Assembly: GCA_017558825.1 (NCBI GenBank)
Contig: JAFYTO010000009.1
Coordinates: 5,617-69,616 of the forward strand
Source: Clostridia bacterium
GTDB lineage: Bacteria; Bacillota; Clostridia; Christensenellales; Borkfalkiaceae
Direction of reading: 5' to 3'
Length of the DNA: 64,000 nucleotides
The notes under the pieces are model-generated. The model made no database searches and had not been told where the DNA came from. It worked only from the letters and a program-made list of their open reading frames with translations. The translations under genes were made by a program, and so were the position numbers. How positions within the stretch are numbered: position 1 is the stretch's first letter; each line of letters begins with the position of its first letter. Below are positions 1 to 64,000 of this stretch, in pieces.

Positions 1-1269
1 TTAAACGTTAAACCCTTTATTTTTACTTCAATAATAACGTTTCTTAAATTTTCCGCCCAAAGCCCAAGTTTAGAGGCTATAAAATTACTGTTTATAAAAA
101 AGTAATCTACGCTAGTGTCGTAATTATAAAACCAAGCGTTTAAAATTAAAACAAAAACGTAATAAATAAAAAAACCAACTAACGAATATTTAAACTCTCT
201 TAAACGCGGTCTTTCAAAAATAGATAAACCAACCACTAATATAGGCATATAAAACGCCTGATAGTGCGAGCGGAAAAATAGTAGCACGTCACTAATTAAA
301 ACTGTTCCGTTAATTCCGTTCATATTAAAGTTAGGCATCATTATTGCAAAAAACGCACCTAAAACGTTTATAAAATAAGTAAAATAAAACACTTTTTTAG
401 CCCTTAACATTAAACATAACGGCGTTACGTAAAGAGCAGTGTTACATAGGTGAAACGGCAAGTTACTAACGCTTAAAAAATCTTTAAACTGATGCGTTAA
501 CGTGTATAAAATTAGCCCTGATAACGAGTAGTATAAAAGCGCAAACAGCCTAGTTTGTTTAGGTTTATTGCGCAAAATTAAATATAAAATAATAGGCACA
601 ATAAAAATAGGATATATATAAATTCTATGCCAAAAATTAAGTTTGTCCACTTTAAACGCATAGTTATACGGGTCAAAAAATATTTGCAAGGTGTAATTAG
701 GCATAGTGGCTAAAACCATGCCTAAAAAAGCAATGCCAGCGTAAAAATATTGAGTTTTAAGTATTCTATTTTTCTTTTTAAAGAAAGTAAATAAATAGAA
801 TAAACTAAGTGCAAGTTCCACTCCCACTTCTAAGCACAAAAAAACGCCTTGAAGTAAAGTGCCTAAAAAAACGCCACTTCCAAAATTAGAGTATAGTAAT
901 TGTTTTAAGAATATAGCGTTGCAAAAAAATATAATAGGGCATATTGCATAGCTTAAAACGTTAAGCACAATAACGGAATTAAAAAACGGACGCATTGTAA
1001 TTATTAAAAACCCAGTAACGCTAAGCCAATGTAAAATAAAGGCAAAAACAAACCCTAGCTTGTTTTCACTTTTTATAAAATTTTCATAGTTAAAACTTTC
1101 TAAAAATAAGTTGTTTAAACAATATCTAAAAATAAAAAACACGCTTAAAACAAGCGCTATAACCTTAAGAATAGCACCTAAATTTTTATTAAAGAATATA
1201 TAAAATAAAGTAATTAACAAAAGGCTTAAAGCAAGCGCTATAAAAAACCAAACGTAATAAAAAACCATA
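1..1269 (-). CDS. Polytopic membrane protein, YwaF/TMEM164-like, paralog of the N-terminal domain of 7738..9969. The 3' end lies beyond the left window edge and the start is apparently frameshifted.
   Basis: By hand translation, the minus-strand frame whose plus-strand triplets begin at positions divisible by 3 has no stop from 1277 down to position 3. It is absent from the ORF track because no stop is reached inside the window. It reads WFFYYVWFFIALALSLLLITLFY...HRIYIYPIFIVPIILYLILRNK...NLPFHLCNTALYV...FYFTYFINVLGAFFAIMMPN...VDYFFINSNF, colinear with the first ~440 residues of the 743-aa protein. The SD (AGGAG, 5 nt) and ATG at 1269 are one base out of this frame. Confidence 0.6.
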
Positions 1270-1380
1270 AAAACTCCTAAGTAAAAAGCAAAAAATAAGG
1301 CGTATAAACTATGTTTATAATGCCTTAAAAAATTTGTTAAAATTTATAACGTTTTGTAATATATTTAGAATTTTTGTAGA

Positions 1381-1410
1381 AAATAAAATTTCCCGCTCAA
1401 ACGAGCGGGA
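1381..1410 (-). terminator. Rho-independent terminator after the large lipoprotein gene
   Basis: Stem TCCCGCTC / GAGCGGGA (1391-1398 / 1403-1410) with loop AAAC. It is followed on the minus strand by a T-rich run (plus-strand AAATAAAATT, 1381-1390). Confidence 0.7.
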
Positions 1411-1429
1411 AAAGTTTTTTATTAAGTTG

Positions 1430-4400
1430 TTACATTATAGGGAAAATAGGCATTAACGTGCCAATCTTTACACCTGAATTTTCAGTTAATAGTTGTACCC
1501 AGAAAGAAGTTGGATTTTCTGAAAGTAAATCTATTTTACCAACGCTAGGGTCAAGCATTGTGCCTAAAGACGTAAAGTCAACGGGGGCATTATTATCATC
1601 AAGAGTTTTAACTATAACATAAGGAATTTTTAATAAGGTTTCTTCCCACTCTGTTGCTTTGCCTGTTTGTTGATAGAATATAGCAAAGTTGAATGCCTCG
1701 CTTTTACCTTCTTTTTTAATACAAGTAAAGTTTTGAGCTAGCAAACCTGTATTAAGAGAGGTTTTTATTCTTGGAGCAACAATACTCATACCATAAGCAG
1801 TAAACCATGATTCCTCACCTGTTACCCAGTTAGAAATTTGAGTGTTTTCAAGAACAAGTGTAGAGTTTTGTACTGTAGCATCAGGGTATGGTGCGCAGTC
1901 AAAGTGAATTGCAGCACCGCCACTACTCTTAATTGTAGAGTTCTTAACAGTTAAGTGGTTAAGGTAGAACGTACAAATGCTGTTAGCCCAGTTGTTGTCA
2001 ATATAGCAATCGTCTAAAACTGATTTTGTTGCATAACCATTTGCGCCAGCAGTTGTAGCATCGCTATCGCCTGAAATAAAGAAACCGATAAGTGAGTTTC
2101 TAATAGCAACGTTAGTAGCGTTTAAGTTACCGCCCATAATGCGTAGTGTATTATATGAAGCACTCATTGTATAGTAGCTTTCGCCGCCTTTACCATACGT
2201 AGTTGTTACGTCTGAAAGTTCAGTATTGTTACCAAATATAGCTAAGTTTTCAATATTAAACGTGTTGTTATTGTTTACCGCAGTGTTCATGTCGTTTGGA
2301 GCGTGCGACATATAAGAGAAGATAAACGCGTGGTGGTTTACAACTCTTTCCGTACCAGGCTCCATACCAGCAAACGTTACCCACGTATTAGCAAGACCGC
2401 CGTTTACGCGTGGAAGGTTAGTTGCGTCAAGTTTAAATGAGTTACCATTGATAGAAATGCTATCGTTAGCGCCTACTGTGCTACGAGAATATACCCAACC
2501 GTTCTTCATAACGTCAGTATTAATGCTACCGTCATTATTATAAGAATTTTCACTTATAAATCCATCATTGTATTGATATTTTTCAGTAGTAATATTATAT
2601 AAGGTGTGGTAAGGGTTGTGTACGTTGCCGTCAACGTATTGGTTGCTAGTAAGTTCAGCCTTAATATCTCTTAAAACGTTAATTTCGCTTATCTCAAGGT
2701 TAGCAAACGCAGCGCGTAATTCATCGTTAGTGTAAACGTTAACGCCGTTGTTAATAGTAACTTTGACATCTTTTGCAGAAACTTCATTACCGCCAGTATA
2801 GTATTTAGGAGTGAACGTAAACGTGTAAGTTGCACCGTCAGTTAAGTCTGCTAAATTGAAGCCTGTAGCAGAGTTGTATTCTGAAGTGTCAATAACAATA
2901 GTGTCATTAGAACCTGCTTGTTTAGCAGTAATAATAACGTTACCTTCGCTAAAGCCCATAACGCCGTTTCTACCTTCAATAGTAATGTCTGGTTTATAAC
3001 CGTTTGCTTTACCAACGCTCATAGCGTCAACTAATTTTTTAGAGTTAAAGTTTTCTGCGTTTCTAGTATCGTTTAGAACAAAGCTTGCAATACGTTCAAC
3101 AACTTTAGCGTTTCTTACGTAAGTTACGTTAGTATCATCAACCACTTTAGTAATAGTCAACTCAAATTCACCAGTTTTGCTTGGAGTAAATGCATTGTTT
3201 TGAACGTCAACTAAAGTATTAGCAGAAACAGTCATATCAGCGCTTGTAAAGTTATAGTTTACGCCAGTAAAGAATACGTAAGTATATTCACTAGCTTCAT
3301 TATAATGTGCTTTTTCTTTAAAGTATTCCGTGCCGTTAGGGTGGAATAAGTTGTATTGAGCATCAGTTGAATTTTCACCAACTTCAACTTCAAGTTTTTC
3401 CCAAATAACTTCAATTAAAACGTTAGTTGCTTTTACATATTCAGCGTTAGGGTTGAAAGTAGTAGAAGTGCCATATTCAACAAATTTAATGAATTTGTAA
3501 CCGTTTTTAGTTAAAGTTGAAATAACAGGAACTTCGCCAAATAATACGTCAACAGTAATTCTAGATGGTTGACCGTCTGCACCGTTAGTTACAATTTCAA
3601 TAGTAAACGCTTTTTTAGCAAATTTAGCATAGAGTGAAATGTTGTCTGTTACTTTGTAAGTAGCTAAATCAACAGCTTGAGTGCAAGCTTTGTCAAAGTA
3701 AACTGTGCCACCAACAAGTTCGTAACCTTCTTGAGCTTCAGGTAATTGAGCTAAAGAAATTAAGCTGTTGTATTCTAATTTAAGAGTGTTGCCAAGTTGA
3801 CCGTCATTTTCACTGCTTAAGAATACTACGTCATAAACGTTAATAGTCCAAGTAGCAAAAAGGGTAATATTGTCAAGTTTAGAGAAAGCAGCGTTTGTGT
3901 CAAATGGTACGCCGTTCCACGTATAGCCTGCAAAAGTATAACCTGTTAAAGTAGGAGTGCCAAGTGTGTAAGTTGTGCCGTATGCTACTTGAATAGGAGC
4001 AACTGCAGAACCACCGTTAGCGTTTACAGAAATAGTAAATACTTCGGCAGTAAATTTAGCGTAAAGAGTAATGTCGCCAGCAACAACGGTATCAGTAAAT
4101 GCAGTTTGAAGATTTGCATCAACGAACCAGCCGTCAAACTTATAACCAGTTTTTGTAAGAACAGGTAAAGTGTTGGCTTTTACGCTATCGCCAAGTTCAA
4201 CGTCTCTTTCATAATCAGTAAGTTCATTTTCGCCGTCTTTGAAAATTACTTTTCTATCATTGAAACCTTCTTCAGCTTCCCAAGTAGCATCAATAGTAAT
4301 GTCACTTGTAAAGTTATAAGTGCCAGTTAATGCGAATGCTTGACCGTTGTAAACGTAGCCGTTAAAATTGTAACCTGTTCTAGTAGGGTTAGCAATTAAA

Positions 4401-5623
4401 GTGTAAGTGCCTTTATATAATACTGTTACGTTTTGAATATCGTCACCACCGTTTTTGTTAATTTTGATAGTGAATTGTTTTGCTGTAACTTTAACGTAAA
4501 GGTCAGCGTTTTGAGTTACTTTATAAGTAGCTAAATCAACTTCTTGTGTGCAAGCTGCATCACTATACACTTTACCGTTTGCAATTTCATAACCTGCTTC
4601 TACTTGAGGAAGTGCAACTGTAGAATTGTGTGTTAAAGTTAAAGTGTTGCCAAGTTGAGCATTAGAGTTGTTTGCATCAAGGAATTTAACAGCGTAAGTA
4701 GCAACTTCGTAAGTGGCAAATAAAGTAATGTTAGAAGTATTTTCAAACGTGCCGTTTAAAGCAAACGGAGCACCGTTAAACGTATAACCTGTAAATACGT
4801 AACCAACTTTTGTAGGGGCAGGGAGAGTGTATTGAGCGTTGTAAGCAATTTGCATAGCGTCAATAGCATTACCGCCGTTAGTATTGAAAGTTACAGTGTA
4901 TTTTTTTGCTGCAACTTTAACGTAAAGGTCAGCGTTTTGAGTTACTTTATAAGTAGATAAATCAACTTCTTGTGTGCAAGCTGCATCACTATACACTTTA
5001 CCGTTTTCAATTTCGTAACCAGTAGGAACTGACGGAATAGAAGTTACTTTAGAGTTGTATTCTAAAGTTAAAGTGTCGCCAAGTTGAGCGTTATTGTCGT
5101 TTGCGTTTAAGAACTTAACGTTATAGGAGTTTATAGTCCAGGTAGCAAAAAGTTTAATGCTGTTAGTTTCTGTGTAAGTTCCTGTAGTAGGAAATTCTTC
5201 ACCGTTCCACATGTAACCAGCAAAAGTGTAGCCTTCTCTAGTAGGAATAGGAATGCTGTAGCTAGAGTTGAACTCAACTGTTTGAGGTTCAACGCTACTT
5301 CCGCCGTTACTGTTAACTTGAACAACTAAGCTTCGTTTTTCATACTTTAAATATAAAGCAAGGTCGGCATTGAGTTTACCAAATGATTGAGAATCAAATT
5401 CATCTGTCAACTCTTTGTCATAGTACGCGCCTACGTATTTATAACCTGGTTTAGTGATGTCTTCAAGGTCACTATTTAAAGGTAAAGAATCGTAGGTCTT
5501 TACTACTTCGGTGCCATCGTAAATTGAAACCGTGAACGTCTGTTGTTTACATGCAACAAAAGTTAAGGTTACAATAGATAAGATGAGCGCCATTAAAATT
5601 GTTTTTAATGCTTTTCTATACAT
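1430..5623 (-). CDS. Giant surface lipoprotein with Listeria-Bacteroides (Flg_new-type) repeats and a C-terminal parallel beta-helix-like domain
   Basis: 1397-aa ORF with SD AAAGGAGG upstream. The N-terminus MYRKALKTILMALILSIVTLTFVAC is a signal peptide plus lipobox Cys. There are about ten G-Y-x-F-x-G-Y/W repeat cores (e.g. KTGYKFDGWFVDANLQTAF, REGYTFAGYMWNG). The C-terminal third has beta-helix-like rungs (NIENLAIFGNN, VAIRNSLIGFFISGD, LTVKNSTIKSSGGAAIHFD). Confidence 0.85.
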   Translation of the reverse strand: MYRKALKTILMALILSIVTLTFVACKQQTFTVSIYDGTEVVKTYDSLPLNSDLEDITKPGYKYVGAYYDKELTDEFDSQSFGKLNADLALYLKYEKRSLVVQVNSNGGSSVEPQTVEFNSSYSIPIPTREGYTFAGYMWNGEEFPTTGTYTETNSIKLFATWTINSYNVKFLNANDNNAQLGDTLTLEYNSKVTSIPSVPTGYEIENGKVYSDAACTQEVDLSTYKVTQNADLYVKVAAKKYTVTFNTNGGNAIDAMQIAYNAQYTLPAPTKVGYVFTGYTFNGAPFALNGTFENTSNITLFATYEVATYAVKFLDANNSNAQLGNTLTLTHNSTVALPQVEAGYEIANGKVYSDAACTQEVDLATYKVTQNADLYVKVTAKQFTIKINKNGGDDIQNVTVLYKGTYTLIANPTRTGYNFNGYVYNGQAFALTGTYNFTSDITIDATWEAEEGFNDRKVIFKDGENELTDYERDVELGDSVKANTLPVLTKTGYKFDGWFVDANLQTAFTDTVVAGDITLYAKFTAEVFTISVNANGGSAVAPIQVAYGTTYTLGTPTLTGYTFAGYTWNGVPFDTNAAFSKLDNITLFATWTINVYDVVFLSSENDGQLGNTLKLEYNSLISLAQLPEAQEGYELVGGTVYFDKACTQAVDLATYKVTDNISLYAKFAKKAFTIEIVTNGADGQPSRITVDVLFGEVPVISTLTKNGYKFIKFVEYGTSTTFNPNAEYVKATNVLIEVIWEKLEVEVGENSTDAQYNLFHPNGTEYFKEKAHYNEASEYTYVFFTGVNYNFTSADMTVSANTLVDVQNNAFTPSKTGEFELTITKVVDDTNVTYVRNAKVVERIASFVLNDTRNAENFNSKKLVDAMSVGKANGYKPDITIEGRNGVMGFSEGNVIITAKQAGSNDTIVIDTSEYNSATGFNLADLTDGATYTFTFTPKYYTGGNEVSAKDVKVTINNGVNVYTNDELRAAFANLEISEINVLRDIKAELTSNQYVDGNVHNPYHTLYNITTEKYQYNDGFISENSYNNDGSINTDVMKNGWVYSRSTVGANDSISINGNSFKLDATNLPRVNGGLANTWVTFAGMEPGTERVVNHHAFIFSYMSHAPNDMNTAVNNNNTFNIENLAIFGNNTELSDVTTTYGKGGESYYTMSASYNTLRIMGGNLNATNVAIRNSLIGFFISGDSDATTAGANGYATKSVLDDCYIDNNWANSICTFYLNHLTVKNSTIKSSGGAAIHFDCAPYPDATVQNSTLVLENTQISNWVTGEESWFTAYGMSIVAPRIKTSLNTGLLAQNFTCIKKEGKSEAFNFAIFYQQTGKATEWEETLLKIPYVIVKTLDDNNAPVDFTSLGTMLDPSVGKIDLLSENPTSFWVQLLTENSGVKIGTLMPIFPIM
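4481..4594. repeat. Intragenic near-identical repeat, copy 1 (unit offset 426 bp)
   Basis: The 114 nt at 4481..4594 align without gaps to 4907..5020 with 4 mismatches by my alignment. They encode GKVYSDAACTQEVDL(A/S)TYKVTQNADLYVKV. Confidence 0.9.
4907..5020. repeat. Intragenic near-identical repeat, copy 2
   Basis: Same as the 4481..4594 entry. A more diverged third copy lies around 3640..3760. Confidence 0.9.
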
Positions 5624-5680
5624 AAAAAACCTCCTTTGTATTATTTATATAAACGCAAAAACTGCATTTTGCGAGTATTT

Positions 5681-6076
5681 TTAAATTGCTGAAAGTCTAA
5701 TGGTTGCTTGTTTACCGCTACCATCGGTAGTGTGAATTGTAATTGCTACGTCAACGTATTCTTTTAAGAATGTAACATTGCCGTATTTGTCAATTATAAC
5801 GTATTCGTTAGGTGTTGCGGAAAATTCCACTTTCTTTTCGCTTGCTGCTTTCGGTTCAATAACGTAAAGTAATTGATAATTAGTTTTAGTGTCACTAATA
5901 TCAACTTCTATCATAGCGTTATTTTCAAGCCTATTGCCTTGCTCGTCAACAAAATAAATGTCGGAGCAAAGAGTTTTTTCATACAAACTCTCAATAGCCT
6001 TTCCAAAAAAACTTATAAGTAAAATTGCAAGCACGCATTCTACTATTATTACTAAAACAAGTGATTTTTTGTTCAT
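5681..6076 (-). CDS. Small membrane-anchored protein with a bacterial Ig-like (Big_2-like) domain
   Basis: 131-aa ORF with an N-terminal TM helix (LVLVIIVECVLAILLISFF). A beta-rich domain follows, ending VIIDKYGNVTFLKEYVDVAITIHTTDGSGKQATIRLS, which is a Big_2-style pattern. It is tightly packed in the operon. Confidence 0.6.
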   Translation of the reverse strand: MNKKSLVLVIIVECVLAILLISFFGKAIESLYEKTLCSDIYFVDEQGNRLENNAMIEVDISDTKTNYQLLYVIEPKAASEKKVEFSATPNEYVIIDKYGNVTFLKEYVDVAITIHTTDGSGKQATIRLSAI

Positions 6077-6086
6077 ATTGTCCTTT

Positions 6087-7727
6087 TTATATTTGCATAT
6101 CGTTAAAGTATGCTTTTAAGTAACTGTTTAATAAATAAATTCTTATAACCAAAAATGCTACGGCAAGTAAAATTACTCTAATCCAGCCTGAAATATATCC
6201 GTCAAATAAAAGTAAGAGTGATATAACGCCTGCAAATATTGAAATTATAAAACCTGTAAATACAGATTTTGAAACGTTAGGATTGTCCGTATAAGAGTCG
6301 CCTTTTACTATGTATTCTTTAACTTTTGGATTAAATACGTCAAACGTAAAGTTCCACATTAAAGTTCCCAAGCTAACGCATAAAATTGTAGCTACCATAA
6401 GAACTAAATCTATAGTGGTAAGGTTGCTTATATACACTAGCACAAGAGTGCTTGTTATAACGGCTAATACGTTAACGATAGCAATAACCGTCATTTTAGC
6501 GTAGCAAACCGGAATTGTGTTAGACGGTGCCATTTTTAAAAGGGCAAAGCCTTCGCCTTCTTGTGAAAGAGCAGTTGAAGCGTTAGAGTTATATACGCTA
6601 AGCAAGCTAGTTATAATCATAACGTTAAACGAAACTGCCATAAACGAGCCAAGTTGGCTTGTGTTTATTGCTGAAAGTATAAAGTTTAAAACGTATATTA
6701 AAATAGGATATACTAGTATAACTGATATTGCGCTATTTAAATTGTCAGACGAGCGGAATAAAAGCTTAAACTCTTTATCAAGGAACGTTGCAAACAAGCC
6801 TTTAGATTTTCCAGTTTTTGAAACCTTGCGCTTCTTTGATGAACTGCTTTCTGCACTAGAGCTTGCCGTTTTAAAGAAGAAAGGCATTATTGCCATAAAA
6901 CATATTGCCATAACTGCAACTAACGCTCCAAGCAAAATAAGTGAGTTAAGTAAAATACTTTCGCCAAACATAAGGTTGCCTAAGCATCTATAGTAAAGCG
7001 AGTAGGTATATGCAGTAGCAAACACGTGTTCAACTGTTTCCATAAATTTGCCGTAAATGGCAATAATTCTAATTGGTCTTGGAATAAGTGATAAAACGTA
7101 GTCAACAAAGAAGAAAACAGCCGTTAAAACTACTATTAAAAGCGCTGCACGAATAATAAGATGACGCTTTAAAAACTTTGACGTGTTAGTTATAATTACT
7201 GAAAACGAAGTTCCAATAAATACAGGGAATAGGCAAAGCAAGAACCAGCAAGGAATTAAGAAAATAAAGTATACTGCCGTAGCCTTTATAACTATGCCGT
7301 AAGCGAGTAAAAGCGGAAGTAAAAAGAACGCGCTTTTTGTTATTTCATTATATATAAATATTAATATTTTGCTTATAAAAACTTCGCTATGCTTACAAGG
7401 GTAAACAAGAAGCATAGAGTTTTCTTTTTTACCGAATAAAACGTTTGAAGAACTTGTTGCAACCGAGAACGCGTCAAAAACTTGTATAAGTAAAATAATG
7501 CTTGTAAAGGTTGCGGAATTAAGCTTGAAATAAAATAGCGAAGACATTATGTATAAAACGCCGAATATTACCGCCGTTACCGCAATAAACGCTAAAAGTT
7601 TTAAAAAGAAAGTAAATATGCGCTTTTTAAAACTTCCTGATGGGCGTAATTTTTCGCCAATTTGCAAAAGAAGCAAATATTTTAAACGCAAAAGCGAATT
7701 TTTAAAATTTGTTAAAAAGTTTGACAT
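6087..7727 (-). CDS. Polytopic membrane protein, probable permease partner of the adjacent ABC ATPase (resembles the putative ABC-exporter permease family)
   Basis: 546-aa ORF with more than 10 hydrophobic segments and SD AAGGTG upstream of the ATG at 7727. Its start lies 10 nt after the stop of the upstream ABC gene. The family assignment is from memory of the architecture only. Confidence 0.6.
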   Translation of the reverse strand: MSNFLTNFKNSLLRLKYLLLLQIGEKLRPSGSFKKRIFTFFLKLLAFIAVTAVIFGVLYIMSSLFYFKLNSATFTSIILLIQVFDAFSVATSSSNVLFGKKENSMLLVYPCKHSEVFISKILIFIYNEITKSAFFLLPLLLAYGIVIKATAVYFIFLIPCWFLLCLFPVFIGTSFSVIITNTSKFLKRHLIIRAALLIVVLTAVFFFVDYVLSLIPRPIRIIAIYGKFMETVEHVFATAYTYSLYYRCLGNLMFGESILLNSLILLGALVAVMAICFMAIMPFFFKTASSSAESSSSKKRKVSKTGKSKGLFATFLDKEFKLLFRSSDNLNSAISVILVYPILIYVLNFILSAINTSQLGSFMAVSFNVMIITSLLSVYNSNASTALSQEGEGFALLKMAPSNTIPVCYAKMTVIAIVNVLAVITSTLVLVYISNLTTIDLVLMVATILCVSLGTLMWNFTFDVFNPKVKEYIVKGDSYTDNPNVSKSVFTGFIISIFAGVISLLLLFDGYISGWIRVILLAVAFLVIRIYLLNSYLKAYFNDMQI

Positions 7728-7737
7728 AAATTACACC

Positions 7738-9969
7738 TTATTTACTACTGTTTTCGTTTACAGCTTTAGCATTTGCATAGTTTGAGAATTTTAAATATAA
7801 TTCTTCTACTGAAAGGTTTTTGTTTTTAATATTTTCAACCGTATCGGTAAGGCAAAGTTCGCCTGCGCAAATTATGGCTACGCGGTCACACATTTTTTCA
7901 ACCACTTCTATAACGTGAGAAGAGAAGAATACAATGTTGCCTTTTTTAGCGTGTTCACGCATACATTCTTTAATTTGGTATGTGCTTGTAGGGTCAAGAC
8001 CAGTAAACGGCTCGTCAAGCACCCAAACTTTAGGGTTGTGAATAAGAGAACTTATAACGCTAATTTTTTGCTTCATACCGTGTGAGTAAGATTTAATTTC
8101 ACAGTCTAAGAAGTTTGTTAAACCAAACATATCTGAATAATATAATAAGGTTTTTTCTTTATCTTCTTTTTTAACTTTATAAAGGTCGGCAATATATTCA
8201 ACGTATTCACGGCCTGTAAGTTGTTCGTAAACTGCGTGGTTATCTGAAACGAAGCCGATATTTAACTTAGCCTCTAATGGTTGGCGAGAAATATCGTAAC
8301 CTTCAATTTCAATAGAGCCTTCCGTTATGGTTTGAACGCCAACAAGGCTTTTTATTGTAGTAGATTTGCCGGCACCGTTATGACCTATAAAGCCAAAAAC
8401 TTCGCCTCCGTGAATTTCAAGGTTTAAATTTTTAACGGCGTATCTATCAGAGCCATCGTATCTTTTTGAAAAGTTCTTAATTTTAATCATATCTACTCCT
8501 TCAGGATGTAATGGCTCGCTAAGAGGTCTGCCATTAAGTTCAACAATAAGTTTGTGCATTTCATCGTTTACAATCGTTTTCTTTTTAAACAACGCTTTGT
8601 GTCCGTCTGCTAAATTAAAGAATATTTGGTATATGCCCCAAGTTATAAACATAAAGCCTATAAACACTATAAATACTAGAAGAACGTATAGCCAGAAAAT
8701 CTTGACGGTTACTTCGCCTAGAGGGAAACTTAAAATGAAATCTCTTTTAAGTGGATATGCCCAAGGCAACATGTTAATTAAGAAGTTGTCATATAAGAAG
8801 AAATAGTCAACTGCCGGGTCTTTACTATTAACGTATTGAGGCAAGTTGTTTATGTAACCGTTTAAAAGCGCCGCTAATATAACGTATACGCCAAAGGCAG
8901 GTATAGCCTTTTTAATCATATTAAACGAAGGTCTTTTAAAGAGTTTGAGTGCTACACCGAGTAACGGCAAGAAGAACGCGTACCAGTGGTTGTACCAATA
9001 AAGTAAACTGTTAAAGGTTGTAAACGGTGCATCGCCGTTAGGCATTATAATAGCAAAGAATGCGCCGGGCACGTTTACAAAGTAGGTAAAGTAGAATGCA
9101 CTTTCCGCCTTAAACACGTAAACGAAAAACATAATAATAATGGCCGTGTTACAAAGGTGGAGTGGCATAGACGTTATTGTTGGCGTGCGGTTAAAGAAGA
9201 ATTGCATAAAACCGCTTAATGAAAGCATTATTAGTAAATGGCGCCTATCACTCATCGATTTATTCCTAAACAAAAAGTATAGGATAAATGGAATTATAAA
9301 TGAAAGGTAAATATATATACGGTGAATTACGGTAAAGTTTTTAGCCCCTTGACCGTAAGAGCCAAACAATATTTGTAAACTGTTAATTGGCATAAACGCC
9401 ATTAAATAAAATAGCCCGTACGCTAAGCCGTGAAGCACTTTTTTATGTATTTTGCTATAGTCTTTTTCAAATATAAAGTCAAATACTTTATTAAACACTA
9501 TTACGCTGTTAATTACCATAACTATAGCGTAAATAATAATTTGTTTAGAAAGTTCAGTTGAGCCTGTAATAGTAAGGCTAAGTTTGTCAAAGAAAATCCA
9601 ATTTAAAACTATAAAGATAGGTGCAAAAAATACACTGTAATAAACAGGGCCTTTTTTATTAAAGAACGGCATAACGATAAGTATTGCGTTAGTTAAGTAT
9701 AAAAGCCATCTTAATACTACTAAGAATATCGTGGTATTTTTGTCAAACATTCCAACTTCTAAGCCAAGTTGATTTGTTATAACTTCGTAGTTAAAAAGAT
9801 GCGGTATATATATAAAGAATAATGCTACCGAAATAATTTGAAGTATTGAATTTTTTACGTTAAAAGTTTTGTTTTTTATTGTTAACGACTTTTCTTTTAC
9901 TGCATTGAGCGCAAAAGTCAAAATTAAAGCTAAAATTATAGACGAAAACAGCATTATATATTGAAACAT
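7738..9969 (-). CDS. Fusion protein: ~480-aa YwaF/TMEM164-like multi-pass membrane domain plus a C-terminal ABC-2-type ATPase domain
   Basis: 743-aa ORF with SD AGGTGG. The N-terminal part is hydrophobic and carries the MPLHLCNTAIII motif. The C-terminal part has Walker A GHNGAGKST, signature YSHGMKQKISV, Walker B VWVLDEPFTGLD and the H-loop region FFSSHVIE. Confidence 0.85.
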   Translation of the reverse strand: MFQYIMLFSSIILALILTFALNAVKEKSLTIKNKTFNVKNSILQIISVALFFIYIPHLFNYEVITNQLGLEVGMFDKNTTIFLVVLRWLLYLTNAILIVMPFFNKKGPVYYSVFFAPIFIVLNWIFFDKLSLTITGSTELSKQIIIYAIVMVINSVIVFNKVFDFIFEKDYSKIHKKVLHGLAYGLFYLMAFMPINSLQILFGSYGQGAKNFTVIHRIYIYLSFIIPFILYFLFRNKSMSDRRHLLIMLSLSGFMQFFFNRTPTITSMPLHLCNTAIIIMFFVYVFKAESAFYFTYFVNVPGAFFAIIMPNGDAPFTTFNSLLYWYNHWYAFFLPLLGVALKLFKRPSFNMIKKAIPAFGVYVILAALLNGYINNLPQYVNSKDPAVDYFFLYDNFLINMLPWAYPLKRDFILSFPLGEVTVKIFWLYVLLVFIVFIGFMFITWGIYQIFFNLADGHKALFKKKTIVNDEMHKLIVELNGRPLSEPLHPEGVDMIKIKNFSKRYDGSDRYAVKNLNLEIHGGEVFGFIGHNGAGKSTTIKSLVGVQTITEGSIEIEGYDISRQPLEAKLNIGFVSDNHAVYEQLTGREYVEYIADLYKVKKEDKEKTLLYYSDMFGLTNFLDCEIKSYSHGMKQKISVISSLIHNPKVWVLDEPFTGLDPTSTYQIKECMREHAKKGNIVFFSSHVIEVVEKMCDRVAIICAGELCLTDTVENIKNKNLSVEELYLKFSNYANAKAVNENSSK

Positions 9970-10133
9970 TTAAACCACCTAAATATGTATTTTTTTGCAA
10001 ATAAAAAAGTTGATACTATACGCGTAATAACACGTCAAAATATCAACGTATAAAAAACCCCTATAAAAGCACGCAAAAGTCATAAGCAAAAAAGCCTATA
10101 AACTAAAAAGGTTTTATAGGGTGAGTATTAAAT

Positions 10134-10592
10134 TTAATTTAAAAATTGAACTTTGTGAGTGTAAAAAGAAATTGCAGACACGTTAGAAATAGTAACGGGG
10201 TTACTTTGAGTAGCAAATTCTTTTTTGTTAAGATAAAAACAAACGCTAAATATTGCAAGCGCAACTACCATAACGGCAGTTAAAAATAAAACGCTAATTT
10301 CAATAGTAAATTTTACCATGAATTGTGAAATCATAATAAATAATAGCGTTTCTTGTTGAAGTGAAGTTAAAGATAACGTTTCGCCAAGCAATACGTTATC
10401 AAAAGTAGGCAAGCAAAGGTATTTAGGTAAAACTAATTTTGGCAAAACAAATTTAATAATGAAAAAGAGCACTAAAAAAATAGCATTAAGGTGTTTTAAA
10501 ACGTTCCTTAATAAGATTTTAGTGCCGTTTATGAAATTGTTTACAATTTTGCTATTTTTTAAATTGGCAAAAAACATTTCAAAATTTTTCAT
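10134..10592 (-). CDS. Hypothetical small membrane protein
   Basis: 152-aa ORF with 2-3 hydrophobic segments and a weak SD (AGGT). A hairpin terminator follows at about 10092..10120. No recognisable family. Confidence 0.4.
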   Translation of the reverse strand: MKNFEMFFANLKNSKIVNNFINGTKILLRNVLKHLNAIFLVLFFIIKFVLPKLVLPKYLCLPTFDNVLLGETLSLTSLQQETLLFIMISQFMVKFTIEISVLFLTAVMVVALAIFSVCFYLNKKEFATQSNPVTISNVSAISFYTHKVQFLN

Positions 10593-10651
10593 AAGTGTAC
10601 CTAATAATTATTTATATTTTAATACTATAAGTATTATAAGTCAAGTTTTTT

Positions 10652-10696
10652 TCACAAAAAAAACACTTTTGATTTAATTTTTAACCAAAAGTGTTT
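10652..10696 (-). terminator. Rho-independent terminator of the citrate synthase-aconitase-icd operon
   Basis: Arms AAACACTTTTG (10661-10671) and CAAAAGTGTTT (10686-10696). The minus strand has a T-run after the stem (plus-strand A-run 10656-10663). Confidence 0.75.
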
Positions 10697-10712
10697 GTAT
10701 TTTTTATGTTTA

Positions 10713-11930
10713 TTAAGCGTAAAGGGCTTCTAAACGCTTTCTAATTTCCTTAAGGAAAGTTATGCTGTTAACTTGAGTAACATTAAATCCTTCTTCTACT
10801 AAGCCAGACAAGTCCTTTGTCATAACCCCATCGTTAAGCGTTTGAATTGACGCTTTTTCAAGATTATTTGCAAAGGCAACTAAAAGAGGAAGGTTGTCAA
10901 GCTCGCCACGTTTTTTAAGTGCGCCGCTCCATGCAAAGATTGTTGCCATAGGGTTTGTTGAGGTGTCTTCGCCCTTAAGATAGCGGTAGTAGTGGCGTGT
11001 AACCGTGCCGTGTGCCGCTTCGTATTCGTAAATTCCTTTAGGAGAAACTAAAACTGAAGTCATCATGGCAAGGCTACCAAAAGCAGTGGAAACCATATCA
11101 CTCATAACGTCACCATCGTAGTTTTTAAGCGCCCAAATAAAACCGCCCTCGCTACGAATAACCCTTGCAACCGCATCGTCAATTAAAGTGTAAAAATATT
11201 CAATGCCAAGTTTTTCAAATTCTTCTTTATACTCGTTTTCATAAAGTTCTTCAAAAATAAGTTTGAACGTTTGGTCGTATTGCTTAGAAATCGTATCTTT
11301 TGTAGAAAACCACAAATCTTGTTTTGTGGAAATTGCGTATTTAAAGCAAGAGTGTGCAAATGAACGGATAGAACTATCTTTATTATATTGGCTTTGAAGT
11401 ACGCCTGCGCACTCAAAGTCGTAAACCGTTTCTTTAAAAAGTTCTTTACCGTCAGCACTTGTAAAAACAAGTTCTGCCTTGCCGCTTTCAGGAACTCTAA
11501 ATTCAGTAGCCTTGTAAACGTCACCGTAAGCGTGCCTTGCAATAGTTATAGGTTTTTTCCATTTTTTAACGGCAGGCTTAATAGCGTCAATTGTTATAGG
11601 CGCTCTAAAAACAGTTCCGTCAAGCATGGCGCGTATAGTTCCGTTAGGGCTTTTCCACATAGTGGAAAGGTTGTATTCTTCAACCCTTTGCTTGTTAGGA
11701 GTAATGGTAGCGCATTTAACAGCAACGCCGTATTTTAAAGTAGCGTTTGCGCTGTCCACGGTAACTTTATCCTTTGTTTTTTCTCTATATTCTAAGCCTA
11801 AATCGTAATACTCGCTTTTAAGGTCAACGAAAGGGTAAATGAGTTCGTCCTTTATCATTTTCCATAAAATTCTTGTCATTTCATCGCCGTCCATTTCAAC
11901 GAGCGGTGTAAGCATTTTAATTTTGTCCAT
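10713..11930 (-). CDS. icd: NADP-dependent isocitrate dehydrogenase (eukaryotic-like homodimeric type)
   Basis: [29 protein letters not shown] and [12 protein letters not shown] match IDH1-type enzymes. The likely start is MDKIKM at 11930, with SD AAAGGAG. Confidence 0.92.
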
Positions 11931-11931
11931 A

Positions 11932-13857
11932 TTATTCTCCTTTAGTATATGCAAGTAAACCACCTGCTTTTAAAATGTCAATTTGTCTTGATGAGAATTT
12001 GTAAACAACCTCAAAAGTTTTATTTGTAGTTGCGTTAGTAATCGTTGCAATGCCGTTTTCAAGTGCTTTAAAAATATTGCTTATAACGAGTTCATCGCCT
12101 TGGCTAACTAATTCATAATCGTTTTCATTTTTAAATTCAAAAGGAATAATGCCAGCGTTAATAAGGTTTGCGGAGTGTATGCGCGCAAAGCTTTTTGCAA
12201 TAACCACTTTTACGCCAAGGTAAAGTGGAACGAGTGCCGCGTGCTCTCTTGAAGAGCCTTGACCGTAGTTAGTTCCGCCAACAATAATAGATTGTTTAAG
12301 TTCTTTTGCTCTTTCGCTAAAACCTTCGTCACAAACGGCAAAACAGAATTTTGAAAGGTATGGAATATTACTTCTATACGGTAAAATTTTTGCGCCTGCA
12401 GGCATAATGTGGTCGGTTGTAATATTGTCGCCAACTTTTAAGCCGATTTTAGCAGAAATGCTATTTTCAAGCGGTTTTGTTGTTGGGAAAGGTTTAATGT
12501 TAGGTCCGCGTACAATTTCAACGTTTTTAGCATCTTCTTCACTTGCGGGAAGTATTATGCCGTTATCATTGATTAAAAATTCTTTTGGCATTTCAATTTC
12601 TTCATAGTTTCCAACAGTGCGTGGGTCAGTTATAACGCCGGTTAACGCTGAAGCCGCTGCAAGTTCAGGAGAAACAAGGTAAACTTGACCGTTTTTAGTT
12701 CCGCTTCTGCCTTCAAAGTTACGGTTGAACGTTCTTAACGAAACGCCTTCGCTATTAGGCGAAAAGCCCATGCCGATACAAGGTCCGCAAGCACACTCTA
12801 AAACTCTTGCGCCAGCCGCAATAATATCGGTTAACGCGCCACAGTTTGCAAGCATAGAAAGAACTTGCTTTGAGCCTGGAGAAACGGAAAGAGAAACGCC
12901 TTCCGCAATAGTTTTGCCTTTTAAAATAGATGCAACGCGGAGCATATCTGCAAGTGATGAGTTCGTGCAAGAGCCGATGCAAACTTGGTTAACTTTTTTA
13001 CCCGCAATTTGTGAAACCTCAACTATATTGTCAGGTGAGTGAGGGCAGGCAAGCATAGGTTCTAATTCGCTTAAGTTTATGTCTATAATTTTATCGTAAA
13101 CGGCGTCAGGGTCGCTTGAAAGCGGAATATAATCTTCGCCTCTACCTTGTGCTTTTAAAAATTCGTAAGTAATTTCGTCTGATGGGAAAATAGATGTTGT
13201 TGCGCCAAGTTCAGTGCCCATATTTGTAATTGTAGCCCTTTGTGGAACGGTTAAAGTTTTTACGCCTTCGCCACCCCAGTCAATGATTGCACCAACACCG
13301 CCTTTAACCGTTAAAATTTGTAAAATTTTAAGGCTAACGTCTTTAGCTGTAACGTAAGGTTTAAGCTTACCGGTAAGGTTAACTTTATACATTTTTGGCA
13401 TTGTTATATAGTAGGCACCGCCACCCATTGCAACTGCAACGTCAAGCCCGCCCGCACCCATAGCAAGCATACCGATACCGCCACCTGTTGGAGTGTGGCT
13501 ATCTGAACCTATTAAAGTTTTGCCAGGCTTACCAAATCTTTCAAGATGTACTTGGTGGCAAATGCCGTTACCAGGCCTAGAAAATTTTAAGCCGTACTTT
13601 TTAGCAACGCTTTGAATGTATAAATGGTCGTCAGCATTTTCAAAGCCCGATTGAAGCGTGTTATGGTCAATATACGCAACGGAAAGTTCCGTTTTAACGC
13701 GTGGAATACCCATAGTTTCAAATTCTAAATATGCCATAGTGCCGGTAGCGTCTTGCGTTAAAGTTTGGTCAATTTTAAGCGCAATTTCACTTCCAACTTT
13801 CATTTCGCCTTCAACAAGGTGCGCTTTAATAATCTTTTGAGCAATAGTTAATCCCAT
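11932..13857 (-). CDS. Aconitate hydratase (about 640-aa type)
   Basis: 641-aa ORF. It carries the aconitase family Fe-S cluster region ([16 protein letters not shown]) and the swivel-domain motif [14 protein letters not shown]. Confidence 0.92.
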
Positions 13858-13858
13858 T

Positions 13859-15244
13859 TTAGTTAAGCCCCTTTACTTTGTTAGTTTTTAAATAATCTTC
13901 CACCGCACTTTCAAGTTCTTTAGTGCTCATAACAGTTTGTCTACCATCAACGTATTGCTTATCAACGAAAGCTTTTAAGTGTAAAACTATATCGTCTTGT
14001 TTTTTAATTTTATTTTCGCTATCTAAAAGGTTGTAATTTATGTTTAACCAATAAGCAATTCCAGCCAAGCCCGAAGTGTTGTTTATTGCAACTGAAGCAG
14101 GGCGGTTAAGAAGTTTTGCCGTATCAAATATATTATAAATTTCAGGGTCTTTCATCATACCGTCTGCGTGTATTCCGGCTCTAGTTGAATTAAAGCTTTC
14201 TCCAATAAACGGCGTCATAGGTGGAATTGTGTATCCAATCTCTTTTTCAAAGAACTCGGCAATTTCCGTAATAACGGTTGTGTCCATACCGTTTAAAGAG
14301 CCTTTAAGCGAAGCATATTCCATAACCATTGCTTCAAGTGGAACGTTTCCAGTTCTTTCGCCGATGCCAAGAAGTGAGCAGTTAACTGCGCCAGCGCCGT
14401 AAATCCACGCACAAGATGCGTTTGCTACGGCTTTGTAGAAGTCGTTATGACCGTGCCACTCTAACATTTCGCTAGGGATATCTGCATAGTGGTGTAAACC
14501 GTAAATAATACCAGGAACGCTACGAGGAAGGGCAGTTTCACTATATGGAACGCCGTAACCCATAGTATCGCACGCTCTAAATTTGATAGGTGTATTTGCT
14601 TCTTCGCTAAGTTCTTGAAGTTCAGTAACGAACGGAAGAACAAATCCGTAAAAGTCCGCTCTTGTAATATCTTCAAGGTGGCATCTTGGTCTAATACCCA
14701 TTTCAAGAGCGGCAATAACCGTTTGTTTATAGTAGTCAAGCGCTTGGCGCCTGCTCATACCCATTTTTTTAAAGATATGATAGTCAGAGCAACTTACCAA
14801 AATACCCGTTTCTTTAATGCCTAAATCTTTAACGAGTTTAAAGTCGTTCAAAGTTGCGCGAATCCAAGTTGTAATTTCAGGGAATTTTAAGCCAGCATCT
14901 TGGCACGCTTTAAGTGCCTTTCTATCATTTTCACTATAAACAAAGAACTCGCTTTGCCTAATTATACCATTAGGTCCGCCAAGCTTAGAAAGTAATTTAT
15001 ATAAGTGAACAATTTGCTCTACGCTGTATGGAGATTGAGATTGCATACCGTCTCTAAACGAGGTGTCCGTAATAAAAATTTCCTTAGGCATATTTATAGG
15101 AACGCGCCTGTGGTTAAAAGCAACTTTTGGAACTTCATCATAGGAATAAATTTCCCTATATAAACTTGGTTCTTTAACGTCTTGCAACTCGTATTTATAT
15201 GAGCGATGTTCAAGTAAATTTGTTTTGTCAGATAAATGTAGCAT
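13859..15244 (-). CDS. Re-face citrate synthase (HMGL-like, homocitrate/isopropylmalate synthase family)
   Basis: 461-aa ORF with the HMGL-type N-terminus FITDTSFRDGMQS and an HGHND-like motif (EWHGHNDFY). It lies immediately upstream of aconitase and icd. This is the arrangement known for Clostridium kluyveri-type Re-citrate synthases. Confidence 0.75.
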   Translation of the reverse strand: MLHLSDKTNLLEHRSYKYELQDVKEPSLYREIYSYDEVPKVAFNHRRVPINMPKEIFITDTSFRDGMQSQSPYSVEQIVHLYKLLSKLGGPNGIIRQSEFFVYSENDRKALKACQDAGLKFPEITTWIRATLNDFKLVKDLGIKETGILVSCSDYHIFKKMGMSRRQALDYYKQTVIAALEMGIRPRCHLEDITRADFYGFVLPFVTELQELSEEANTPIKFRACDTMGYGVPYSETALPRSVPGIIYGLHHYADIPSEMLEWHGHNDFYKAVANASCAWIYGAGAVNCSLLGIGERTGNVPLEAMVMEYASLKGSLNGMDTTVITEIAEFFEKEIGYTIPPMTPFIGESFNSTRAGIHADGMMKDPEIYNIFDTAKLLNRPASVAINNTSGLAGIAYWLNINYNLLDSENKIKKQDDIVLHLKAFVDKQYVDGRQTVMSTKELESAVEDYLKTNKVKGLN

Positions 15245-15297
15245 AATTTTTACCCTTTTTTGTTGAGATTTTTGTAAATATTTTTAATATTTACTTG

Positions 15298-15326
15298 ATT
15301 ATAGCACAATTTAATGATATAATCAA
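15298..15326 (-). promoter_or_regulatory. Predicted sigma-A promoter of the citrate synthase operon
   Basis: On the minus strand: -35 TTGATT (15326..15321), a 17-nt spacer, then an extended -10 TGcTATAAT (hexamer 15303..15298). Confidence 0.5.
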
Positions 15327-15346
15327 CAATAAATAATTATATAATT

Positions 15347-15367
15347 GTTATAAAAAAAATTTATAAC
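15347..15367. promoter_or_regulatory. CcpC-type dyad (ATAA-N7-TTAT inside GTTATAA-N7-TTATAAC)
   Basis: Perfect 7-bp inverted arms with a 7-nt spacer. The centre (15357) is about 66 nt upstream of the predicted operon TSS and 25 nt upstream of the LysR gene ATG. Confidence 0.5.
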
Positions 15368-15381
15368 GTTAAGGTGTTTTT

Positions 15382-16326
15382 ATGAACGAAAAAGACTATA
15401 TTTACGAAGTGTATAAAGAGCGTAGTTTTTCGCTTGCTGCAAAGAATTTATATATATCGCAACCGGCGCTTTCCGCATCGGTAAAAAAGGTTGAAAAGGA
15501 GCTTGGAATAACGCTTTTTGACCGTTCCACTTCGCCAATAGTTTTAACGGAAGAAGGCAAAGTTTACATTGAATATTTAGAAAAACTTAGAGCTATTGAA
15601 AGTGAAACTAAAAACAAGTTAATGGATATGTCAAAATTAAAAACGGGCAAAATTGTAGTTAGTGGCGAAAACTTTGTTTCTTCTTTTATTATGCCAAAAA
15701 TTATAATGGAATTTACCAAAAAATACCCCGGCATCCACGTAGAATTAGTAGAGTCCAACTCGCCAGATTTACGCCAGCTTTTAATAACTGAAGCAATTGA
15801 CCTTTTAATTGCGCACGACTTTGATAAAAAGCTGTATTCAAGCACGCCACTTTTTGAAGAAACGTTGCTTTTAGCCGTGCCAAAAGATTATAAAATAAAT
15901 CAAGAATTATCTAACTTTACTTTAACAAGAGAAGATATTTTAGAGGGCAAGCACTTACAAGACAATTGCCCTAAAGTAAGAATAAAAAAATTTGAAAATT
16001 GTCCTTTCATATTGCTTAAAAAAGGAAATGACACGCGTAGGCGCGCGAGCGAAATATTTTTGGAAGAGAATTTTGAGCCTAAAACGGTCAAAATTTACCT
16101 TGACCAACTAATAACTTCTTATAATATGGTATGCTTTGGTTTGGGCGTTGCATTCGTAAACGACATTCTTGTAAAAAGTTCAAATCAAAGCGGTTGCGTT
16201 TACTACAAACTTTATGGTAGAGCAACTCATAGAAGTATGGCAATAGGCTATAAAAAGAACAAGTATTTATCAAACGCTATAACTGCTTTTATTGACACTG
16301 CCAAACAGATATATTCATCTAAATAA
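15382..16326 (+). CDS. LysR-family transcriptional regulator (CcpC-like by context)
   Basis: 314-aa ORF with an N-terminal LysR HTH (FSLAAKNLYISQPALSASVKKVEKELGITLFDR). It is divergent from the citrate synthase operon. Confidence 0.85.
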   Translation: MNEKDYIYEVYKERSFSLAAKNLYISQPALSASVKKVEKELGITLFDRSTSPIVLTEEGKVYIEYLEKLRAIESETKNKLMDMSKLKTGKIVVSGENFVSSFIMPKIIMEFTKKYPGIHVELVESNSPDLRQLLITEAIDLLIAHDFDKKLYSSTPLFEETLLLAVPKDYKINQELSNFTLTREDILEGKHLQDNCPKVRIKKFENCPFILLKKGNDTRRRASEIFLEENFEPKTVKIYLDQLITSYNMVCFGLGVAFVNDILVKSSNQSGCVYYKLYGRATHRSMAIGYKKNKYLSNAITAFIDTAKQIYSSK

Positions 16327-16331
16327 TAAAC

Positions 16332-16358
16332 AAGGCTTTTGCAAGTTGCAAAAGCCTT
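16332..16358. terminator. Bidirectional terminator hairpin between the LysR gene and serA
   Basis: Perfect 13-bp arms AAGGCTTTTGCAA / TTGCAAAAGCCTT, flanked by A and T runs. Confidence 0.75.
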
Positions 16359-16364
16359 TAATTT

Positions 16365-17519
16365 TTATATTTTTCTAATTCTAATAACGCCGTTTACTTT
16401 GCCAAGTTTTTCTAGAGAAGCTTCATCAATTTCAGGTATGTCTATAATAGAATAAGCAAAATTGCCTTTACTTGAGTTTACAAAGTTATCAATGTTAATA
16501 TTCTTTTCGGCCAAAACAGAAGTAAACTGAGCAATCATACTTTGTTGATTTAAGTGGAGTATGCAAATTCTATTTTTAGAAGTTTTTGGAGCACTACAGT
16601 TTGGATAGTTTACACTGTTTTTAATGTTGCCGTTTTCAATATAGTCTTTAAGTTCGTTAGCCGCCATAACAGCACAGTTATCTTCTGCTTCTAAAGTAGA
16701 TGCACCAAGGTGAGGTATGCAAATTGCGTTTTCTACGCCAATAAGTTCACTGCTAGGGAAGTCCGTAATATATCTACTTAACTTGCCGCTGTTAAGGGCT
16801 TCAACAACCGCACTATTATCAACAAGTTCGCCACGGGCAAGGTTAACTAAAACCGCTCCGTTCTTCATCTTTTTAATTTTGCTTGCGTTTACCATATTCG
16901 CATTATCTTTAGTAAATGGAACGTGAATAGTAACGTAGTCACATTCTTTAAAAATATCGTTTAAGTCGCTAGTAACTTCAACGTGCCTTGAAAGGTGGAG
17001 CGCGTTAATAACTGATAAATAAGGGTCGTAACCTAAAACTTCCATACCTAAGCTAATTGCAGTGTTAGCAACTCTTGCGCCAATTGCGCCAAGACCTATA
17101 ACGCCAAGTTTTTTGCCGTATAATTCTGCACCGGCAAAGTCCTTTTTGCCTTTTTCAACGGTTTTAGAAAGGCTAGTATCGTCTTTTAACGTAGAAACCC
17201 AATTTATTGCAGGTACAATTTTGCGTGAGCCAAGTAAAAGTGCGGTTACTACAAGTTCGCTAACTGCGTTAGCGTTTGCGCCCGGAGTGTTAAAAACAAC
17301 AACGCCGTTTTCCGCATATTTATCGCACGGAATATTGTTTACGCCCGCGCCCGCTCTTGCAACTGCAAGAACGCTGCTTGGCAAGTCGTAGTCGTGCATG
17401 TCAAAACTTCTAACTAAAACGCCAATAGGGTTTTTTGCACTTTCTACAACTGTGTAATTTTTTGCTAAAATATCGTCAACTTTTTTACTGATAGAGTTAA
17501 GTTTAATAATTTCGTTCAT
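16365..17519 (-). CDS. serA: D-3-phosphoglycerate dehydrogenase with C-terminal ACT domain
   Basis: Has the 2-hydroxyacid dehydrogenase NAD motif GVIGLGAIGARVA and a catalytic HLGAST region. The likely start is ATG 17519 (MNEIIK); the ORF-track start at 17543 is TTG. Confidence 0.88.
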   Translation of the reverse strand: MNEIIKLNSISKKVDDILAKNYTVVESAKNPIGVLVRSFDMHDYDLPSSVLAVARAGAGVNNIPCDKYAENGVVVFNTPGANANAVSELVVTALLLGSRKIVPAINWVSTLKDDTSLSKTVEKGKKDFAGAELYGKKLGVIGLGAIGARVANTAISLGMEVLGYDPYLSVINALHLSRHVEVTSDLNDIFKECDYVTIHVPFTKDNANMVNASKIKKMKNGAVLVNLARGELVDNSAVVEALNSGKLSRYITDFPSSELIGVENAICIPHLGASTLEAEDNCAVMAANELKDYIENGNIKNSVNYPNCSAPKTSKNRICILHLNQQSMIAQFTSVLAEKNINIDNFVNSSKGNFAYSIIDIPEIDEASLEKLGKVNGVIRIRKI

Positions 17520-17523
17520 AATC

Positions 17524-18597
17524 TTATTTGTGTTCCATTTCAAATTTTTTCATAAATTCAATAAGCGCTTTAACGCCTTCAACAGGCATTGCATTGTAAA
17601 TACTTGCACGCATACCGCCAACTAAACGGTGGCCTTTAAGTGAAACTAAGCCGTTTTTAGTTGCCTCTTTTACAAATTCAGCATCAAGTTCTTCACTGCC
17701 AGTTACAAAAGGCACGTTCATTATAGAACGGTCATTTTTGTTAACGCTGTTTGTGTAAAGAGAAGAGTTGTCAATAAAGTCGTATAAAAGCCCGGCTTTA
17801 TATTCGTTAATTTTTTGAATTTCTTTAATACCGCCCAATTTTTTAAGCCATCTAAATACGAGCATTGATATGTACATAGGGAAGCATGGCGGAGTGTTAT
17901 ACAAACTGTCGTTTTTATCTTGAATAGCGTAGTTAAGCATAGTAGGGCAAATGTCTAATTGTTTGCCTAAAAGTTCACGCTTTGCAATAACTATTGTAAC
18001 GCCTGCAGGAGCAATATTTTTTTGTGCACCAGCGTAAATTAAGCCAAAGTCGTTAACGTTTATTTCTTCACTTAAAATGTTTGAAGACATATCTGCAACA
18101 AGTGGAGCGCTAGTTTTAGGGAATTTTGTGTAGCGCGTACCAAAAATAGTGTTGTTTGACGTTATGTGAACGTAAGAAGCGTCTTTTGAAAATTCTACGC
18201 CGTCTAAATTAGGTATGTAAGTATAGTTTTTGTCTTTTGAAGATGCAACTATATTAGCAACGCCGTATTTTGCGCCCTCTTCTTGTGCTTTTTTAGCAAA
18301 GTTGCCAGTAACAATGTAGTCGGCAACGCCAGTAGTCATAAGGTTTAACGGAACGGATGCAAATTGTTGTGACGCACCGCCTTGAACAAATAAAACGGCA
18401 TAATCATCGCCAATATTTAAAAGTTCTCTAAGTAAAGCGTTTGCCTCATCGTTAACAGCCATAAACGTTTTTGACCTATGGCTCATTTCGGCAATGCTCA
18501 TACCGCTACCGTTATAGTCTAATAAATCTTTTTGTGCTTCTTGTAAAACTTCAAGTGGTAAAATTGAAGGACCTGCTGCAAAGTTAAAAACTCTCAT
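17524..18597 (-). CDS. serC: Phosphoserine aminotransferase
   Basis: 357-aa ORF. MRVFNFAAGPSILPLEVLQEAQ and AGAQKNIAPAGVTIVI (PLP lysine region) are typical of SerC. SD AGGAAA. Confidence 0.92.
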   Translation of the reverse strand: MRVFNFAAGPSILPLEVLQEAQKDLLDYNGSGMSIAEMSHRSKTFMAVNDEANALLRELLNIGDDYAVLFVQGGASQQFASVPLNLMTTGVADYIVTGNFAKKAQEEGAKYGVANIVASSKDKNYTYIPNLDGVEFSKDASYVHITSNNTIFGTRYTKFPKTSAPLVADMSSNILSEEINVNDFGLIYAGAQKNIAPAGVTIVIAKRELLGKQLDICPTMLNYAIQDKNDSLYNTPPCFPMYISMLVFRWLKKLGGIKEIQKINEYKAGLLYDFIDNSSLYTNSVNKNDRSIMNVPFVTGSEELDAEFVKEATKNGLVSLKGHRLVGGMRASIYNAMPVEGVKALIEFMKKFEMEHK

Positions 18598-18710
18598 AAT
18601 TTTTCCTACTTTTAAAAAATTGTTTTAATCATTATACTACTTTGAATTGCAAAATACAAACTTTTTACCGCCGTTTTTTGAAATATATTCATTTTTTTAT
18701 AAATTTTATA

Positions 18711-18742
18711 AAAAAAATTGCACCACTTTTAAGGTGGTGCAA
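18711..18742 (-). terminator. Terminator of the glutamine synthetase gene
   Basis: Stem TTGCACCAC / GTGGTGCAA (18718-18726 / 18734-18742). The minus strand has a T-run (plus-strand A7 at 18711-18717). Confidence 0.75.
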
Positions 18743-18762
18743 CTAAATTTTTAGATTTTTAA

Positions 18763-20841
18763 TTATTTAACGCTAAAAAGCAACTTGCCGTAAGAAGGGT
18801 ATGGCCAGCACGCTTCTGCAGTGTTAATTTCGGCAAGGTCTGCACATTTTCTAAGTTCACGCATGCACTTTAACACTTTTTTGTTCATAAAGAACGCAAG
18901 GTCACGCTTGTCTAAGATTGTTGAAGATTTTCCTACAAGAGAGCATAATTCTTCTGCGTTATTATATACGCAAGCGCCAAGAGAAGAAAGTGTTTTTATT
19001 AAGTCTTCATCTTTAGAATAATCTGCGCCAACTTCTTTTTTAATCTTAACTGCTTTTGCAAGTTTAGTAATGTACTCGTTTATTGCAGGGTAGATTTGTT
19101 TTTTAGCCATTTCTACCATTGTAAGAGCTTCAATGTTAATTATGCGTGAATATTTATCAAACATAATTTGTTGCCTTGCAGTAAGTTCGCTAAGTGATAA
19201 AACACGGTGCTTAGTAAACAATTCAACGTTTTTATCACTGAGTAACGTGTCAACGGCTTCAGGAGTAGTTGAAAGGTTTAATAGGCCGCGACTTTTTGCT
19301 TCCTTAACCCATTCTTTAGAGTAGTTGTTGCCGTTAAATATGATGCGTTTGTGAGTTTTAATAGTGTCCACTACAATGTCGTGTATTGCTTGAGGCAAAT
19401 CTTTTGCATCTTTTAAAATTTCAACAAAAGTAGCAAGGCTTTCAGCAACGGCTGTGTTTAACGTTGTATTGCAGTCGGCAATACTATCGTTAGAGCCAAC
19501 CATTCTAAACTCAAACTTGTTACCTGTAAATGCAAGTGGAGAAGTTCTATTTCTATCAGTTGCATCTTTAGGAAGAGTAGGTAATATTTTAGAACCAAAC
19601 TTCATAAACTTTTTGTCAATTTTGTATGAAGCGTTGTTTTCAATAGCGTCAAGTGCTTGAGATAAATCATCGCCAAGATACATAGAAATAATGGCAGGTG
19701 GAGCTTCGCTTGAGCCTAAACGATGGTCGTTGCCAGCTGAAGCAACAGAAGCGCGTAAAATATCTTGATAATTATCAACCGCTTTAATTACAGCAGACAA
19801 GAAAATTAAGAACTGCAAGTTTTCAACAGGGGTTTCGCCTGGGTCTAATAAATTTACGCCAGTATCTGTTGAAAGTGACCAGTTGTTATGTTTACCGCTA
19901 CCGTTAACGCCTTCAAAAGGTTTTTCAGCAAGTAAACACACCAAGTTATGCTTGTCTGCAATTTTTTTCATAAGTTCCATCGTAATTTGGTTATTGTCTG
20001 TTGCGATGTTAACTTTTCTATAAACTGAAGCAAGTTCGTGTTGGCTTGGAGCAGTTTCGTTGTGTTCGGTTTTAGCAGGAATACCTAACTTCCAAAGTTC
20101 AACGTCAAGGTCTTCCATAAACGCTTTAACGCGAGGCTTAATTGCGCCAAAATAATGGTCGTCAAGTTCTTGACCTTTTGGAGGTTTAGCACCAAAAAGA
20201 GTTCTTCCGCTGTAAACAAGGTCAGGGCGCTTGCCAGCCATTTCTTTGTCTATTAAAAAGTATTCTTGTTCAGCGCCAACTGTAACCATAACGTTCTTAA
20301 CGTCATCATTACCTAAAATTTTTAAAATTTTAAGCGCTTGTTTATTAAGTGCTTCCGAAGAGCGTAAAAGCGGAGTTTTTTCATCTAAAGCCTCACCGCT
20401 ATAAGAGCAGAACGCCGTTGGAATGCAAAGCGTATTATCCTTAATAAAAGCGTAAGAAGTAGGGTCCCAAGCCGTGTAACCGCGCGCTTCAAAAGTTGCG
20501 CGAATACCGCCGTTTGGAAAAGATGAAGCGTCAGGCTCGCCCTTAATAAGTTCCTTACCGCTAAATTCCATAATGGCTTTTCCGCCTTTTGGCGAAATGA
20601 AACTGTCGTGCTTTTCTGCCGTTACGCCCGTCATTGGCTGAAACCAGTGCGTAAAGTGTGTTGCGCCTTTTTCAATGGCCCAATTCTTCATAGCATCTGC
20701 AACGGCTTGTGCAACCGTAATGTCAAGTTGTTCACCGTTTTCAAGCGTCTTTTCAAGCGAAGCATAAATGTCACTTGGAAGTAACTTTTTCATAACTTCT
20801 TCATTAAAAAGGTTTTCGGCATAAAATTCAGGAATATACAT
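18763..20841 (-). CDS. glnN: Glutamine synthetase, type III
   Basis: 692-aa ORF. The length and the N-terminal [12 protein letters not shown] region are typical of GSIII. SD GGGAGA. Confidence 0.88.
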
Positions 20842-20923
20842 ATTAAATCTCCCTTTCAGTTTAGTAAAACGCCAAGTTGCGTAAAAAATAATATTTTATA
20901 TTATAAGAAAAACGGCGAAATTT

Positions 20924-20940
20924 TGTCAACTGTTTTGACC
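20924..20940. promoter_or_regulatory. GlnR/TnrA-like box overlapping the -35 of the glnN promoter
   Basis: TGTCA-N7-TGACC versus the consensus TGTNA-N7-TNACA (1 mismatch). On the minus strand its TTGACA half is the -35, followed 18 nt later by TATAAT. Confidence 0.45.
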
Positions 20941-21091
20941 TAATTTAATAATATTTAAACTATAATCTTTAAAAATAAGAACTTTTTAGGGTACTTTTTA
21001 ACATTTTTAAGCAAAAAAACAACTATTTTTGAAGCGTTAAAATTTGCAATTTTTTATCATTTTGTAGGGCTTAAAAACATATACTTTTTGT

Positions 21092-21781
21092 ATGAATTTA
21101 ACGTTAAAAAAACAGGCTATAATTTTTACAATAATATCAATTTTTTTATCACTTATTACGCTTGCCGTTCCAGCAGTTTACGCTCATAAAAACGTCAGTT
21201 ATAAAATTGTAATTGACGCGGGTCACGGCGGTATAGACAAGGGTGCAGTCGGCTCTACAACAGGCGTTTATGAAAGCGAGTTAAACTTAGATATAGCAAA
21301 AAAACTTCAAACTTTGTTTGAAGAAATTGGATTTTTCGTTGTTATGACGCGTGACGGCGACTACGGTTTATACGGCGACACAAGCAAAGGGTTTAAAAAG
21401 CGTGACCTTGAAAAACGCGTTGAAATTATAAACAAAAACGACCCCTCTGTTTTTGTTTCAATTCACTTAAACAAATACTCCTCTCCATCACGGCGTGGAG
21501 CCCAAGTTTTTTTTAAAGATGATAGCTACGACAGCGACAGGCTTGCACTATGCGTTCAAAACGAGTTTAACAATTCTCCAGACTGCGTTAAAAAAAGTAA
21601 TGCGCTTAAAGGCGATTATTATCTTTTGAATATGGCTAAATGTACGTCTATTATTGTAGAGTGCGGTTTTTTGTCTAGCCCACAAGATGAAAAACTATTG
21701 CTAAATGAAGAATATAGGCAAAAAGTGGCAAAAAACGTGTTTGAAGGCACGTTAAAATACCTTAAGCGTGACAACTTATAA
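21092..21781 (+). CDS. cwlD: N-acetylmuramoyl-L-alanine amidase, CwlD-like (germination-specific)
   Basis: 229-aa ORF with an N-terminal TM/signal segment and Amidase_3 motifs IDAGHGGIDKGAVG and ELNLDIAKKL. Confidence 0.8.
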   Translation: MNLTLKKQAIIFTIISIFLSLITLAVPAVYAHKNVSYKIVIDAGHGGIDKGAVGSTTGVYESELNLDIAKKLQTLFEEIGFFVVMTRDGDYGLYGDTSKGFKKRDLEKRVEIINKNDPSVFVSIHLNKYSSPSRRGAQVFFKDDSYDSDRLALCVQNEFNNSPDCVKKSNALKGDYYLLNMAKCTSIIVECGFLSSPQDEKLLLNEEYRQKVAKNVFEGTLKYLKRDNL

Positions 21782-21821
21782 AAAATAGCCAAAAAAATAC
21801 GCCTAAACCCTTTTATTGTTC

Positions 21822-21850
21822 TTGAAATATTAGTTTAAGTATGTTATAAT
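21822..21850 (+). promoter_or_regulatory. Predicted sigma-A promoter for the mrnC-rlmB-sigH block
   Basis: TTGAAA (21822-21827), a 17-nt spacer, then an extended -10 TGtTATAAT (hexamer 21845-21850). Confidence 0.55.
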
Positions 21851-21880
21851 AAACAAAACATATAGCGGTTTTGGGTAAAA

Positions 21881-22285
21881 ATGATAGATTTAGAAAACGT
21901 TTTAAGTAAAAATTCAGCATTGCAATTAAGTTCAGTAACGCTTGCTTTTATAGGCGATGCCGTGCATTCGCTTTACGTTCGCAAAAACTTGGTTTTTGAA
22001 AAGGATGAAAAGGGCGCTGTACTTAACAAAAAGGCAAGTGATATTGTTAGGGCTTCGGCTCAGGCTGATTTTATAGACAAAATTTTGCCAATTTTAAACG
22101 AGGAAGAGGTTGAGGTTTATAAGCGTGCTCGCAACACAAAAAAAGGCACTCGAGCAAAGAACGCAACCGTAGGCGAATATAACAAGGCAACGGGTTTTGA
22201 AGCTCTAGTTGGCTTTTTATATTTAACTGGGCAAAAAGAAAGATTAAACTACTTATTAAGTTACGGAGAAAATGATGAAAATTGA
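21881..22285 (+). CDS. mrnC: Mini-ribonuclease 3
   Basis: 134-aa ORF with LAFIGDAVHSLYVR and GFEALVGFLYL motifs. It shows the conserved Bacillus-type synteny mrnC-rlmB-sigH. Confidence 0.85.
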   Translation: MIDLENVLSKNSALQLSSVTLAFIGDAVHSLYVRKNLVFEKDEKGAVLNKKASDIVRASAQADFIDKILPILNEEEVEVYKRARNTKKGTRAKNATVGEYNKATGFEALVGFLYLTGQKERLNYLLSYGENDEN

Positions 22286-23000
22286 AGGTAAGAACGCCGT
22301 TTTAGAACTTTTAAAAACGGACAAGACTATAGATAAAATTTTAGTGCAAAACGGCATGCGTGACGAGGGTTCACGCACACTTGTTAAAGAGGCTATTAAG
22401 GTTGGTGCAAAAGTTCAATACGTTGAAAAGCCGATACTTGATAAAGAGTCTCCATCTCGCCGTCATCAAGGCTTTATAGCATTTGTTTCAGACTATGAAT
22501 ATGCTGATTTTGACGACTTATTAAGCGTTTTAAAGGACAAGCCAAAGGCTACTGTTTTAGTGTTAGACGGTATTGAAGATCCGCACAATTTAGGTAGTAT
22601 TATAAGGGTTGGCGAATGTTCTGGTGCAGACGCAATCATTATAGGCAAAAGGCGCAGTGCGCAAGTTAGTGAAACGGTTATGAGAATTTCTGCAGGCAGT
22701 GCAAATCATATTGCAGTTAGCCGTGTAACGAACATAAACGTGGCAATAGATAAATTAAAAGATGCAGGCTTATGGGTTTACGGTTTAGAAGTGGGCGGAA
22801 GTGACCTTTATAAGACCGATTTAACAGGTAAAATTGCAATTGTTGTTGGCGGTGAAGATACTGGCGTTAACAGGCTTACCAAGGAGAAGTGTGACGCTAT
22901 AATTAGTATTCCTATGTTTGGCAAAGTAAACTCGCTTAACGCTTCGGTTGCTTGTTCGGTTGCAGTTTTTGAAAGCGTGCGCCAAAACTTAAACAAATAG
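22272..23000 (+). CDS. rlmB: 23S rRNA 2'-O-methyltransferase, TrmH/RlmB family
   Basis: 242-aa ORF with SpoU-type motifs LDGIEDPHNLGSIIR and SLNASVACSV. Confidence 0.85.
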   Translation: MMKIEGKNAVLELLKTDKTIDKILVQNGMRDEGSRTLVKEAIKVGAKVQYVEKPILDKESPSRRHQGFIAFVSDYEYADFDDLLSVLKDKPKATVLVLDGIEDPHNLGSIIRVGECSGADAIIIGKRRSAQVSETVMRISAGSANHIAVSRVTNINVAIDKLKDAGLWVYGLEVGGSDLYKTDLTGKIAIVVGGEDTGVNRLTKEKCDAIISIPMFGKVNSLNASVACSVAVFESVRQNLNK

Positions 23001-23009
23001 GAAATTACA

Positions 23010-23570
23010 ATGAAAAATTTAACTGATGAAGAGTTGGTTGCTAGTTATAAAAACGGCAATGCTCTTGCGTTTGATGAAATTTACAATAGATATAAAAGCG
23101 TTGTAAAATATTATTGCAGAAACCTATTTTTAATAGGTGCGGAAAGTGAAGATATTATGCAAGAGGGAATGCTTGGGTTGTTTAGTGCCGTAAGTTCATA
23201 TACCGAAGGGCAAAGTTCATTTTCAACCTATGCTACCGTTTGCATAAGAAACAAATTGATTTCTGCAGTTAAAAAATATTCAAGCAGTAAAAACAGCGTT
23301 TTAAACAACACTATTTCAACAGATTTGCTTGACGGGCTTGAAATTAAGGGCAACACTCCTGAAGATTTTGTATTGTTTAAGGAAAGAGGAAAAGAGTTAA
23401 AAAGTAAACTTGCGGAAAAGTTATCTAAAACGGAAATACAAGTTTTAAAACTTTTTTTACAAGGTCTTTCCTACGTTGAAATTGCTGAAAAAGCTAATAT
23501 GAAAGAAAAAAGCGTAGATAATGCGCTAACAAGGGTAAGAAAAAAAATAATTAAATTTATTGGGGAATAA
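23010..23570 (+). CDS. sigH: RNA polymerase sigma factor SigH
   Basis: 186-aa ORF. FLIGAESEDIMQEGMLGLFSAV matches region 2 of Bacillus SigH. It has a C-terminal HTH and sits after rlmB. Confidence 0.8.
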   Translation: MKNLTDEELVASYKNGNALAFDEIYNRYKSVVKYYCRNLFLIGAESEDIMQEGMLGLFSAVSSYTEGQSSFSTYATVCIRNKLISAVKKYSSSKNSVLNNTISTDLLDGLEIKGNTPEDFVLFKERGKELKSKLAEKLSKTEIQVLKLFLQGLSYVEIAEKANMKEKSVDNALTRVRKKIIKFIGE

Positions 23571-23571
23571 T

Positions 23572-25242
23572 ATGTCTTATTTATCTCTTTACAGGCGTTT
23601 TAGACCAACTTCTTTTGATAAAGTTATTGGGCAAGACGCTATTGTAAAAACGCTCCAAAATCAAATAACTGCAAATAGAATAGGTCACGCCTATTTATTC
23701 ACGGGTGCGCGCGGCACGGGCAAAACAACCGTTGCTAAAATTTTTGCAAAGGCAGTTAACTGTCTTAATTCAGTAAACGGCTCGCCTTGTGGCGAATGTT
23801 TGGCGTGCAAGTCTTTATTAGACCCGTCTAATATTGACGTAATTGAAATGGACGCAGCTTCTAACAACAAAGTAGAAAACGTTCGTGAAATTAGGGAAAA
23901 CGTTCAATACCCACCTGTAAACGTTAAGTTTAAGGTGTATATTATTGACGAAGTTCATATGCTTACTAGCGAAGCGTTCAACGCATTATTAAAAACGCTT
24001 GAAGAGCCTCCAAAGCACGCAATTTTTATTTTGGCTACAACAGAGCCACACAAAATTCCTGCAACTATTCTTTCTAGGTGTATGCGCTTTGATTTTAGGC
24101 TTGTTTCAACAAAAACTATTGCAAGCTTAATAAAAGGCGTTTACGATGAAATTCAAAAAAAATACACTGAAGAAGCCGTTATGGCAATAGCAAAAGCTGG
24201 CGAAGGTAGCGTTAGAGATGCGCTTTCCGTTGCCGATTTATGCGTTTCAGTTGGTGGAAACAATTTGACTTATAATGACGTTATTACCGTTTTGGGAGCA
24301 ACTGATAGTGATAAAATAGACAGTTTGGTTTCCTCAATGTTAAAAGGGAACGCTAGCGAAGTTTTACGTTTAGCGGAAGAACTTTACTTTTTAGGTAAGT
24401 CTATTGCCGTTTTGTCTAAAGATATTATTAACTATTTGCGTGATTTGCTAGTTGTTAAAATGTGCGCCGGCAGTAAAGATATTTTGGCGTTACCTCAAGA
24501 AAAATTAGAGATATACAAAAATACCGCATCACTTTGTGATGAGCATAGAATTTTGCGTATATTAGAAATAATGTCGCAAATAGAAAGTCAACTTCGTTAT
24601 TCTAACCAACCGCGTGCGGTGTTTGAAACGGCGCTTATTAAGTCGGCACTTCCACAAAACGATTATAATATTGACGCGTTACTTGCAAGGGTAAAAGCGC
24701 TTGAAGAAAAACTTTCCACATTGGAAAGCGGTTCGTTAAAAATTCAGCCTATCGTAGAGCCTAAAGAAAAGGTGGAAGTTAAAGTAACTGAACCGAAAAT
24801 TACAGTAGAGGAACCAAAACCTATAATAGTAGAGCCTAAAGTAGAAATGGCAGAGCCTATTAAAGCGGAGGTTGTGGAGCCTAAGTTAGTGCAAGAAGAA
24901 GTTAAAATTGTTGTAGAAAAGGTTGAGAGCGTAAAGCCTAATTTAGATGGTAAGCGCATATTTGGAATGATAGTAAGGCGTTTAAGAACTATTCCTAACT
25001 GCACTATTTTATGGGTTGCGCTTCAAGAAATGAGCGCTTCTGTAAACGGCTCAACTCTTTATATCAATGCAAGTGAGGGTGCTGAATATTCGCTTGTATC
25101 AAAGAGTGAAAATTTAGCAATACTTTGCGAAATTGCAAAAGAGTTTGGAATTGAAGATATAAAAGTGGTTACAAACGGTGCTCAAGAAAACGGAGTAGAA
25201 GAAGTAAAGAACTTTTTTGGCTCAACTTTAATAAATAAATAA
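23572..25242 (+). CDS. dnaX: DNA polymerase III subunit gamma/tau
   Basis: Walker A GARGTGKTT, zinc module CGECLACKS and the DEVHML box. The C-terminal EPK-rich linker is low complexity. Start is ATG 23572, or 23560. Confidence 0.93.
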   Translation: MSYLSLYRRFRPTSFDKVIGQDAIVKTLQNQITANRIGHAYLFTGARGTGKTTVAKIFAKAVNCLNSVNGSPCGECLACKSLLDPSNIDVIEMDAASNNKVENVREIRENVQYPPVNVKFKVYIIDEVHMLTSEAFNALLKTLEEPPKHAIFILATTEPHKIPATILSRCMRFDFRLVSTKTIASLIKGVYDEIQKKYTEEAVMAIAKAGEGSVRDALSVADLCVSVGGNNLTYNDVITVLGATDSDKIDSLVSSMLKGNASEVLRLAEELYFLGKSIAVLSKDIINYLRDLLVVKMCAGSKDILALPQEKLEIYKNTASLCDEHRILRILEIMSQIESQLRYSNQPRAVFETALIKSALPQNDYNIDALLARVKALEEKLSTLESGSLKIQPIVEPKEKVEVKVTEPKITVEEPKPIIVEPKVEMAEPIKAEVVEPKLVQEEVKIVVEKVESVKPNLDGKRIFGMIVRRLRTIPNCTILWVALQEMSASVNGSTLYINASEGAEYSLVSKSENLAILCEIAKEFGIEDIKVVTNGAQENGVEEVKNFFGSTLINK

Positions 25243-25294
25243 TAACGGCAAATTTTTGTCGGCTTATCATAGTAGATAAAAGGAGATAATTATT

Positions 25295-25636
25295 ATGGCA
25301 GGATTTAAAGGCGGTTTCGGTGGCTTTGGTGGCGGAAACCAAATGCAACAACTTATGAAACAAGCTCAAAAAATGCAACAAGATATGCAAAAAGCTCAAG
25401 AGGAACTTGAAGAGGCGGAAGTAGAAGGCGTTTCGGCTAGCGGTCTTGTAAAAGTTACGATGAACGGAAAAAAAGTTCTTCAATCTATTAAAATAGACCC
25501 AAATGCAGTTGATGCAGACGATATTGAAATGCTTGAAGACCTTATTATTGTTGCTGTTAACGATGCGTACGGCAAGGCGGACGAATTATACAAAAAGAAA
25601 ATGGGTCCTCTTGGCGGAGCGGGAGGCTTATTCTAA
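25295..25636 (+). CDS. ybaB: Nucleoid-associated protein YbaB/EbfC
   Basis: 113-aa ORF with a QQMQKMQ-rich N-terminus and conserved dnaX-ybaB-recR synteny. Confidence 0.9.
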   Translation: MAGFKGGFGGFGGGNQMQQLMKQAQKMQQDMQKAQEELEEAEVEGVSASGLVKVTMNGKKVLQSIKIDPNAVDADDIEMLEDLIIVAVNDAYGKADELYKKKMGPLGGAGGLF

Positions 25637-25639
25637 TAT

Positions 25640-26233
25640 ATGGGTATGTTTATAGAGCCTATAGGCAAACTTATAAACGAATTTACAAAACTTCAAGGCG
25701 TTGGCGCAAAAACTGCACAACGCTTTGCGTATGAAATAATAAATATGTCTAAAGAAGAGGCGGAAGAGTTTGCAAAAAGCATTATTGATTGCAAAACTAA
25801 AATTCGCTATTGCAAAACTTGCGGAAATTATACCGACCAAGACGAGTGTGATATTTGCAAAAATCGCTCGCACGAGGTTATTTGCGTTGTAAAAGAGCCT
25901 AAAGACGTATTGGCAATGGAAAAAATACACGAGTTTAGCGGAGTGTATCACGTTTTGCACGGAACTTTACGCCCAAGCGAAAACGTTGGACCTAAAGATA
26001 TTGATATTCAAGGTTTAGTTGAGCGCATAAAAAAAGACGGTGTTAAAGAAGTTATTATGGCAACCAACCCAGACTATGACGGTGAAATTACCGCAATGTA
26101 CGTTTCAAGCGTAGTTAAGCCGTTAAACGTAAAGGTTACAAGGCTTGCGCACGGTATTCCTATTGGTAGCGATATTGAGTATACTGATGAGGTTACCTTA
26201 ACGCGCGCTTTTGTAGATAGAAAGGAAATGTAA
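25640..26233 (+). CDS. recR: Recombination protein RecR
   Basis: 197-aa ORF with the helix-hairpin-helix LQGVGAKTAQRFAY, zinc finger CKTCGNYTDQDECDIC and a Toprim region. Confidence 0.93.
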   Translation: MGMFIEPIGKLINEFTKLQGVGAKTAQRFAYEIINMSKEEAEEFAKSIIDCKTKIRYCKTCGNYTDQDECDICKNRSHEVICVVKEPKDVLAMEKIHEFSGVYHVLHGTLRPSENVGPKDIDIQGLVERIKKDGVKEVIMATNPDYDGEITAMYVSSVVKPLNVKVTRLAHGIPIGSDIEYTDEVTLTRAFVDRKEM

Positions 26234-26934
26234 TGGAAAGACTTGATAAACTCTTTTCTTCCTCAGCAATTTTTACTAGAAAAGAATGTTTAATTGCCGT
26301 AAAAAAAGGTAGAATAACGGTAAACGGCTTAGTTTGCAAAAGTCCAAGCATTAAAGTAGACCATTTAAAAGACGTTATTTTACTTGATGGGAAAGCGCTT
26401 GAATTTAAAAAATTCGTCTATATTATGCTTAATAAGCCAAACGGTGTTGTCAGTGCTACGGAAGACGGTAATCAACCAACGGTTATAGACGTTTTGCCAA
26501 GCGATTTTAAGCGCGATGGATTGTTTCCTTGCGGTAGGCTTGATAAAGACACGGTCGGTCTTGTTATAATTACAAACGACGGTGTTTCCGCACATAAAAA
26601 ACTTGCTCCAAAATCTAAGACGGAAAAGGTTTATTATTTTGAAATTGCTGATGAAATTTTAGATGGACAAGCGGAGGAAATTGAGCGTGGCGTAACGCTT
26701 AAAGACGGGTACACCGTTAGCCCTTGCAAGTTAAAAATGCTTTCAAAAACAAGCGGATACATAACGCTTACGGAAGGAAAATATCACGAAATTAAGCGTA
26801 TTTTTGGCAGTTTAGGTAACAAAGTTACCTACTTAAAGCGCATATCTTTTGGCGGAATTGAACTTGACCCAAATTTAGAGGAAGGCAAAGCAAGGTATTT
26901 AACTAAGCAAGAAGAAGAACTTTTTACAAAATGA
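26233..26934 (+). CDS. rRNA pseudouridine synthase, RsuA/RluB family, with S4 domain
   Basis: 233-aa ORF with the catalytic GRLDKDTVGLVIITNDG motif and an N-terminal S4-like domain. Confidence 0.85.
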   Translation: MERLDKLFSSSAIFTRKECLIAVKKGRITVNGLVCKSPSIKVDHLKDVILLDGKALEFKKFVYIMLNKPNGVVSATEDGNQPTVIDVLPSDFKRDGLFPCGRLDKDTVGLVIITNDGVSAHKKLAPKSKTEKVYYFEIADEILDGQAEEIERGVTLKDGYTVSPCKLKMLSKTSGYITLTEGKYHEIKRIFGSLGNKVTYLKRISFGGIELDPNLEEGKARYLTKQEEELFTK

Positions 26935-28046
26935 ACACGGAAATTACAAGTGCAATAAACAGTTTAATAAACGATTTAAAAATACCGTCGCTAGGCGTAG
27001 AAATTACTAAAAACGGAAATAGCGTTTTTAGTGGTTACTATGGATATTATGACGATAAAAAAACGCAGCCGCTAGACGATAGTGCGCTGTATTTTTTGTA
27101 TTCCCTTTCTAAAGTTATAACCGTTGGTGCAGCTTATCAATTAGTTGAAAAGGGGCTACTTAGCCTTGAAGATAAAGTTAGTAAGTATATTCCTGCGTTT
27201 AAAGACTGTTTTTATTTAAAAGACGGGCAAAAGGTTAGCGTAACTAATGAAATAACTATAAAGCATTTGTTTACAATGACAGCAGGTTTTGGCTACACTA
27301 ACGCACAAGATAATTACTTTAAGCAAGTTATTAAAAATAAGGAGTTAACCACTTTTGAAGTGGTGTCTGCACTCGCAAAAACGCCCTTATTTTTTGAACC
27401 GGGCTATACTTACCGCTACGGTTTAAACCACGATATTTTAGCCTGCGTTATTGAAGTTGTTAGCGGTTTAGATTTTAACACTTATTTAACAAAAAACATA
27501 TTTGAGCCACTTGAAATGTTTGAAACTTGCGTTGTTAAAAACGGCGCTTTTGACGAAAATAAGATGGCAGAAAATTACGTTTTAAATAACGGCAACTACG
27601 TTAAAACTAAAAAAGTTCACGTTTTAACTTATACCAACAACTACCAAAGCGGAGGTGCGGGCATACTTTCTACTTGTAAAGATTTTTCAAAATTTGCGGC
27701 TGCACTTTCTCTTGGCGGAATAGGTAAAAACGGCAAAAGAATTTTAAGTGAAAACGGCGTAAAAGCGCTTTATACGCCTGCTTTAACGGAGTTTCAACAT
27801 AAAACCTTTACCTGCGCACAAGGCGACGGTTACACCTACGGTTTAGGCGTTAGAACGAGAATTGAGCCTACGCTTTATACACCGATAGGCGAATTCGGTT
27901 GGGACGGGGCAGGCGGTTGCTACACTTTTATAGACGCAAACAATAAACTTTCTTTAACAGTTACAACAAGCGTTTTAAATTGGCACCCAACTTATTGCAA
28001 GCTGTATGAAACTTTAAGAGAGTTAACTTATAAAATTTACAAATAA
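26931..28046 (+). CDS. Serine hydrolase, beta-lactamase/esterase family
   Basis: 371-aa ORF with the S-x-x-K motif (YSLSKV) in a class C beta-lactamase-like context. It overlaps the previous gene by ATGA. Confidence 0.7.
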   Translation: MNTEITSAINSLINDLKIPSLGVEITKNGNSVFSGYYGYYDDKKTQPLDDSALYFLYSLSKVITVGAAYQLVEKGLLSLEDKVSKYIPAFKDCFYLKDGQKVSVTNEITIKHLFTMTAGFGYTNAQDNYFKQVIKNKELTTFEVVSALAKTPLFFEPGYTYRYGLNHDILACVIEVVSGLDFNTYLTKNIFEPLEMFETCVVKNGAFDENKMAENYVLNNGNYVKTKKVHVLTYTNNYQSGGAGILSTCKDFSKFAAALSLGGIGKNGKRILSENGVKALYTPALTEFQHKTFTCAQGDGYTYGLGVRTRIEPTLYTPIGEFGWDGAGGCYTFIDANNKLSLTVTTSVLNWHPTYCKLYETLRELTYKIYK

Positions 28047-28051
28047 AAAAA

Positions 28052-28070
28052 GGCGGAGATAAAGTCCGCC
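28052..28070 (-). terminator. Hairpin with a T-run on the minus strand (trpB terminator)
   Basis: Stem GGCGGA / TCCGCC. The plus-strand A7 upstream becomes the minus-strand T-run. Confidence 0.6.
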
Positions 28071-28089
28071 ACCATAAAGAAAATTAAAA

Positions 28090-28116
28090 GGAGCGATTTT
28101 ATCGCTCCTTTTTTTA
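28090..28116 (+). terminator. Rho-independent terminator of the serine hydrolase gene
   Basis: Stem GGAGCGAT / ATCGCTCC with loop TTT, followed by T9. Confidence 0.75.
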
Positions 28117-29358
28117 TTATTTATTGTATTTTTCTAAGAATTGTTTGCCGTTGCCGTACTTTTCATAAACGTAGTCAATATCCTTGTCGCCTCTACCGGA
28201 AAGAGTAACTAAAATTGAGCCCGTGTTATGTTCTTTTGCATACTTAATTGCATAAGCAAGTGCGTGTGAACTTTCAATAGCAGGAATAATGCCCTCGTAT
28301 CTTGAAAGTAAGAAGAACGCTTCCATAGCTTCTTCATCAGTAGCCGTAACGTAGTTAATTCTGCCTTTATCTCTTAAATATGCGTGTTCAGGGCCAACGC
28401 CAGGGTAGTCAAGCCCGCTTGCAATAGAGTAAACAGGTAACGGCTCGCCGTTTTCGTCTTGTAAAAGGTAACTGTCAAAGCCGTGAAGCCTACCTTTAGT
28501 GCCAAACTTCATTGTTGCGGCGTGGTCGCCAACGTTTTCGCCTTTACCAAGTGGTTCAACACCGTAAATTTCAACAGGGTCTGCAAGGAAAGGAACAAAA
28601 GTACCAAGTGAGTTAGAACCGCCGCCTACGCAAGCGCAAACCGCGTCTGGCATAATGCCAGTCATTTCTAAAAATTGTTCTCTTGCTTCAATGCCTATAA
28701 CAGATTGGAAATCTCTTACCATTTTTGGGAAAGGATGTGGGCCAAGGGTTGAGCCAATGCAGTAAATAGCGTGGTCGTACTCTTTAATATAAGCGTCAAA
28801 AGCCGCGTCAACCGCTTCTTTAAGCGTTTTTAAACCGTGGGTTACAGGAATAACGTTTGCACCAAGCATTTCCATACGAATTACGTTAGGGTGTTGTTTA
28901 GCAATATCAACTTCGCCCATATAAATATCGCACTCTAAGCCAAAGTAAGCGGCAGCAGTTGCAAGTGCAACGCCGTGTTGACCTGCGCCCGTTTCAGCAA
29001 TAAGCTTCTTTTTGCCCATATATTTAGCAAGTAAGCCTTCGCCCATACAGTGGTTAAGTTTGTGTGCGCCCGTGTGGTTTAAATCTTCACGCTTTAAATA
29101 AATTTGGCAGTTGCCAAATAATTTAGAAAGCCTTTCGCAGTGGTAAACGGGAGTTGGTCTACCTTGAAATTCTTTTCTAATTCTTCTAAGTTCGTTAATA
29201 AATTGTGCGCTGTGGCAAATTGCTTCATAAGCATTGTCTGCCTCAATAAATGCTGGCACTAATTCTTCTTGAATATACGCGCCGCCGTATTCGCCAAAGT
29301 ATCCGTCTTTTGAAGGGAATTCCTTTAAATAATTGTCAAAATCTTTATATTTATTCAT
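28117..29358 (-). CDS. trpB: Tryptophan synthase beta chain (stand-alone, no trpA in the window)
   Basis: 413-aa [20 protein letters not shown] (PLP lysine) and [14 protein letters not shown] align with TrpB1-type enzymes. Confidence 0.9.
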
Positions 29359-29553
29359 AATAATACCTCAAAACTAAAATAATAGTCGGTTTTAATAAAC
29401 CGCAAAACTCTTTAATATTTAATATTTAGTTTTGCCATCGTTTAGTTAATATAATCATAACGTACCTATAAATTGAAATAAGAGTTAAAAAGCAATGCCA
29501 CAAAATAAGTTTGATGCTAGAAAAAATAAATGGATTTTGGGCAGGGCTTTAAT

Positions 29554-29815
29554 AAAAAAAGCCCGTGAACTAATTGTTCACGGGACGAATGTATCGCGGT
29601 GCCACCCGAATTGACGCTTAATGCGCCCACTTTTAACGTTTGTAAAACGCTGCATTTTTACAAGTGCAACCTTGTCGGCTACTACTAACTTACGCTTTCG
29701 CTCCGCCCTCAACAGCCCATTCATTAAGCTTCTTGGTTTTGTTACACCAACCCAAAACTCTCTAAACAAGAAAAACTAAATTACTACTCTGCATCACAGG
29801 TTTATTATATAAATT
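29554..29815 (-). promoter_or_regulatory. T-box riboswitch leader, tryptophan specifier (UGG)
   Basis: Read on the minus strand: an AGAGAG box, a distal GGTTGGTGTAAC loop, the specifier context AATGAA-TGG-G, and an AGTA-like box. The T-box sequence is CAATTCGGGTGGCACCGCG. The terminator GCCCGTGAAC..GTTCACGGGC plus T7 lies at 29554..29585. Confidence 0.85.
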
Positions 29816-29822
29816 TGAATAA

Positions 29823-29851
29823 ATTATATCACTCTAAATATCGTTTGTCAA
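29823..29851 (-). promoter_or_regulatory. Sigma-A promoter driving the T-box leader
   Basis: On the minus strand: TTGACA (29851..29846), exactly 17 nt, then TATAAT (29828..29823). Confidence 0.7.
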
Positions 29852-30751
29852 CTATTTTTTAGAGCAAGTTAACGTTAATACCGCCTTGCCAACGTGCAAT
29901 AAATTTTCCGTTTGCTTCGTTACAAGCGAGTTGTTACTTTCAAATATTTTTTCACTTGCCATAGAAGTGTCAACAGGAAGTGAAGATAAAATAACGTAAT
30001 CTTTTTTGTTTTGCATTAAATCTTCTTCTAAAATCGTTATATTTTCATCTTTATTCAAGAAATAAACAACGTCTGCATTATTTAACGCTAAACTTTTATC
30101 TGCAGTTGTTGAAACGTAAGAAAATTGAGATAAATATTCTTTAGTTTCCTTGCTTATAGCCTCGTTTTTAGAGGTTAAAAACGTTACGTTTGCGCCAAGT
30201 TTTACAAGACCTATTGCAAGCGAGTTATCACCCTCTAACGAAGAGCCTACAATCGTTACGTTTAAATTTTTAAAATCTTTAAAATTTTCGCTAATCGTCA
30301 TGAGAGCAGAAAGTGCTTCGCAAGGGCTTTTAACAGCGGTTGCGTTAATAACGGGAACTGATACGGTGTTAATAAAAATGTCGCTATCGCTAGTTTTACT
30401 AGTGCAAACTAAAACAGCGGAAAGTCCAAATGAGGTTAACGCCTTAACGTAATGCTTGTCATTAAGCAAGTTCTCAAGTTCTTCGCCGTGCATACTGGTT
30501 ACAACTGGGCTTCCAGAAAGTTCTTTTATTGCAAGTTGAAAGGTGATGCTTGACCTTGGAAGATTTGGTTTTGTAACAAGTAAAACGTATTTATCTTTAA
30601 GCAAAAATGAATTTTCTTGAACGGCGCGCATTTCTTTAAGCTCCGTTGCAGTGTTTATAACTTCAATAATATCTTCGGTTGAAACGCCTTGAAGCGTTGT
30701 TAAATTATAAAAGTCAACCTTTCCTTTTTTTGCGCAATTTAAAATATTCAT
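29852..30751 (-). CDS. Aspartate/ornithine carbamoyltransferase-fold protein lacking the catalytic motifs (likely non-canonical or pseudoenzyme)
   Basis: 299-aa ORF, colinear with OTCase/ATCase. S-T-R-T-R is replaced by NLPRSSITF, H-P-x-Q by SPCEAL, and H-C-L-P by SSLP. Confidence 0.55.
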   Translation of the reverse strand: MNILNCAKKGKVDFYNLTTLQGVSTEDIIEVINTATELKEMRAVQENSFLLKDKYVLLVTKPNLPRSSITFQLAIKELSGSPVVTSMHGEELENLLNDKHYVKALTSFGLSAVLVCTSKTSDSDIFINTVSVPVINATAVKSPCEALSALMTISENFKDFKNLNVTIVGSSLEGDNSLAIGLVKLGANVTFLTSKNEAISKETKEYLSQFSYVSTTADKSLALNNADVVYFLNKDENITILEEDLMQNKKDYVILSSLPVDTSMASEKIFESNNSLVTKQTENLLHVGKAVLTLTCSKK

Positions 30752-30892
30752 AACGCCCTCGTTTAAAATTTTACCTATAAATTATATAGCATTTTCACTT
30801 TTTTGTAAACATTTTATAAAAAATAGCAAAAAATACACTGCCTTTTTAGTGAAATTATACAAATAATAGTAATTTTAAGGTTAAAATTTGTG

Positions 30893-30906
30893 CAATGTGC
30901 ACATTG
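30893..30906. promoter_or_regulatory. Perfect 14-bp palindrome overlapping the -35 of the msmX-like gene promoter
   Basis: CAATGTGCACATTG is its own reverse complement. It overlaps the predicted -35 TTGTAA (30904-30909), which is followed by a 17-nt spacer and TGtTAATAT. Confidence 0.4.
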
Positions 30907-30965
30907 TAAAAGTTACGCGCGTGTGTTAATATATATGAGTAAAATTTTGCAAAAGGAGAATTTAA

Positions 30966-32366
30966 ATGGCAAATTTAAAGTTAGAACACATTTATAAAGT
31001 ATATTCATCAGGTGTTCAAGCAGTTACTGACTTTACTATGGACATTGAAGATAAGGAATTTATCGTATTCGTTGGTCCATCTGGTTGCGGTAAGTCAACA
31101 ACACTTCGTATGATAGCAGGTCTTGAAGAAATTTCTGACGGTAACCTTTATATTGACGGTATCCGCGTAAATGATATTCAACCAAAAGATAGAGATATAG
31201 CAATGGTTTTCCAAAACTACGCTCTTTACCCACACATGACTGTTTATGATAACATGGCTTTCGGTCTTAAGCTTCGTAAAATGCCTCGTGCTGAAATTGA
31301 TGCAAGAGTTAAAGAAGCTGCTAGAATTTTAGGTCTTGAAACTTACCTTCAAAGAAAACCAAAGGCGTTATCAGGCGGTCAACGTCAAAGAGTTGCGCTC
31401 GGTAGAGCAATCGTTCGTGAACCAAAAGTATTCCTTTTAGACGAACCACTTTCTAACCTTGACGCTAAGCTCCGTGCACAAATGCGTGTTGAGATTACTA
31501 AACTTCACCATCGTCTTGCAACTACGTTCATTTACGTTACGCACGACCAAATCGAAGCTATGACAATGGGTACAAGAATCGTTGTATTAAAAGACGGTCT
31601 TATTCAACAAGTTGATGCTCCACAAAAACTTTACGATTATCCTGCAAACATGTTCGTAGCAGGCTTTATCGGCACTCCAAGAATGAACTTCTTTGATGCT
31701 GTTTTAACTGGAACTAAGGCTAAGGTATACGTTGAATTTGAAGGCAATAAAATTCTTTTACCTAAAACTAAGAGTGCAAGCATTATTAATATTGATGAAT
31801 ACCTTAACACTGGTAAGCCTGTTGTATTAGGCGTTCGTCCTGAAGACTTCCACGATGAAGAATTATTCATTTCTAATTCTAAAGATACTTGCATTGAAGT
31901 TAGAGTTGACGCTGTTGAAAAGTTGGGTGCTGAAACTTTACTTTACTGCGTATTTGACGATGGTTCAGAAGAAGTTTTAGAAGAAGGTCAAATTAAATCA
32001 CTTGTTGAAACTAAAACTCCAATGATTGCTAAGGTTGACTCTCGTTCAACTACTGAAGCTGACCAAAAGGTTGTTTTAGGTGTAGATATTTTACATGCTC
32101 ACCTCTTTGATAAAGAAACTGAACTTTCTATCTTAGAAGGCGAAGGCACTAAAGCTTACGTTCCTACAGTTGAGCTTGAAAGAATTGCCAACGGCCAACA
32201 AGAAGATTTAATCAACAAGAACAGAACGTTCTTTGAAAGATTAAAATACAACAAGCAAAAGAAGGCTAAAGCAAAAGCTGAAGCAGAAGCTGCTGTTGAC
32301 CAAGCAAAAGTTGAAGACGTTGCTGAAGGCGAAAACGTTGTAGAAGAACCAACTATTGAAGAATAA
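30966..32366 (+). CDS. Sugar-type ABC transporter ATP-binding protein (MalK/MsmX/UgpC family), orphan, with an extended C-terminal tail
   Basis: 466-aa ORF with Walker [10 protein letters not shown], signature LSGGQRQR and Walker [13 protein letters not shown]. The tail is K/A/E-rich ([27 protein letters not shown]). There is no permease or binding-protein gene adjacent. Confidence 0.9.
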
Positions 32367-32380
32367 TTTTTAAAATATTA

Positions 32381-32410
32381 AGCGAACGCAAAATTGCGTT
32401 CGCTTTTTTT
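32381..32410 (+). terminator. Rho-independent terminator
   Basis: Stem AGCGAACGCAA / TTGCGTTCGCT, followed by T7. Confidence 0.8.
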
Positions 32411-32535
32411 CTATTTAGAACGGCTTTTTATTGACAAATTTACGTTTAAATGATACTATTAACTAAATATTTATTATTTTATAATAAAAATAAAATTACG
32501 CGCATATATTTTAACGGCGCAAACAATTTAAACGT

Positions 32536-33252
32536 ATGATATATAAAAATAAAATTAAAAACGTACTTATTGATTTAGACGGAACTTTGCTTCCTATGGA
32601 TTTTGACGTTTTTTTAAAAGGTTATATGCAGTCGGTTTCTAATACGGCTGGGGACGTTTGCCTTACAAAAGAAGCGTTTACAAAAGGCTTGTGGGCTGGC
32701 ATTGTAAAAATGATGCAAAACGACGGTTCTTCTACTAACGAAGATGCTTTTTGGGCTGCTTTTAGCTTTGTTACAGGAGTTTCAAAACAAATTGCCGACC
32801 CTATTTTAAACGAGTATTATAATAGTAAATTTGGCGAAGTTAAAGAGTATTGCGGTTTTGATAAAAATGCAAAAATTTTAGTTGAAAAGTTAAAGAACTG
32901 CGGATACAGCTTAATACTTGCAACCAATCCGGTTTTTCCAAAAATAGGCACGTTTAATAGGCTTAAGTGGGCGGGAGTAGATTTTGATAGTTTTACTTAC
33001 GTTTCCACTTATGAAAATTCTTCATATTGCAAGCCCAACTTAAAGTATTATGAAGAAATTTTAGCAAAATTTAACTTAAATGCAAGCGAGTGTTTAATGA
33101 TTGGTAATGACGTTTTAGATGATATGGTTGCGTTAAATTTAGGTATGCAAACGTTCTTATTAACTGATTGTTTAATAAATAAAAATAACGAAGATTTAAG
33201 CAAGTATGAAAAGGGTAGTTTTGAAGATTTATTCAAAGCTCTAGATATATAG
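32536..33252 (+). CDS. HAD-superfamily hydrolase
   Basis: 238-aa ORF with motif I LIDLDGTLL and a later GNDVLDD motif. Confidence 0.75.
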   Translation: MIYKNKIKNVLIDLDGTLLPMDFDVFLKGYMQSVSNTAGDVCLTKEAFTKGLWAGIVKMMQNDGSSTNEDAFWAAFSFVTGVSKQIADPILNEYYNSKFGEVKEYCGFDKNAKILVEKLKNCGYSLILATNPVFPKIGTFNRLKWAGVDFDSFTYVSTYENSSYCKPNLKYYEEILAKFNLNASECLMIGNDVLDDMVALNLGMQTFLLTDCLINKNNEDLSKYEKGSFEDLFKALDI

Positions 33253-33260
33253 GAGATATT

Positions 33261-34262
33261 ATGTGGCAAGTTCTTTTAATAATTTTAATGCTTATAGTCG
33301 GCTTAATTTTAATAATTAAGGGTGGTGACTATTTTGTTGACGGCGCAAGTTGGCTTGCGGAAGTTAGTGGTATTCCTAAGTTTATAGTAGGTGCCACAAT
33401 AGTTAGTATTGCAACAACCTTACCAGAAATAGTAGTATCTTTAATTTCTGCAAAATCCGAACCTGATATGGCTATTGGCAACGCTGTTGGTTCAGTAGTG
33501 TTTAATACTGGCGTAATTATGGCTATTGCGCTTATTGCAAGTCCATTTATTATTAAACGTAAAGACTATGCTTTTAAAGGTTTGTTATTAACTGCCGTTA
33601 TGGCGCTTCTTACAGCATTTTGTTTTATAGGAATAAACTCTACGCCAATAACTTTTGAAACTACTGCTACTTTTGGCTACGTTGGCGCGGTTGTTCTTTT
33701 AATTTTGTTTGTAGTATTTATAGTAGAAAACGTTATAAGTGCAAAAAAGAATAGTGGGTGTGGCGATGAGGGCTGTCCTATAGTTCCTACTAAGCATACT
33801 TTAATTTTAAATATTGTTAAACTTATAGTTGGTGCAGCAGGCATTGCCGGCGGTGCAATTTTACTTAAAGATAACGCTGTTAAACTTGCAACTTTGGCAG
33901 GTATTTCTCAAGCGGTTATAGGCGTTACTATTTTGGCAATAGGCACGTCACTTCCTGAACTTGTAACTATGATTATTGCGGTTAAAAAAGGCGAGTCTAG
34001 TTTATCTATAGGTAACATCATTGGAGCAAATACTATTGACCTTGCAATTATTTTACCTTTAAGCGCATTTATTGCTGGTGGAAGCGGATTGTTTGTTTCT
34101 AATTTACATTTATTAGTAACAATGCCTGTAACGCTTTTAATAATACTAATAGGTATTATACCTACGTTAATATTTAAAAAGTTTGCAAGGTGGCAAGGTC
34201 TTTTAATGTTTGCTATTTACTTAGTTTACTTTGTGTTTAACATTCTTTACGTTGTGTTATAA
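33261..34262 (+). CDS. Sodium/calcium exchanger family (CaCA, YrbG-like) membrane protein
   Basis: 333-aa ORF with two alpha-repeat regions (GATIVSIATTLPEIVVS and ILAIGTSLPELVTMI). Confidence 0.85.
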   Translation: MWQVLLIILMLIVGLILIIKGGDYFVDGASWLAEVSGIPKFIVGATIVSIATTLPEIVVSLISAKSEPDMAIGNAVGSVVFNTGVIMAIALIASPFIIKRKDYAFKGLLLTAVMALLTAFCFIGINSTPITFETTATFGYVGAVVLLILFVVFIVENVISAKKNSGCGDEGCPIVPTKHTLILNIVKLIVGAAGIAGGAILLKDNAVKLATLAGISQAVIGVTILAIGTSLPELVTMIIAVKKGESSLSIGNIIGANTIDLAIILPLSAFIAGGSGLFVSNLHLLVTMPVTLLIILIGIIPTLIFKKFARWQGLLMFAIYLVYFVFNILYVVL

Positions 34263-34360
34263 CAAATTCCTTTCAAATTAAATATACTAAAATATATCTA
34301 TAATTTTTTTATAGGTATATTTTTTTTGCTCAAAAATAGTATAGTTTGGGGAGATTTATT

Positions 34361-35488
34361 GTGGCTAAAAGTTATAAAAGGGCATGTGCGTTAATTGATT
34401 TAAACAATGCTAAAAGCAATTTTTTAGACGTTAGAAGTAGGCTTAAGCCAAATGTAAAAATTTGTTGCGTTGTAAAAGCTAACGCCTATGGTCACGGTGC
34501 AGTTAAGCTTTCTAAACTTTTTCAAAGTTTAGGAGCGGATTTTTTTGCTACCGCCACCTTTCACGAAGCTATTAAATTAAGAGAAAACGGCATAAGTAAA
34601 CCTATTTTAATTTTAGGTTACACCCCGCCTTTTTATGCTAATAAACTTGAAGCGTATAATTTGAGCCAAACGGTCTATTCAAAAGAATACGCTAAGCAAC
34701 TGTTTAAATTTTGCAAAAGGCAAAACGCCAAAATAAAAATTCATTTAAAAATAGATACAGGTTTTAATAGAATAGGTTTTGTTTGCAATAATAAGCAAAC
34801 GAACGCTTTAAACGATGCGTTAAAATCGGTTAAAAATAGCGCGTTTATTTTAGAGGGTATATACACTCATTTTGCTTGTAGTGATGATGTTAAAAAAGGC
34901 AAGCGTTTTACCTATAAACAATATTCCAACTTCATTTTTGCAATCAACTATTTAACTAAAAACGGTTTAGAATTTAAAATTAAGCATTGTGGCAATAGTG
35001 CGGTAGTTTTTAACTACCCAAATTTCACAATGGATATGGTTAGGGTTGGCTTAGCGTTATACGGCGTTGCTCCTTGCAAAAGTGCAACAACTTTAAAAAG
35101 GGTTATGACGTTAAAAACTATAGTAGAAAGTGTTAAAGTTGTTAAAAAAGGCGAAAATATTGGCTATGGCTTAGAGTGTAGGGCAAAAAAAGATGTGCTA
35201 CTTGCAACACTGCCTATAGGGTATGCTGACGGCATTTTGCGTTCGACCTATAAAACGGATTATTGTGTTTTAATAAATGGAAAGCCGTGTAAATTTATTG
35301 GACGTGTTTGTATGGATAAATGCACGGTAGATGCAACGAATGTAAATTTAAAAGTTTTTGATGAGGTTGTAATTTTTGGAAATTTCAAGACGTGCAACGT
35401 TGAAAATTTTGCCTCAAAAAACGGAACAATTGCTTATGAAGTTCTTTCGCAAATTTCAAATAGGGTGCAAAGAACATATAAAGGTTAA
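34361..35488 (+). CDS. alr: Alanine racemase
   Basis: PLP-lysine motif VVKANAYGHG. The probable start is GTG 34361, 7 nt after GGGGAG; the ORF-track start at 34346 is TTG. Confidence 0.9.
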   Translation: MAKSYKRACALIDLNNAKSNFLDVRSRLKPNVKICCVVKANAYGHGAVKLSKLFQSLGADFFATATFHEAIKLRENGISKPILILGYTPPFYANKLEAYNLSQTVYSKEYAKQLFKFCKRQNAKIKIHLKIDTGFNRIGFVCNNKQTNALNDALKSVKNSAFILEGIYTHFACSDDVKKGKRFTYKQYSNFIFAINYLTKNGLEFKIKHCGNSAVVFNYPNFTMDMVRVGLALYGVAPCKSATTLKRVMTLKTIVESVKVVKKGENIGYGLECRAKKDVLLATLPIGYADGILRSTYKTDYCVLINGKPCKFIGRVCMDKCTVDATNVNLKVFDEVVIFGNFKTCNVENFASKNGTIAYEVLSQISNRVQRTYKG

Positions 35489-35562
35489 ACCGTTTTTTAT
35501 AAAAAGTAGCACTTTTTTTAAACCGTGCATATATTAAAGTGAACGGTTTAAAGGAGGTTAAA

Positions 35563-36210
35563 ATGTCATTTTTCTCTAATTGTACTTTAGATAAAATTCC
35601 AGGCCGAATTACTGGAAATCCAATGAACGGCATGTGTGAAAAAGTTTGTGTGCAGGCAAAAAAAGTGTTTGATGCTTGTATGAAGCAGTCGCAAGAAGAC
35701 GGCTACGTTATAACTGTTACAAATTTAACACCGGCTAATCCTACATATCCGCTAACTTTTGTTAGTGCAAGAAGCGTTAGCACTCAGGCTACTGTTACTT
35801 CTTTACAAGTAGACCCTATACCAGATAGGCCTAATTTAAGTAGGGTTCAAATTTCGTATAGCGTACCTATGGAAGTGTTGTATACTGATGCAAACGGAAT
35901 TGCGGGCAAGGCAAACGGTACGGTTGCGCTTTCTCAAGACGTAATATTGTTCGTTCCCGAACCATCTATTATGCCTTTTGACGTAGAAGCGGTTGTTTCT
36001 ATTGTAGCGCCTGAGGGCGTGTACACTAACAACAACACGTTTACGGTATCGTGCTGTGCAACGTCAATTTTAAAGATTGTTATGCCGGTAGAAATTCTTG
36101 TGCCTAGTTACGGATATGCAACTATGCCAACGTGTCAAGAATACACGCAAGAAGTTTGCTCTGGATTTTTTGAATTGCCACTTTACCCTGGCGAAAACGT
36201 AAATCAGTAA
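35563..36210 (+). CDS. Hypothetical Cys-containing beta-rich protein
   Basis: The ATG at 35563 is preceded by AAAGGAGG. The N-terminal motif is CEKVCVQAKKVFDACMK. There is no signal peptide or TM segment, and no family was recognised. Confidence 0.6.
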   Translation: MSFFSNCTLDKIPGRITGNPMNGMCEKVCVQAKKVFDACMKQSQEDGYVITVTNLTPANPTYPLTFVSARSVSTQATVTSLQVDPIPDRPNLSRVQISYSVPMEVLYTDANGIAGKANGTVALSQDVILFVPEPSIMPFDVEAVVSIVAPEGVYTNNNTFTVSCCATSILKIVMPVEILVPSYGYATMPTCQEYTQEVCSGFFELPLYPGENVNQ

Positions 36211-36318
36211 ACTTTTTGGCGTTTTTTAATAAAATAGCGAAGGTGACTTCGCTATTTTTTGTTGCAATAAAAATTTCAAAGTGATATAATTAAAAAAATA
36301 AATTTTTTTAGGTGTGTT

Positions 36319-37023
36319 TTGAAAGTATTTGCAATTAGTGATTTACATCTTTCTTTAAACGGCGAAAAACCTATGGACATTTTTGGTTTTAATTGGAAAG
36401 ATTATCTTACAAAAATTAAAGAAGATTGGCAATTAAAAGTATCAAATGACGATGTTGTTTTAATTAGCGGTGATATAAGTTGGGCTATGCAACTTGAAGA
36501 CGCACTTAAAGATATTGACTTTTTTGCTTCTCTTAACGGAATTAAAATTTTAATAAGAGGAAATCACGACTATTGGTGGCAAGGCATAACTAAAATTCGC
36601 CAAAAATTGCCAAACGGTGTTATTGCTCTTCAAAACGATGCTGTAAAAATAGGAGATTGTGTATTTTGTGGTTCTCGTGGCTGGGCTGTTGAAGGTTCGG
36701 TTGACTATAAAGAGCATGATAAAAAAATTTATTTAAGAGAAGTTGAGCGTTTTAAACTTGCTTTAAAAGAGGCTGCTAAACTTAAAGGTGAAGGGGACAA
36801 GTTGATTTGCTTAATACATTTTCCACCGTTTAACGTGAGGTGTGAAAATTCGCTTTTTACCAATATTTTTGAAGAGTTTAAGGTAGATAAAGTTGTTTAC
36901 GGCCATCTTCACGGCAAAGATAGTAAAGCGTATTTTAAACTTAATAAAAATGGCGTTGAGTATATTTTAGCGTCTTGTGATTTAATAGAAAATAAATTGG
37001 TAGAGGTATATTCAAATGAGTAA
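36319..37023 (+). CDS. Metallophosphoesterase
   Basis: 234-aa ORF with calcineurin-like motifs ISDLHL, SGDISW, GNHDYW and GHLHG. Confidence 0.8.
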   Translation: MKVFAISDLHLSLNGEKPMDIFGFNWKDYLTKIKEDWQLKVSNDDVVLISGDISWAMQLEDALKDIDFFASLNGIKILIRGNHDYWWQGITKIRQKLPNGVIALQNDAVKIGDCVFCGSRGWAVEGSVDYKEHDKKIYLREVERFKLALKEAAKLKGEGDKLICLIHFPPFNVRCENSLFTNIFEEFKVDKVVYGHLHGKDSKAYFKLNKNGVEYILASCDLIENKLVEVYSNE

Positions 37024-38143
37024 CGAGGCACAAAAGAAAGAGTTTTTTATTAAAAAAGTAAAAGAAATTTGTAGTAGATGGTTTATTACGGCATTTTCTG
37101 GAATGGCGCAAGGTCTTTTTTGCACTTTAATTGCGGGAACCATTTTAGCTCAAATAGCAAGCTGGATAGGCTTGTCTAACTACTTTGGAAAAACGCTTAA
37201 CACTATTGCAAGTATTGCAAAATCTTTAATGGGTGCTGGCATTGGCGTTGGTATTGCGTTTTCACTTAAAAAGAGTAAGCTTTTAATCTTTTCTGCAGCA
37301 GTTGCAGGCTTTGTTGGTGCTTTTAGCGATAAACTTATTTTTGGCGGTACAGGCTTAACGGTTTTAAATTTAGGTGCGCCAGGAAATCCTATTGGTGCTT
37401 ACGTTGCTACAATGCTTGTTGTAGAAATTGTTGAGCTTTACGCTGGCAAAACTAAGCTTGATATTATTTTAATTCCTATTGGAACGTTATTACTTTCGTT
37501 TGCAGGCGTTTACGTGGCGTGGCCGTTTGTAAAACTCATTGACTTATTTGCTTCGCTTTTAGTAATTTTAATTAACGCTGGCTCTGCAATAAAAGTTATT
37601 ACCGGTATAGTTATTGCAATAGTTATGGGCATTCTTTTAACAATGCCAACCTCATCTGCGGCAATTTGGCTTGCAATAGCAGGTTCTAATACTGCGCTTA
37701 GCAATCCGGAAGTGTTTGCAATAGCAGGCGGAGCTGCGGTTGCGGGCTGTGCGGCGCACATGGTTGGCTTTGCAGTTGCTTCTTTTAAAGAAAACGGCGT
37801 TAGTGGTTTGATTTCACAAGGTATTGGCACAAGTATGCTTCAAATTCCTAATATTATGAAGAAGCCTATTATTATGCTTCCTCAAATTATCTCAAGTGCA
37901 GTTTGCGGTTTAGTTGCAGTGCTTTTAGATATGCGCTGTAATGCTGCAGGCGGTGGTATGGGCACTAGTGGTTTAGTGGGTGTGTTCGGCGTTATTGATG
38001 CGTCAGCCACTATTCCTCCACTCCAAATGATACTTGCTATTGCGCTTACAATGTTTATTTTACCTACGGTAATTTCTTATTTTACAACGCTTTTTATGCG
38101 CAAAAAAGGCTGGATAAAAGACGGCGATATGAAACTTGATTAA
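37016..38143 (+). CDS. PTS EIIC-2-type membrane protein (orphan EIIC-like)
   Basis: 375-aa polytopic, Gly/Ala-rich ORF. The N-terminus RWFITAFSGMAQGLFCTLIAGTI resembles the PTS_EIIC_2 family. It overlaps the phosphoesterase gene by 8 nt. Confidence 0.6.
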   Translation: MSNEAQKKEFFIKKVKEICSRWFITAFSGMAQGLFCTLIAGTILAQIASWIGLSNYFGKTLNTIASIAKSLMGAGIGVGIAFSLKKSKLLIFSAAVAGFVGAFSDKLIFGGTGLTVLNLGAPGNPIGAYVATMLVVEIVELYAGKTKLDIILIPIGTLLLSFAGVYVAWPFVKLIDLFASLLVILINAGSAIKVITGIVIAIVMGILLTMPTSSAAIWLAIAGSNTALSNPEVFAIAGGAAVAGCAAHMVGFAVASFKENGVSGLISQGIGTSMLQIPNIMKKPIIMLPQIISSAVCGLVAVLLDMRCNAAGGGMGTSGLVGVFGVIDASATIPPLQMILAIALTMFILPTVISYFTTLFMRKKGWIKDGDMKLD

Positions 38144-38192
38144 AATTCATATAAACAAAAATCCCTTCATAAAATAATGAGGGGATTTTTTT

Positions 38193-38450
38193 ATGGAAAT
38201 AATTAATCATACTTTAACTTTAGAAAATAGAAAGCGCATTTGCTTAACGGCAGTTTTAGAGGTTTTGGCATTTTCAGATAAAGAAATTAGATTAAAGCTT
38301 AAAAACAATGAAGTGTTAATATTGAACGGGGAAAATTTAAAAATAGTATGCTTTGACTCGTCTAACGCTAATTTTACCGCAAGCGGAAACATTGTGAGTA
38401 TAAGATATAGAACGTCTAGTGCTCCTTTAGTAAAAAAGGTGTTTAAATAA
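38193..38450 (+). CDS. yabP: Sporulation protein YabP
   Basis: 85-aa ORF. The LTLENRKRICLTAV start is typical of YabP, and the yabP-yabQ-divIC synteny is conserved. Confidence 0.8.
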   Translation: MEIINHTLTLENRKRICLTAVLEVLAFSDKEIRLKLKNNEVLILNGENLKIVCFDSSNANFTASGNIVSIRYRTSSAPLVKKVFK

Positions 38451-38935
38451 TGTTTGCAACTATTGATGAACCGCGTATTATGCTTTGCTGTTTTGCCTTT
38501 GGGGGAATAATTGGTTTTTTATACGAGCCGTTCTATTTTTTGAATTTAATTATTAAGTCTAAAGTGGTTAACCACTTGTTAAACAGTGTGTGGTGGCTAA
38601 TAGTTTCCATTCTTTTTATATTTTTTAGTTATTATTTTAATCTTGGCAATTTTAGGGTGTATAAATTAGAGGTAATTTTAGTGGGATTACTATTTTATTT
38701 TAATAGTTTTCATAAAATTATTGCAATTTTTTTAAATAGAGTATATAATAAGTACGATAAGTTTTTAAAAAAGAGAAAGTTAAAAAGGTTAAAAAATGAC
38801 GCTACAAAAAAAGAAAAGAGCGCTTTCGGCACTTATTTCAGGCGCGATAATGTTGTTTACAATATTGGTGGCAATACTCGTGTACCAAGTAATAAGCATA
38901 GTGCAAAAATACAACGAAATAAAAAGATTAGATGA
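38450..38935 (+). CDS. yabQ: Spore cortex biosynthesis protein YabQ
   Basis: 161-aa ORF with 3-4 TM segments, directly after yabP (ATAATG overlap). Its basic C-terminal tail overlaps divIC. Confidence 0.65.
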   Translation: MFATIDEPRIMLCCFAFGGIIGFLYEPFYFLNLIIKSKVVNHLLNSVWWLIVSILFIFFSYYFNLGNFRVYKLEVILVGLLFYFNSFHKIIAIFLNRVYNKYDKFLKKRKLKRLKNDATKKEKSAFGTYFRRDNVVYNIGGNTRVPSNKHSAKIQRNKKIR

Positions 38936-39059
38936 AGAAATTTATCAAATTCAAGCGGAAATAGACTCTACGCGTTCCGAAATTGAAAGTTGGGGCTATG
39001 CCTGGAAAATTGAAGAAAGGGCGCGTGAATTAGGTTTATATTTTGGTAACAATGAATAA
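38796..39059 (+). CDS. divIC: Septum formation initiator (DivIC/FtsB family)
   Basis: 87-aa ORF with a single TM (ALISGAIMLFTILVAILVY) followed by a coiled coil (EIKRLDEEIYQIQAEID). Confidence 0.75.
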   Translation: MTLQKKKRALSALISGAIMLFTILVAILVYQVISIVQKYNEIKRLDEEIYQIQAEIDSTRSEIESWGYAWKIEERARELGLYFGNNE

Positions 39060-39933
39060 TTCAACTTCTTCCATTGCGATTTTAGATATTGGTAGTAACT
39101 CCGTGCGTCTTCTTATAACGAACGGAGTTTTTTTTAACAAAAAACTTATCACAACAAGACTTGCGGAAAATAAAACCGAAGCTGGCGAACTTGATTTAAC
39201 GTCTGCTTATAGAACGGTTAACGCTATAGCGGATTTAAAAAAAGAGGCGGAAGATTTGGGAGTTAACCAAATTTATGCCTTTGCAACTGAAGCTGTAAGG
39301 TCGGCAAAAAACAAAACTCAATTTTTAGAACTCGTTAAAAAAGTGGCAAACGTTAACGTTGACGTTTTGAGTGGCGATTTGGAAGCTGAAACAGGTCTTT
39401 TGGGCGCAAATTTTGGTCAAGACGGTTCTATTATTGATATAGGCGGTGCTAGCACTGAAATTGCCGTTCAAAGGAGCGGACAAGTAATTTACAAAAAAAG
39501 CGTTGCTTTAGGTGCGGTGGCGTTAAAGCAAATGTCGTTTAAAAGTAATAGCGAACTAAAATCATACGTTGACAGTGCTGTTTTAGCTTTTAAAGACGCG
39601 CCCGTGTTTAACGTTAAGGCTATAGGCGGAACTTCAACGGCGCTTGCTAGTGTAGATTTAAAATTAAAGGTTTATGACAGTAACTATACTGACGGTCATT
39701 ATATACCCCGTAAAAACCTTGAAGAAATAACGAGCGAGGCGTTTAACGTTGAGCCTAGCGTTTTATGCGAACGCTATGCAATAACTAAAAGCCGCGCGGA
39801 GGTTTTAAGTGCTGGTGCATACGTTTTGTTAAGCATACTAAAAACGCTTGGCTTAGACGGTGTTCAAGTTAGTGAGAAAGATAATTTAGAAGGATATTTT
39901 TATAAAGTAGTAAAAGGATATGAAGAACAGTAA
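39052..39933 (+). CDS. Ppx/GppA-family phosphatase
   Basis: Motifs IAILDIGSNSVRLL and IIDIGGASTE (ASKHA fold). ATG 39052 is preferred over the TTG at 39043. Confidence 0.8.
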   Translation: MNNSTSSIAILDIGSNSVRLLITNGVFFNKKLITTRLAENKTEAGELDLTSAYRTVNAIADLKKEAEDLGVNQIYAFATEAVRSAKNKTQFLELVKKVANVNVDVLSGDLEAETGLLGANFGQDGSIIDIGGASTEIAVQRSGQVIYKKSVALGAVALKQMSFKSNSELKSYVDSAVLAFKDAPVFNVKAIGGTSTALASVDLKLKVYDSNYTDGHYIPRKNLEEITSEAFNVEPSVLCERYAITKSRAEVLSAGAYVLLSILKTLGLDGVQVSEKDNLEGYFYKVVKGYEEQ

Positions 39934-41002
39934 CGTAATTTTAAAAACGGTTTTAAACGTGCTTATTGCTCTAATTGCACTTGGGCTATACGTTCTTGCA
40001 ATAGTGAATGCTTACGGGCTTTATAACGGAAATTTGCTTGTTTACGCTGTGCTTTTAGTGGCTGGCGCAATACTTTCAACGTTTATATATTCACTAGTTC
40101 ACGAATTGGGGCATTTAATTGCAGGGCTTATAGCAGGTCTTAAATTTTCTAAAATTTGCGTTTTAATATTTTTATTAGAACTTGAAAATGAAAAACTTAA
40201 ATTTAAATTGGTAAAACCTACTGAATTCGGCTATACTGAAATGCTTCCTAAACATCAAAAAGACTACGGCGAAAAACTTGCTGTTTCTGCTACGGGAGGG
40301 CTGGTATTTTCAGTTTTAATAGCACTTGCTTCAATGGCGGTTTGTATAAACAATTTAGAAAACGTTTATATGTTTACGTTGTTTGGCGCAAGCTACCCAC
40401 TTGCTCTTTACATCTTTTTTGTAAACGCTTTACCATTTTTTAATTCTAGTGACGGCGCGTTAATATTTTCAATCTTGGCAGAAGATAAAAACTCTGCATT
40501 AAAAAATTATTACAGTGTTATGGCAAGCGTTTTAACAGGTGTTGAGCCTGGCGAAATCAAGCAAGGTCAGCTTGAAATTTTTAACGATAAACCGTATTCG
40601 CAAAACTTAAAATATATTAAATATTTGCACTATTTAAACACTGATTTTGATAAGGCTTACGAGTATATTTTAAATCTTTCAAAATCGCAAATTATTGATG
40701 ATGATTTGTATTTTATTGTTAAAAAAGAAATCTTTTTCTGTAAGGCAGTTTTAGGAGATGAGGGCTTTATAGAAGAGAATGCCTTTAATATTGTTGGAGA
40801 TATTGACGTTAGTGATGATTTATGTAACTATAGAGTTCACGCAACGTATCGCATATTTATAAAAGACTATAAAGTTGCAGGGTTAATACTTAAAAACGGT
40901 GTTGACGTTTTAAGTAAAAAAGCGCAAAACGGCTTTGTTAAAAGCGAGCTTAAATACTTAAAAGATTTGCAAAATCAATTAAATAATTTAGAAAGCCTTT
41001 AG
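39920..41002 (+). CDS. M50-family (site-2 protease-like) intramembrane metalloprotease with a C-terminal soluble domain
   Basis: 360-aa ORF with HELGH inside a TM segment (SLVHELGHLIAG) and a second motif NALPFFNSSDG (N-x-x-P-x-x-x-x-D-G). Confidence 0.65.
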   Translation: MKNSNVILKTVLNVLIALIALGLYVLAIVNAYGLYNGNLLVYAVLLVAGAILSTFIYSLVHELGHLIAGLIAGLKFSKICVLIFLLELENEKLKFKLVKPTEFGYTEMLPKHQKDYGEKLAVSATGGLVFSVLIALASMAVCINNLENVYMFTLFGASYPLALYIFFVNALPFFNSSDGALIFSILAEDKNSALKNYYSVMASVLTGVEPGEIKQGQLEIFNDKPYSQNLKYIKYLHYLNTDFDKAYEYILNLSKSQIIDDDLYFIVKKEIFFCKAVLGDEGFIEENAFNIVGDIDVSDDLCNYRVHATYRIFIKDYKVAGLILKNGVDVLSKKAQNGFVKSELKYLKDLQNQLNNLESL

Positions 41003-41115
41003 GAAATTTAAAGGCTTTTTTTATTAAATTTTTTGCAAAATTTATAAGAAAGTGGAAAAAAGTGGCAAAAACCGCTTTTATTTTTTAATAAAAAATAAAA
41101 AATTTATAAAAACAC

Positions 41116-41143
41116 TTGCAAAAATTTTGCTATATGTTATAAT
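41116..41143 (+). promoter_or_regulatory. Predicted sigma-A promoter of gyrBA
   Basis: TTGCAA (41116-41121), a 16-nt spacer, then an extended -10 TGtTATAAT (hexamer 41138-41143). Confidence 0.5.
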
Positions 41144-41203
41144 ATACTTAATATATTATATACTATATACAATATTTTGTTATTTGTTTTATAGGAGGGG
41201 TTT

Positions 41204-43114
41204 ATGGATACCGAAAATAAAGTTGTAAATGAATACGGCGCCGACCAGATTAGGGAGTGTAAAGGCTTAGAGCATATAAGGCTTAGGCCAGGTATGTACA
41301 TTCGTAACACTGATGCGTACGGTCTTCACCACCTTGTTAAAGAAACGGTGGATAACTCTATTGACGAAGCCTTAGCAGGTTACTGTGATACTATTACGGT
41401 TACCATTTTGGCAGATGGTTCTTGCTCTATTCGCGATAACGGTCGTGGCATACCAACAGGTATGAGAGAAGAAGGTATTTCTACCGTAGAACTTGTTATG
41501 ACGCACCCAAATGCAGGCGGTAAGTTTGGTGGTGGCGGTTATGAAATTTCTTCGGGCTTACACGGCGTTGGTTTAAAGGCGGTAAACGCGCTTTCTGAAA
41601 CTGCCAGCGTTGACGTTTATCAAAACGGCAAGCATTACAGGCAAGAATATAAAATCGGCGTTCCACAAACCGAACTCTTAGTTTTAGAAGATAGTAACGA
41701 AACGGGAACTCGCGTAACGTTTAAGCCAGACCCTACAATCTTCTCTACCGTTGATTTTAGTTACGAAACTATAAAAGGTATGCTTCGTGACTTTGCCTTT
41801 TTAAATACGGGCGTAAGGCTTGTTTTAACTGATGAGCGTGGCGGCAACGTTAGGACTGAAGAAATGTACAGCGAAGGCGGTATTAAGGAATACGTTGAAG
41901 TCCTTAATAGAAACAAAGAAGTTTTAACTAGCGAACCCGTTTACTTTAAAAAGAAATACGGAAAAGAGACAATTGAAATCGCATTCCAATATAACGACGG
42001 TTATAACGAACAAATTTTAGCCTTTGCAAATAACGTAAACAACGTTGAAGGCGGTACTCATCTTGACGGTTTTAAGGCGTCTTTAACAAAAATTATTAAC
42101 GATGCTGGCAAAAGGCTTAACCTTTTAAAAAATGACGATGATAAGCTTTCTGGCGAAGACGTTAGGGAAGGTATTACAGCTGTAATTTCAGTAAAGCTCG
42201 TTAACCCTCAATTTGAAGGTCAAACAAAAACTAAACTTGGTAATGCTGATATAAGAACTTTAGTTACTAAAGCTATGAACGAAGAGTTTGCTTCAAGCCT
42301 TGAGGAAAATCCAAGTTTTGCAAAAGAGTTAATATATAAGTGTTTAACGGCTAAAAAGGCGCGTGAAGCGGCAAGAAAGGCGCGTGAGGCTACTAGAAAG
42401 AGCGTGTTTGAATCAACGGCTCTACCAGGCAAATTGGCTGACTGTTCAAGTAAAGACCCTGAACTTTGCGAAATCTATATTGTAGAAGGTGATTCCGCAG
42501 GCGGAACTGCTAAGCAAGGTAGAGATAGGCGCTTCCAAGCAATTCTTCCACTTCGCGGCAAAATTCTTAACGTTGAAAAAACTCGTATCAATAGAGTTTT
42601 AGAAAATGAAGAAATTAAGGCTATGATTACTGCTTTTGGCGGTGGTATGCTTGATGATTTTGATATTACTAAAATTAGATACGATAGAGTTATTTGTATG
42701 ACGGACGCGGACGTTGACGGTTCGCATATTAGAATACTTTTATTAACGTTCTTCTACCGTTATATGCGTCCACTCATTGAAGAAGGTCACGTTTATATTG
42801 CTCAACCTCCACTTTACAAAATAAGCAAAGGTAAGCAAGAGCATTATTTCTATACTGAAGAAGATAAAGAAGCGTTCTTACAAGAGAACGAAAAATGGGA
42901 TATTCAACGCTATAAAGGTCTTGGTGAAATGGACAAAGATCAACTTTGGGAAACTACAATGAACCCAGAAACAAGAACTTTAAGGCGCGTAACTATAAAA
43001 GACGCGGTTGAAGCGGACGCTCAATTTACAATTTTAATGGGCGAACAACCGGAATTAAGGCGTAAGTTTATTGAAGAAAACGCAAAATACGCTAACGCTG
43101 AACTTGACGTATAA
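41204..43114 (+). CDS. gyrB: DNA gyrase subunit B
   Basis: 636-aa ORF with GLHHLVKETVDNSIDE, Toprim EGDSAGG and PLRGKILNVE. Confidence 0.95.
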   Translation: MDTENKVVNEYGADQIRECKGLEHIRLRPGMYIRNTDAYGLHHLVKETVDNSIDEALAGYCDTITVTILADGSCSIRDNGRGIPTGMREEGISTVELVMTHPNAGGKFGGGGYEISSGLHGVGLKAVNALSETASVDVYQNGKHYRQEYKIGVPQTELLVLEDSNETGTRVTFKPDPTIFSTVDFSYETIKGMLRDFAFLNTGVRLVLTDERGGNVRTEEMYSEGGIKEYVEVLNRNKEVLTSEPVYFKKKYGKETIEIAFQYNDGYNEQILAFANNVNNVEGGTHLDGFKASLTKIINDAGKRLNLLKNDDDKLSGEDVREGITAVISVKLVNPQFEGQTKTKLGNADIRTLVTKAMNEEFASSLEENPSFAKELIYKCLTAKKAREAARKAREATRKSVFESTALPGKLADCSSKDPELCEIYIVEGDSAGGTAKQGRDRRFQAILPLRGKILNVEKTRINRVLENEEIKAMITAFGGGMLDDFDITKIRYDRVICMTDADVDGSHIRILLLTFFYRYMRPLIEEGHVYIAQPPLYKISKGKQEHYFYTEEDKEAFLQENEKWDIQRYKGLGEMDKDQLWETTMNPETRTLRRVTIKDAVEADAQFTILMGEQPELRRKFIEENAKYANAELDV

Positions 43115-43129
43115 TAGGAGGGAATAAGA

Positions 43130-45688
43130 ATGGCTAAACAAATTATTAGTGAAGAATTATCTGCCGAATTTAAACGAACGCTTGGCATGACTAAACTTGT
43201 TGACATTGAAGTTAATGCCGAACTTAAACAAAGTTTCATTGACTACGCTATGGCCGTTAATAGGTCACGCGCTATTCCTGACGTTAGGGACGGTTTAAAA
43301 CCTGTTCACAGAAGAATACTTTACTCAATGAACGAAATGGGCTTAACGCCTGATAAACCTTATAAAAAGTGTGCTGCCATTGTCGGTGACGTGCTTGGTA
43401 AATACCACCCACACGGTGACAGTTCAGTTTACGATGCTCTTGTAAGACTTGCTCAAGATTTCTCAATAAATCTTCCGCTTGTTGACGGGCACGGTAACTT
43501 TGGTTCAGTTGACGGCGACCCTGCCGCAGCTTATAGATATACCGAAGCTCGTATGAGCAAACTTTCGCTTGAAATGCTTGCAGACATTGATAAAAATACA
43601 GTTGACTGCAAAGCAAACTTTGACGATACTCGTAAAGAACCTGTAGTTCTTCCTGCAAGATATCCTAACCTTTTAGTAAACGGTTCTGACGGTATTGCCG
43701 TTGGTATGGCAACAAATATTCCGCCACACAATTTAGGCGAGGTTATAGACGGTGCTATTGCGCTTATAGACAACCCTGAAATTACAGTTGATGAACTTAT
43801 GGAACACATTCCAGCGCCAGACTTTCCTACGGGCGGTATTTTAATGGGTAGAAGCGGAATTAGAAACGCTTACAGAACAGGCAGGGGCGGTTACGTATTG
43901 CGCTCTAAATGCGAAATTGAAGAGTATAACAACGGAACGCGCTCACGCATTATCGTTACTGAAATTCCATACCAAGTAAATAAGCAAAAACTTATTGAAA
44001 CTATTGCCGATTACGTTAAAGACAAGAAAATTGAAGGCATTGCTAATATTAACGATGAGTCTGACCGTCACGGTATGCGCATAGTTATTGATATTAAAAA
44101 AGATGCTAATCCGCAAGTTGTTTTAAATACTTTATATAAACAAACAAGGCTTCAAATTTCAGACGGTATTATTTTACTTGCTCTTGTTGGCACTGACCCT
44201 AAAGTATTAAATATTAAAGATATTTTATATTACTATTTACTTCATCAAAGAGACGTTATTAGAAGAAGAACTAAATACGACCTTGATAAAGCTGAAGAAA
44301 GATGCTTAATAGTTAAGGGCTTAATAAAAGCGCTTACAGATATTGATAAAGTTGTTGAAATTATTAAAACTTCACAAGATAGGCAAGAAGCTGCAAAACG
44401 CCTTACTGAAGAACTTGAGTTAGATGCTGAATTTAAACAAGCAAACGCAATACTTGATATGCGTTTACAAACCCTTACTCATTTGGCTGTAAGCAAACTT
44501 GAAAACGAATACGATGAATTAGTTGCCTTGATTGCAGACTATAAAGATATTTTAACTAACCCTCAAAGAGTTGATGCTATTATTAAGGAAGACTTAACGG
44601 TAATTAAATCTAAATATTCTGTTGAAAGAAAAACTGAAATGTCAGTTATGGAAGGCGATATTGAAGATGCTGCCCTTATTCCAGTGGAAGACGTTGTAAT
44701 TTCTATGACTAACTTAGGTTACGTTAAACGTATTCCTATTAGCGAATATCGTGCTCAAAGGCGCGGTGGAAAAGGCATTACAGGTCATAAACCTAAGGAA
44801 GAAGATTTCGTTAATAAAATGTTCGTATCTTCAACGCACGATGACATTATGTTCTTTACAAGCAAAGGTAGAGTGTTCCGCATAAAAGGCTACGAAATAC
44901 CTGAAGCACAAAGAACGGCACGTGGCAGGGCTATTGTTAACTTACTTCAACTTACAGACGGTGAAAAGGTAAATGCTATTATACCGGTAAAAGAAGGCGT
45001 TACAGGCTATATTGCAATGGCAACAAAGAAAGGTTTGATTAAAAAGACAGACCTTAAGGAATTTGACAGTATTAGAAAGACTGGTAAAATTGCAATTAGC
45101 TTAAATGAAGGCGATGAACTTGTTTCTATTCAATTTACCTCTGGTGAAGACGAACTCTTAATTGGCACTAAGAACGGTAAGTGTATAAGGTTCTACGAAG
45201 GTCAAGACGAAAAGGGTGTTTACGGCTTAAAGCCTATTGGACGTGATACTCAAGGCGTTAAAGCTATGGACCTTGACGATGATGACGAACTTGTTGGAAT
45301 GAGCGTTGTTAATAAAGATTTAGAGGTGTTAACAATTACTTCTAACGGTTACGGCAAGAAGAGCAGTCCTGAAGATTATAGAGTTCAAAAGAGAGCTGGT
45401 AAGGGCGTTAAAGCAGGTCAACTTAACGATAAAACAGGTAAACTTGTTTGTCTTACGTTCGTTGCCCCTGATGAAGACGTTATGCTCATTACCGATAACG
45501 GCATAATTATAAGAGTTAAATCAAGTGAAATTTCAACACTTTCACGCGATACGCAAGGCGTTATAGTAATGAGATTAAACGAAGGTCAAGTAGCAACGGT
45601 TGCAGTTGTTCCACACGAAGACGAAGAAGAAATTGTTGACGGAGTTGACGGTGGAGAAGAAATAGCTAGCGAAGAAACCGCAGAATAA
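43130..45688 (+). CDS. gyrA: DNA gyrase subunit A
   Basis: 852-aa ORF with the [17 protein letters not shown] (QRDR) region and the active-site [10 protein letters not shown]. The C-terminal tail is acidic. Confidence 0.95.
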
Positions 45689-45700
45689 TAAAAAATAAAA

Positions 45701-45728
45701 AAAAGCAAGGCAAACGCCTTGCTTTTTT
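45701..45728. repeat. Terminator hairpin, direct-repeat copy A1 (left boundary of cassette 1)
   Basis: AAAAGCAAGGCAAACGCCTTGCTTTTTT (stem GCAAGGC/GCCTTGC, loop AAAC). It is identical over 28 bp to 46368..46395. Confidence 0.9.
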
Positions 45729-45734
45729 TTAATA

Positions 45735-46049
45735 TTAATAATAGTAGTTTAATAAAGATGATAAAGAAATTCCGTAAATAATACCAAAAACAACAGATAT
45801 ACAAATACTAATTACAAAAGCCGTAACCCAACCACTCATAAAAGTTTTTCTTTCCTCAGTTTCAGGTTGGTATATACAAAGACCAATAATTAAGCCAATT
45901 AAGCCTAAAAAGAAACCTAATAAAAGCCCCATACCCTTTTTACTTTCACCAGTGCTTACAGGTGTATTTTTTTTGTTTGTTGCACACCCACAATTTGGGC
46001 AAATAATAGCATCATCATTTATCTCTTTGCCACAAGTTCTACAAAACAT
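45735..46049 (-). CDS. Zinc-ribbon membrane protein
   Basis: MFCRTCGKEINDDAIICPNCG (C-x2-C...C-x2-C) followed by two hydrophobic helices. The ATG at 46049 is preceded by AAAGGAGG. Confidence 0.7.
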   Translation of the reverse strand: MFCRTCGKEINDDAIICPNCGCATNKKNTPVSTGESKKGMGLLLGFFLGLIGLIIGLCIYQPETEERKTFMSGWVTAFVISICISVVFGIIYGISLSSLLNYYY

Positions 46050-46105
46050 AATAAATTCCTCCTTTGAATAAAACTGCATTATTTAATTGCACTGAATTTA
46101 TTATA

Positions 46106-46122
46106 TTCTCAAATATTGAGAA
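46106..46122. promoter_or_regulatory. Inverted repeat TTCTCAA-N3-TTGAGAA in the divergent promoter region of cassette 1
   Basis: Perfect 7-bp arms. A further TTCTCAA half-site lies at 46134..46140, just upstream of the XRE gene. Confidence 0.5.
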
Positions 46123-46160
46123 AGTCAAGTAATTTTCTCAAATTTTGATACAATTATAGT

Positions 46161-46364
46161 ATGAGTAATAAATTTTCTTACAATTTAAAAAAATTAAGAG
46201 TTGAAAGGGGATTGTCGCAAAAACAATTGGCGGAAGTTTTGCAAACTACGCTTAAAACAATTTCGCATTGGGAAACGGGCTATACGGAGCCGTCTATTGA
46301 TTTAATTTTAAGAATATCTACTTATTTTGATATTTCAACCGATGAACTTTTAGGAAAAGAGTAA
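46161..46364 (+). CDS. XRE-family helix-turn-helix transcriptional regulator
   Basis: 67-aa ORF with LKKLRVERGLSQKQLAEVLQTTLKTISHWETG, a canonical HTH_3. Confidence 0.85.
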   Translation: MSNKFSYNLKKLRVERGLSQKQLAEVLQTTLKTISHWETGYTEPSIDLILRISTYFDISTDELLGKE

Positions 46365-46367
46365 AAT

Positions 46368-46395
46368 AAAAGCAAGGCAAACGCCTTGCTTTTTT
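46368..46395. repeat. Terminator hairpin, direct-repeat copy A2 (right boundary of cassette 1)
   Basis: The same 28-bp sequence as 45701..45728. The flanking A/T runs differ only in homopolymer length. Confidence 0.9.
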
Positions 46396-46406
46396 AATGA
46401 TTTTAA

Positions 46407-47261
46407 TTATTCAATTTCGTCAAATACGCGCACGTAGTCGCATACAAAAGTGTCGTTTAATTCTTCTTCAGTCCAAGTAGTTTTTGGCTCGCCTTTACGG
46501 TAGCCTTGAATTTCCGTAGTAAGAAGAATAAATTGCTCAACTTGTGAAACTGGCTCATTTGTGCGTGAAACTTCCTTACCATCATAGTAAAAAACGTAAC
46601 CGTCTTTATTCCATTCTAAACCAACTCTATGAAACTCTCCGTCTTCCACGTAAGGGAATTTAACTCTACCTGCAGTTTTGCTATTTTCACTATAGCCGTC
46701 ATAAATGTTACCGCAAGTAAGGTTGCCGTTTACAAAGTTTTCAATAATATCGCTTTCAACGCCAACGTATTCAGGGTTTCCGCCTGCGCCTATGCTTGGA
46801 GATTGTATCCAAAACGCACTCCACCAAAATGGAAGCTTTTGGAATTTAATTCTTGCTTCATAGTAGCCAAATCTATGTGCAAACTTTGGCTTGTTATGTT
46901 TTTTAAGAGGCCAAATATAGTATTGTGGGTTAGTTGAACTTTCAGTTTTTAAAGTTTCAAGCCTATTTTTAACGTTGCCAAAAAGGTCTAAATCATCAAA
47001 ACTGTTGCCACCTGTTTGAAGTTGCGAAGAGCAGAGCATACCGTCAACTATAACAGGCTTAAATACTGCGTTACTGTTTCCGTCAAGCGTAACGCCCTTG
47101 TCGGTATACGCTAAAAATCTATCGCCCCAAAAGTTAAGGCGGTAATTCCAAACGTTTTCGTTTAAAACTGTACCGTCAAACTCGTCACTAAACACTAATT
47201 CCCACTTTTTACCGTCAGGCAAAATGCTGTATTCGTGGTCTTTAACTTCAAATTTTTGCAT
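46407..47261 (-). CDS. Glycoside hydrolase family 16-like protein without a signal peptide
   Basis: 284-aa ORF with the E-x-D-x-x-E catalytic pattern in VESDIIENF and an N-terminal WELVFSDEFDG motif. The N-terminus is not hydrophobic. Confidence 0.7.
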   Translation of the reverse strand: MQKFEVKDHEYSILPDGKKWELVFSDEFDGTVLNENVWNYRLNFWGDRFLAYTDKGVTLDGNSNAVFKPVIVDGMLCSSQLQTGGNSFDDLDLFGNVKNRLETLKTESSTNPQYYIWPLKKHNKPKFAHRFGYYEARIKFQKLPFWWSAFWIQSPSIGAGGNPEYVGVESDIIENFVNGNLTCGNIYDGYSENSKTAGRVKFPYVEDGEFHRVGLEWNKDGYVFYYDGKEVSRTNEPVSQVEQFILLTTEIQGYRKGEPKTTWTEEELNDTFVCDYVRVFDEIE

Positions 47262-47275
47262 AAAATGCCCTCAAA

Positions 47276-47569
47276 TTAGTCAATTTCGTAGTCAACTGCA
47301 ACGGAACTTACAATGCGCTCGTGCATATATTTTTTAACCACTTCAACGTGATATTTATCGTTTTGATATTCGTTTAACTTATCTAAACTTTCAACAACTA
47401 CTTGCAAAATAAGGTCGTAGTTTCTATCGCTTTTAACTTCGTTTTGTCCAACTTCTATTCCCCAAATTGTAGGAACTTTTGTAACCATACTCATTAAAAC
47501 GTTAGTTGCTTTTTCAAGTTCGTCAACCGAATTATCTTTAAGTTTAAAACATACAACGTGCTTAATCAT
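47276..47569 (-). CDS. Dabb (stress-responsive A/B barrel) domain protein
   Basis: 97-aa ORF. It starts MIKHVVCFKLKD and has a YDLILQVVVES region typical of Dabb. Confidence 0.75.
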   Translation of the reverse strand: MIKHVVCFKLKDNSVDELEKATNVLMSMVTKVPTIWGIEVGQNEVKSDRNYDLILQVVVESLDKLNEYQNDKYHVEVVKKYMHERIVSSVAVDYEID

Positions 47570-47570
47570 T

Positions 47571-47735
47571 TTACCAATCCTGCCTATCGCTTATTTTAAT
47601 ATCGTCATAATACTCAAAGTATTTTGACTTAAATTTTGCCGTTTCCGCCTTAGCTTTAGCTTTTTTAATTTGTTCTATAGTAGGTTTTTCTTCCTTTTTA
47701 GGCGGTTGTAAATTCTTTTTATTCTCGTTTTCCAT
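47571..47735 (-). CDS. Candidate small protein (54 aa, Lys/Glu-rich), below the ORF-track cutoff
   Basis: By hand translation: [54 protein letters not shown]. It fills the whole mnmG-Dabb gap. Its start overlaps the mnmG stop, and its stop lies 1 nt before the Dabb ATG. There is no clear SD. Confidence 0.35.
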   Translation of the reverse strand: MENENKKNLQPPKKEEKPTIEQIKKAKAKAETAKFKSKYFEYYDDIKISDRQDW

Positions 47736-49596
47736 CGTTTGATTTTAGCCATACCATAAGCACCGCAATATCTGCAGGGTTTACGCCGGAAATTCTTGAT
47801 GCTTGGTCAAGGTTAAGTGGCTTTACCTCGTTTAATTTTTCTCTTGCTTCAACACGCAAGCCGTTAATGTTTAAATAATTGATATCATCGCCAAGCAACT
47901 TATTTTTTAATTTTTCTGCTTTTTTAATGCTATCAAGTTCTTTTTTAATGTAGCCGGCGTATCTAACGTCTGTTTCAACGGTTTCTAAAATATCAAAAGG
48001 AATACCTTCAAAAGCGTTAAATTGCTCTTTAATGAGTTTTATAGATATTCCTCGCTTAATCATATCTTCGTAAGTTATTGCGCCGTAAATTTCGCCTGTA
48101 GAATTCTTTGTAACAAAGTCGTAGGCTTGCTTATATGGTACGGAAGTTTTAAGTTCTTCATTAGCGCGTTTAGTAATTTCACACCTATCTAAATAAACTT
48201 GCCACCTTTCATCATCAACAAGCCCAAAATTTCTACCTATTTCAGTCAAGCGAACGTCAGTATTATCTTGCCTTAAAATAAGGCGATATTCCGCGCGTGA
48301 AGTCATTATTCTATACGGTTCGTTAGTGCCTTTTGTAACTAAGTCGTCAATCAAAACGCCAGCGTAGGCTTCGTTTCTACCTAAAACGAGCTGTGGTTTA
48401 TTTTTCATAAGCATACTTGCGTTTAAGCCAGCAATTAAGCCTTGCACGGCGGCTTCTTCATATCCGCTTGTTCCGTTAATTTGACCAGCAGTAAATAAAC
48501 CGCTAACGTTTTTATATTCAAGGGTAGGCTTAAGGTCTAAACTATCAATACAGTCGTATTCTATAGCGTAGGCGTAACGCATAAAGTGCGCGTTTTCAAA
48601 ACCTTCAACAGAGCGATACATTTGCTCTTGTACGTCAACTGGCATTGAAGAAGACATACCTTGTACGTAAACTTCATTAGTGTCAACGCCTTCGGGCTCT
48701 AAAAAGATTTGATGGCGCTCTTTATCTGAAAATCTTACCACCTTAGTTTCAATAGAAGGGCAGTAACGTGGGCCTGTAGTAGTAATAACGCCGTTATATA
48801 GTGGAGACCTTTCTAAATTGCTTAAAATAATTTGTTTTGTTTGTTCGTTGGTATAACCTAAATAGCAAGGCGTTTGTTCCTTTTTTAGCTCTTTTGTCAT
48901 GTAAGAGAAAGGGTAAACGTCTGTTTCGCCGTCTTGCACGGTAAATTTAGAATAGTCAATAGTTCTGCCGTCAAGGCGGGCAGGAGTGCCCGTTTTAAAA
49001 CGGCGAATTTTAAAACCCAAACGAATAAGAGCATCAGTTAAATAAGTTGCGTTTTGAAAGCCGTTAGGCCCGCTAAATTTTTTATATTCACCAATAACAA
49101 TATCGCTATTCAAATACACGCCGGTTGCAACTACTACAGTTTTGCAGTTGAGCAACGTATTAAAGTTAGTAACAACGCCTGTAACAGTGCCGTTTTCCGT
49201 TAAAATATCAGTTGCTTCGCATTGAATAATAGATAAATTAGGCGTATTTTCAAGCGTTTTTTTCATTTCTCTATGGTAAGCGTTTTTATCCGCTTGCGCT
49301 CTAAGAGATTGAACAGCAACGCCTTTACCACGGTTAAGCATTTTAATTTGGAGCATAGTTTTATCTATATTCTTGCCCATTTCGCCACCTAAAGCGTCAA
49401 GTTCACGAACTAAATGCCCCTTTGCCGTGCCGCCTATAGAAGGGTTGCACGCCATAAATGCAATAGCGTCTAAGTTTATTGTTAGAAGCGCGGTTTTATT
49501 ACCCGTGCGGGCAAGTGCCAAGGCAGCCTCGCAACCAGCGTGGCCTGCACCTATAACAACCGCGTCATAATTGTCAATTTTAATATAGTTATTCAT
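47719..49596 (-). CDS. mnmG: tRNA uridine 5-carboxymethylaminomethyl modification enzyme MnmG (GidA)
   Basis: 625-aa ORF with the FAD motif VIGAGHAGCEAA, plus GPRYCPSIE and TSRAEYRL. Confidence 0.95.
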   Translation of the reverse strand: MNNYIKIDNYDAVVIGAGHAGCEAALALARTGNKTALLTINLDAIAFMACNPSIGGTAKGHLVRELDALGGEMGKNIDKTMLQIKMLNRGKGVAVQSLRAQADKNAYHREMKKTLENTPNLSIIQCEATDILTENGTVTGVVTNFNTLLNCKTVVVATGVYLNSDIVIGEYKKFSGPNGFQNATYLTDALIRLGFKIRRFKTGTPARLDGRTIDYSKFTVQDGETDVYPFSYMTKELKKEQTPCYLGYTNEQTKQIILSNLERSPLYNGVITTTGPRYCPSIETKVVRFSDKERHQIFLEPEGVDTNEVYVQGMSSSMPVDVQEQMYRSVEGFENAHFMRYAYAIEYDCIDSLDLKPTLEYKNVSGLFTAGQINGTSGYEEAAVQGLIAGLNASMLMKNKPQLVLGRNEAYAGVLIDDLVTKGTNEPYRIMTSRAEYRLILRQDNTDVRLTEIGRNFGLVDDERWQVYLDRCEITKRANEELKTSVPYKQAYDFVTKNSTGEIYGAITYEDMIKRGISIKLIKEQFNAFEGIPFDILETVETDVRYAGYIKKELDSIKKAEKLKNKLLGDDINYLNINGLRVEAREKLNEVKPLNLDQASRISGVNPADIAVLMVWLKSNDGKRE

Positions 49597-49597
49597 A

Positions 49598-50946
49598 TTA
49601 TTTTTTCAAAATCAAGTTTTTAATGTCGCTAACCGAGGTTGCAATTTTATCGCTAAACTTAATAAGTTCCGCAATTTTATCGCGAGAGTGAATAATGGTA
49701 GTGTAATTTTTACCACCAAGTTCTTCGCCAATAGTAACAAGTGGAATAGACATAAGTTCCGTCATTAAATATGCGCAAATTTGGCGTGGAATAACAAGTT
49801 CTTTGTTACGCTTTTTAGAAGTTAAGTCAGCCTTAGAAATTTTATAGTAAGTGCAAACTGTATTTATGACTTTTGAAGCAGAAATACTTTCTTTAATTTC
49901 GCTTGTAACGCTATCCTTAAGCGCCTCCATTGCAAGAGGTAAACTGATAGGCTCTTCGTGAAGGGTAGAGAAGAATATAACTCTATTAAGCATACCTTCT
50001 AAACTTCTAACGTTGTCTTCGCTATTTTCAGCCATAAACATAGCAACGTCAAGCGGTAAAATGAATTTTTTATATTCGGCTTTCTTTTGTAAAATTGCAA
50101 CTTTTGTTTCAACGTCTGGCGCTAAAACCTGAGCTTTTAAACCGCCTTCAAAACGAGTTCTTAATCTTTCGTCTAAAAGTTCAATTTTGCTTGGCTCACA
50201 GTCTGCAGATAAAACAATTTGCTTGTTTTCACCATAAAGAGCGTTAAAAGTATTAAAAAATTCTTCTTGAGTCGTTTCTTTGCGTGCTAAGAATTGCACG
50301 TCATCAATAATTAAAACGTCAACGTTGCGATATTTATTTCTAAAATTTTCGCCTTCTTGAGAGTAAGCTTTGCCCGTTTTAATGTTTGTAATAAGTTCTG
50401 TTGTAAACTTTTCGCAAGTAGAGTAAAGAACTTTCTTTTTAGGCATTGTTTTGTGTATATGGTTTGCAATTGCTTGCATTATGTGCGTTTTACCAAGACC
50501 AGAAGCACCGTAAATAAAGAGTGGGTTATAAGAATCTCCTGGGGCTTCGGCTACAGCTTTTGCCGCAGCGTATAAATAACGGTTAGAACCGCCTACAACA
50601 AAAGAATCGAACGTATATTTAGGGTCAATAGGCGAAGATTCAATATGAATTTTATCTTCTCCAAACAAATCATCTTTACTTTCTAAGTATTCTTTTTTGC
50701 TAGAGCCTTGGAAAATAACTATATCAGTAACGCCGGTATTAAGTTCTTTAAGTTTATCTACAATTTTCGTTTTAAGGTTAGTTCTTATCGTTTTTGCAAA
50801 AACCTCTGCTTTTGTAAGCAACACTAAAGTTGAGCCAACCAAATCGATAGGCTCAAGAACCTTTATAAAAGTAGTGTAATTTGCCGTAGAAATTGAATTT
50901 TCTAATTCGGGCAAGGCTTTTTTCCAAATAATTTCGTAACTTTCCA
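49598..50946 (-). CDS. dnaA: Chromosomal replication initiator DnaA
   Basis: AAA+ Walker A GASGLGKTH, box VII, and a C-terminal DNA-binding domain (GGKNYTTIIHSRDKI). The ATG at 50946 is preceded by GGAG; the ORF-track start at 50959 is a non-ATG codon. Confidence 0.95.
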
Positions 50947-51098
50947 TAAAAAACTCCAATAAAAGCGGTTAAACTTTTGTTTATTTTTGCAAAATGTGAT
51001 AAAATATACTTAAGAATACATTAAAAATGCGCAATTTTATACTTGTAAAGTATATTATATAATAAATTAGCGCAAAAATCAATTATTAAAGTATCAAA

Positions 51099-52226
51099 AT
51101 GTTTATAAAAAATTTAATTTTAAAAAACTATCGCAATTACGAATATCAAGAATTTAACTTTTGTAACGGCGTAAATATTTTAACTGGTGACAATGCTCAA
51201 GGTAAAACCAACTGTGCCGAGGCTATTTTTTATCTTTGCACGGGCTATTCGCCAAGGGCAACGCGTGATAAGCAAGTTATTAAGTACGGGCAAGACAGTG
51301 CAAAAATTATTGGCACCGCAACTTCTAGCTACGGCAACGTTGAAGTTGAATTGAGTTTTTATAACAACGCTAACAAAGGCATTAAAATAAACGGCGTTCC
51401 TATTAAAAAAATAGGCGAACTTATGGGCAATATAAATTCAGTTTTCTTTAACCCGGGCGAACTTAAGCTTATTCAAGAAAGCCCAGAAGATAGGCGCAGG
51501 TTTATGGATATTTCACTTTCGCAAATGAGCAAGCGTTACTTTTACGCGCTTCAAAAATATCGCAAAGTGTTAGAACAACGTAACGACCTTTTAAAGTCAA
51601 ACGACAAGCAAACTATTTACGATACGCTCTCTTTTTGGGACGAGCAGCTTGCCGTTTATGCCGAAACAATTATCAAAGAAAGGCTTTTGTTTATTGAAAA
51701 ATTAGTTCCACTTGCAAAAAAAGCGCACTCGTATATTACTGGTAACAGTGAAGAAATTTCAATTTCTTTAGAAGCTCAATATTTAGATGAAGAAGACGAG
51801 TTTTTGCAAAGCCCAACAAGCCATTTAGAAAAAGACGTTAAAAAGTGCTTGTTATTAGCATTAACAAAACGTATTGAAAAAGACATTGCGCTTGGATATA
51901 CCAGCGTAGGCCCACACCGCGACGATATTAAAATTAAAATAAATAATGAAGACGTAAGGCTTTACGGCTCTCAAGGTCAACAAAGAACAAGCGCACTTTC
52001 GCTTAAACTTGCCGAACTTGAAGTGTTTAAAAATAGGTTTAACGAATACCCGGTTTTAATTTTAGACGATGCTTTTAGCGAGCTTGACAAGTCTAGGCGT
52101 TCACGCTTACTTAGCTACGTTGACGGCGTTCAAACAATTATAACCTGTACTGACGTAACAGAAGATATGTTAACAAGCAGTAATATTAAAGTATTTAATA
52201 TTAAAAACGGAAAAATTGAAGAATAA
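51099..52226 (+). CDS. recF: DNA replication and repair protein RecF
   Basis: 375-aa ORF with NYRNY, Walker A GDNAQGKTN, signature GSQGQQRT and Walker B LILDDAFSELD. Confidence 0.93.
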   Translation: MFIKNLILKNYRNYEYQEFNFCNGVNILTGDNAQGKTNCAEAIFYLCTGYSPRATRDKQVIKYGQDSAKIIGTATSSYGNVEVELSFYNNANKGIKINGVPIKKIGELMGNINSVFFNPGELKLIQESPEDRRRFMDISLSQMSKRYFYALQKYRKVLEQRNDLLKSNDKQTIYDTLSFWDEQLAVYAETIIKERLLFIEKLVPLAKKAHSYITGNSEEISISLEAQYLDEEDEFLQSPTSHLEKDVKKCLLLALTKRIEKDIALGYTSVGPHRDDIKIKINNEDVRLYGSQGQQRTSALSLKLAELEVFKNRFNEYPVLILDDAFSELDKSRRSRLLSYVDGVQTIITCTDVTEDMLTSSNIKVFNIKNGKIEE

Positions 52227-52231
52227 TATGC

Positions 52232-52259
52232 AAAAAACCACGGTAAAAACCGTGGTTTT
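52232..52259. repeat. Terminator hairpin, direct-repeat copy B1 (left boundary of cassette 2)
   Basis: AAAAAACCACGGTAAAAACCGTGGTTTT (9-bp stem AACCACGGT/ACCGTGGTT). It is identical over 28 bp to 53151..53178. Confidence 0.9.
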
Positions 52260-52768
52260 TATGTTAAATTTTCATATAAATTTATGATTTGCTTTTTATT
52301 TTTAATGGCGTAATCATAAGCAATTTTAGTTCCGCTATTACGCCTTGCAGGCGCAAAAATATCGCGCTTGCTTTGTTTTTTTCTTGTAGGTAAATAATTT
52401 TTATTATAGTAAAAAACACAATAAGTTGAAAGGTTAATCATTTCATAATTTCGCTCAACATACGAATATTTGCCTGCGTTTTCTATTTTTTTAGGAAAGT
52501 AAGTTTCTTCGTATGATTGTAACAACATTTCAGTATAAGATGTGTTTATATACTGAAAAGCCGCCCTTACATAAACACGCTTAATAAATGGATATTCGTT
52601 TTTGAGTTGCGTTACTATTTCCCAAGACAAATCGTCAAATTCGCTATTGCTACCAAACAAAAAAGTTGTAGCGCCTTTTTTTATTAGTAAAATCACGGTT
52701 TCTTTTAATAAAATTTTTAGTTTTTCACTTATTTCAATATTTTTATGACCTATAAAGCAAACTTGCAT
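52259..52768 (-). CDS. SLOG-superfamily protein, DUF1273 / YpsA-YoqJ-like
   Basis: 169-aa ORF. It is colinear with Bacillus YpsA-type proteins: VCFIGHKNI (vs AITGYKP), TTFLFGSNSEFDDLSWEIV (vs ILISGQLGVELWAAEAA), and EYPFIKRVYV (vs EYPDLKVAVI). SD AAGGTG. Confidence 0.6.
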   Translation of the reverse strand: MQVCFIGHKNIEISEKLKILLKETVILLIKKGATTFLFGSNSEFDDLSWEIVTQLKNEYPFIKRVYVRAAFQYINTSYTEMLLQSYEETYFPKKIENAGKYSYVERNYEMINLSTYCVFYYNKNYLPTRKKQSKRDIFAPARRNSGTKIAYDYAIKNKKQIINLYENLT

Positions 52769-52780
52769 AGCGCACCTTTA

Positions 52781-52910
52781 TTCGTGGAATTCCACAAATA
52801 ATTATACAAAATTTACAACATAAAGTCAATATCGTGGAACTCCACGAGATAAAATTTTGTAGAATTCATATAATAATTTCGTGGAAAAACATAAAGGAAC
52901 TCCACGAAAG
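52781..52910. promoter_or_regulatory. Array of palindromic operators (consensus TCGTGGAAyTCCACGA) in the divergent promoter region of cassette 2
   Basis: Site 1 is TTCGTGGAATTCCACA (52781-52796), containing a 12-bp perfect palindrome. Site 2 is TCGTGGAACTCCACGA (52832-52847). Site 3 is split: the left half TTCGTGGAA (52878-52886) and the right half GGAACTCCACGAA (52896-52908) abut the SD of the HTH gene. Confidence 0.65.
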
Positions 52911-52917
52911 GTGAAAT

Positions 52918-53151
52918 ATGAATATAAATGATGCAATAATTAAAAGAATTGAAGAAATTTGCAATGAAAAGAATATTAACATTTGCGGAGCAGCATTAAA
53001 TGGTGGAAAATCGCCATCCGCAATATATGATTTAATTAAAGGTAGAACAAAATGCTCAAAAGTTTCTACAATAAAAGCCTTTTGTCAAGGCGCAGGAATA
53101 ACTTTATCTCAATTTTTTGATAAAGATTATTTTAATGATTTTGAAGATTAA
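52918..53151 (+). CDS. Small helix-turn-helix (XRE/Cro-like) regulator
   Basis: 77-aa ORF with SD AAAGGTG. It has a short HTH-like core (SPSAIYDLIKGRTKCSKVSTIKAFCQGAGITLSQFF). It is divergent from the SLOG gene. Confidence 0.6.
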   Translation: MNINDAIIKRIEEICNEKNINICGAALNGGKSPSAIYDLIKGRTKCSKVSTIKAFCQGAGITLSQFFDKDYFNDFED

Positions 53152-53178
53152 AAAAACCACGGTAAAAACCGTGGTTTT
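53151..53178. repeat. Terminator hairpin, direct-repeat copy B2 (right boundary of cassette 2)
   Basis: The same 28-bp sequence as 52232..52259. Confidence 0.9.
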
Positions 53179-53189
53179 ATTTTTTTATT

Positions 53190-53393
53190 TTATCCCATTA
53201 AAACTTCGCTAATAACTTCTAAAACTTTTTGGTAGCAGCCGCCGCAACCTGTTGAGCAATGAGTAACGTTTTGCACGTCTTCAAAAACTCTAATAGCGTC
53301 TTCCATTTTAGTGTGGTTATGTAATGCTTTAGCAATGTCTGCATAGCTTACTTGTTTACAGTTGCAAATCATATAGTTTTCTTTATTTTCCAT
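53190..53393 (-). CDS. BFD-like [2Fe-2S]-binding domain protein
   Basis: 67-aa ORF with a C-x-C...C-x2-C cysteine pattern (ICNCKQV ... CSTGCGGCYQKV). SD AGAGGTG. Confidence 0.7.
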   Translation of the reverse strand: MENKENYMICNCKQVSYADIAKALHNHTKMEDAIRVFEDVQNVTHCSTGCGGCYQKVLEVISEVLMG

Positions 53394-53411
53394 AGTAACA
53401 CCTCTTATTAG

Positions 53412-54869
53412 TTAGCGTTGTTTTTTATTTTTTCTTTTTTCTTTTAATGCTAATTTTTGCGCTTTTAAATATGCGCGTTTTTCAGCACTAGTCATAACAA
53501 TAGGGCTTTTTGTAGGCTCATCTACTGCTGATTTAATAGAGTAATAAACGTATTTATTAGCGACTTTTACAGGTTTATTTACAAATTTTAAGTAATTTTC
53601 ACTAATATTTTCAGTTAAATCAATAGTAATTTTGCCAACTGCAAATGCAGGAAGTTCGTAAATTTTAGAAGTCATACATTCGCTATAACTAGCGTATGGA
53701 TTTATGTAGTTTTTCTTCCTTAACATTTTTGCTATTTTACGCCTTACTTTATTTTCACGTTTAACGCGTTTAAAGTTAAAGTAGTTGAATAGGTATGTAA
53801 TGAATAAAACTCTATTTTTAAATTTGGCAAGTAATTTTAATTTGCGTTTTAAAAGCCTTAATTGAAGTCTATAATTTTTATCGCCAATTTCGCAAGTTAT
53901 TAAATCGCAAATAATAATTGAGTTTTTGCCTAATTTAGTAACGTATGGTAAAAGTTTTTTAAATGATTTTTTATTAATTTCTGCTGATAAATTATAATAG
54001 TCAACCTTTAATTTTGTAGCCGTTTCAAACGCAATAGAAAGCGATGGTTTATCAATTTCGCTTGCAGCCAAACCGTTACTGCCTAAAAATACAATATTTT
54101 TAGAAGGCATTTCGTACACTTGTGGAATTTCAGTTAAACCCTCAACTCCAACAAATAATACGTTGCGTGTAGGAAGTAATATACGAACTACGTTGTTTGC
54201 AAAACCTTTATTAGCCTTTTTAGCGTCTTTTTTAGAAACTTTTTTAGGAACGGCTGGAATAAGGGATTTTTCAAAAACGTATTCTAAAACCTCATCATCC
54301 TTTATAATAAGCGAATAATCTTTGCCAGCAAAGTAATTTCCAAAGTAAACTTCTACTTGTGCAGGGGATTGACCGTTTAAAAGTTTAAGTTTAATGCTAA
54401 CCGTATCTGAAACGAGTTTAAATCTTAACTCTGTGCCGAGTGAAAGGTCGTTGAAAGTTTTATACGGTTCAAGAACGCTTTCTTTAAGAGTATCTTCTTC
54501 AGTTTGCTCTACTTCTTCAGCCTCGTTTTCTTCTTGAATTTCTTCACTCTCTGTTTCATCTTGAACTTCTTCAGTTTCGCTGTCTTGAATTTCTTCTATT
54601 GCTTCAGGTTCAGCGTTTTCAGCAGGTTCTAAAACGTCAGCTTGTTCGGCATCGTTTACTTCTAAAGCTTCATTTATGTTATTGGCATTTTCTTCAAAGT
54701 TAGGAATAGTTTCTTTGTTAGAAACAGTTACTTTGTTTTTATTTTTGCCTGAAGACTTTTGAAATAAAACGTCATCATCAAAACGGCTAAGTAAATAATT
54801 GCCGTCTTCATCTTTTTTCATTAAATTTACGTTGTGAAAATAAATGTTATTGTAATACATAAAATACAC
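53412..54869 (-). CDS. Hypothetical protein with a roughly 65-aa poly-acidic insert and a basic C-terminus
   Basis: 485-aa ORF. The acidic tract is EQADVLEPAENAEPEAIEEIQDSETEEVQDETESEEIQEENEAEEVEQTEED. The C-terminus is KRAYLKAQKLALKEKRKNKKQR. No family was recognised. Confidence 0.55.
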   Translation of the reverse strand: MYFMYYNNIYFHNVNLMKKDEDGNYLLSRFDDDVLFQKSSGKNKNKVTVSNKETIPNFEENANNINEALEVNDAEQADVLEPAENAEPEAIEEIQDSETEEVQDETESEEIQEENEAEEVEQTEEDTLKESVLEPYKTFNDLSLGTELRFKLVSDTVSIKLKLLNGQSPAQVEVYFGNYFAGKDYSLIIKDDEVLEYVFEKSLIPAVPKKVSKKDAKKANKGFANNVVRILLPTRNVLFVGVEGLTEIPQVYEMPSKNIVFLGSNGLAASEIDKPSLSIAFETATKLKVDYYNLSAEINKKSFKKLLPYVTKLGKNSIIICDLITCEIGDKNYRLQLRLLKRKLKLLAKFKNRVLFITYLFNYFNFKRVKRENKVRRKIAKMLRKKNYINPYASYSECMTSKIYELPAFAVGKITIDLTENISENYLKFVNKPVKVANKYVYYSIKSAVDEPTKSPIVMTSAEKRAYLKAQKLALKEKRKNKKQR

Positions 54870-54986
54870 CTTTTAATTATAATATCACAAAAAATACTAT
54901 TTGTAAATAGTGTTAAAGTCGCTTTTTGTAGTTTTTTAATATAAATATTAAAATGGTGTAGCCTTTTGTAAGGCCACACCAATTTT

Positions 54987-55961
54987 TTAACGCTCTTCTC
55001 TAAAGTAGTTTACGCCAAGTGATGCAGGCGGTTGTGCCTTTTTAGAGCCCGTTATGCTTATGCCAAGTAATACTAAAATTGTTACTACGTAAGGTATAAG
55101 TTCAATTGCCTTTTTAATAGCCGTTTGAGCAGTAATTGCCGCAACGATATTAGTGTTAGGTAAGATGTATAACGCGCCGAATAAAATTGAGCCGAATATT
55201 GCAAGGTTTGGTTTCCAAAGTGTAAAGATAACGAGAGCAATAGAAAGCCAACCAAGTGATTCCATTATATAATAACTGTCGTAGCCACCTTGAATATAGT
55301 CTAATATAAAGAAGCAACCTGCAAGGCCTGCAATGCCAGAGCCAAGTAAAATTGCCGTATATTTGTATTGGTCAACTTTAATACCAACTGCGTCTGCCGC
55401 GGCAGGGTTTTCACCAACTGCGCGTAAGCGAAGACCTACTTTTGTATTCTTTAAAATAACCGCCGTTACAATGGCAATAGCAATAGCAAGGTAAACGAGT
55501 ATTCCGTGTGATAAGAATATTTCACCAAACCAACCAAGGCTACTTGCAAAAGGAAGGCTGTATTTAAAAAGTGTTGAAGCCGTTGAAATTAAACCGATTT
55601 CAACAAAGTTTTTCATAATAAATTGGGTTAAGCCCGTGCTAAACGTTGTTAAGGCAAGACCTGTAATGTTTTGGTTACATTTAAGTGAAACCGTTAAAAA
55701 CGCGTAAATTGCGCCCATTAAACTTGCAACTATAAACGCGCTAACTACTGCAATTAAAATAAGTAACACGTAGTTAGGCGTAGCGCCGTTAAGTGCTTTC
55801 ATATAAAGCGTAACGCCAAGTGAGCCACCCGCACCGCCTGCACAAATAATGCCAGGAATACCAAGGTTTAAGTGGCCGGACTTTTCAGTAATAATTTCGC
55901 CCGTGCAACCAAAAAGGAAGAAAGGCATAAATCTAATTGCACTTACTAAAACTGCTAACAT
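54987..55961 (-). CDS. ABC transporter permease (BMP/nucleoside-type, NupQ/RnsD-like)
   Basis: Polytopic ORF. The ATG at 55961 is preceded by AAGGAGGG. It is the last gene of the BMP-type ABC operon. Confidence 0.8.
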   Translation of the reverse strand: MLAVLVSAIRFMPFFLFGCTGEIITEKSGHLNLGIPGIICAGGAGGSLGVTLYMKALNGATPNYVLLILIAVVSAFIVASLMGAIYAFLTVSLKCNQNITGLALTTFSTGLTQFIMKNFVEIGLISTASTLFKYSLPFASSLGWFGEIFLSHGILVYLAIAIAIVTAVILKNTKVGLRLRAVGENPAAADAVGIKVDQYKYTAILLGSGIAGLAGCFFILDYIQGGYDSYYIMESLGWLSIALVIFTLWKPNLAIFGSILFGALYILPNTNIVAAITAQTAIKKAIELIPYVVTILVLLGISITGSKKAQPPASLGVNYFREER

Positions 55962-55962
55962 T

Positions 55963-57135
55963 TTACTCACCCTCCTTTTCATTTTCGTTCAATGGTTTTT
56001 TCTTTTTAAAGATATTTGCAAAAAACGCTTTAATTTTGTTAAGTTTTGCGGTTACTTGTGGGTTAAACACTATTTTATATTGAATAAAGAAAGCGCACGC
56101 AATAATAAAGAAGTAAACAATACCAATTACCAAGTTAGAAATTGTATCGTCAAGCATACCAAAGTTTGGTCTAACTTTTTGCATGCCTTTTGTAACGAAT
56201 ACAACTAAACCGCAAGTTGCTATTGCAAAAAGTGGGTTACAGTTAGCAAGCCAAGTTGTCATAATAGCGGTAAAACCACGGTTTGCAGCCGTATCTGCGC
56301 TAATACTGTTAGATGTGCCACTCGTTAAAAGTAAGCCTACTAAACCGCAAATTGCGCCAGATAAAATTAAAGTTCTAATAATTACTTTTTTAACGTTAAT
56401 GCCAATGTATTTTGCCGTATTTTGACTGTCGCCAACAACGGAAAGTTCATAGCCGTGTTTTGAGTATTTTAAGTAAATTGTAATAATTGTTGTAATAAGT
56501 ATGCCAAATAAAATAATTAACAAATACTTATTTCCAAGTTCAGGAAGTTTACCGTTTGCAAGCGGATTTAAAATACCCGAGCCACCTTTTACCCAAATTG
56601 CTATAAACAAGTTTACTAAACCTGCCGCAATATAGTTAAGCATTAAAGTAAAGAGTGATTCGTTTGTATTCCAAAGCGCTTTACAAATTGCCGGAATAAC
56701 CGCCCAAATTGCACCTGCTAAAATACTTGCAAAAACTTCAATAACTATTAAAAGCGTATCGTCAACTTTGCCGCCTAAATAGTATGAACAAGCAATGGCG
56801 GCTAAACCGCCCATTAAAATTTGACCGTTACCACCCAAGTTCCAAAACTTCATTTTAAATGAAACTATAAGTGCCATAGAAACTGCTAATAAAATAGCAA
56901 ATTCTTGTAAGAAAAGCCAAAATAAACGGGTAGTGCCAAAGCAACCTTCAAAAAGTGAAGAGAAGAATTTGATTACGTCGCCACGCGTTGAAACGAGCGA
57001 ACAAATAATTGCACCAAGTAAAAGGGACGCTACAATTGCTATTGCGTAAATAGCAATTTTTTTGCCAAGAGTTATATTATCTCTCTTTACAATGTGTAAA
57101 AGGGGTTCGCGTACTGTTTTTGTATTATTAGTCAT
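55963..57135 (-). CDS. ABC transporter permease (BMP/nucleoside-type, NupP/RnsC-like)
   Basis: Polytopic ORF. The ATG at 57135 (MTNNTKTV) is preceded by GGGGGA and overlaps the ATPase stop. Confidence 0.8.
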   Translation of the reverse strand: MTNNTKTVREPLLHIVKRDNITLGKKIAIYAIAIVASLLLGAIICSLVSTRGDVIKFFSSLFEGCFGTTRLFWLFLQEFAILLAVSMALIVSFKMKFWNLGGNGQILMGGLAAIACSYYLGGKVDDTLLIVIEVFASILAGAIWAVIPAICKALWNTNESLFTLMLNYIAAGLVNLFIAIWVKGGSGILNPLANGKLPELGNKYLLIILFGILITTIITIYLKYSKHGYELSVVGDSQNTAKYIGINVKKVIIRTLILSGAICGLVGLLLTSGTSNSISADTAANRGFTAIMTTWLANCNPLFAIATCGLVVFVTKGMQKVRPNFGMLDDTISNLVIGIVYFFIIACAFFIQYKIVFNPQVTAKLNKIKAFFANIFKKKKPLNENEKEGE

Positions 57136-58741
57136 TGTCGTTATCCCCCATATTTTCATTTTTTAAGTGTTCTTGTTGCCACTCTTCTTCAGTTAAGTTA
57201 CTGTCTTTTGCTTTGCCGTATTCTTTATTCTTAATTTCACTTAAGTCAAGTGAGCCCGTCATCATAAGGCCAAGTTCTTCTTTATTAGTCTTTTTAGCGT
57301 GAACTATACCCATATTCTTGCCGTGGCAAAGAACCATAATCTTGTCGCAAAGGGCAAGCATAACGTCTAAGTCTTCACCTATAAATAAAATGCCAGTGCC
57401 GTTTGCCTTTTGGTCGTTTAATATATTGTATATAGCGTAGGATGAGTTAATATCAAGTCCGCGTACAGGGTAGGCGGTTACAATTACGTTTGGCGAAGAT
57501 TCAATTTCTCTACCAACTAAAACCTTTTGTACGTTACCGCCTGATAAACGCCTTACAGGCGTTTCAGTTGACGGAGTTACAATTTCAAGTTTTTTAATTA
57601 ACTCTTCCGCATTTTTTCTTGCAGTTTTTCTATCAACGAATATGCCTTTATTATTGTTATAGGTTTTAAGCATCATATTGTCAGTTATTGAAAAGTTTGG
57701 TGCTAAACCCATACCAAGTCTATCTTCAGGAATAAAACTCATTGATATGCCTTTTTCAATAATTTGTTTAGCAGGTAAGCCAACAATGCTTTCGCCCTTA
57801 TGGCAAATTGCACCGCTTTCAATTTTCCTTAAACCTGCAATTGCTTCACAAAGTTCTTTTTGACCGCAACCTGCAATACCTGCAACACCTAAAATTTCGC
57901 CGCCACGGATATAAAAACTTACGTCTTCAATCTTTTTAGACCCGTCGTCGCCTTTAATATTTAAGTTTCTTAATTCAAGTAAAGGTTTGTCAAAGTCCGT
58001 TTCAGTCCTTTCAATTTTAAGGTCTATTTTTTTACCAACCATCATTTCCGTAAGTTGCTTTTCGTTAGTGTTTGACGTTTCAACCGTGTCAACGTATTCG
58101 CCTTTTCTTAAAATGGCAACTCTGTCGGAAATTTCCATAACTTCGTTAAGTTTATGAGTGATTATAATAATTGATTTACCGTCTTCACGCATTTTTCTTA
58201 AAACGTCAAAGAGTTTTTTAGTTTCTTGCGGAGTTAAAACGGCGGTAGGTTCGTCAAGTATTAAAATGTCAGCTCCTCTATACAAAACTTTAATAATTTC
58301 AACCGTTTGCTTTTCGGAAACAGCCATATTGTAGATATATTTTTTTGCATCTATTTCAAAACCGTATTTTGAAGCAATTTCTTCAACACGGGAATTTACT
58401 TTTTTAAGATTAAATTTTTCATTTATGCCCAAAACAATATTTTCGGCAGCGGTAAACACGTCAACAAGTTTAAAGTGTTGGTGTATCATACCTATTTTAT
58501 ATTTGAACGCATCTTCAGGAGAAGAAATTACAACTTCTTTTCCATCAATAAAAATTTGACCTTCGTCCGGATAATAAATACCAGAAATCATATTCATAAG
58601 CGTGGTTTTACCAGAGCCGTTTTCGCCAAGAATAGATAAAATCTCGCCTTTTTTAAGCGTCAAATTCACGTTATTGTTGGCAACTACTTTGCCAAACGTT
58701 TTTGTAATATTTTTAAGTTCAAGGGCAACGCTATTATTCAC
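57128..58741 (-). CDS. ABC transporter ATP-binding protein with duplicated ATPase domains (nucleoside/sugar type)
   Basis: Two nucleotide-binding domains (Walker A GENGSGKTT in the first; LSGGNVQK signature in the second). The probable start is GTG 58741, 7 nt after GGGAGA. Confidence 0.85.
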   Translation of the reverse strand: MNNSVALELKNITKTFGKVVANNNVNLTLKKGEILSILGENGSGKTTLMNMISGIYYPDEGQIFIDGKEVVISSPEDAFKYKIGMIHQHFKLVDVFTAAENIVLGINEKFNLKKVNSRVEEIASKYGFEIDAKKYIYNMAVSEKQTVEIIKVLYRGADILILDEPTAVLTPQETKKLFDVLRKMREDGKSIIIITHKLNEVMEISDRVAILRKGEYVDTVETSNTNEKQLTEMMVGKKIDLKIERTETDFDKPLLELRNLNIKGDDGSKKIEDVSFYIRGGEILGVAGIAGCGQKELCEAIAGLRKIESGAICHKGESIVGLPAKQIIEKGISMSFIPEDRLGMGLAPNFSITDNMMLKTYNNNKGIFVDRKTARKNAEELIKKLEIVTPSTETPVRRLSGGNVQKVLVGREIESSPNVIVTAYPVRGLDINSSYAIYNILNDQKANGTGILFIGEDLDVMLALCDKIMVLCHGKNMGIVHAKKTNKEELGLMMTGSLDLSEIKNKEYGKAKDSNLTEEEWQQEHLKNENMGDNDND

Positions 58742-58803
58742 GATAGTTTCTCCCAAAATGTTTTTTGTTTGTAAATTTATTTTTTGTTTTAGTATTAAAA
58801 TAA

Positions 58804-58830
58804 TTGGGCGGAGCAATTAACTCCGCCCAA
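58804..58830 (-). terminator. Intra-operon hairpin (partial terminator/attenuator) after the binding-protein gene
   Basis: Stem TTGGGCGGAG / CTCCGCCCAA (58804-58813 / 58821-58830), followed on the minus strand by an A/T-rich stretch. Confidence 0.5.
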
Positions 58831-58846
58831 AGTTTTAGCTTAATAA

Positions 58847-60142
58847 TTAAGCAGCAGGTGAAACAACGTCAGCACCTACAGTGATACCATCAATGATAAG
58901 GTCAAAGTAAGGAGCAGAACGGAAGAATGATTCAGCAAAGAAAGTTTTGCCGCCTTCAGTCTTAACAACGTTAGTTTCGCCAAGGTAGTCACCAACGTCA
59001 ATAACGTCTGCATTGTAAGCGGTAAGGTGACCGTTTTGGTCAACGGTTGCGTTAGTATTAATACCGTCAAAAGCTTCAGTATTAGGATTGTCAGGAGTGA
59101 TAGTTACAGTGAATGTAGAGCAGTCAAATACTTTAATTTCGCCAGAAATAAGTTTTGCTTTAACTTCATCAAGTTTTGCTTGAGTACCAGGAGCAGCAGC
59201 ATCGCCAAGAGCAGTAATTTGAACAGAGCCGTTAGCTAAAGTACCGCAGTAGTCAGCTTGGATAGTAGCGCCTTCAGTTAAAACGCCATCAAGCATGTGT
59301 TCAAAGTATGGTTGCCAGTTGATTTTAGAAGCGATAACGAAAGTATCTTCTTCAGTTGTACCGTTGTAGAATACGTTAGGAATGTTAGAATTTTTACAAG
59401 CAGTAGGAACACCGTAAGAGTCAGCGTGGCCAGAAATAAGTTTAGCACCGCCTTGAATTAAAGCTTCAGCAGCTTGTTGTTCAGCAACAGGGTCATACCA
59501 GCTGTTAGTGAATCTAACTTCCATAGTAACGTTAGCTACGATAGATTTAACGCCAAGGTAGAAAGAAGTAAGACCAGACTTAACTTCTGCAAATGGCCAA
59601 GCACCAACGTAACCGATTTTTGCTTCATCGTTAGTAATGTCGTCACCGTATAAATCAATAAGTTTTAAACCGGCAGCAACACCTGCTAAATATCTACCTT
59701 CGTAGATAGAAGCGAATGCATTGTGGAAGTTTGCTGGAGCATCGTCAGTAGTGTCTTCAGTATTAGCAAAACCACCAGCAGTACCAGTAGCGTGGCAGAA
59801 TTGAGTGTTAGGGAATTCTCTTGCAGCTTGAATCATGTATTTTTCATGACCAAAAGAGTCAGCAAAGATTGCCTTGTAACCAGCATCAGCGAATTCTGCA
59901 GCTTTGTCATAGCATTCTTGACCTTCTGGAATATCAACCACTACAGTGTATTGGTCTTCAGTAAGGCCTTTTGCTTCACATGCAGCCTTAAATGCGTCAA
60001 TGAAGTTCTTGTCATAAGAAGAACCTTCACCGTGTAAGCAGATAAGAGCGGCAACTGGGTCAGTTTTCTTACATGCAGTAAAAAGGCTCATAGAACCAAA
60101 AGCCATAGTTACAGTGAGTAAGAAAGTTATAAATTTCTTCAT
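58847..60142 (-). CDS. BMP-family ABC transporter substrate-binding lipoprotein
   Basis: 431-aa ORF with signal peptide plus lipobox MKKFITFLLTVTMAFGSMSLFTAC and the BMP-type motif GYVGAWPFAEV. Confidence 0.8.
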   Translation of the reverse strand: MKKFITFLLTVTMAFGSMSLFTACKKTDPVAALICLHGEGSSYDKNFIDAFKAACEAKGLTEDQYTVVVDIPEGQECYDKAAEFADAGYKAIFADSFGHEKYMIQAAREFPNTQFCHATGTAGGFANTEDTTDDAPANFHNAFASIYEGRYLAGVAAGLKLIDLYGDDITNDEAKIGYVGAWPFAEVKSGLTSFYLGVKSIVANVTMEVRFTNSWYDPVAEQQAAEALIQGGAKLISGHADSYGVPTACKNSNIPNVFYNGTTEEDTFVIASKINWQPYFEHMLDGVLTEGATIQADYCGTLANGSVQITALGDAAAPGTQAKLDEVKAKLISGEIKVFDCSTFTVTITPDNPNTEAFDGINTNATVDQNGHLTAYNADVIDVGDYLGETNVVKTEGGKTFFAESFFRSAPYFDLIIDGITVGADVVSPAA

Positions 60143-60196
60143 AAAATTACCTCCTATACCTTTTCGGTATTTTTTGTTATTTAACGCAAAATGCGT

Positions 60197-60769
60197 TTAT
60201 TCCATAAATTCAATTTGGCCGTTTTCCATTTTTTTAATGCGGGCAAGGGAATACACGTCAATTCCAAGGTTCACAAGTTTTTGGTAACCGCCTTGATAAG
60301 TTTTTTCAACAGCACAGCTTATTCCTTTAACTTCGCCACCGGCTTGTTTAACAATATCAATTAAGCCAAGGCACGCGTTACCGTTAGCTAAAAAGTCATC
60401 TACAATTAACACTTTGTCATCTTTGCCTAAATATTCTTTAGAAACGATAATGGTATTTTCAGTTTTATGAGTGTAGGAATAGACTTTTGCAGAGTACACG
60501 TCAGGCGAAACGTTTAACGACTTATGTTTTTTGCCTACTAAAACCTTACAATCAAAAAATTGCGCTGTTAAACAAGCCAAACCTATGCCAGAAGCTTCAA
60601 CGGTTAAAATCTTGTTTATATCAGCGCTCTTAAAATGTTCGTAAATTTCTTTGCCAAGTCTATTTAAAAAGGCAACGTCCATTTGGTGGTTTAAAAAACA
60701 ATCCACCTTTAAAACGTCACCACTTAAAATTTTGCCTTCTTTTAAAATTTTTTCCTCAAGTAATCTCAT
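60197..60769 (-). CDS. xpt: Xanthine phosphoribosyltransferase
   Basis: 190-aa ORF. VLKVDCFLNHQMD and the PRPP motif VLIVDDFLANGNA align with Bacillus Xpt. Confidence 0.92.
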   Translation of the reverse strand: MRLLEEKILKEGKILSGDVLKVDCFLNHQMDVAFLNRLGKEIYEHFKSADINKILTVEASGIGLACLTAQFFDCKVLVGKKHKSLNVSPDVYSAKVYSYTHKTENTIIVSKEYLGKDDKVLIVDDFLANGNACLGLIDIVKQAGGEVKGISCAVEKTYQGGYQKLVNLGIDVYSLARIKKMENGQIEFME

Positions 60770-60794
60770 TTTTAGACCTTCCGCAAAGTGTAAT

Positions 60795-60917
60795 AAAAAA
60801 ATAAAAAAGCAAGTTTAGAAACTTGCCTTGCCAAAACTTACCACGATACTTCTTCAATAGTCGCAAACTGGGCGTTGCGGTAGAAACTTACGGGCCTAAA
60901 ATTCCGTAGATATATTG
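60795..60917 (-). promoter_or_regulatory. Purine riboswitch (guanine/xanthine class, C at the discriminator) with terminator expression platform
   Basis: The minus-strand aptamer is CAATATATCTACGGAATTTTAGGCCCGTAAGTTTCTACCGCAACGCCCAGTTTGCGACTATTG, with conserved AAGUUUCUACC and GACUAU. The terminator GCAAGTTTCTAAACTTGC plus a T-run lies at 60795..60826. Confidence 0.85.
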
Positions 60918-61104
60918 ACAAGTTATTTATTTATATACTTATTTTAAAGTATAAAATTGCGTTTGTCAACAATATTTTAAAAATAATTATATTATTTAAA
61001 ATATAACCTTAAATTGCCATTCGCCGTTTTACGAATTTATTTGACAAATTTTCTTTAAATACTTTAAAAATTTAGTGGTATATTTTTCTAAAAAGGTGAT
61101 ATGT

Positions 61105-61884
61105 ATGGCAAAAAAAATTGTAATAACTTCAGGTAAAGGTGGGGTTGGAAAAACAACGATTACGGCAAATTTAGGCTTCCAACTTGCACGAAAAGGCAAG
61201 CGCGTTTTGCTTGTTGACTGCGATTTTGGGCTTAACAATTTAGACGTTGTTGTTAGCATTGAAGATAGAATAGTTTTTGATATAATTGACGTTTTAGAAA
61301 ACAAGTGCAGAATAAAACAAGCTATTGTTGAAAGTCCTCTCAATCCAAATTTATTTATAATTCCTTGCACTCACAGCAGTATAAAAAGCACGGTTAGTAG
61401 TCAATCACTTAAACTTTCTTTAGAAAGTTTAGATGACGGTTTTGATTATATATTGCTAGATTGTCCTGCTGGTATTGATGCTGGTTTTCACCGTGCGGTA
61501 TCTATAGCAAGTGAGGCCCTTATTGTTACTGCACCGCTTATGACCAGTATAAGAGATGCAGATAAAGTTACGTCTATTTTGCGCAGTTACAAGTTGCCAA
61601 CGTACGCCGTTATAAATCGTATGCGCGGAGATTTGGTTTTGAACGGACAAATGTATTCTAACGAAGATATTTCAAATATATTAAAAGTTGATATTGTGGG
61701 CGTTATTCCCGATGATGACAGCGTTTTAAACGGCGTTGTAGAACTTAGTTATACAGCGCCTTATAAAGCCTTTTCACTTTTAGCTCAAACTATAATTAAA
61801 GGCAAGGGCAAAATTTACGATTATTTATCAAAGTATACAGGATTTTTTGGAAGCATAAGAAAGGAACTTAAAAAGAGGTTATGA
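61105..61884 (+). CDS. minD: Septum site-determining ATPase MinD
   Basis: Deviant Walker A SGKGGVGKTT and DCDFGLNNLD. The ATG at 61105 is preceded by AAAGGTG; the ORF-track start at 61075 is upstream in frame. Confidence 0.9.
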   Translation: MAKKIVITSGKGGVGKTTITANLGFQLARKGKRVLLVDCDFGLNNLDVVVSIEDRIVFDIIDVLENKCRIKQAIVESPLNPNLFIIPCTHSSIKSTVSSQSLKLSLESLDDGFDYILLDCPAGIDAGFHRAVSIASEALIVTAPLMTSIRDADKVTSILRSYKLPTYAVINRMRGDLVLNGQMYSNEDISNILKVDIVGVIPDDDSVLNGVVELSYTAPYKAFSLLAQTIIKGKGKIYDYLSKYTGFFGSIRKELKKRL

Positions 61885-62105
61885 AAAATTTTAGAGCAAG
61901 GCTAAATAGCGTTATAGAAAGCGACAGGCTTATTATAAGCGGAGATATGTCAGAGTTAATTAGTTACGACTTAAAAAAGTTGCTTGACAATTATTTTAAT
62001 ACTGAAGGTCAGGTAAAAATAGAGGTGGAAGCATTAAAAGACAGTTATAAAATAACTGTAACTGCCATTGCGGAAAGTATTAAACCATTTGCTTTAATAA
62101 AGTAA
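61881..62105 (+). CDS. minE: Cell division topological specificity factor MinE (by size and position)
   Basis: 74-aa ORF overlapping the minD stop (ATGA), the typical minDE arrangement. Confidence 0.65.
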   Translation: MKNFRARLNSVIESDRLIISGDMSELISYDLKKLLDNYFNTEGQVKIEVEALKDSYKITVTAIAESIKPFALIK

Positions 62106-62212
62106 GGTGTTTTTACAAAATATATTTGTTTTGTTACTATAAAAAAGTGTCAAACAAAACACTTGATTATTTTTGCTTTTAGTATTAGAATATAAAAAAA
62201 GGAGATTTTATT

Positions 62213-62725
62213 ATGGATTTTAATAAGGTTTTAGAAAATAGATATTCAGTTCGCGATTTTAAAGACGTTATGGTTGAAGATGAGAAAATAGAAGAAATTT
62301 TAAACGCTGTAAAATACGCTCCAACGGCTAAAAATACGCAATGTCAAGAGATATATGTGTTAAAGAGTAAGGAAGCAATTGAAAAGATAAGGTCGGTTAC
62401 AAACAACGCGTTTAACGCTCCATTGGTGTTTATTACTTGTGCTAATTTAGAGAGGGAATGTCATTTAAAATACCCTGTAAGAAGTTTTAAAGAAACTGAC
62501 GTTTCAATAATTCAAACCTATATGATGCTTAAAGCTACTGAACTTGGGCTTGATAGTTGTTGGGTTTGTCGCTTTTTGCCAGAAGAGGTTAAAAAGGCGT
62601 TTGATATGCCGGATAACGTAGAGCCGTTAAACCTTTTATTGGTTGGTTATAGGGCTGACGGCGTAGAGCCTAATCCAAGGCATTTTGACAGGCTTAATAA
62701 AGAAGATTATGTTAAAATTATATAA
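62213..62725 (+). CDS. Nitroreductase-family protein
   Basis: 170-aa ORF with RYSVRDFKD and APTAKNTQ motifs. SD AAGGAG. Confidence 0.8.
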   Translation: MDFNKVLENRYSVRDFKDVMVEDEKIEEILNAVKYAPTAKNTQCQEIYVLKSKEAIEKIRSVTNNAFNAPLVFITCANLERECHLKYPVRSFKETDVSIIQTYMMLKATELGLDSCWVCRFLPEEVKKAFDMPDNVEPLNLLLVGYRADGVEPNPRHFDRLNKEDYVKII

Positions 62726-62742
62726 TATAAATATTATATAAC

Positions 62743-62780
62743 AAAAAAGGCAACGAACTAAATTCGTTGCCTTTTAATTT
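62743..62780. terminator. Bidirectional terminator between the nitroreductase gene and fba
   Basis: Stem AGGCAACGAA / TTCGTTGCCT (62748-62757 / 62763-62772), flanked by A6 and a T-rich run. Confidence 0.8.
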
Positions 62781-62797
62781 TAGATTATTTTACAATT

Positions 62798-63772
62798 TTA
62801 TAAGCACTTATCGCCATTGCCTGCACAACCTAAAACGTTGATAAGTTTGTGTTTAACAATGTCCTTAATAGTTGCTCTTGCAGGTTTTAAATATTCACGA
62901 GGGTCAAATTTATCTGGGTGTTCAACCATAAACTTTCTAACAGTTGCAGTCATAGCAAGCCTAATGTCAGAGTCAATGTTAATTTTGCAAACTGCAAGTT
63001 TAGCAGCTTCTCTTAATTGCTCTTCTGGAACGCCGATAGCGTTTGGCATTTGGCCGCCGAATTCGTTAACCATTTTAACGTATTCTTGTGGAACTGAAGA
63101 AGAGCCGTGTAAAACGATAGGGAAGTTAGGTAAACGTTTAGAAACTTCTTCTAAAATGTCAAAACGGAGTGGAGGTGGAACTAAAATGCCGTTTTCGTTA
63201 ACAGTGCATTGTTCAGGTTTAAATTTGTATGCGCCGTGTGAAGTGCCAATTGCAATAGCAAGAGAGTCAACACCCGTTTTAGTAACGAATTCTTCAACTT
63301 CTTCAGGTCTAGTATAAGAACCTTCTGCATGTGAAACTTCATCTTCAATACCAGCAAGCGTACCAAGTTCACCTTCAACGGTAACACCGCGGTCGTGCGC
63401 GTATTCAACAACTTTTTTTGTAAGTTCAATATTGTCTTTAAAACTGTGTGCAGAACCGTCAATCATAACGGAAGTGAAGCCACCGTCAATGCAAGATTTG
63501 CAAGTTTCAAAGTCTGGGCCGTGGTCAAGGTGAAGAGCGATAGGAACGTTTGGACATTCCAAAGCTGCAGCTTCAACAAGCTTAACTAAATAAGTGTGGT
63601 TAGCGTAAGCGCGTGCGCCTTTTGATACTTGTAAAATTACAGGTGCGTTTGCTTCTTTGCACGCTTCCGTAATACCTTGAACAATTTCCATATTGTTTAC
63701 GTTAAAAGCGCCTACAGCATAGCCGTTTTTATATGCGTGTTCAAACATTTTTTTAGTGTTAACTAATGGCAT
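62798..63772 (-). CDS. fba: Fructose-1,6-bisphosphate aldolase, class II
   Basis: 324-aa ORF with GYAVGAFNVNNME, LHLDHG and VLHGSSSVPQ motifs. Confidence 0.93.
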   Translation of the reverse strand: MPLVNTKKMFEHAYKNGYAVGAFNVNNMEIVQGITEACKEANAPVILQVSKGARAYANHTYLVKLVEAAALECPNVPIALHLDHGPDFETCKSCIDGGFTSVMIDGSAHSFKDNIELTKKVVEYAHDRGVTVEGELGTLAGIEDEVSHAEGSYTRPEEVEEFVTKTGVDSLAIAIGTSHGAYKFKPEQCTVNENGILVPPPLRFDILEEVSKRLPNFPIVLHGSSSVPQEYVKMVNEFGGQMPNAIGVPEEQLREAAKLAVCKINIDSDIRLAMTATVRKFMVEHPDKFDPREYLKPARATIKDIVKHKLINVLGCAGNGDKCL

Positions 63773-64000
63773 AATAAATCCCCCTAATCATTTTGTAAAA
63801 TTTTATTTTTCTAATTTAGTATTATACACCAAAAATTTTTAAAGAGCAATTAAAAAAGCCAACTTTATTAAATTTAACTTAAAATTTTATGTTTTTTTAT
63901 TTTTGTATAATTTTTTTGCTATTAGTCAACAATTTAAGCGTGACCAAAGCGCCCGTTTCTACATATAATATAGCGGGGCTTAGAATATAGGTGATTTATG

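Follow-up and report, generated by a model that had tools for sequence, protein, structure and literature searches.

A SLOG-repressor gene pair bracketed by identical terminator hairpins at the recF/BFD junction of a Clostridia bacterium, with signs of relocation in the absence of a recombinase gene of its own

A 0.9-kb unit of two genes, one for a SLOG-fold protein and one for a small phage-type repressor, lies at 52232-53178, between recF and a BFD-like gene, in the 64-kb stretch of DNA analyzed here (the window; L-numbers designate the lineages and loci compared with it). The SLOG-HTH pair was found in at least 46 Christensenellales species, and the junction that it occupies in the window is empty in close relatives. 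On balance, the unit is probably a self-regulated accessory cassette set into the convergent recF/BFD terminator and mobile as a small circle through host recombination.

The gene layout described in an earlier interpretation of the letters alone (the sequence-only reading) was confirmed on the ORF coordinates. The left flank of the insertion site is recF (51099-52226, plus strand; Pfam SMC_N and AAA_23), which was used as the query for empty and occupied alleles. It is followed by a first hairpin, H (52232..52259), by the SLOG gene on the minus strand (52259..52768; 169 aa, PF06908), the presumed effector, by a divergent intergenic control region of 149 bp, by the HTH gene on the plus strand (52918..53151; 77 aa), which encodes the presumed repressor of both promoters, and by a second copy of H (53151..53178). 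The right flank is the gene for a BFD-like [2Fe-2S] protein (53190-53393, minus strand; PF04324, E = 3.5e-10). Within the unit only the SLOG and HTH genes were found, in agreement with the earlier remark that it carries no recombinase. Both stop codons of the cassette lead straight into the A/T tracts of the hairpins, and the last base of the first H copy overlaps the SLOG stop.

The two copies of the 28-bp hairpin, AAAAAACCACGGTAAAAACCGTGGTTTT, are exact, as had been claimed, and their starts are 919 bp apart. Each has an 11-bp stem and a 4-nt loop on both strands, with folding energies of -15.7 to -18.1 kcal/mol (z of -4 to -5.5; for the first copy, -18.1 kcal/mol on one strand and -16.9 on the other). 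Because T-runs are present in both directions, both copies were classed as bidirectional intrinsic terminators; the first is common to recF (plus strand) and the SLOG gene (minus strand), and the second, the terminator of the HTH gene, here also ends the BFD-like gene. The window holds no further copy, even with 3 mismatches allowed, and no match was obtained in 100 shuffles. That last result bears on the notion that the hairpin match is due to chance or to an assembly artefact, for which nothing speaks beyond the general likeness of terminators built from an A-tract, a GC stem and a T-tract. The arrangement also recurs in 7 contigs that were assembled independently and come from several samples, with the 28-bp repeat spanned by reads and by k-mers of 141 nt, and the probability of such an error is practically negligible. 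Only one other repeated hairpin pair occurs in the 64 kb, and it belongs to a second cassette of like layout, at 45701/46368.

The 169-aa protein was placed in the SLOG/DUF1273 (YpsA) family, as the sequence-only reading had proposed. PF06908 was matched with 28.4 bits (E = 1.9e-6), just above the gathering score of 27.7, a borderline match for the window protein taken alone, and was also matched by 31 of 32 close homologues (best E = 7.3e-9). The homologues form 2142 clusters, with source names that include 'DUF1273 family protein' and 'YoqJ'. A search of the PDB with the SLOG sequence profile matched no solved structure and returned noise only, so that a fold search was needed. The AlphaFold (AF2) model (pLDDT 87, pTM 0.83) has a SLOG-type Rossmann-like fold, and its top Foldseek match was B. 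subtilis YpsA (2NX2; TM 0.67, prob 1.0), followed by ShosA, DprA, a MoCo carrier protein and LOG; identity to YpsA in the structural alignment is 15%. The family is marked by the motifs CFIGHR, FLFGSxSxFD, AGKxSYxERN and SGTKIAYxYA; G39-S40-x-S42 is invariant, and an acidic residue in FLFGSxSxFD and the pair E87-E88 are conserved. A conserved GxD/E substrate-binding signature (G53/E55 in YpsA) is a feature of the YpsA family (PMC6459960).

YpsA and its SPbeta relative YoqJ (both PF06908) share with the window protein the family, the Rossmann-like SLOG fold and the small single-domain size. YpsA, however, is a syntenic core gene, whereas the SLOG unit is accessory and apparently relocating, with a dedicated divergent repressor and its own motif set. 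Linkage to gpsB, which characterizes the 'YpsA proper' clade of Firmicutes, was looked for at the window, L004, L005 and L009, and no adjoining gpsB was found; the conserved neighbour of the SLOG gene is instead the 77-aa HTH gene. Overproduction of YpsA blocks cell division in B. subtilis (PMC6459960, PMC7376506). By analogy, the SLOG protein would most likely bind or process a nucleotide-derived ligand once repression is lifted, and thereby slow growth or division; the defence, growth-arrest or addiction role put forward in the sequence-only reading is hypothetical.

The 77-aa protein is a Cro/CI-type (XRE) HTH protein, and the earlier designation as an HTH regulator was thus upheld by profile and Foldseek matches. 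Its profile matched 3B7H, prophage Lp1 protein 11 (E = 3e-5), and the Pfam HTH_3 match was weak (E = 0.079). The model (pLDDT 74.5), with a five-helix fold of the HTH_3 type, was closest to 3B7H (TM 0.77), with ClgR, DdrO, restriction-modification (R-M) C proteins and SinR at 0.6-0.7. Four cysteines of the protein are invariant.

The SLOG promoter (TTGACT, 17 nt, TATAAT; 52801..52829, minus strand) matches the consensus at 11 of 12 positions. Its -35 box is abutted by operator O2, a near-perfect 16-bp palindrome, TCGTGGAGTTCCACGA (52832..52847), and operator O3, TTGTGGAATTCCACGA on the minus strand (52782..52797), is placed between its -10 box and the ribosome-binding site. A -10 box for the HTH gene, TATAAT, was read at 52869-52874 on the plus strand, where the HTH promoter is presumed to lie, and downstream of it is a split operator, O1, TCGTGGAA ... 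GGAACTCCACGA (52879-52907), with a half-site located by motif search. The operator motif search gave 5 matches, all of them in the 149-bp intergenic region, where 0.23 would be expected. In the 46-species alignment the -35 box, the -10 box and the operators are conserved, and O2 is almost invariant. The HTH protein is predicted to bind operators of the TCGTGGARTTCCACGA type, with O2 at the SLOG -35 box, O3 over the SLOG transcript start and O1 past the HTH -10 box; from these positions, the repressor would hold the SLOG gene off and regulate itself. The sequence-only reading had called the SLOG gene tightly repressed, and its promoter is indeed boxed in by conserved palindromic operators.

The HTH protein is 83-96% identical across the 46 species, as compared with 51% for DnaA, 56% for RecF and 63% for MnmG. 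Identity at its codon positions 1, 2 and 3 is 0.91, 0.97 and 0.52; since third positions are saturated, this conservation was ascribed to selection and not to recent transfer. Recent horizontal transfer was rejected as its cause on the same grounds, except locally, between the window and L104/L004. Conservation of this strength, in the protein as well as in its operators, is in keeping with a costly effector that is kept under tight repression.

In these respects the pair resembles the C protein circuits of R-M systems and the CI-Cro switches of phages. The small HTH fold (about 77 aa) is alike, with C.BclI, C.Esp1396I and C.AhdI among the structural matches, and a potentially harmful gene is gated by several palindromic operators placed between promoters or on top of them; what is controlled in those systems is a nuclease or a lytic programme, and here it is a SLOG protein. 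A layout of the C protein type would give a burst of effector upon entry into a naive cell. C proteins and CI also activate their own promoters.

Two other readings of the gene pair were weighed. In one, the pair would be a toxin-antitoxin-like, abortive-infection or other anti-phage module, with the SLOG protein as toxic effector or sensor and the HTH protein as antitoxin and regulator. SLOG-fold proteins do occur in Thoeris, ShosTA and other conflict systems, and the YpsA family has been linked to conflict systems and to PRTase partners (PMC6459960). ShosA, the DprA-like SLOG protein of ShosTA, was the second-best structural match (8ZVA), and ShosTA and the YpsA-PRTase pairs are likewise two-gene modules with a SLOG-fold protein; the cassette, moreover, is accessory, apparently mobile and, it seems, tightly repressed. 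Those modules, however, have a PRTase partner, in the place of which the unit has its 77-aa HTH protein; no PRTase, TIR or other partner was found, and the closest gene with a weak Pribosyltran match lies some 8 kb off and is unlinked in other species. PADLOC-DB 2.0 has no family for either protein at E up to 1, and PHROGs and NCBIfam gave nothing informative for them. The two genes are divergent, with separate promoters, in contrast to type II toxin-antitoxin systems, in which a single operon encodes both partners and the antitoxin binds the toxin directly to neutralize it. Conservation is much stronger in the regulator than in the effector, whereas type II antitoxins usually evolve faster than their toxins. 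A purely transcriptional repressor would be incapable of post-segregational killing, and known phages and plasmids are without the cassette, with only 28-32% identical matches. A role of this kind therefore seems distinctly unlikely.

In the second reading, which is very improbable, the pair would have been left behind by a prophage, as a piece of its immunity or moron region (a CI/Cro-like repressor with a YoqJ-like moron), and would not itself be mobile now. This reading draws on the prophage origin of the best structural relative of the HTH protein, 3B7H, on the membership of SPbeta YoqJ in the family of the SLOG protein, and on a distant SLOG clade (about 53% identity) that adjoins a phage terminase, with other XRE repressors (L069), and is found in one viral contig (L091). 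Against it, the window, L004, L005 and L009 have no other phage genes beside their HTH77-type pair, both genes are under strong purifying selection, and a 0.9-kb unit present at many sites with fresh direct repeats is unlike a decaying remnant.

The sequence-only reading had taken the cassette for an insertion, to be compared with the empty site in relatives. In L102 and L103, whose RecF is 94% identical, recF and the BFD-like gene are directly convergent, separated by a native terminator, X; because such close relatives have an empty recF/BFD junction, the SLOG-HTH pair was concluded to be an insertion. The pair is also missing from L096/L097 and L100. X is a different hairpin, GACTGGCT-AAAA-AGCCAGTC, and is present in the empty site and in the sister lineage L004, in which the order is recF-A6-H-SLOG-HTH-A8-X-BFD. 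In the window the place of X on the BFD side is occupied by the second H, which would have displaced it. A target-site duplication of the native terminator at recF/BFD was rejected, the empty site having X and not H.

The bracketing hairpins are accordingly not the footprint of an insertion target that they had been taken to be; each of them is a copy of the HTH terminator that the cassette itself carries. A CCACG..CGTGG hairpin lies 3' of the HTH stop in 18 of the 46 species, against a background of 2 in 433 kb, and H follows the SLOG stop in 4. In L004 and L046 H is found only after the SLOG gene, which amounts to a circular permutation, and variants of H with 1-2 nt changes in the loop occupy the copy-1 position in L004 and L104. 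Between species the boundary hairpins are wholly different (H, GGGCAACGC, GACTAACGA, GCACGCTTT, GCGAGAGCA and others), and some of the repeats are not hairpins.

The history of the recF/BFD site itself is ambiguous. The window differs from the empty site and from L004 only in the stem-loop that stands in place of X, the A-tract and the T-rich flank being homologous, and if gene conversion over 900 bp had changed X into H, the outcome would look no different from integration at an H site. A solo-H empty allele, recF-H-BFD, had 0 matches in the JGI metagenomes, an absence that is uninformative. Neither a circular form nor an excision junction was observed in the sequences compared. A metagenome scan based on the HTH gene recovered only 15 loci, mostly short and lacking usable flanks. 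The cassettes of the window and L104 are 95-100% identical in nucleotides, as against 86% in dnaA-recF; between such close lineages the cassette is also exchanged through homologous recombination in its flanks.

The location beside dnaA-recF, to which the sequence-only reading had drawn attention, holds for the window but is not peculiar to that region, since the pair is elsewhere in most species. The neighbouring genes differ in most of the species compared, with few pairs sharing a site; among distant species, this diversity of context could partly reflect ordinary genome rearrangement. Convergent genes flank 25 of 36 pairs, and in L005 and L009 the same flanks enclose the cassette in opposite orientations. 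Of the 46 HTH77 pairs, 9 are bracketed by exact direct repeats and 2 more by stems that are identical but carry loop variants, together about a quarter. The exact repeats are lineage-specific and 22 to 247 bp long: in one lineage the 247-nt repeat is the 3' end of a lyase gene (confirmed in an independent assembly), in L045 a 31-bp repeat is not a terminator, and the repeats of 110-247 bp include coding DNA. Six other SLOG units are also bracketed by direct repeats. Comparable repeats outside SLOG units were few in 873 kb, and three of these bracket other small XRE cassettes. Recombination of the RecA type requires a minimum of roughly 22 bp, and all of the repeats are at or above this length.

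Several known modes of movement were rejected. The unit has no transposase, and its flanking repeats, which range from 22 to 247 bp and vary in sequence from lineage to lineage, are unlike the target duplications of fixed length that go with the terminal inverted repeats of an insertion sequence or transposon. Mobilization of the IS200/IS605 type had been suggested by a Y1 transposase beside the first-described cassette (Cassette 1) in L004, and a Xer/dif-like (pdif) site, or an attC-like site as in integron cassettes, by the 10-6-10 architecture of the 28-mer; both were set aside, as the bracketing repeats differ with each lineage and some are long coding segments. No adjacent integrase was found at the window, L004, L005 or L009. 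A genome has 1-2 copies, and where a second is present the two share only 66-76% identity, so that there is no sign of recent copy-and-paste, and proliferation like that of insertion sequences was rejected. The unit thus appears to move without a recombinase gene of its own, and the lineage-specific repeats of 22 to 247 bp point to Campbell-type insertion by host recombination and not to a transposase.

The same observations can be set against a reading in which the unit is an essentially immobile chromosomal stress-response module, its changes of context are normal rearrangement among distant species and its hairpins come from local gene conversion between neighbouring terminators with A/T flanks, perhaps selected for insulating the SLOG gene from read-through. 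The age of the two genes and the purifying selection on them would suit such a module, as would the low number and divergence of second copies. A difference from X confined to the stem-loop, between homologous flanks, is what short-patch conversion is expected to leave, and a strong terminator would be of consequence between the BFD-like and SLOG genes, which share a strand. Yet presence and absence vary among lineages with 90-94% identical RecF, the orientation is reversed between like flanks in L005 and L009, and the position of H is circularly permuted in some species. Terminator conversion, moreover, cannot yield the 31-bp repeat of L045 or the coding repeats of 110-247 bp, and repeats are enriched around the SLOG-HTH unit. 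An immobile module was for these reasons judged unlikely.

In the preferred reading, that of a cassette mobile as a circle, the segment H-SLOG-control region-HTH-H would represent a 919-bp circle opened within H, with one hairpin between two convergent stops; the junction of the circle, or of a tandem array, would read HTH stop, H, SLOG stop (...GAAGATTAAAAAAACCACGGTAAAAACCGTGGTTTTTATGTTAAATTTTC...). A small circle or circularized fragment would be inserted by a single crossover (Campbell type), catalyzed by host recombination, and the direct repeats left behind would be the sequence that circle and target share: the cassette's own hairpin here, target terminators of 22-49 bp at other sites and, in one lineage, a 247-bp piece of an adjacent gene. 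We infer both the circular intermediate and the part played by host recombination.

It has a precedent in the pcp-mediated cfr(C) circle of Campylobacter coli, in which a cassette without a recombinase leaves as a loop between direct repeats and returns through homologous recombination at a shared sequence (PMC10770853). In translocatable units such as cfr(C), however, whole genes or IS copies, several hundred bp long or longer, serve as the repeats, and circles have been demonstrated by inverse PCR, whereas the repeats here measure 22-247 bp and often consist of one terminator hairpin, and the circle is hypothetical. The unit also has its own promoter and terminator, and shows flank exchange between the window and L104, in the manner of moron or minimal mobile elements. 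Phage morons and the 'minimal mobile elements' of Neisseria are self-contained transcription units that lie between conserved flanks and are swapped by homologous recombination in those flanks. They are defined by a site or a phage context, whereas the unit is found at many unrelated sites with direct repeats.

A wider proposal, which we hold to be highly doubtful, is that the unit is one of a group of undescribed recombinase-free mini-elements of 0.65-1.2 kb, each with an XRE repressor and one cargo gene, which as tiny circles would insert at the terminators of convergent genes by host recombination and regenerate on each side a repeat of a terminator or of a flank. Cassettes of like layout that would suit this picture are the Zn-ribbon/XRE unit at 45701-46395 and a unit at 4819-5487 of L069. 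In its boldest version, the DprA-like SLOG protein would itself be the mobility factor: a burst of it in a repressor-free cell might load RecA onto cassette DNA, with integration at 22 bp or more of homology.

Literature searches turned up no account of cassettes bracketed by duplicated or identical terminators, or of a YpsA-XRE pair. SLOG proteins of the YpsA family are widespread, and here one of them is controlled by a repressor of its own, which is extremely conserved and has defined operators, an arrangement that offers a direct genetic handle and hints that uncontrolled SLOG expression is costly. Signs of relocation in this unit, which has no recombinase gene, are the existence of both empty and occupied alleles, the opposite orientations found at one site, the permuted terminator and the fresh repeats. 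The Campbell-type circle model, if true, would explain the build-up of cassettes at convergent-gene junctions and would mean that very small cassettes spread among uncultured gut Clostridia by way of host recombination and terminators. It would bear on the movement of accessory genes, those for defence among them, in genomes that are seemingly poor in classical mobile elements.

The cassette was bracketed by two exact copies of the 28-mer AAAAAACCACGGTAAAAACCGTGGTTTT, at 52232-52259 and 53151-53178; a search of the whole 64-kb window returned no further copy, even at 3 mismatches, and 100 dinucleotide-preserving shuffles yielded no match at all. Each copy of this hairpin (H) forms, on either strand, an 11-bp stem capped by a 4-nt loop (dG -15.7 to -18.1 kcal/mol, z about -4 to -5.5), and because A- and T-runs lie beside each copy both were taken as bidirectional intrinsic terminators. 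Between them lie the 169-aa SLOG ORF (52259-52768, minus strand) and the 77-aa HTH ORF (52918-53151, plus strand), separated by 149 bp, and the stop codons of both genes pass directly into the hairpin tracts. Outside, recF (51099-52226, plus strand) and the BFD-like gene (53190-53393, minus strand) converge. The hairpins, genes and layout described in the sequence-only reading were thus recovered throughout. The adjoining origin region (47719-52226) has an unusual order, with minus-strand mnmG and dnaA diverging from recF, no dnaN between dnaA and recF, and gyrB/gyrA 4-6 kb off; in the related species L005 and L009, dnaN is grouped with rnpA, yidC and jag.

The 169-aa protein barely exceeded the threshold of Pfam PF06908 (YpsA/DUF1273; 28.4 bits, threshold 27.7), which was matched by 31 of 32 of its homologues; no sequence-level match was found in the PDB. 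An AlphaFold model built from 32 sequences (pLDDT 87) had B. subtilis YpsA (2NX2) as its top structural match (TM 0.67), followed by ShosA, H. pylori DprA, a MoCo carrier protein and LOG enzymes. Judged by these matches of the predicted structure, the protein is a member of the SLOG superfamily, and the initial SLOG/DUF1273 assignment stood; however, it is distant from YpsA proper, with only 15% identity in the structural alignment, and carries the invariant motifs peculiar to its own family. Its homologues formed 2142 clusters at 90% identity and, with E below 1e-30, 45 clusters at 50% identity. The PADLOC defence models matched neither the SLOG protein nor the 77-aa HTH protein. Directly upstream of dnaN, L005 (257-745) and L009 (11070-11561) encode a second YpsA-family paralogue of 162-163 aa that differs from the cassette protein; their HTH-SLOG pair likewise lies in the origin region, in the jag/queT interval.

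One genome per GTDB species was scanned for the SLOG gene, and the 80 loci returned were all from uncultured Christensenellales-type Clostridia. At 46 of these the 77-aa HTH gene was divergent from the SLOG gene and lay about 150 bp upstream of it (the HTH77 pair). Identity to the window proteins in these 46 species was 83-96% for HTH and 54-85% for SLOG; for comparison, the housekeeping proteins of L052 were 51% (DnaA), 56% (RecF) and 63% (MnmG) identical. Across all pairs of HTH genes, identity at codon positions 1, 2 and 3 was 0.91, 0.97 and 0.52, a pattern that reflects long-term purifying selection and rules out recent spread as the cause of the conservation. Remoter SLOG clades (about 50% identity) were partnered with other XRE proteins, and some of these units adjoin a phage terminase (L069) or sit on a viral contig (L091). 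The HTH77-type pair was absent from the known phages and plasmids searched.

In profile comparison with the PDB the 77-aa protein matched 3B7H (prophage Lp1 protein 11) at E 3e-5, and its model superposed on 3B7H (TM 0.77), ClgR, DdrO and restriction-modification controller proteins; it is a Cro/CI-type HTH protein. Within an otherwise ordinary XRE fold it has four invariant cysteines (C15, C23, C46 and C56), which suggest that it senses redox state or a metal. In most database entries the gene is annotated as 105 aa long, from a GTG inside operator O2; this start is excluded in the window, where an in-frame TGA lies two codons before the ATG.

The region between the two start codons (139-157 bp) could be aligned nearly base for base across the 46 species. 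Read from the HTH start toward the SLOG start, it contains the split site TTCGTGGAATTCC...TTCCACGA (candidate operator O1), the TATAAT box of the HTH gene, O2 (TCGTGGAGTTCCACGA, a near-perfect palindrome at 52832-52847), directly followed by the SLOG promoter (TTGACT, 17 nt, TATAAT; 11/12 consensus match), and GGAATTCCACGA (O3, 52782-52797), which precedes the SLOG ribosome-binding site. In the whole window the operator motif had 5 matches (0.23 expected), all in the control region. From their position and conservation, the HTH protein is predicted to repress the SLOG promoter via O2 and O3 and to regulate its own gene via O1 and O2.

The cassette was present in 7/7 contigs of the window's own strain. 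The recF/BFD site was empty in L102 and L103 (RecF 94% identical), where taaat and AAAAAAGACTGGCTAAAAAGCCAGTCTTT separate the recF stop from the BFD stop, with a single terminator (X) whose stem is unlike that of H. Their sister lineage L004 (91% nucleotide identity in dnaA-recF, 97-98% around BFD) is occupied, in the order recF-tatgc-A6-H-SLOG-control-HTH-A8-X-BFD. With both empty and occupied alleles in relatives, the cassette is therefore an accessory insertion and X the native junction terminator; insertion beside recF, first proposed from the sequence, is supported by this comparison. L096 and L097 (RecF 90% identical), as well as L100 (71%) and L099 (77%), had neither the HTH-SLOG pair nor BFD; in L096 (5129-5441) and L097 (5129-5440) 313 bp of non-coding sequence, containing several short hairpins, take the place of SLOG-HTH-BFD.

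At the window junction the X stem-loop is swapped for H, the A-tract and T-rich flank being still homologous. In L104 the BFD-side hairpin is the window's exact H, and the recF-side one is H with a 2-nt loop variation. Identity between the window and L104 is 95-100% in the cassette and 86% in dnaA-recF, which indicates a recent inter-lineage exchange of the cassette, presumably through homologous recombination in its flanks. Cassette alleles of the window and L004 are mosaic: the HTH gene and control region (52794-53093) have 95-98% nucleotide identity, the centre of the SLOG gene (52497-52596) only 72%, and the flanking housekeeping genes 86%.

A CCACG...CGTGG hairpin was found within 80 nt past the HTH stop in 18 of the 46 species, at many different loci, past the SLOG stop in 4 of the 46, and elsewhere only twice in the 433 kb of scanned loci. 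Since it tracks the HTH stop across loci, H is the cassette's own HTH terminator. The identity of the bracketing hairpins reported earlier is exact, but their meaning is revised, as the native X differs. In L004 and L046 the hairpin lies only past the SLOG stop, an order that is the circular map (one hairpin, two convergent stops) opened elsewhere; the window's H-SLOG-HTH-H corresponds to a putative 919-bp circle cut open inside H. The HTH terminator (AAAACCACGG...CCGTGGTTTT; window 53151-53178 and 18 other loci) has a stem conserved from species to species, as terminator stems are not expected to be. In this stem the operator core CCACG/CGTGG is found in everted order; the stem may serve as an additional binding site for the HTH protein or as an RNA element.

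Exact direct repeats around the unit were scanned in 873 kb of sequence and bracketed 9 of the 46 HTH77 pairs. They measured 28 bp in the window, L009, L038 and L039, 24 bp in L005 (H kept inside the repeats), 49 bp in L033, 31 bp in L045 (non-terminator, with the cassette's own hairpin inside), 26 bp in L049 (about 40 bp at one mismatch) and 132 + 61 bp in L020. What is repeated in L020 is the 3' end of a gene of the aspartase/fumarase family, joined in frame to the SLOG gene, and the same structure recurred in an independent assembly (L121) with a 247-nt repeat at 98% identity. In L019 (about 5585-5615 and 6530-6560) and L035 the flanking stems are identical and the loops flipped (AATTTT vs AAAATT) or variant, so that these hairpins are inverted rather than direct copies. 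SLOG units without HTH77 were also bracketed, by 22-23 bp (L017 and L021), about 110 bp (L029), 48 bp (L073), 39 bp (L075) and 30 bp (L079). Comparable non-tandem repeats not flanking SLOG units were few in the 873 kb: several 18-25-bp pairs, one 29-bp pair within adjacent paralogous ORFs (L016), and three around small XRE cassettes of other kinds (Cassette 1 of the window and of L004, and one L069 unit). Of the 36 HTH77 pairs with both neighbours visible, 25 lie between convergent genes. The neighbour genes are mostly unique to one species, with sites shared in only a few species pairs; in L005 and L009 the cassette lies between jag and queT in opposite orientations and with different repeats.

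Genes for a transposase, integrase, Xer or integron integrase were found neither in nor beside the cassette, in agreement with its description as recombinase-free. Such enzymes were rejected as the agents of movement because the repeats differ by lineage and range from 22 to 247 bp, a misfit to all of these enzymes and a fit to a single crossover. All these repeats reach or exceed the approximate minimum length for RecA-type recombination. The chromosome would undergo one crossover with a small circular cassette copy at a sequence common to both, which could be the hairpin of the circle itself, a terminator of the target or part of a neighbouring gene acquired by imprecise excision. A short X-to-H gene conversion would account equally for the window site, the same result being expected. 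Under the single-crossover proposal, L004 would be an apparent limiting case, with the crossover in the A-run ahead of both stems. Repeat-mediated circles of larger cassettes are known to re-insert by homology (PMC10770853). The circular form was not found, nor was a solo-H allele in a metagenome search. Second copies within one genome are only 66-76% identical, indicating that the unit relocates or is exchanged and does not multiply.

Cassette 1 (45697-46395) is a divergent gene pair of the same design between gyrA and a GH16 gene; it encodes a membrane protein with a Zn ribbon (45735-46079, minus strand) and an XRE HTH protein of 67 aa (46161-46364, plus strand), and identical 28-bp hairpins bracket it at 45701 and 46368. 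Its L004 homologue has a 33-bp bracketing repeat and different neighbours, namely two further paralogues of the Zn-ribbon protein and a transposase of the Y1 (IS200/IS605) type. A third cassette type of this layout (L069 4819-5487) joins a 77-aa acidic ORF (minus strand) to a 70-aa XRE gene (plus strand) within the 24-bp hairpin repeat CAAAGGATAAATTCCTTTGCCCTG, and is flanked on one side by a phage terminase large-subunit gene and on the other by a SLOG gene with a different, 103-aa XRE protein. Elsewhere in the window, neither Pfam nor NCBIfam matched a 485-aa protein that contains an acidic repeat region (53412-54869, minus strand); identity between its window and L004 versions is only 50% (BFD-like 82%, other flanking proteins 91-98%), its length varies from 418 to 492 aa across lineages with a complete call, and it is evolving fast. 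A 1397-aa ORF (1430-5623, minus strand) with internal nucleotide repeats (period 426-429 nt, up to 88% identical) probably encodes a repetitive surface protein. Rfam returned only a T-box leader (29578-29806, minus strand, 116 bits) and a purine riboswitch (60838-60937, minus strand, 41.5 bits) in the whole window, which contains no tRNA genes.

Both protein families are already known. No description was found in the literature of a conserved XRE-SLOG pairing or its strongly conserved repressor circuit, or of recombinase-free, repeat-bracketed relocation of such a unit among convergent terminators; all three are, to our knowledge, undescribed. The HTH protein and operators are extremely constrained and the SLOG effector evolves more freely, yet is clearly selected, a pattern expected if derepression is harmful. 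A repressor-gated SLOG gene would also fire briefly upon entry into a repressor-free cell. A role in defence or addiction is a less favoured possibility. In B. subtilis, overproduction of YpsA blocks division, and YpsA has been tied to oxidative stress and NAD/ADP-ribose chemistry (PMC6459960, PMC7376506). Given the pattern of constraint, the effect of YpsA overproduction and the HTH cysteines, we favour a reading in which the cassette would act as a stress-released brake on growth or division.
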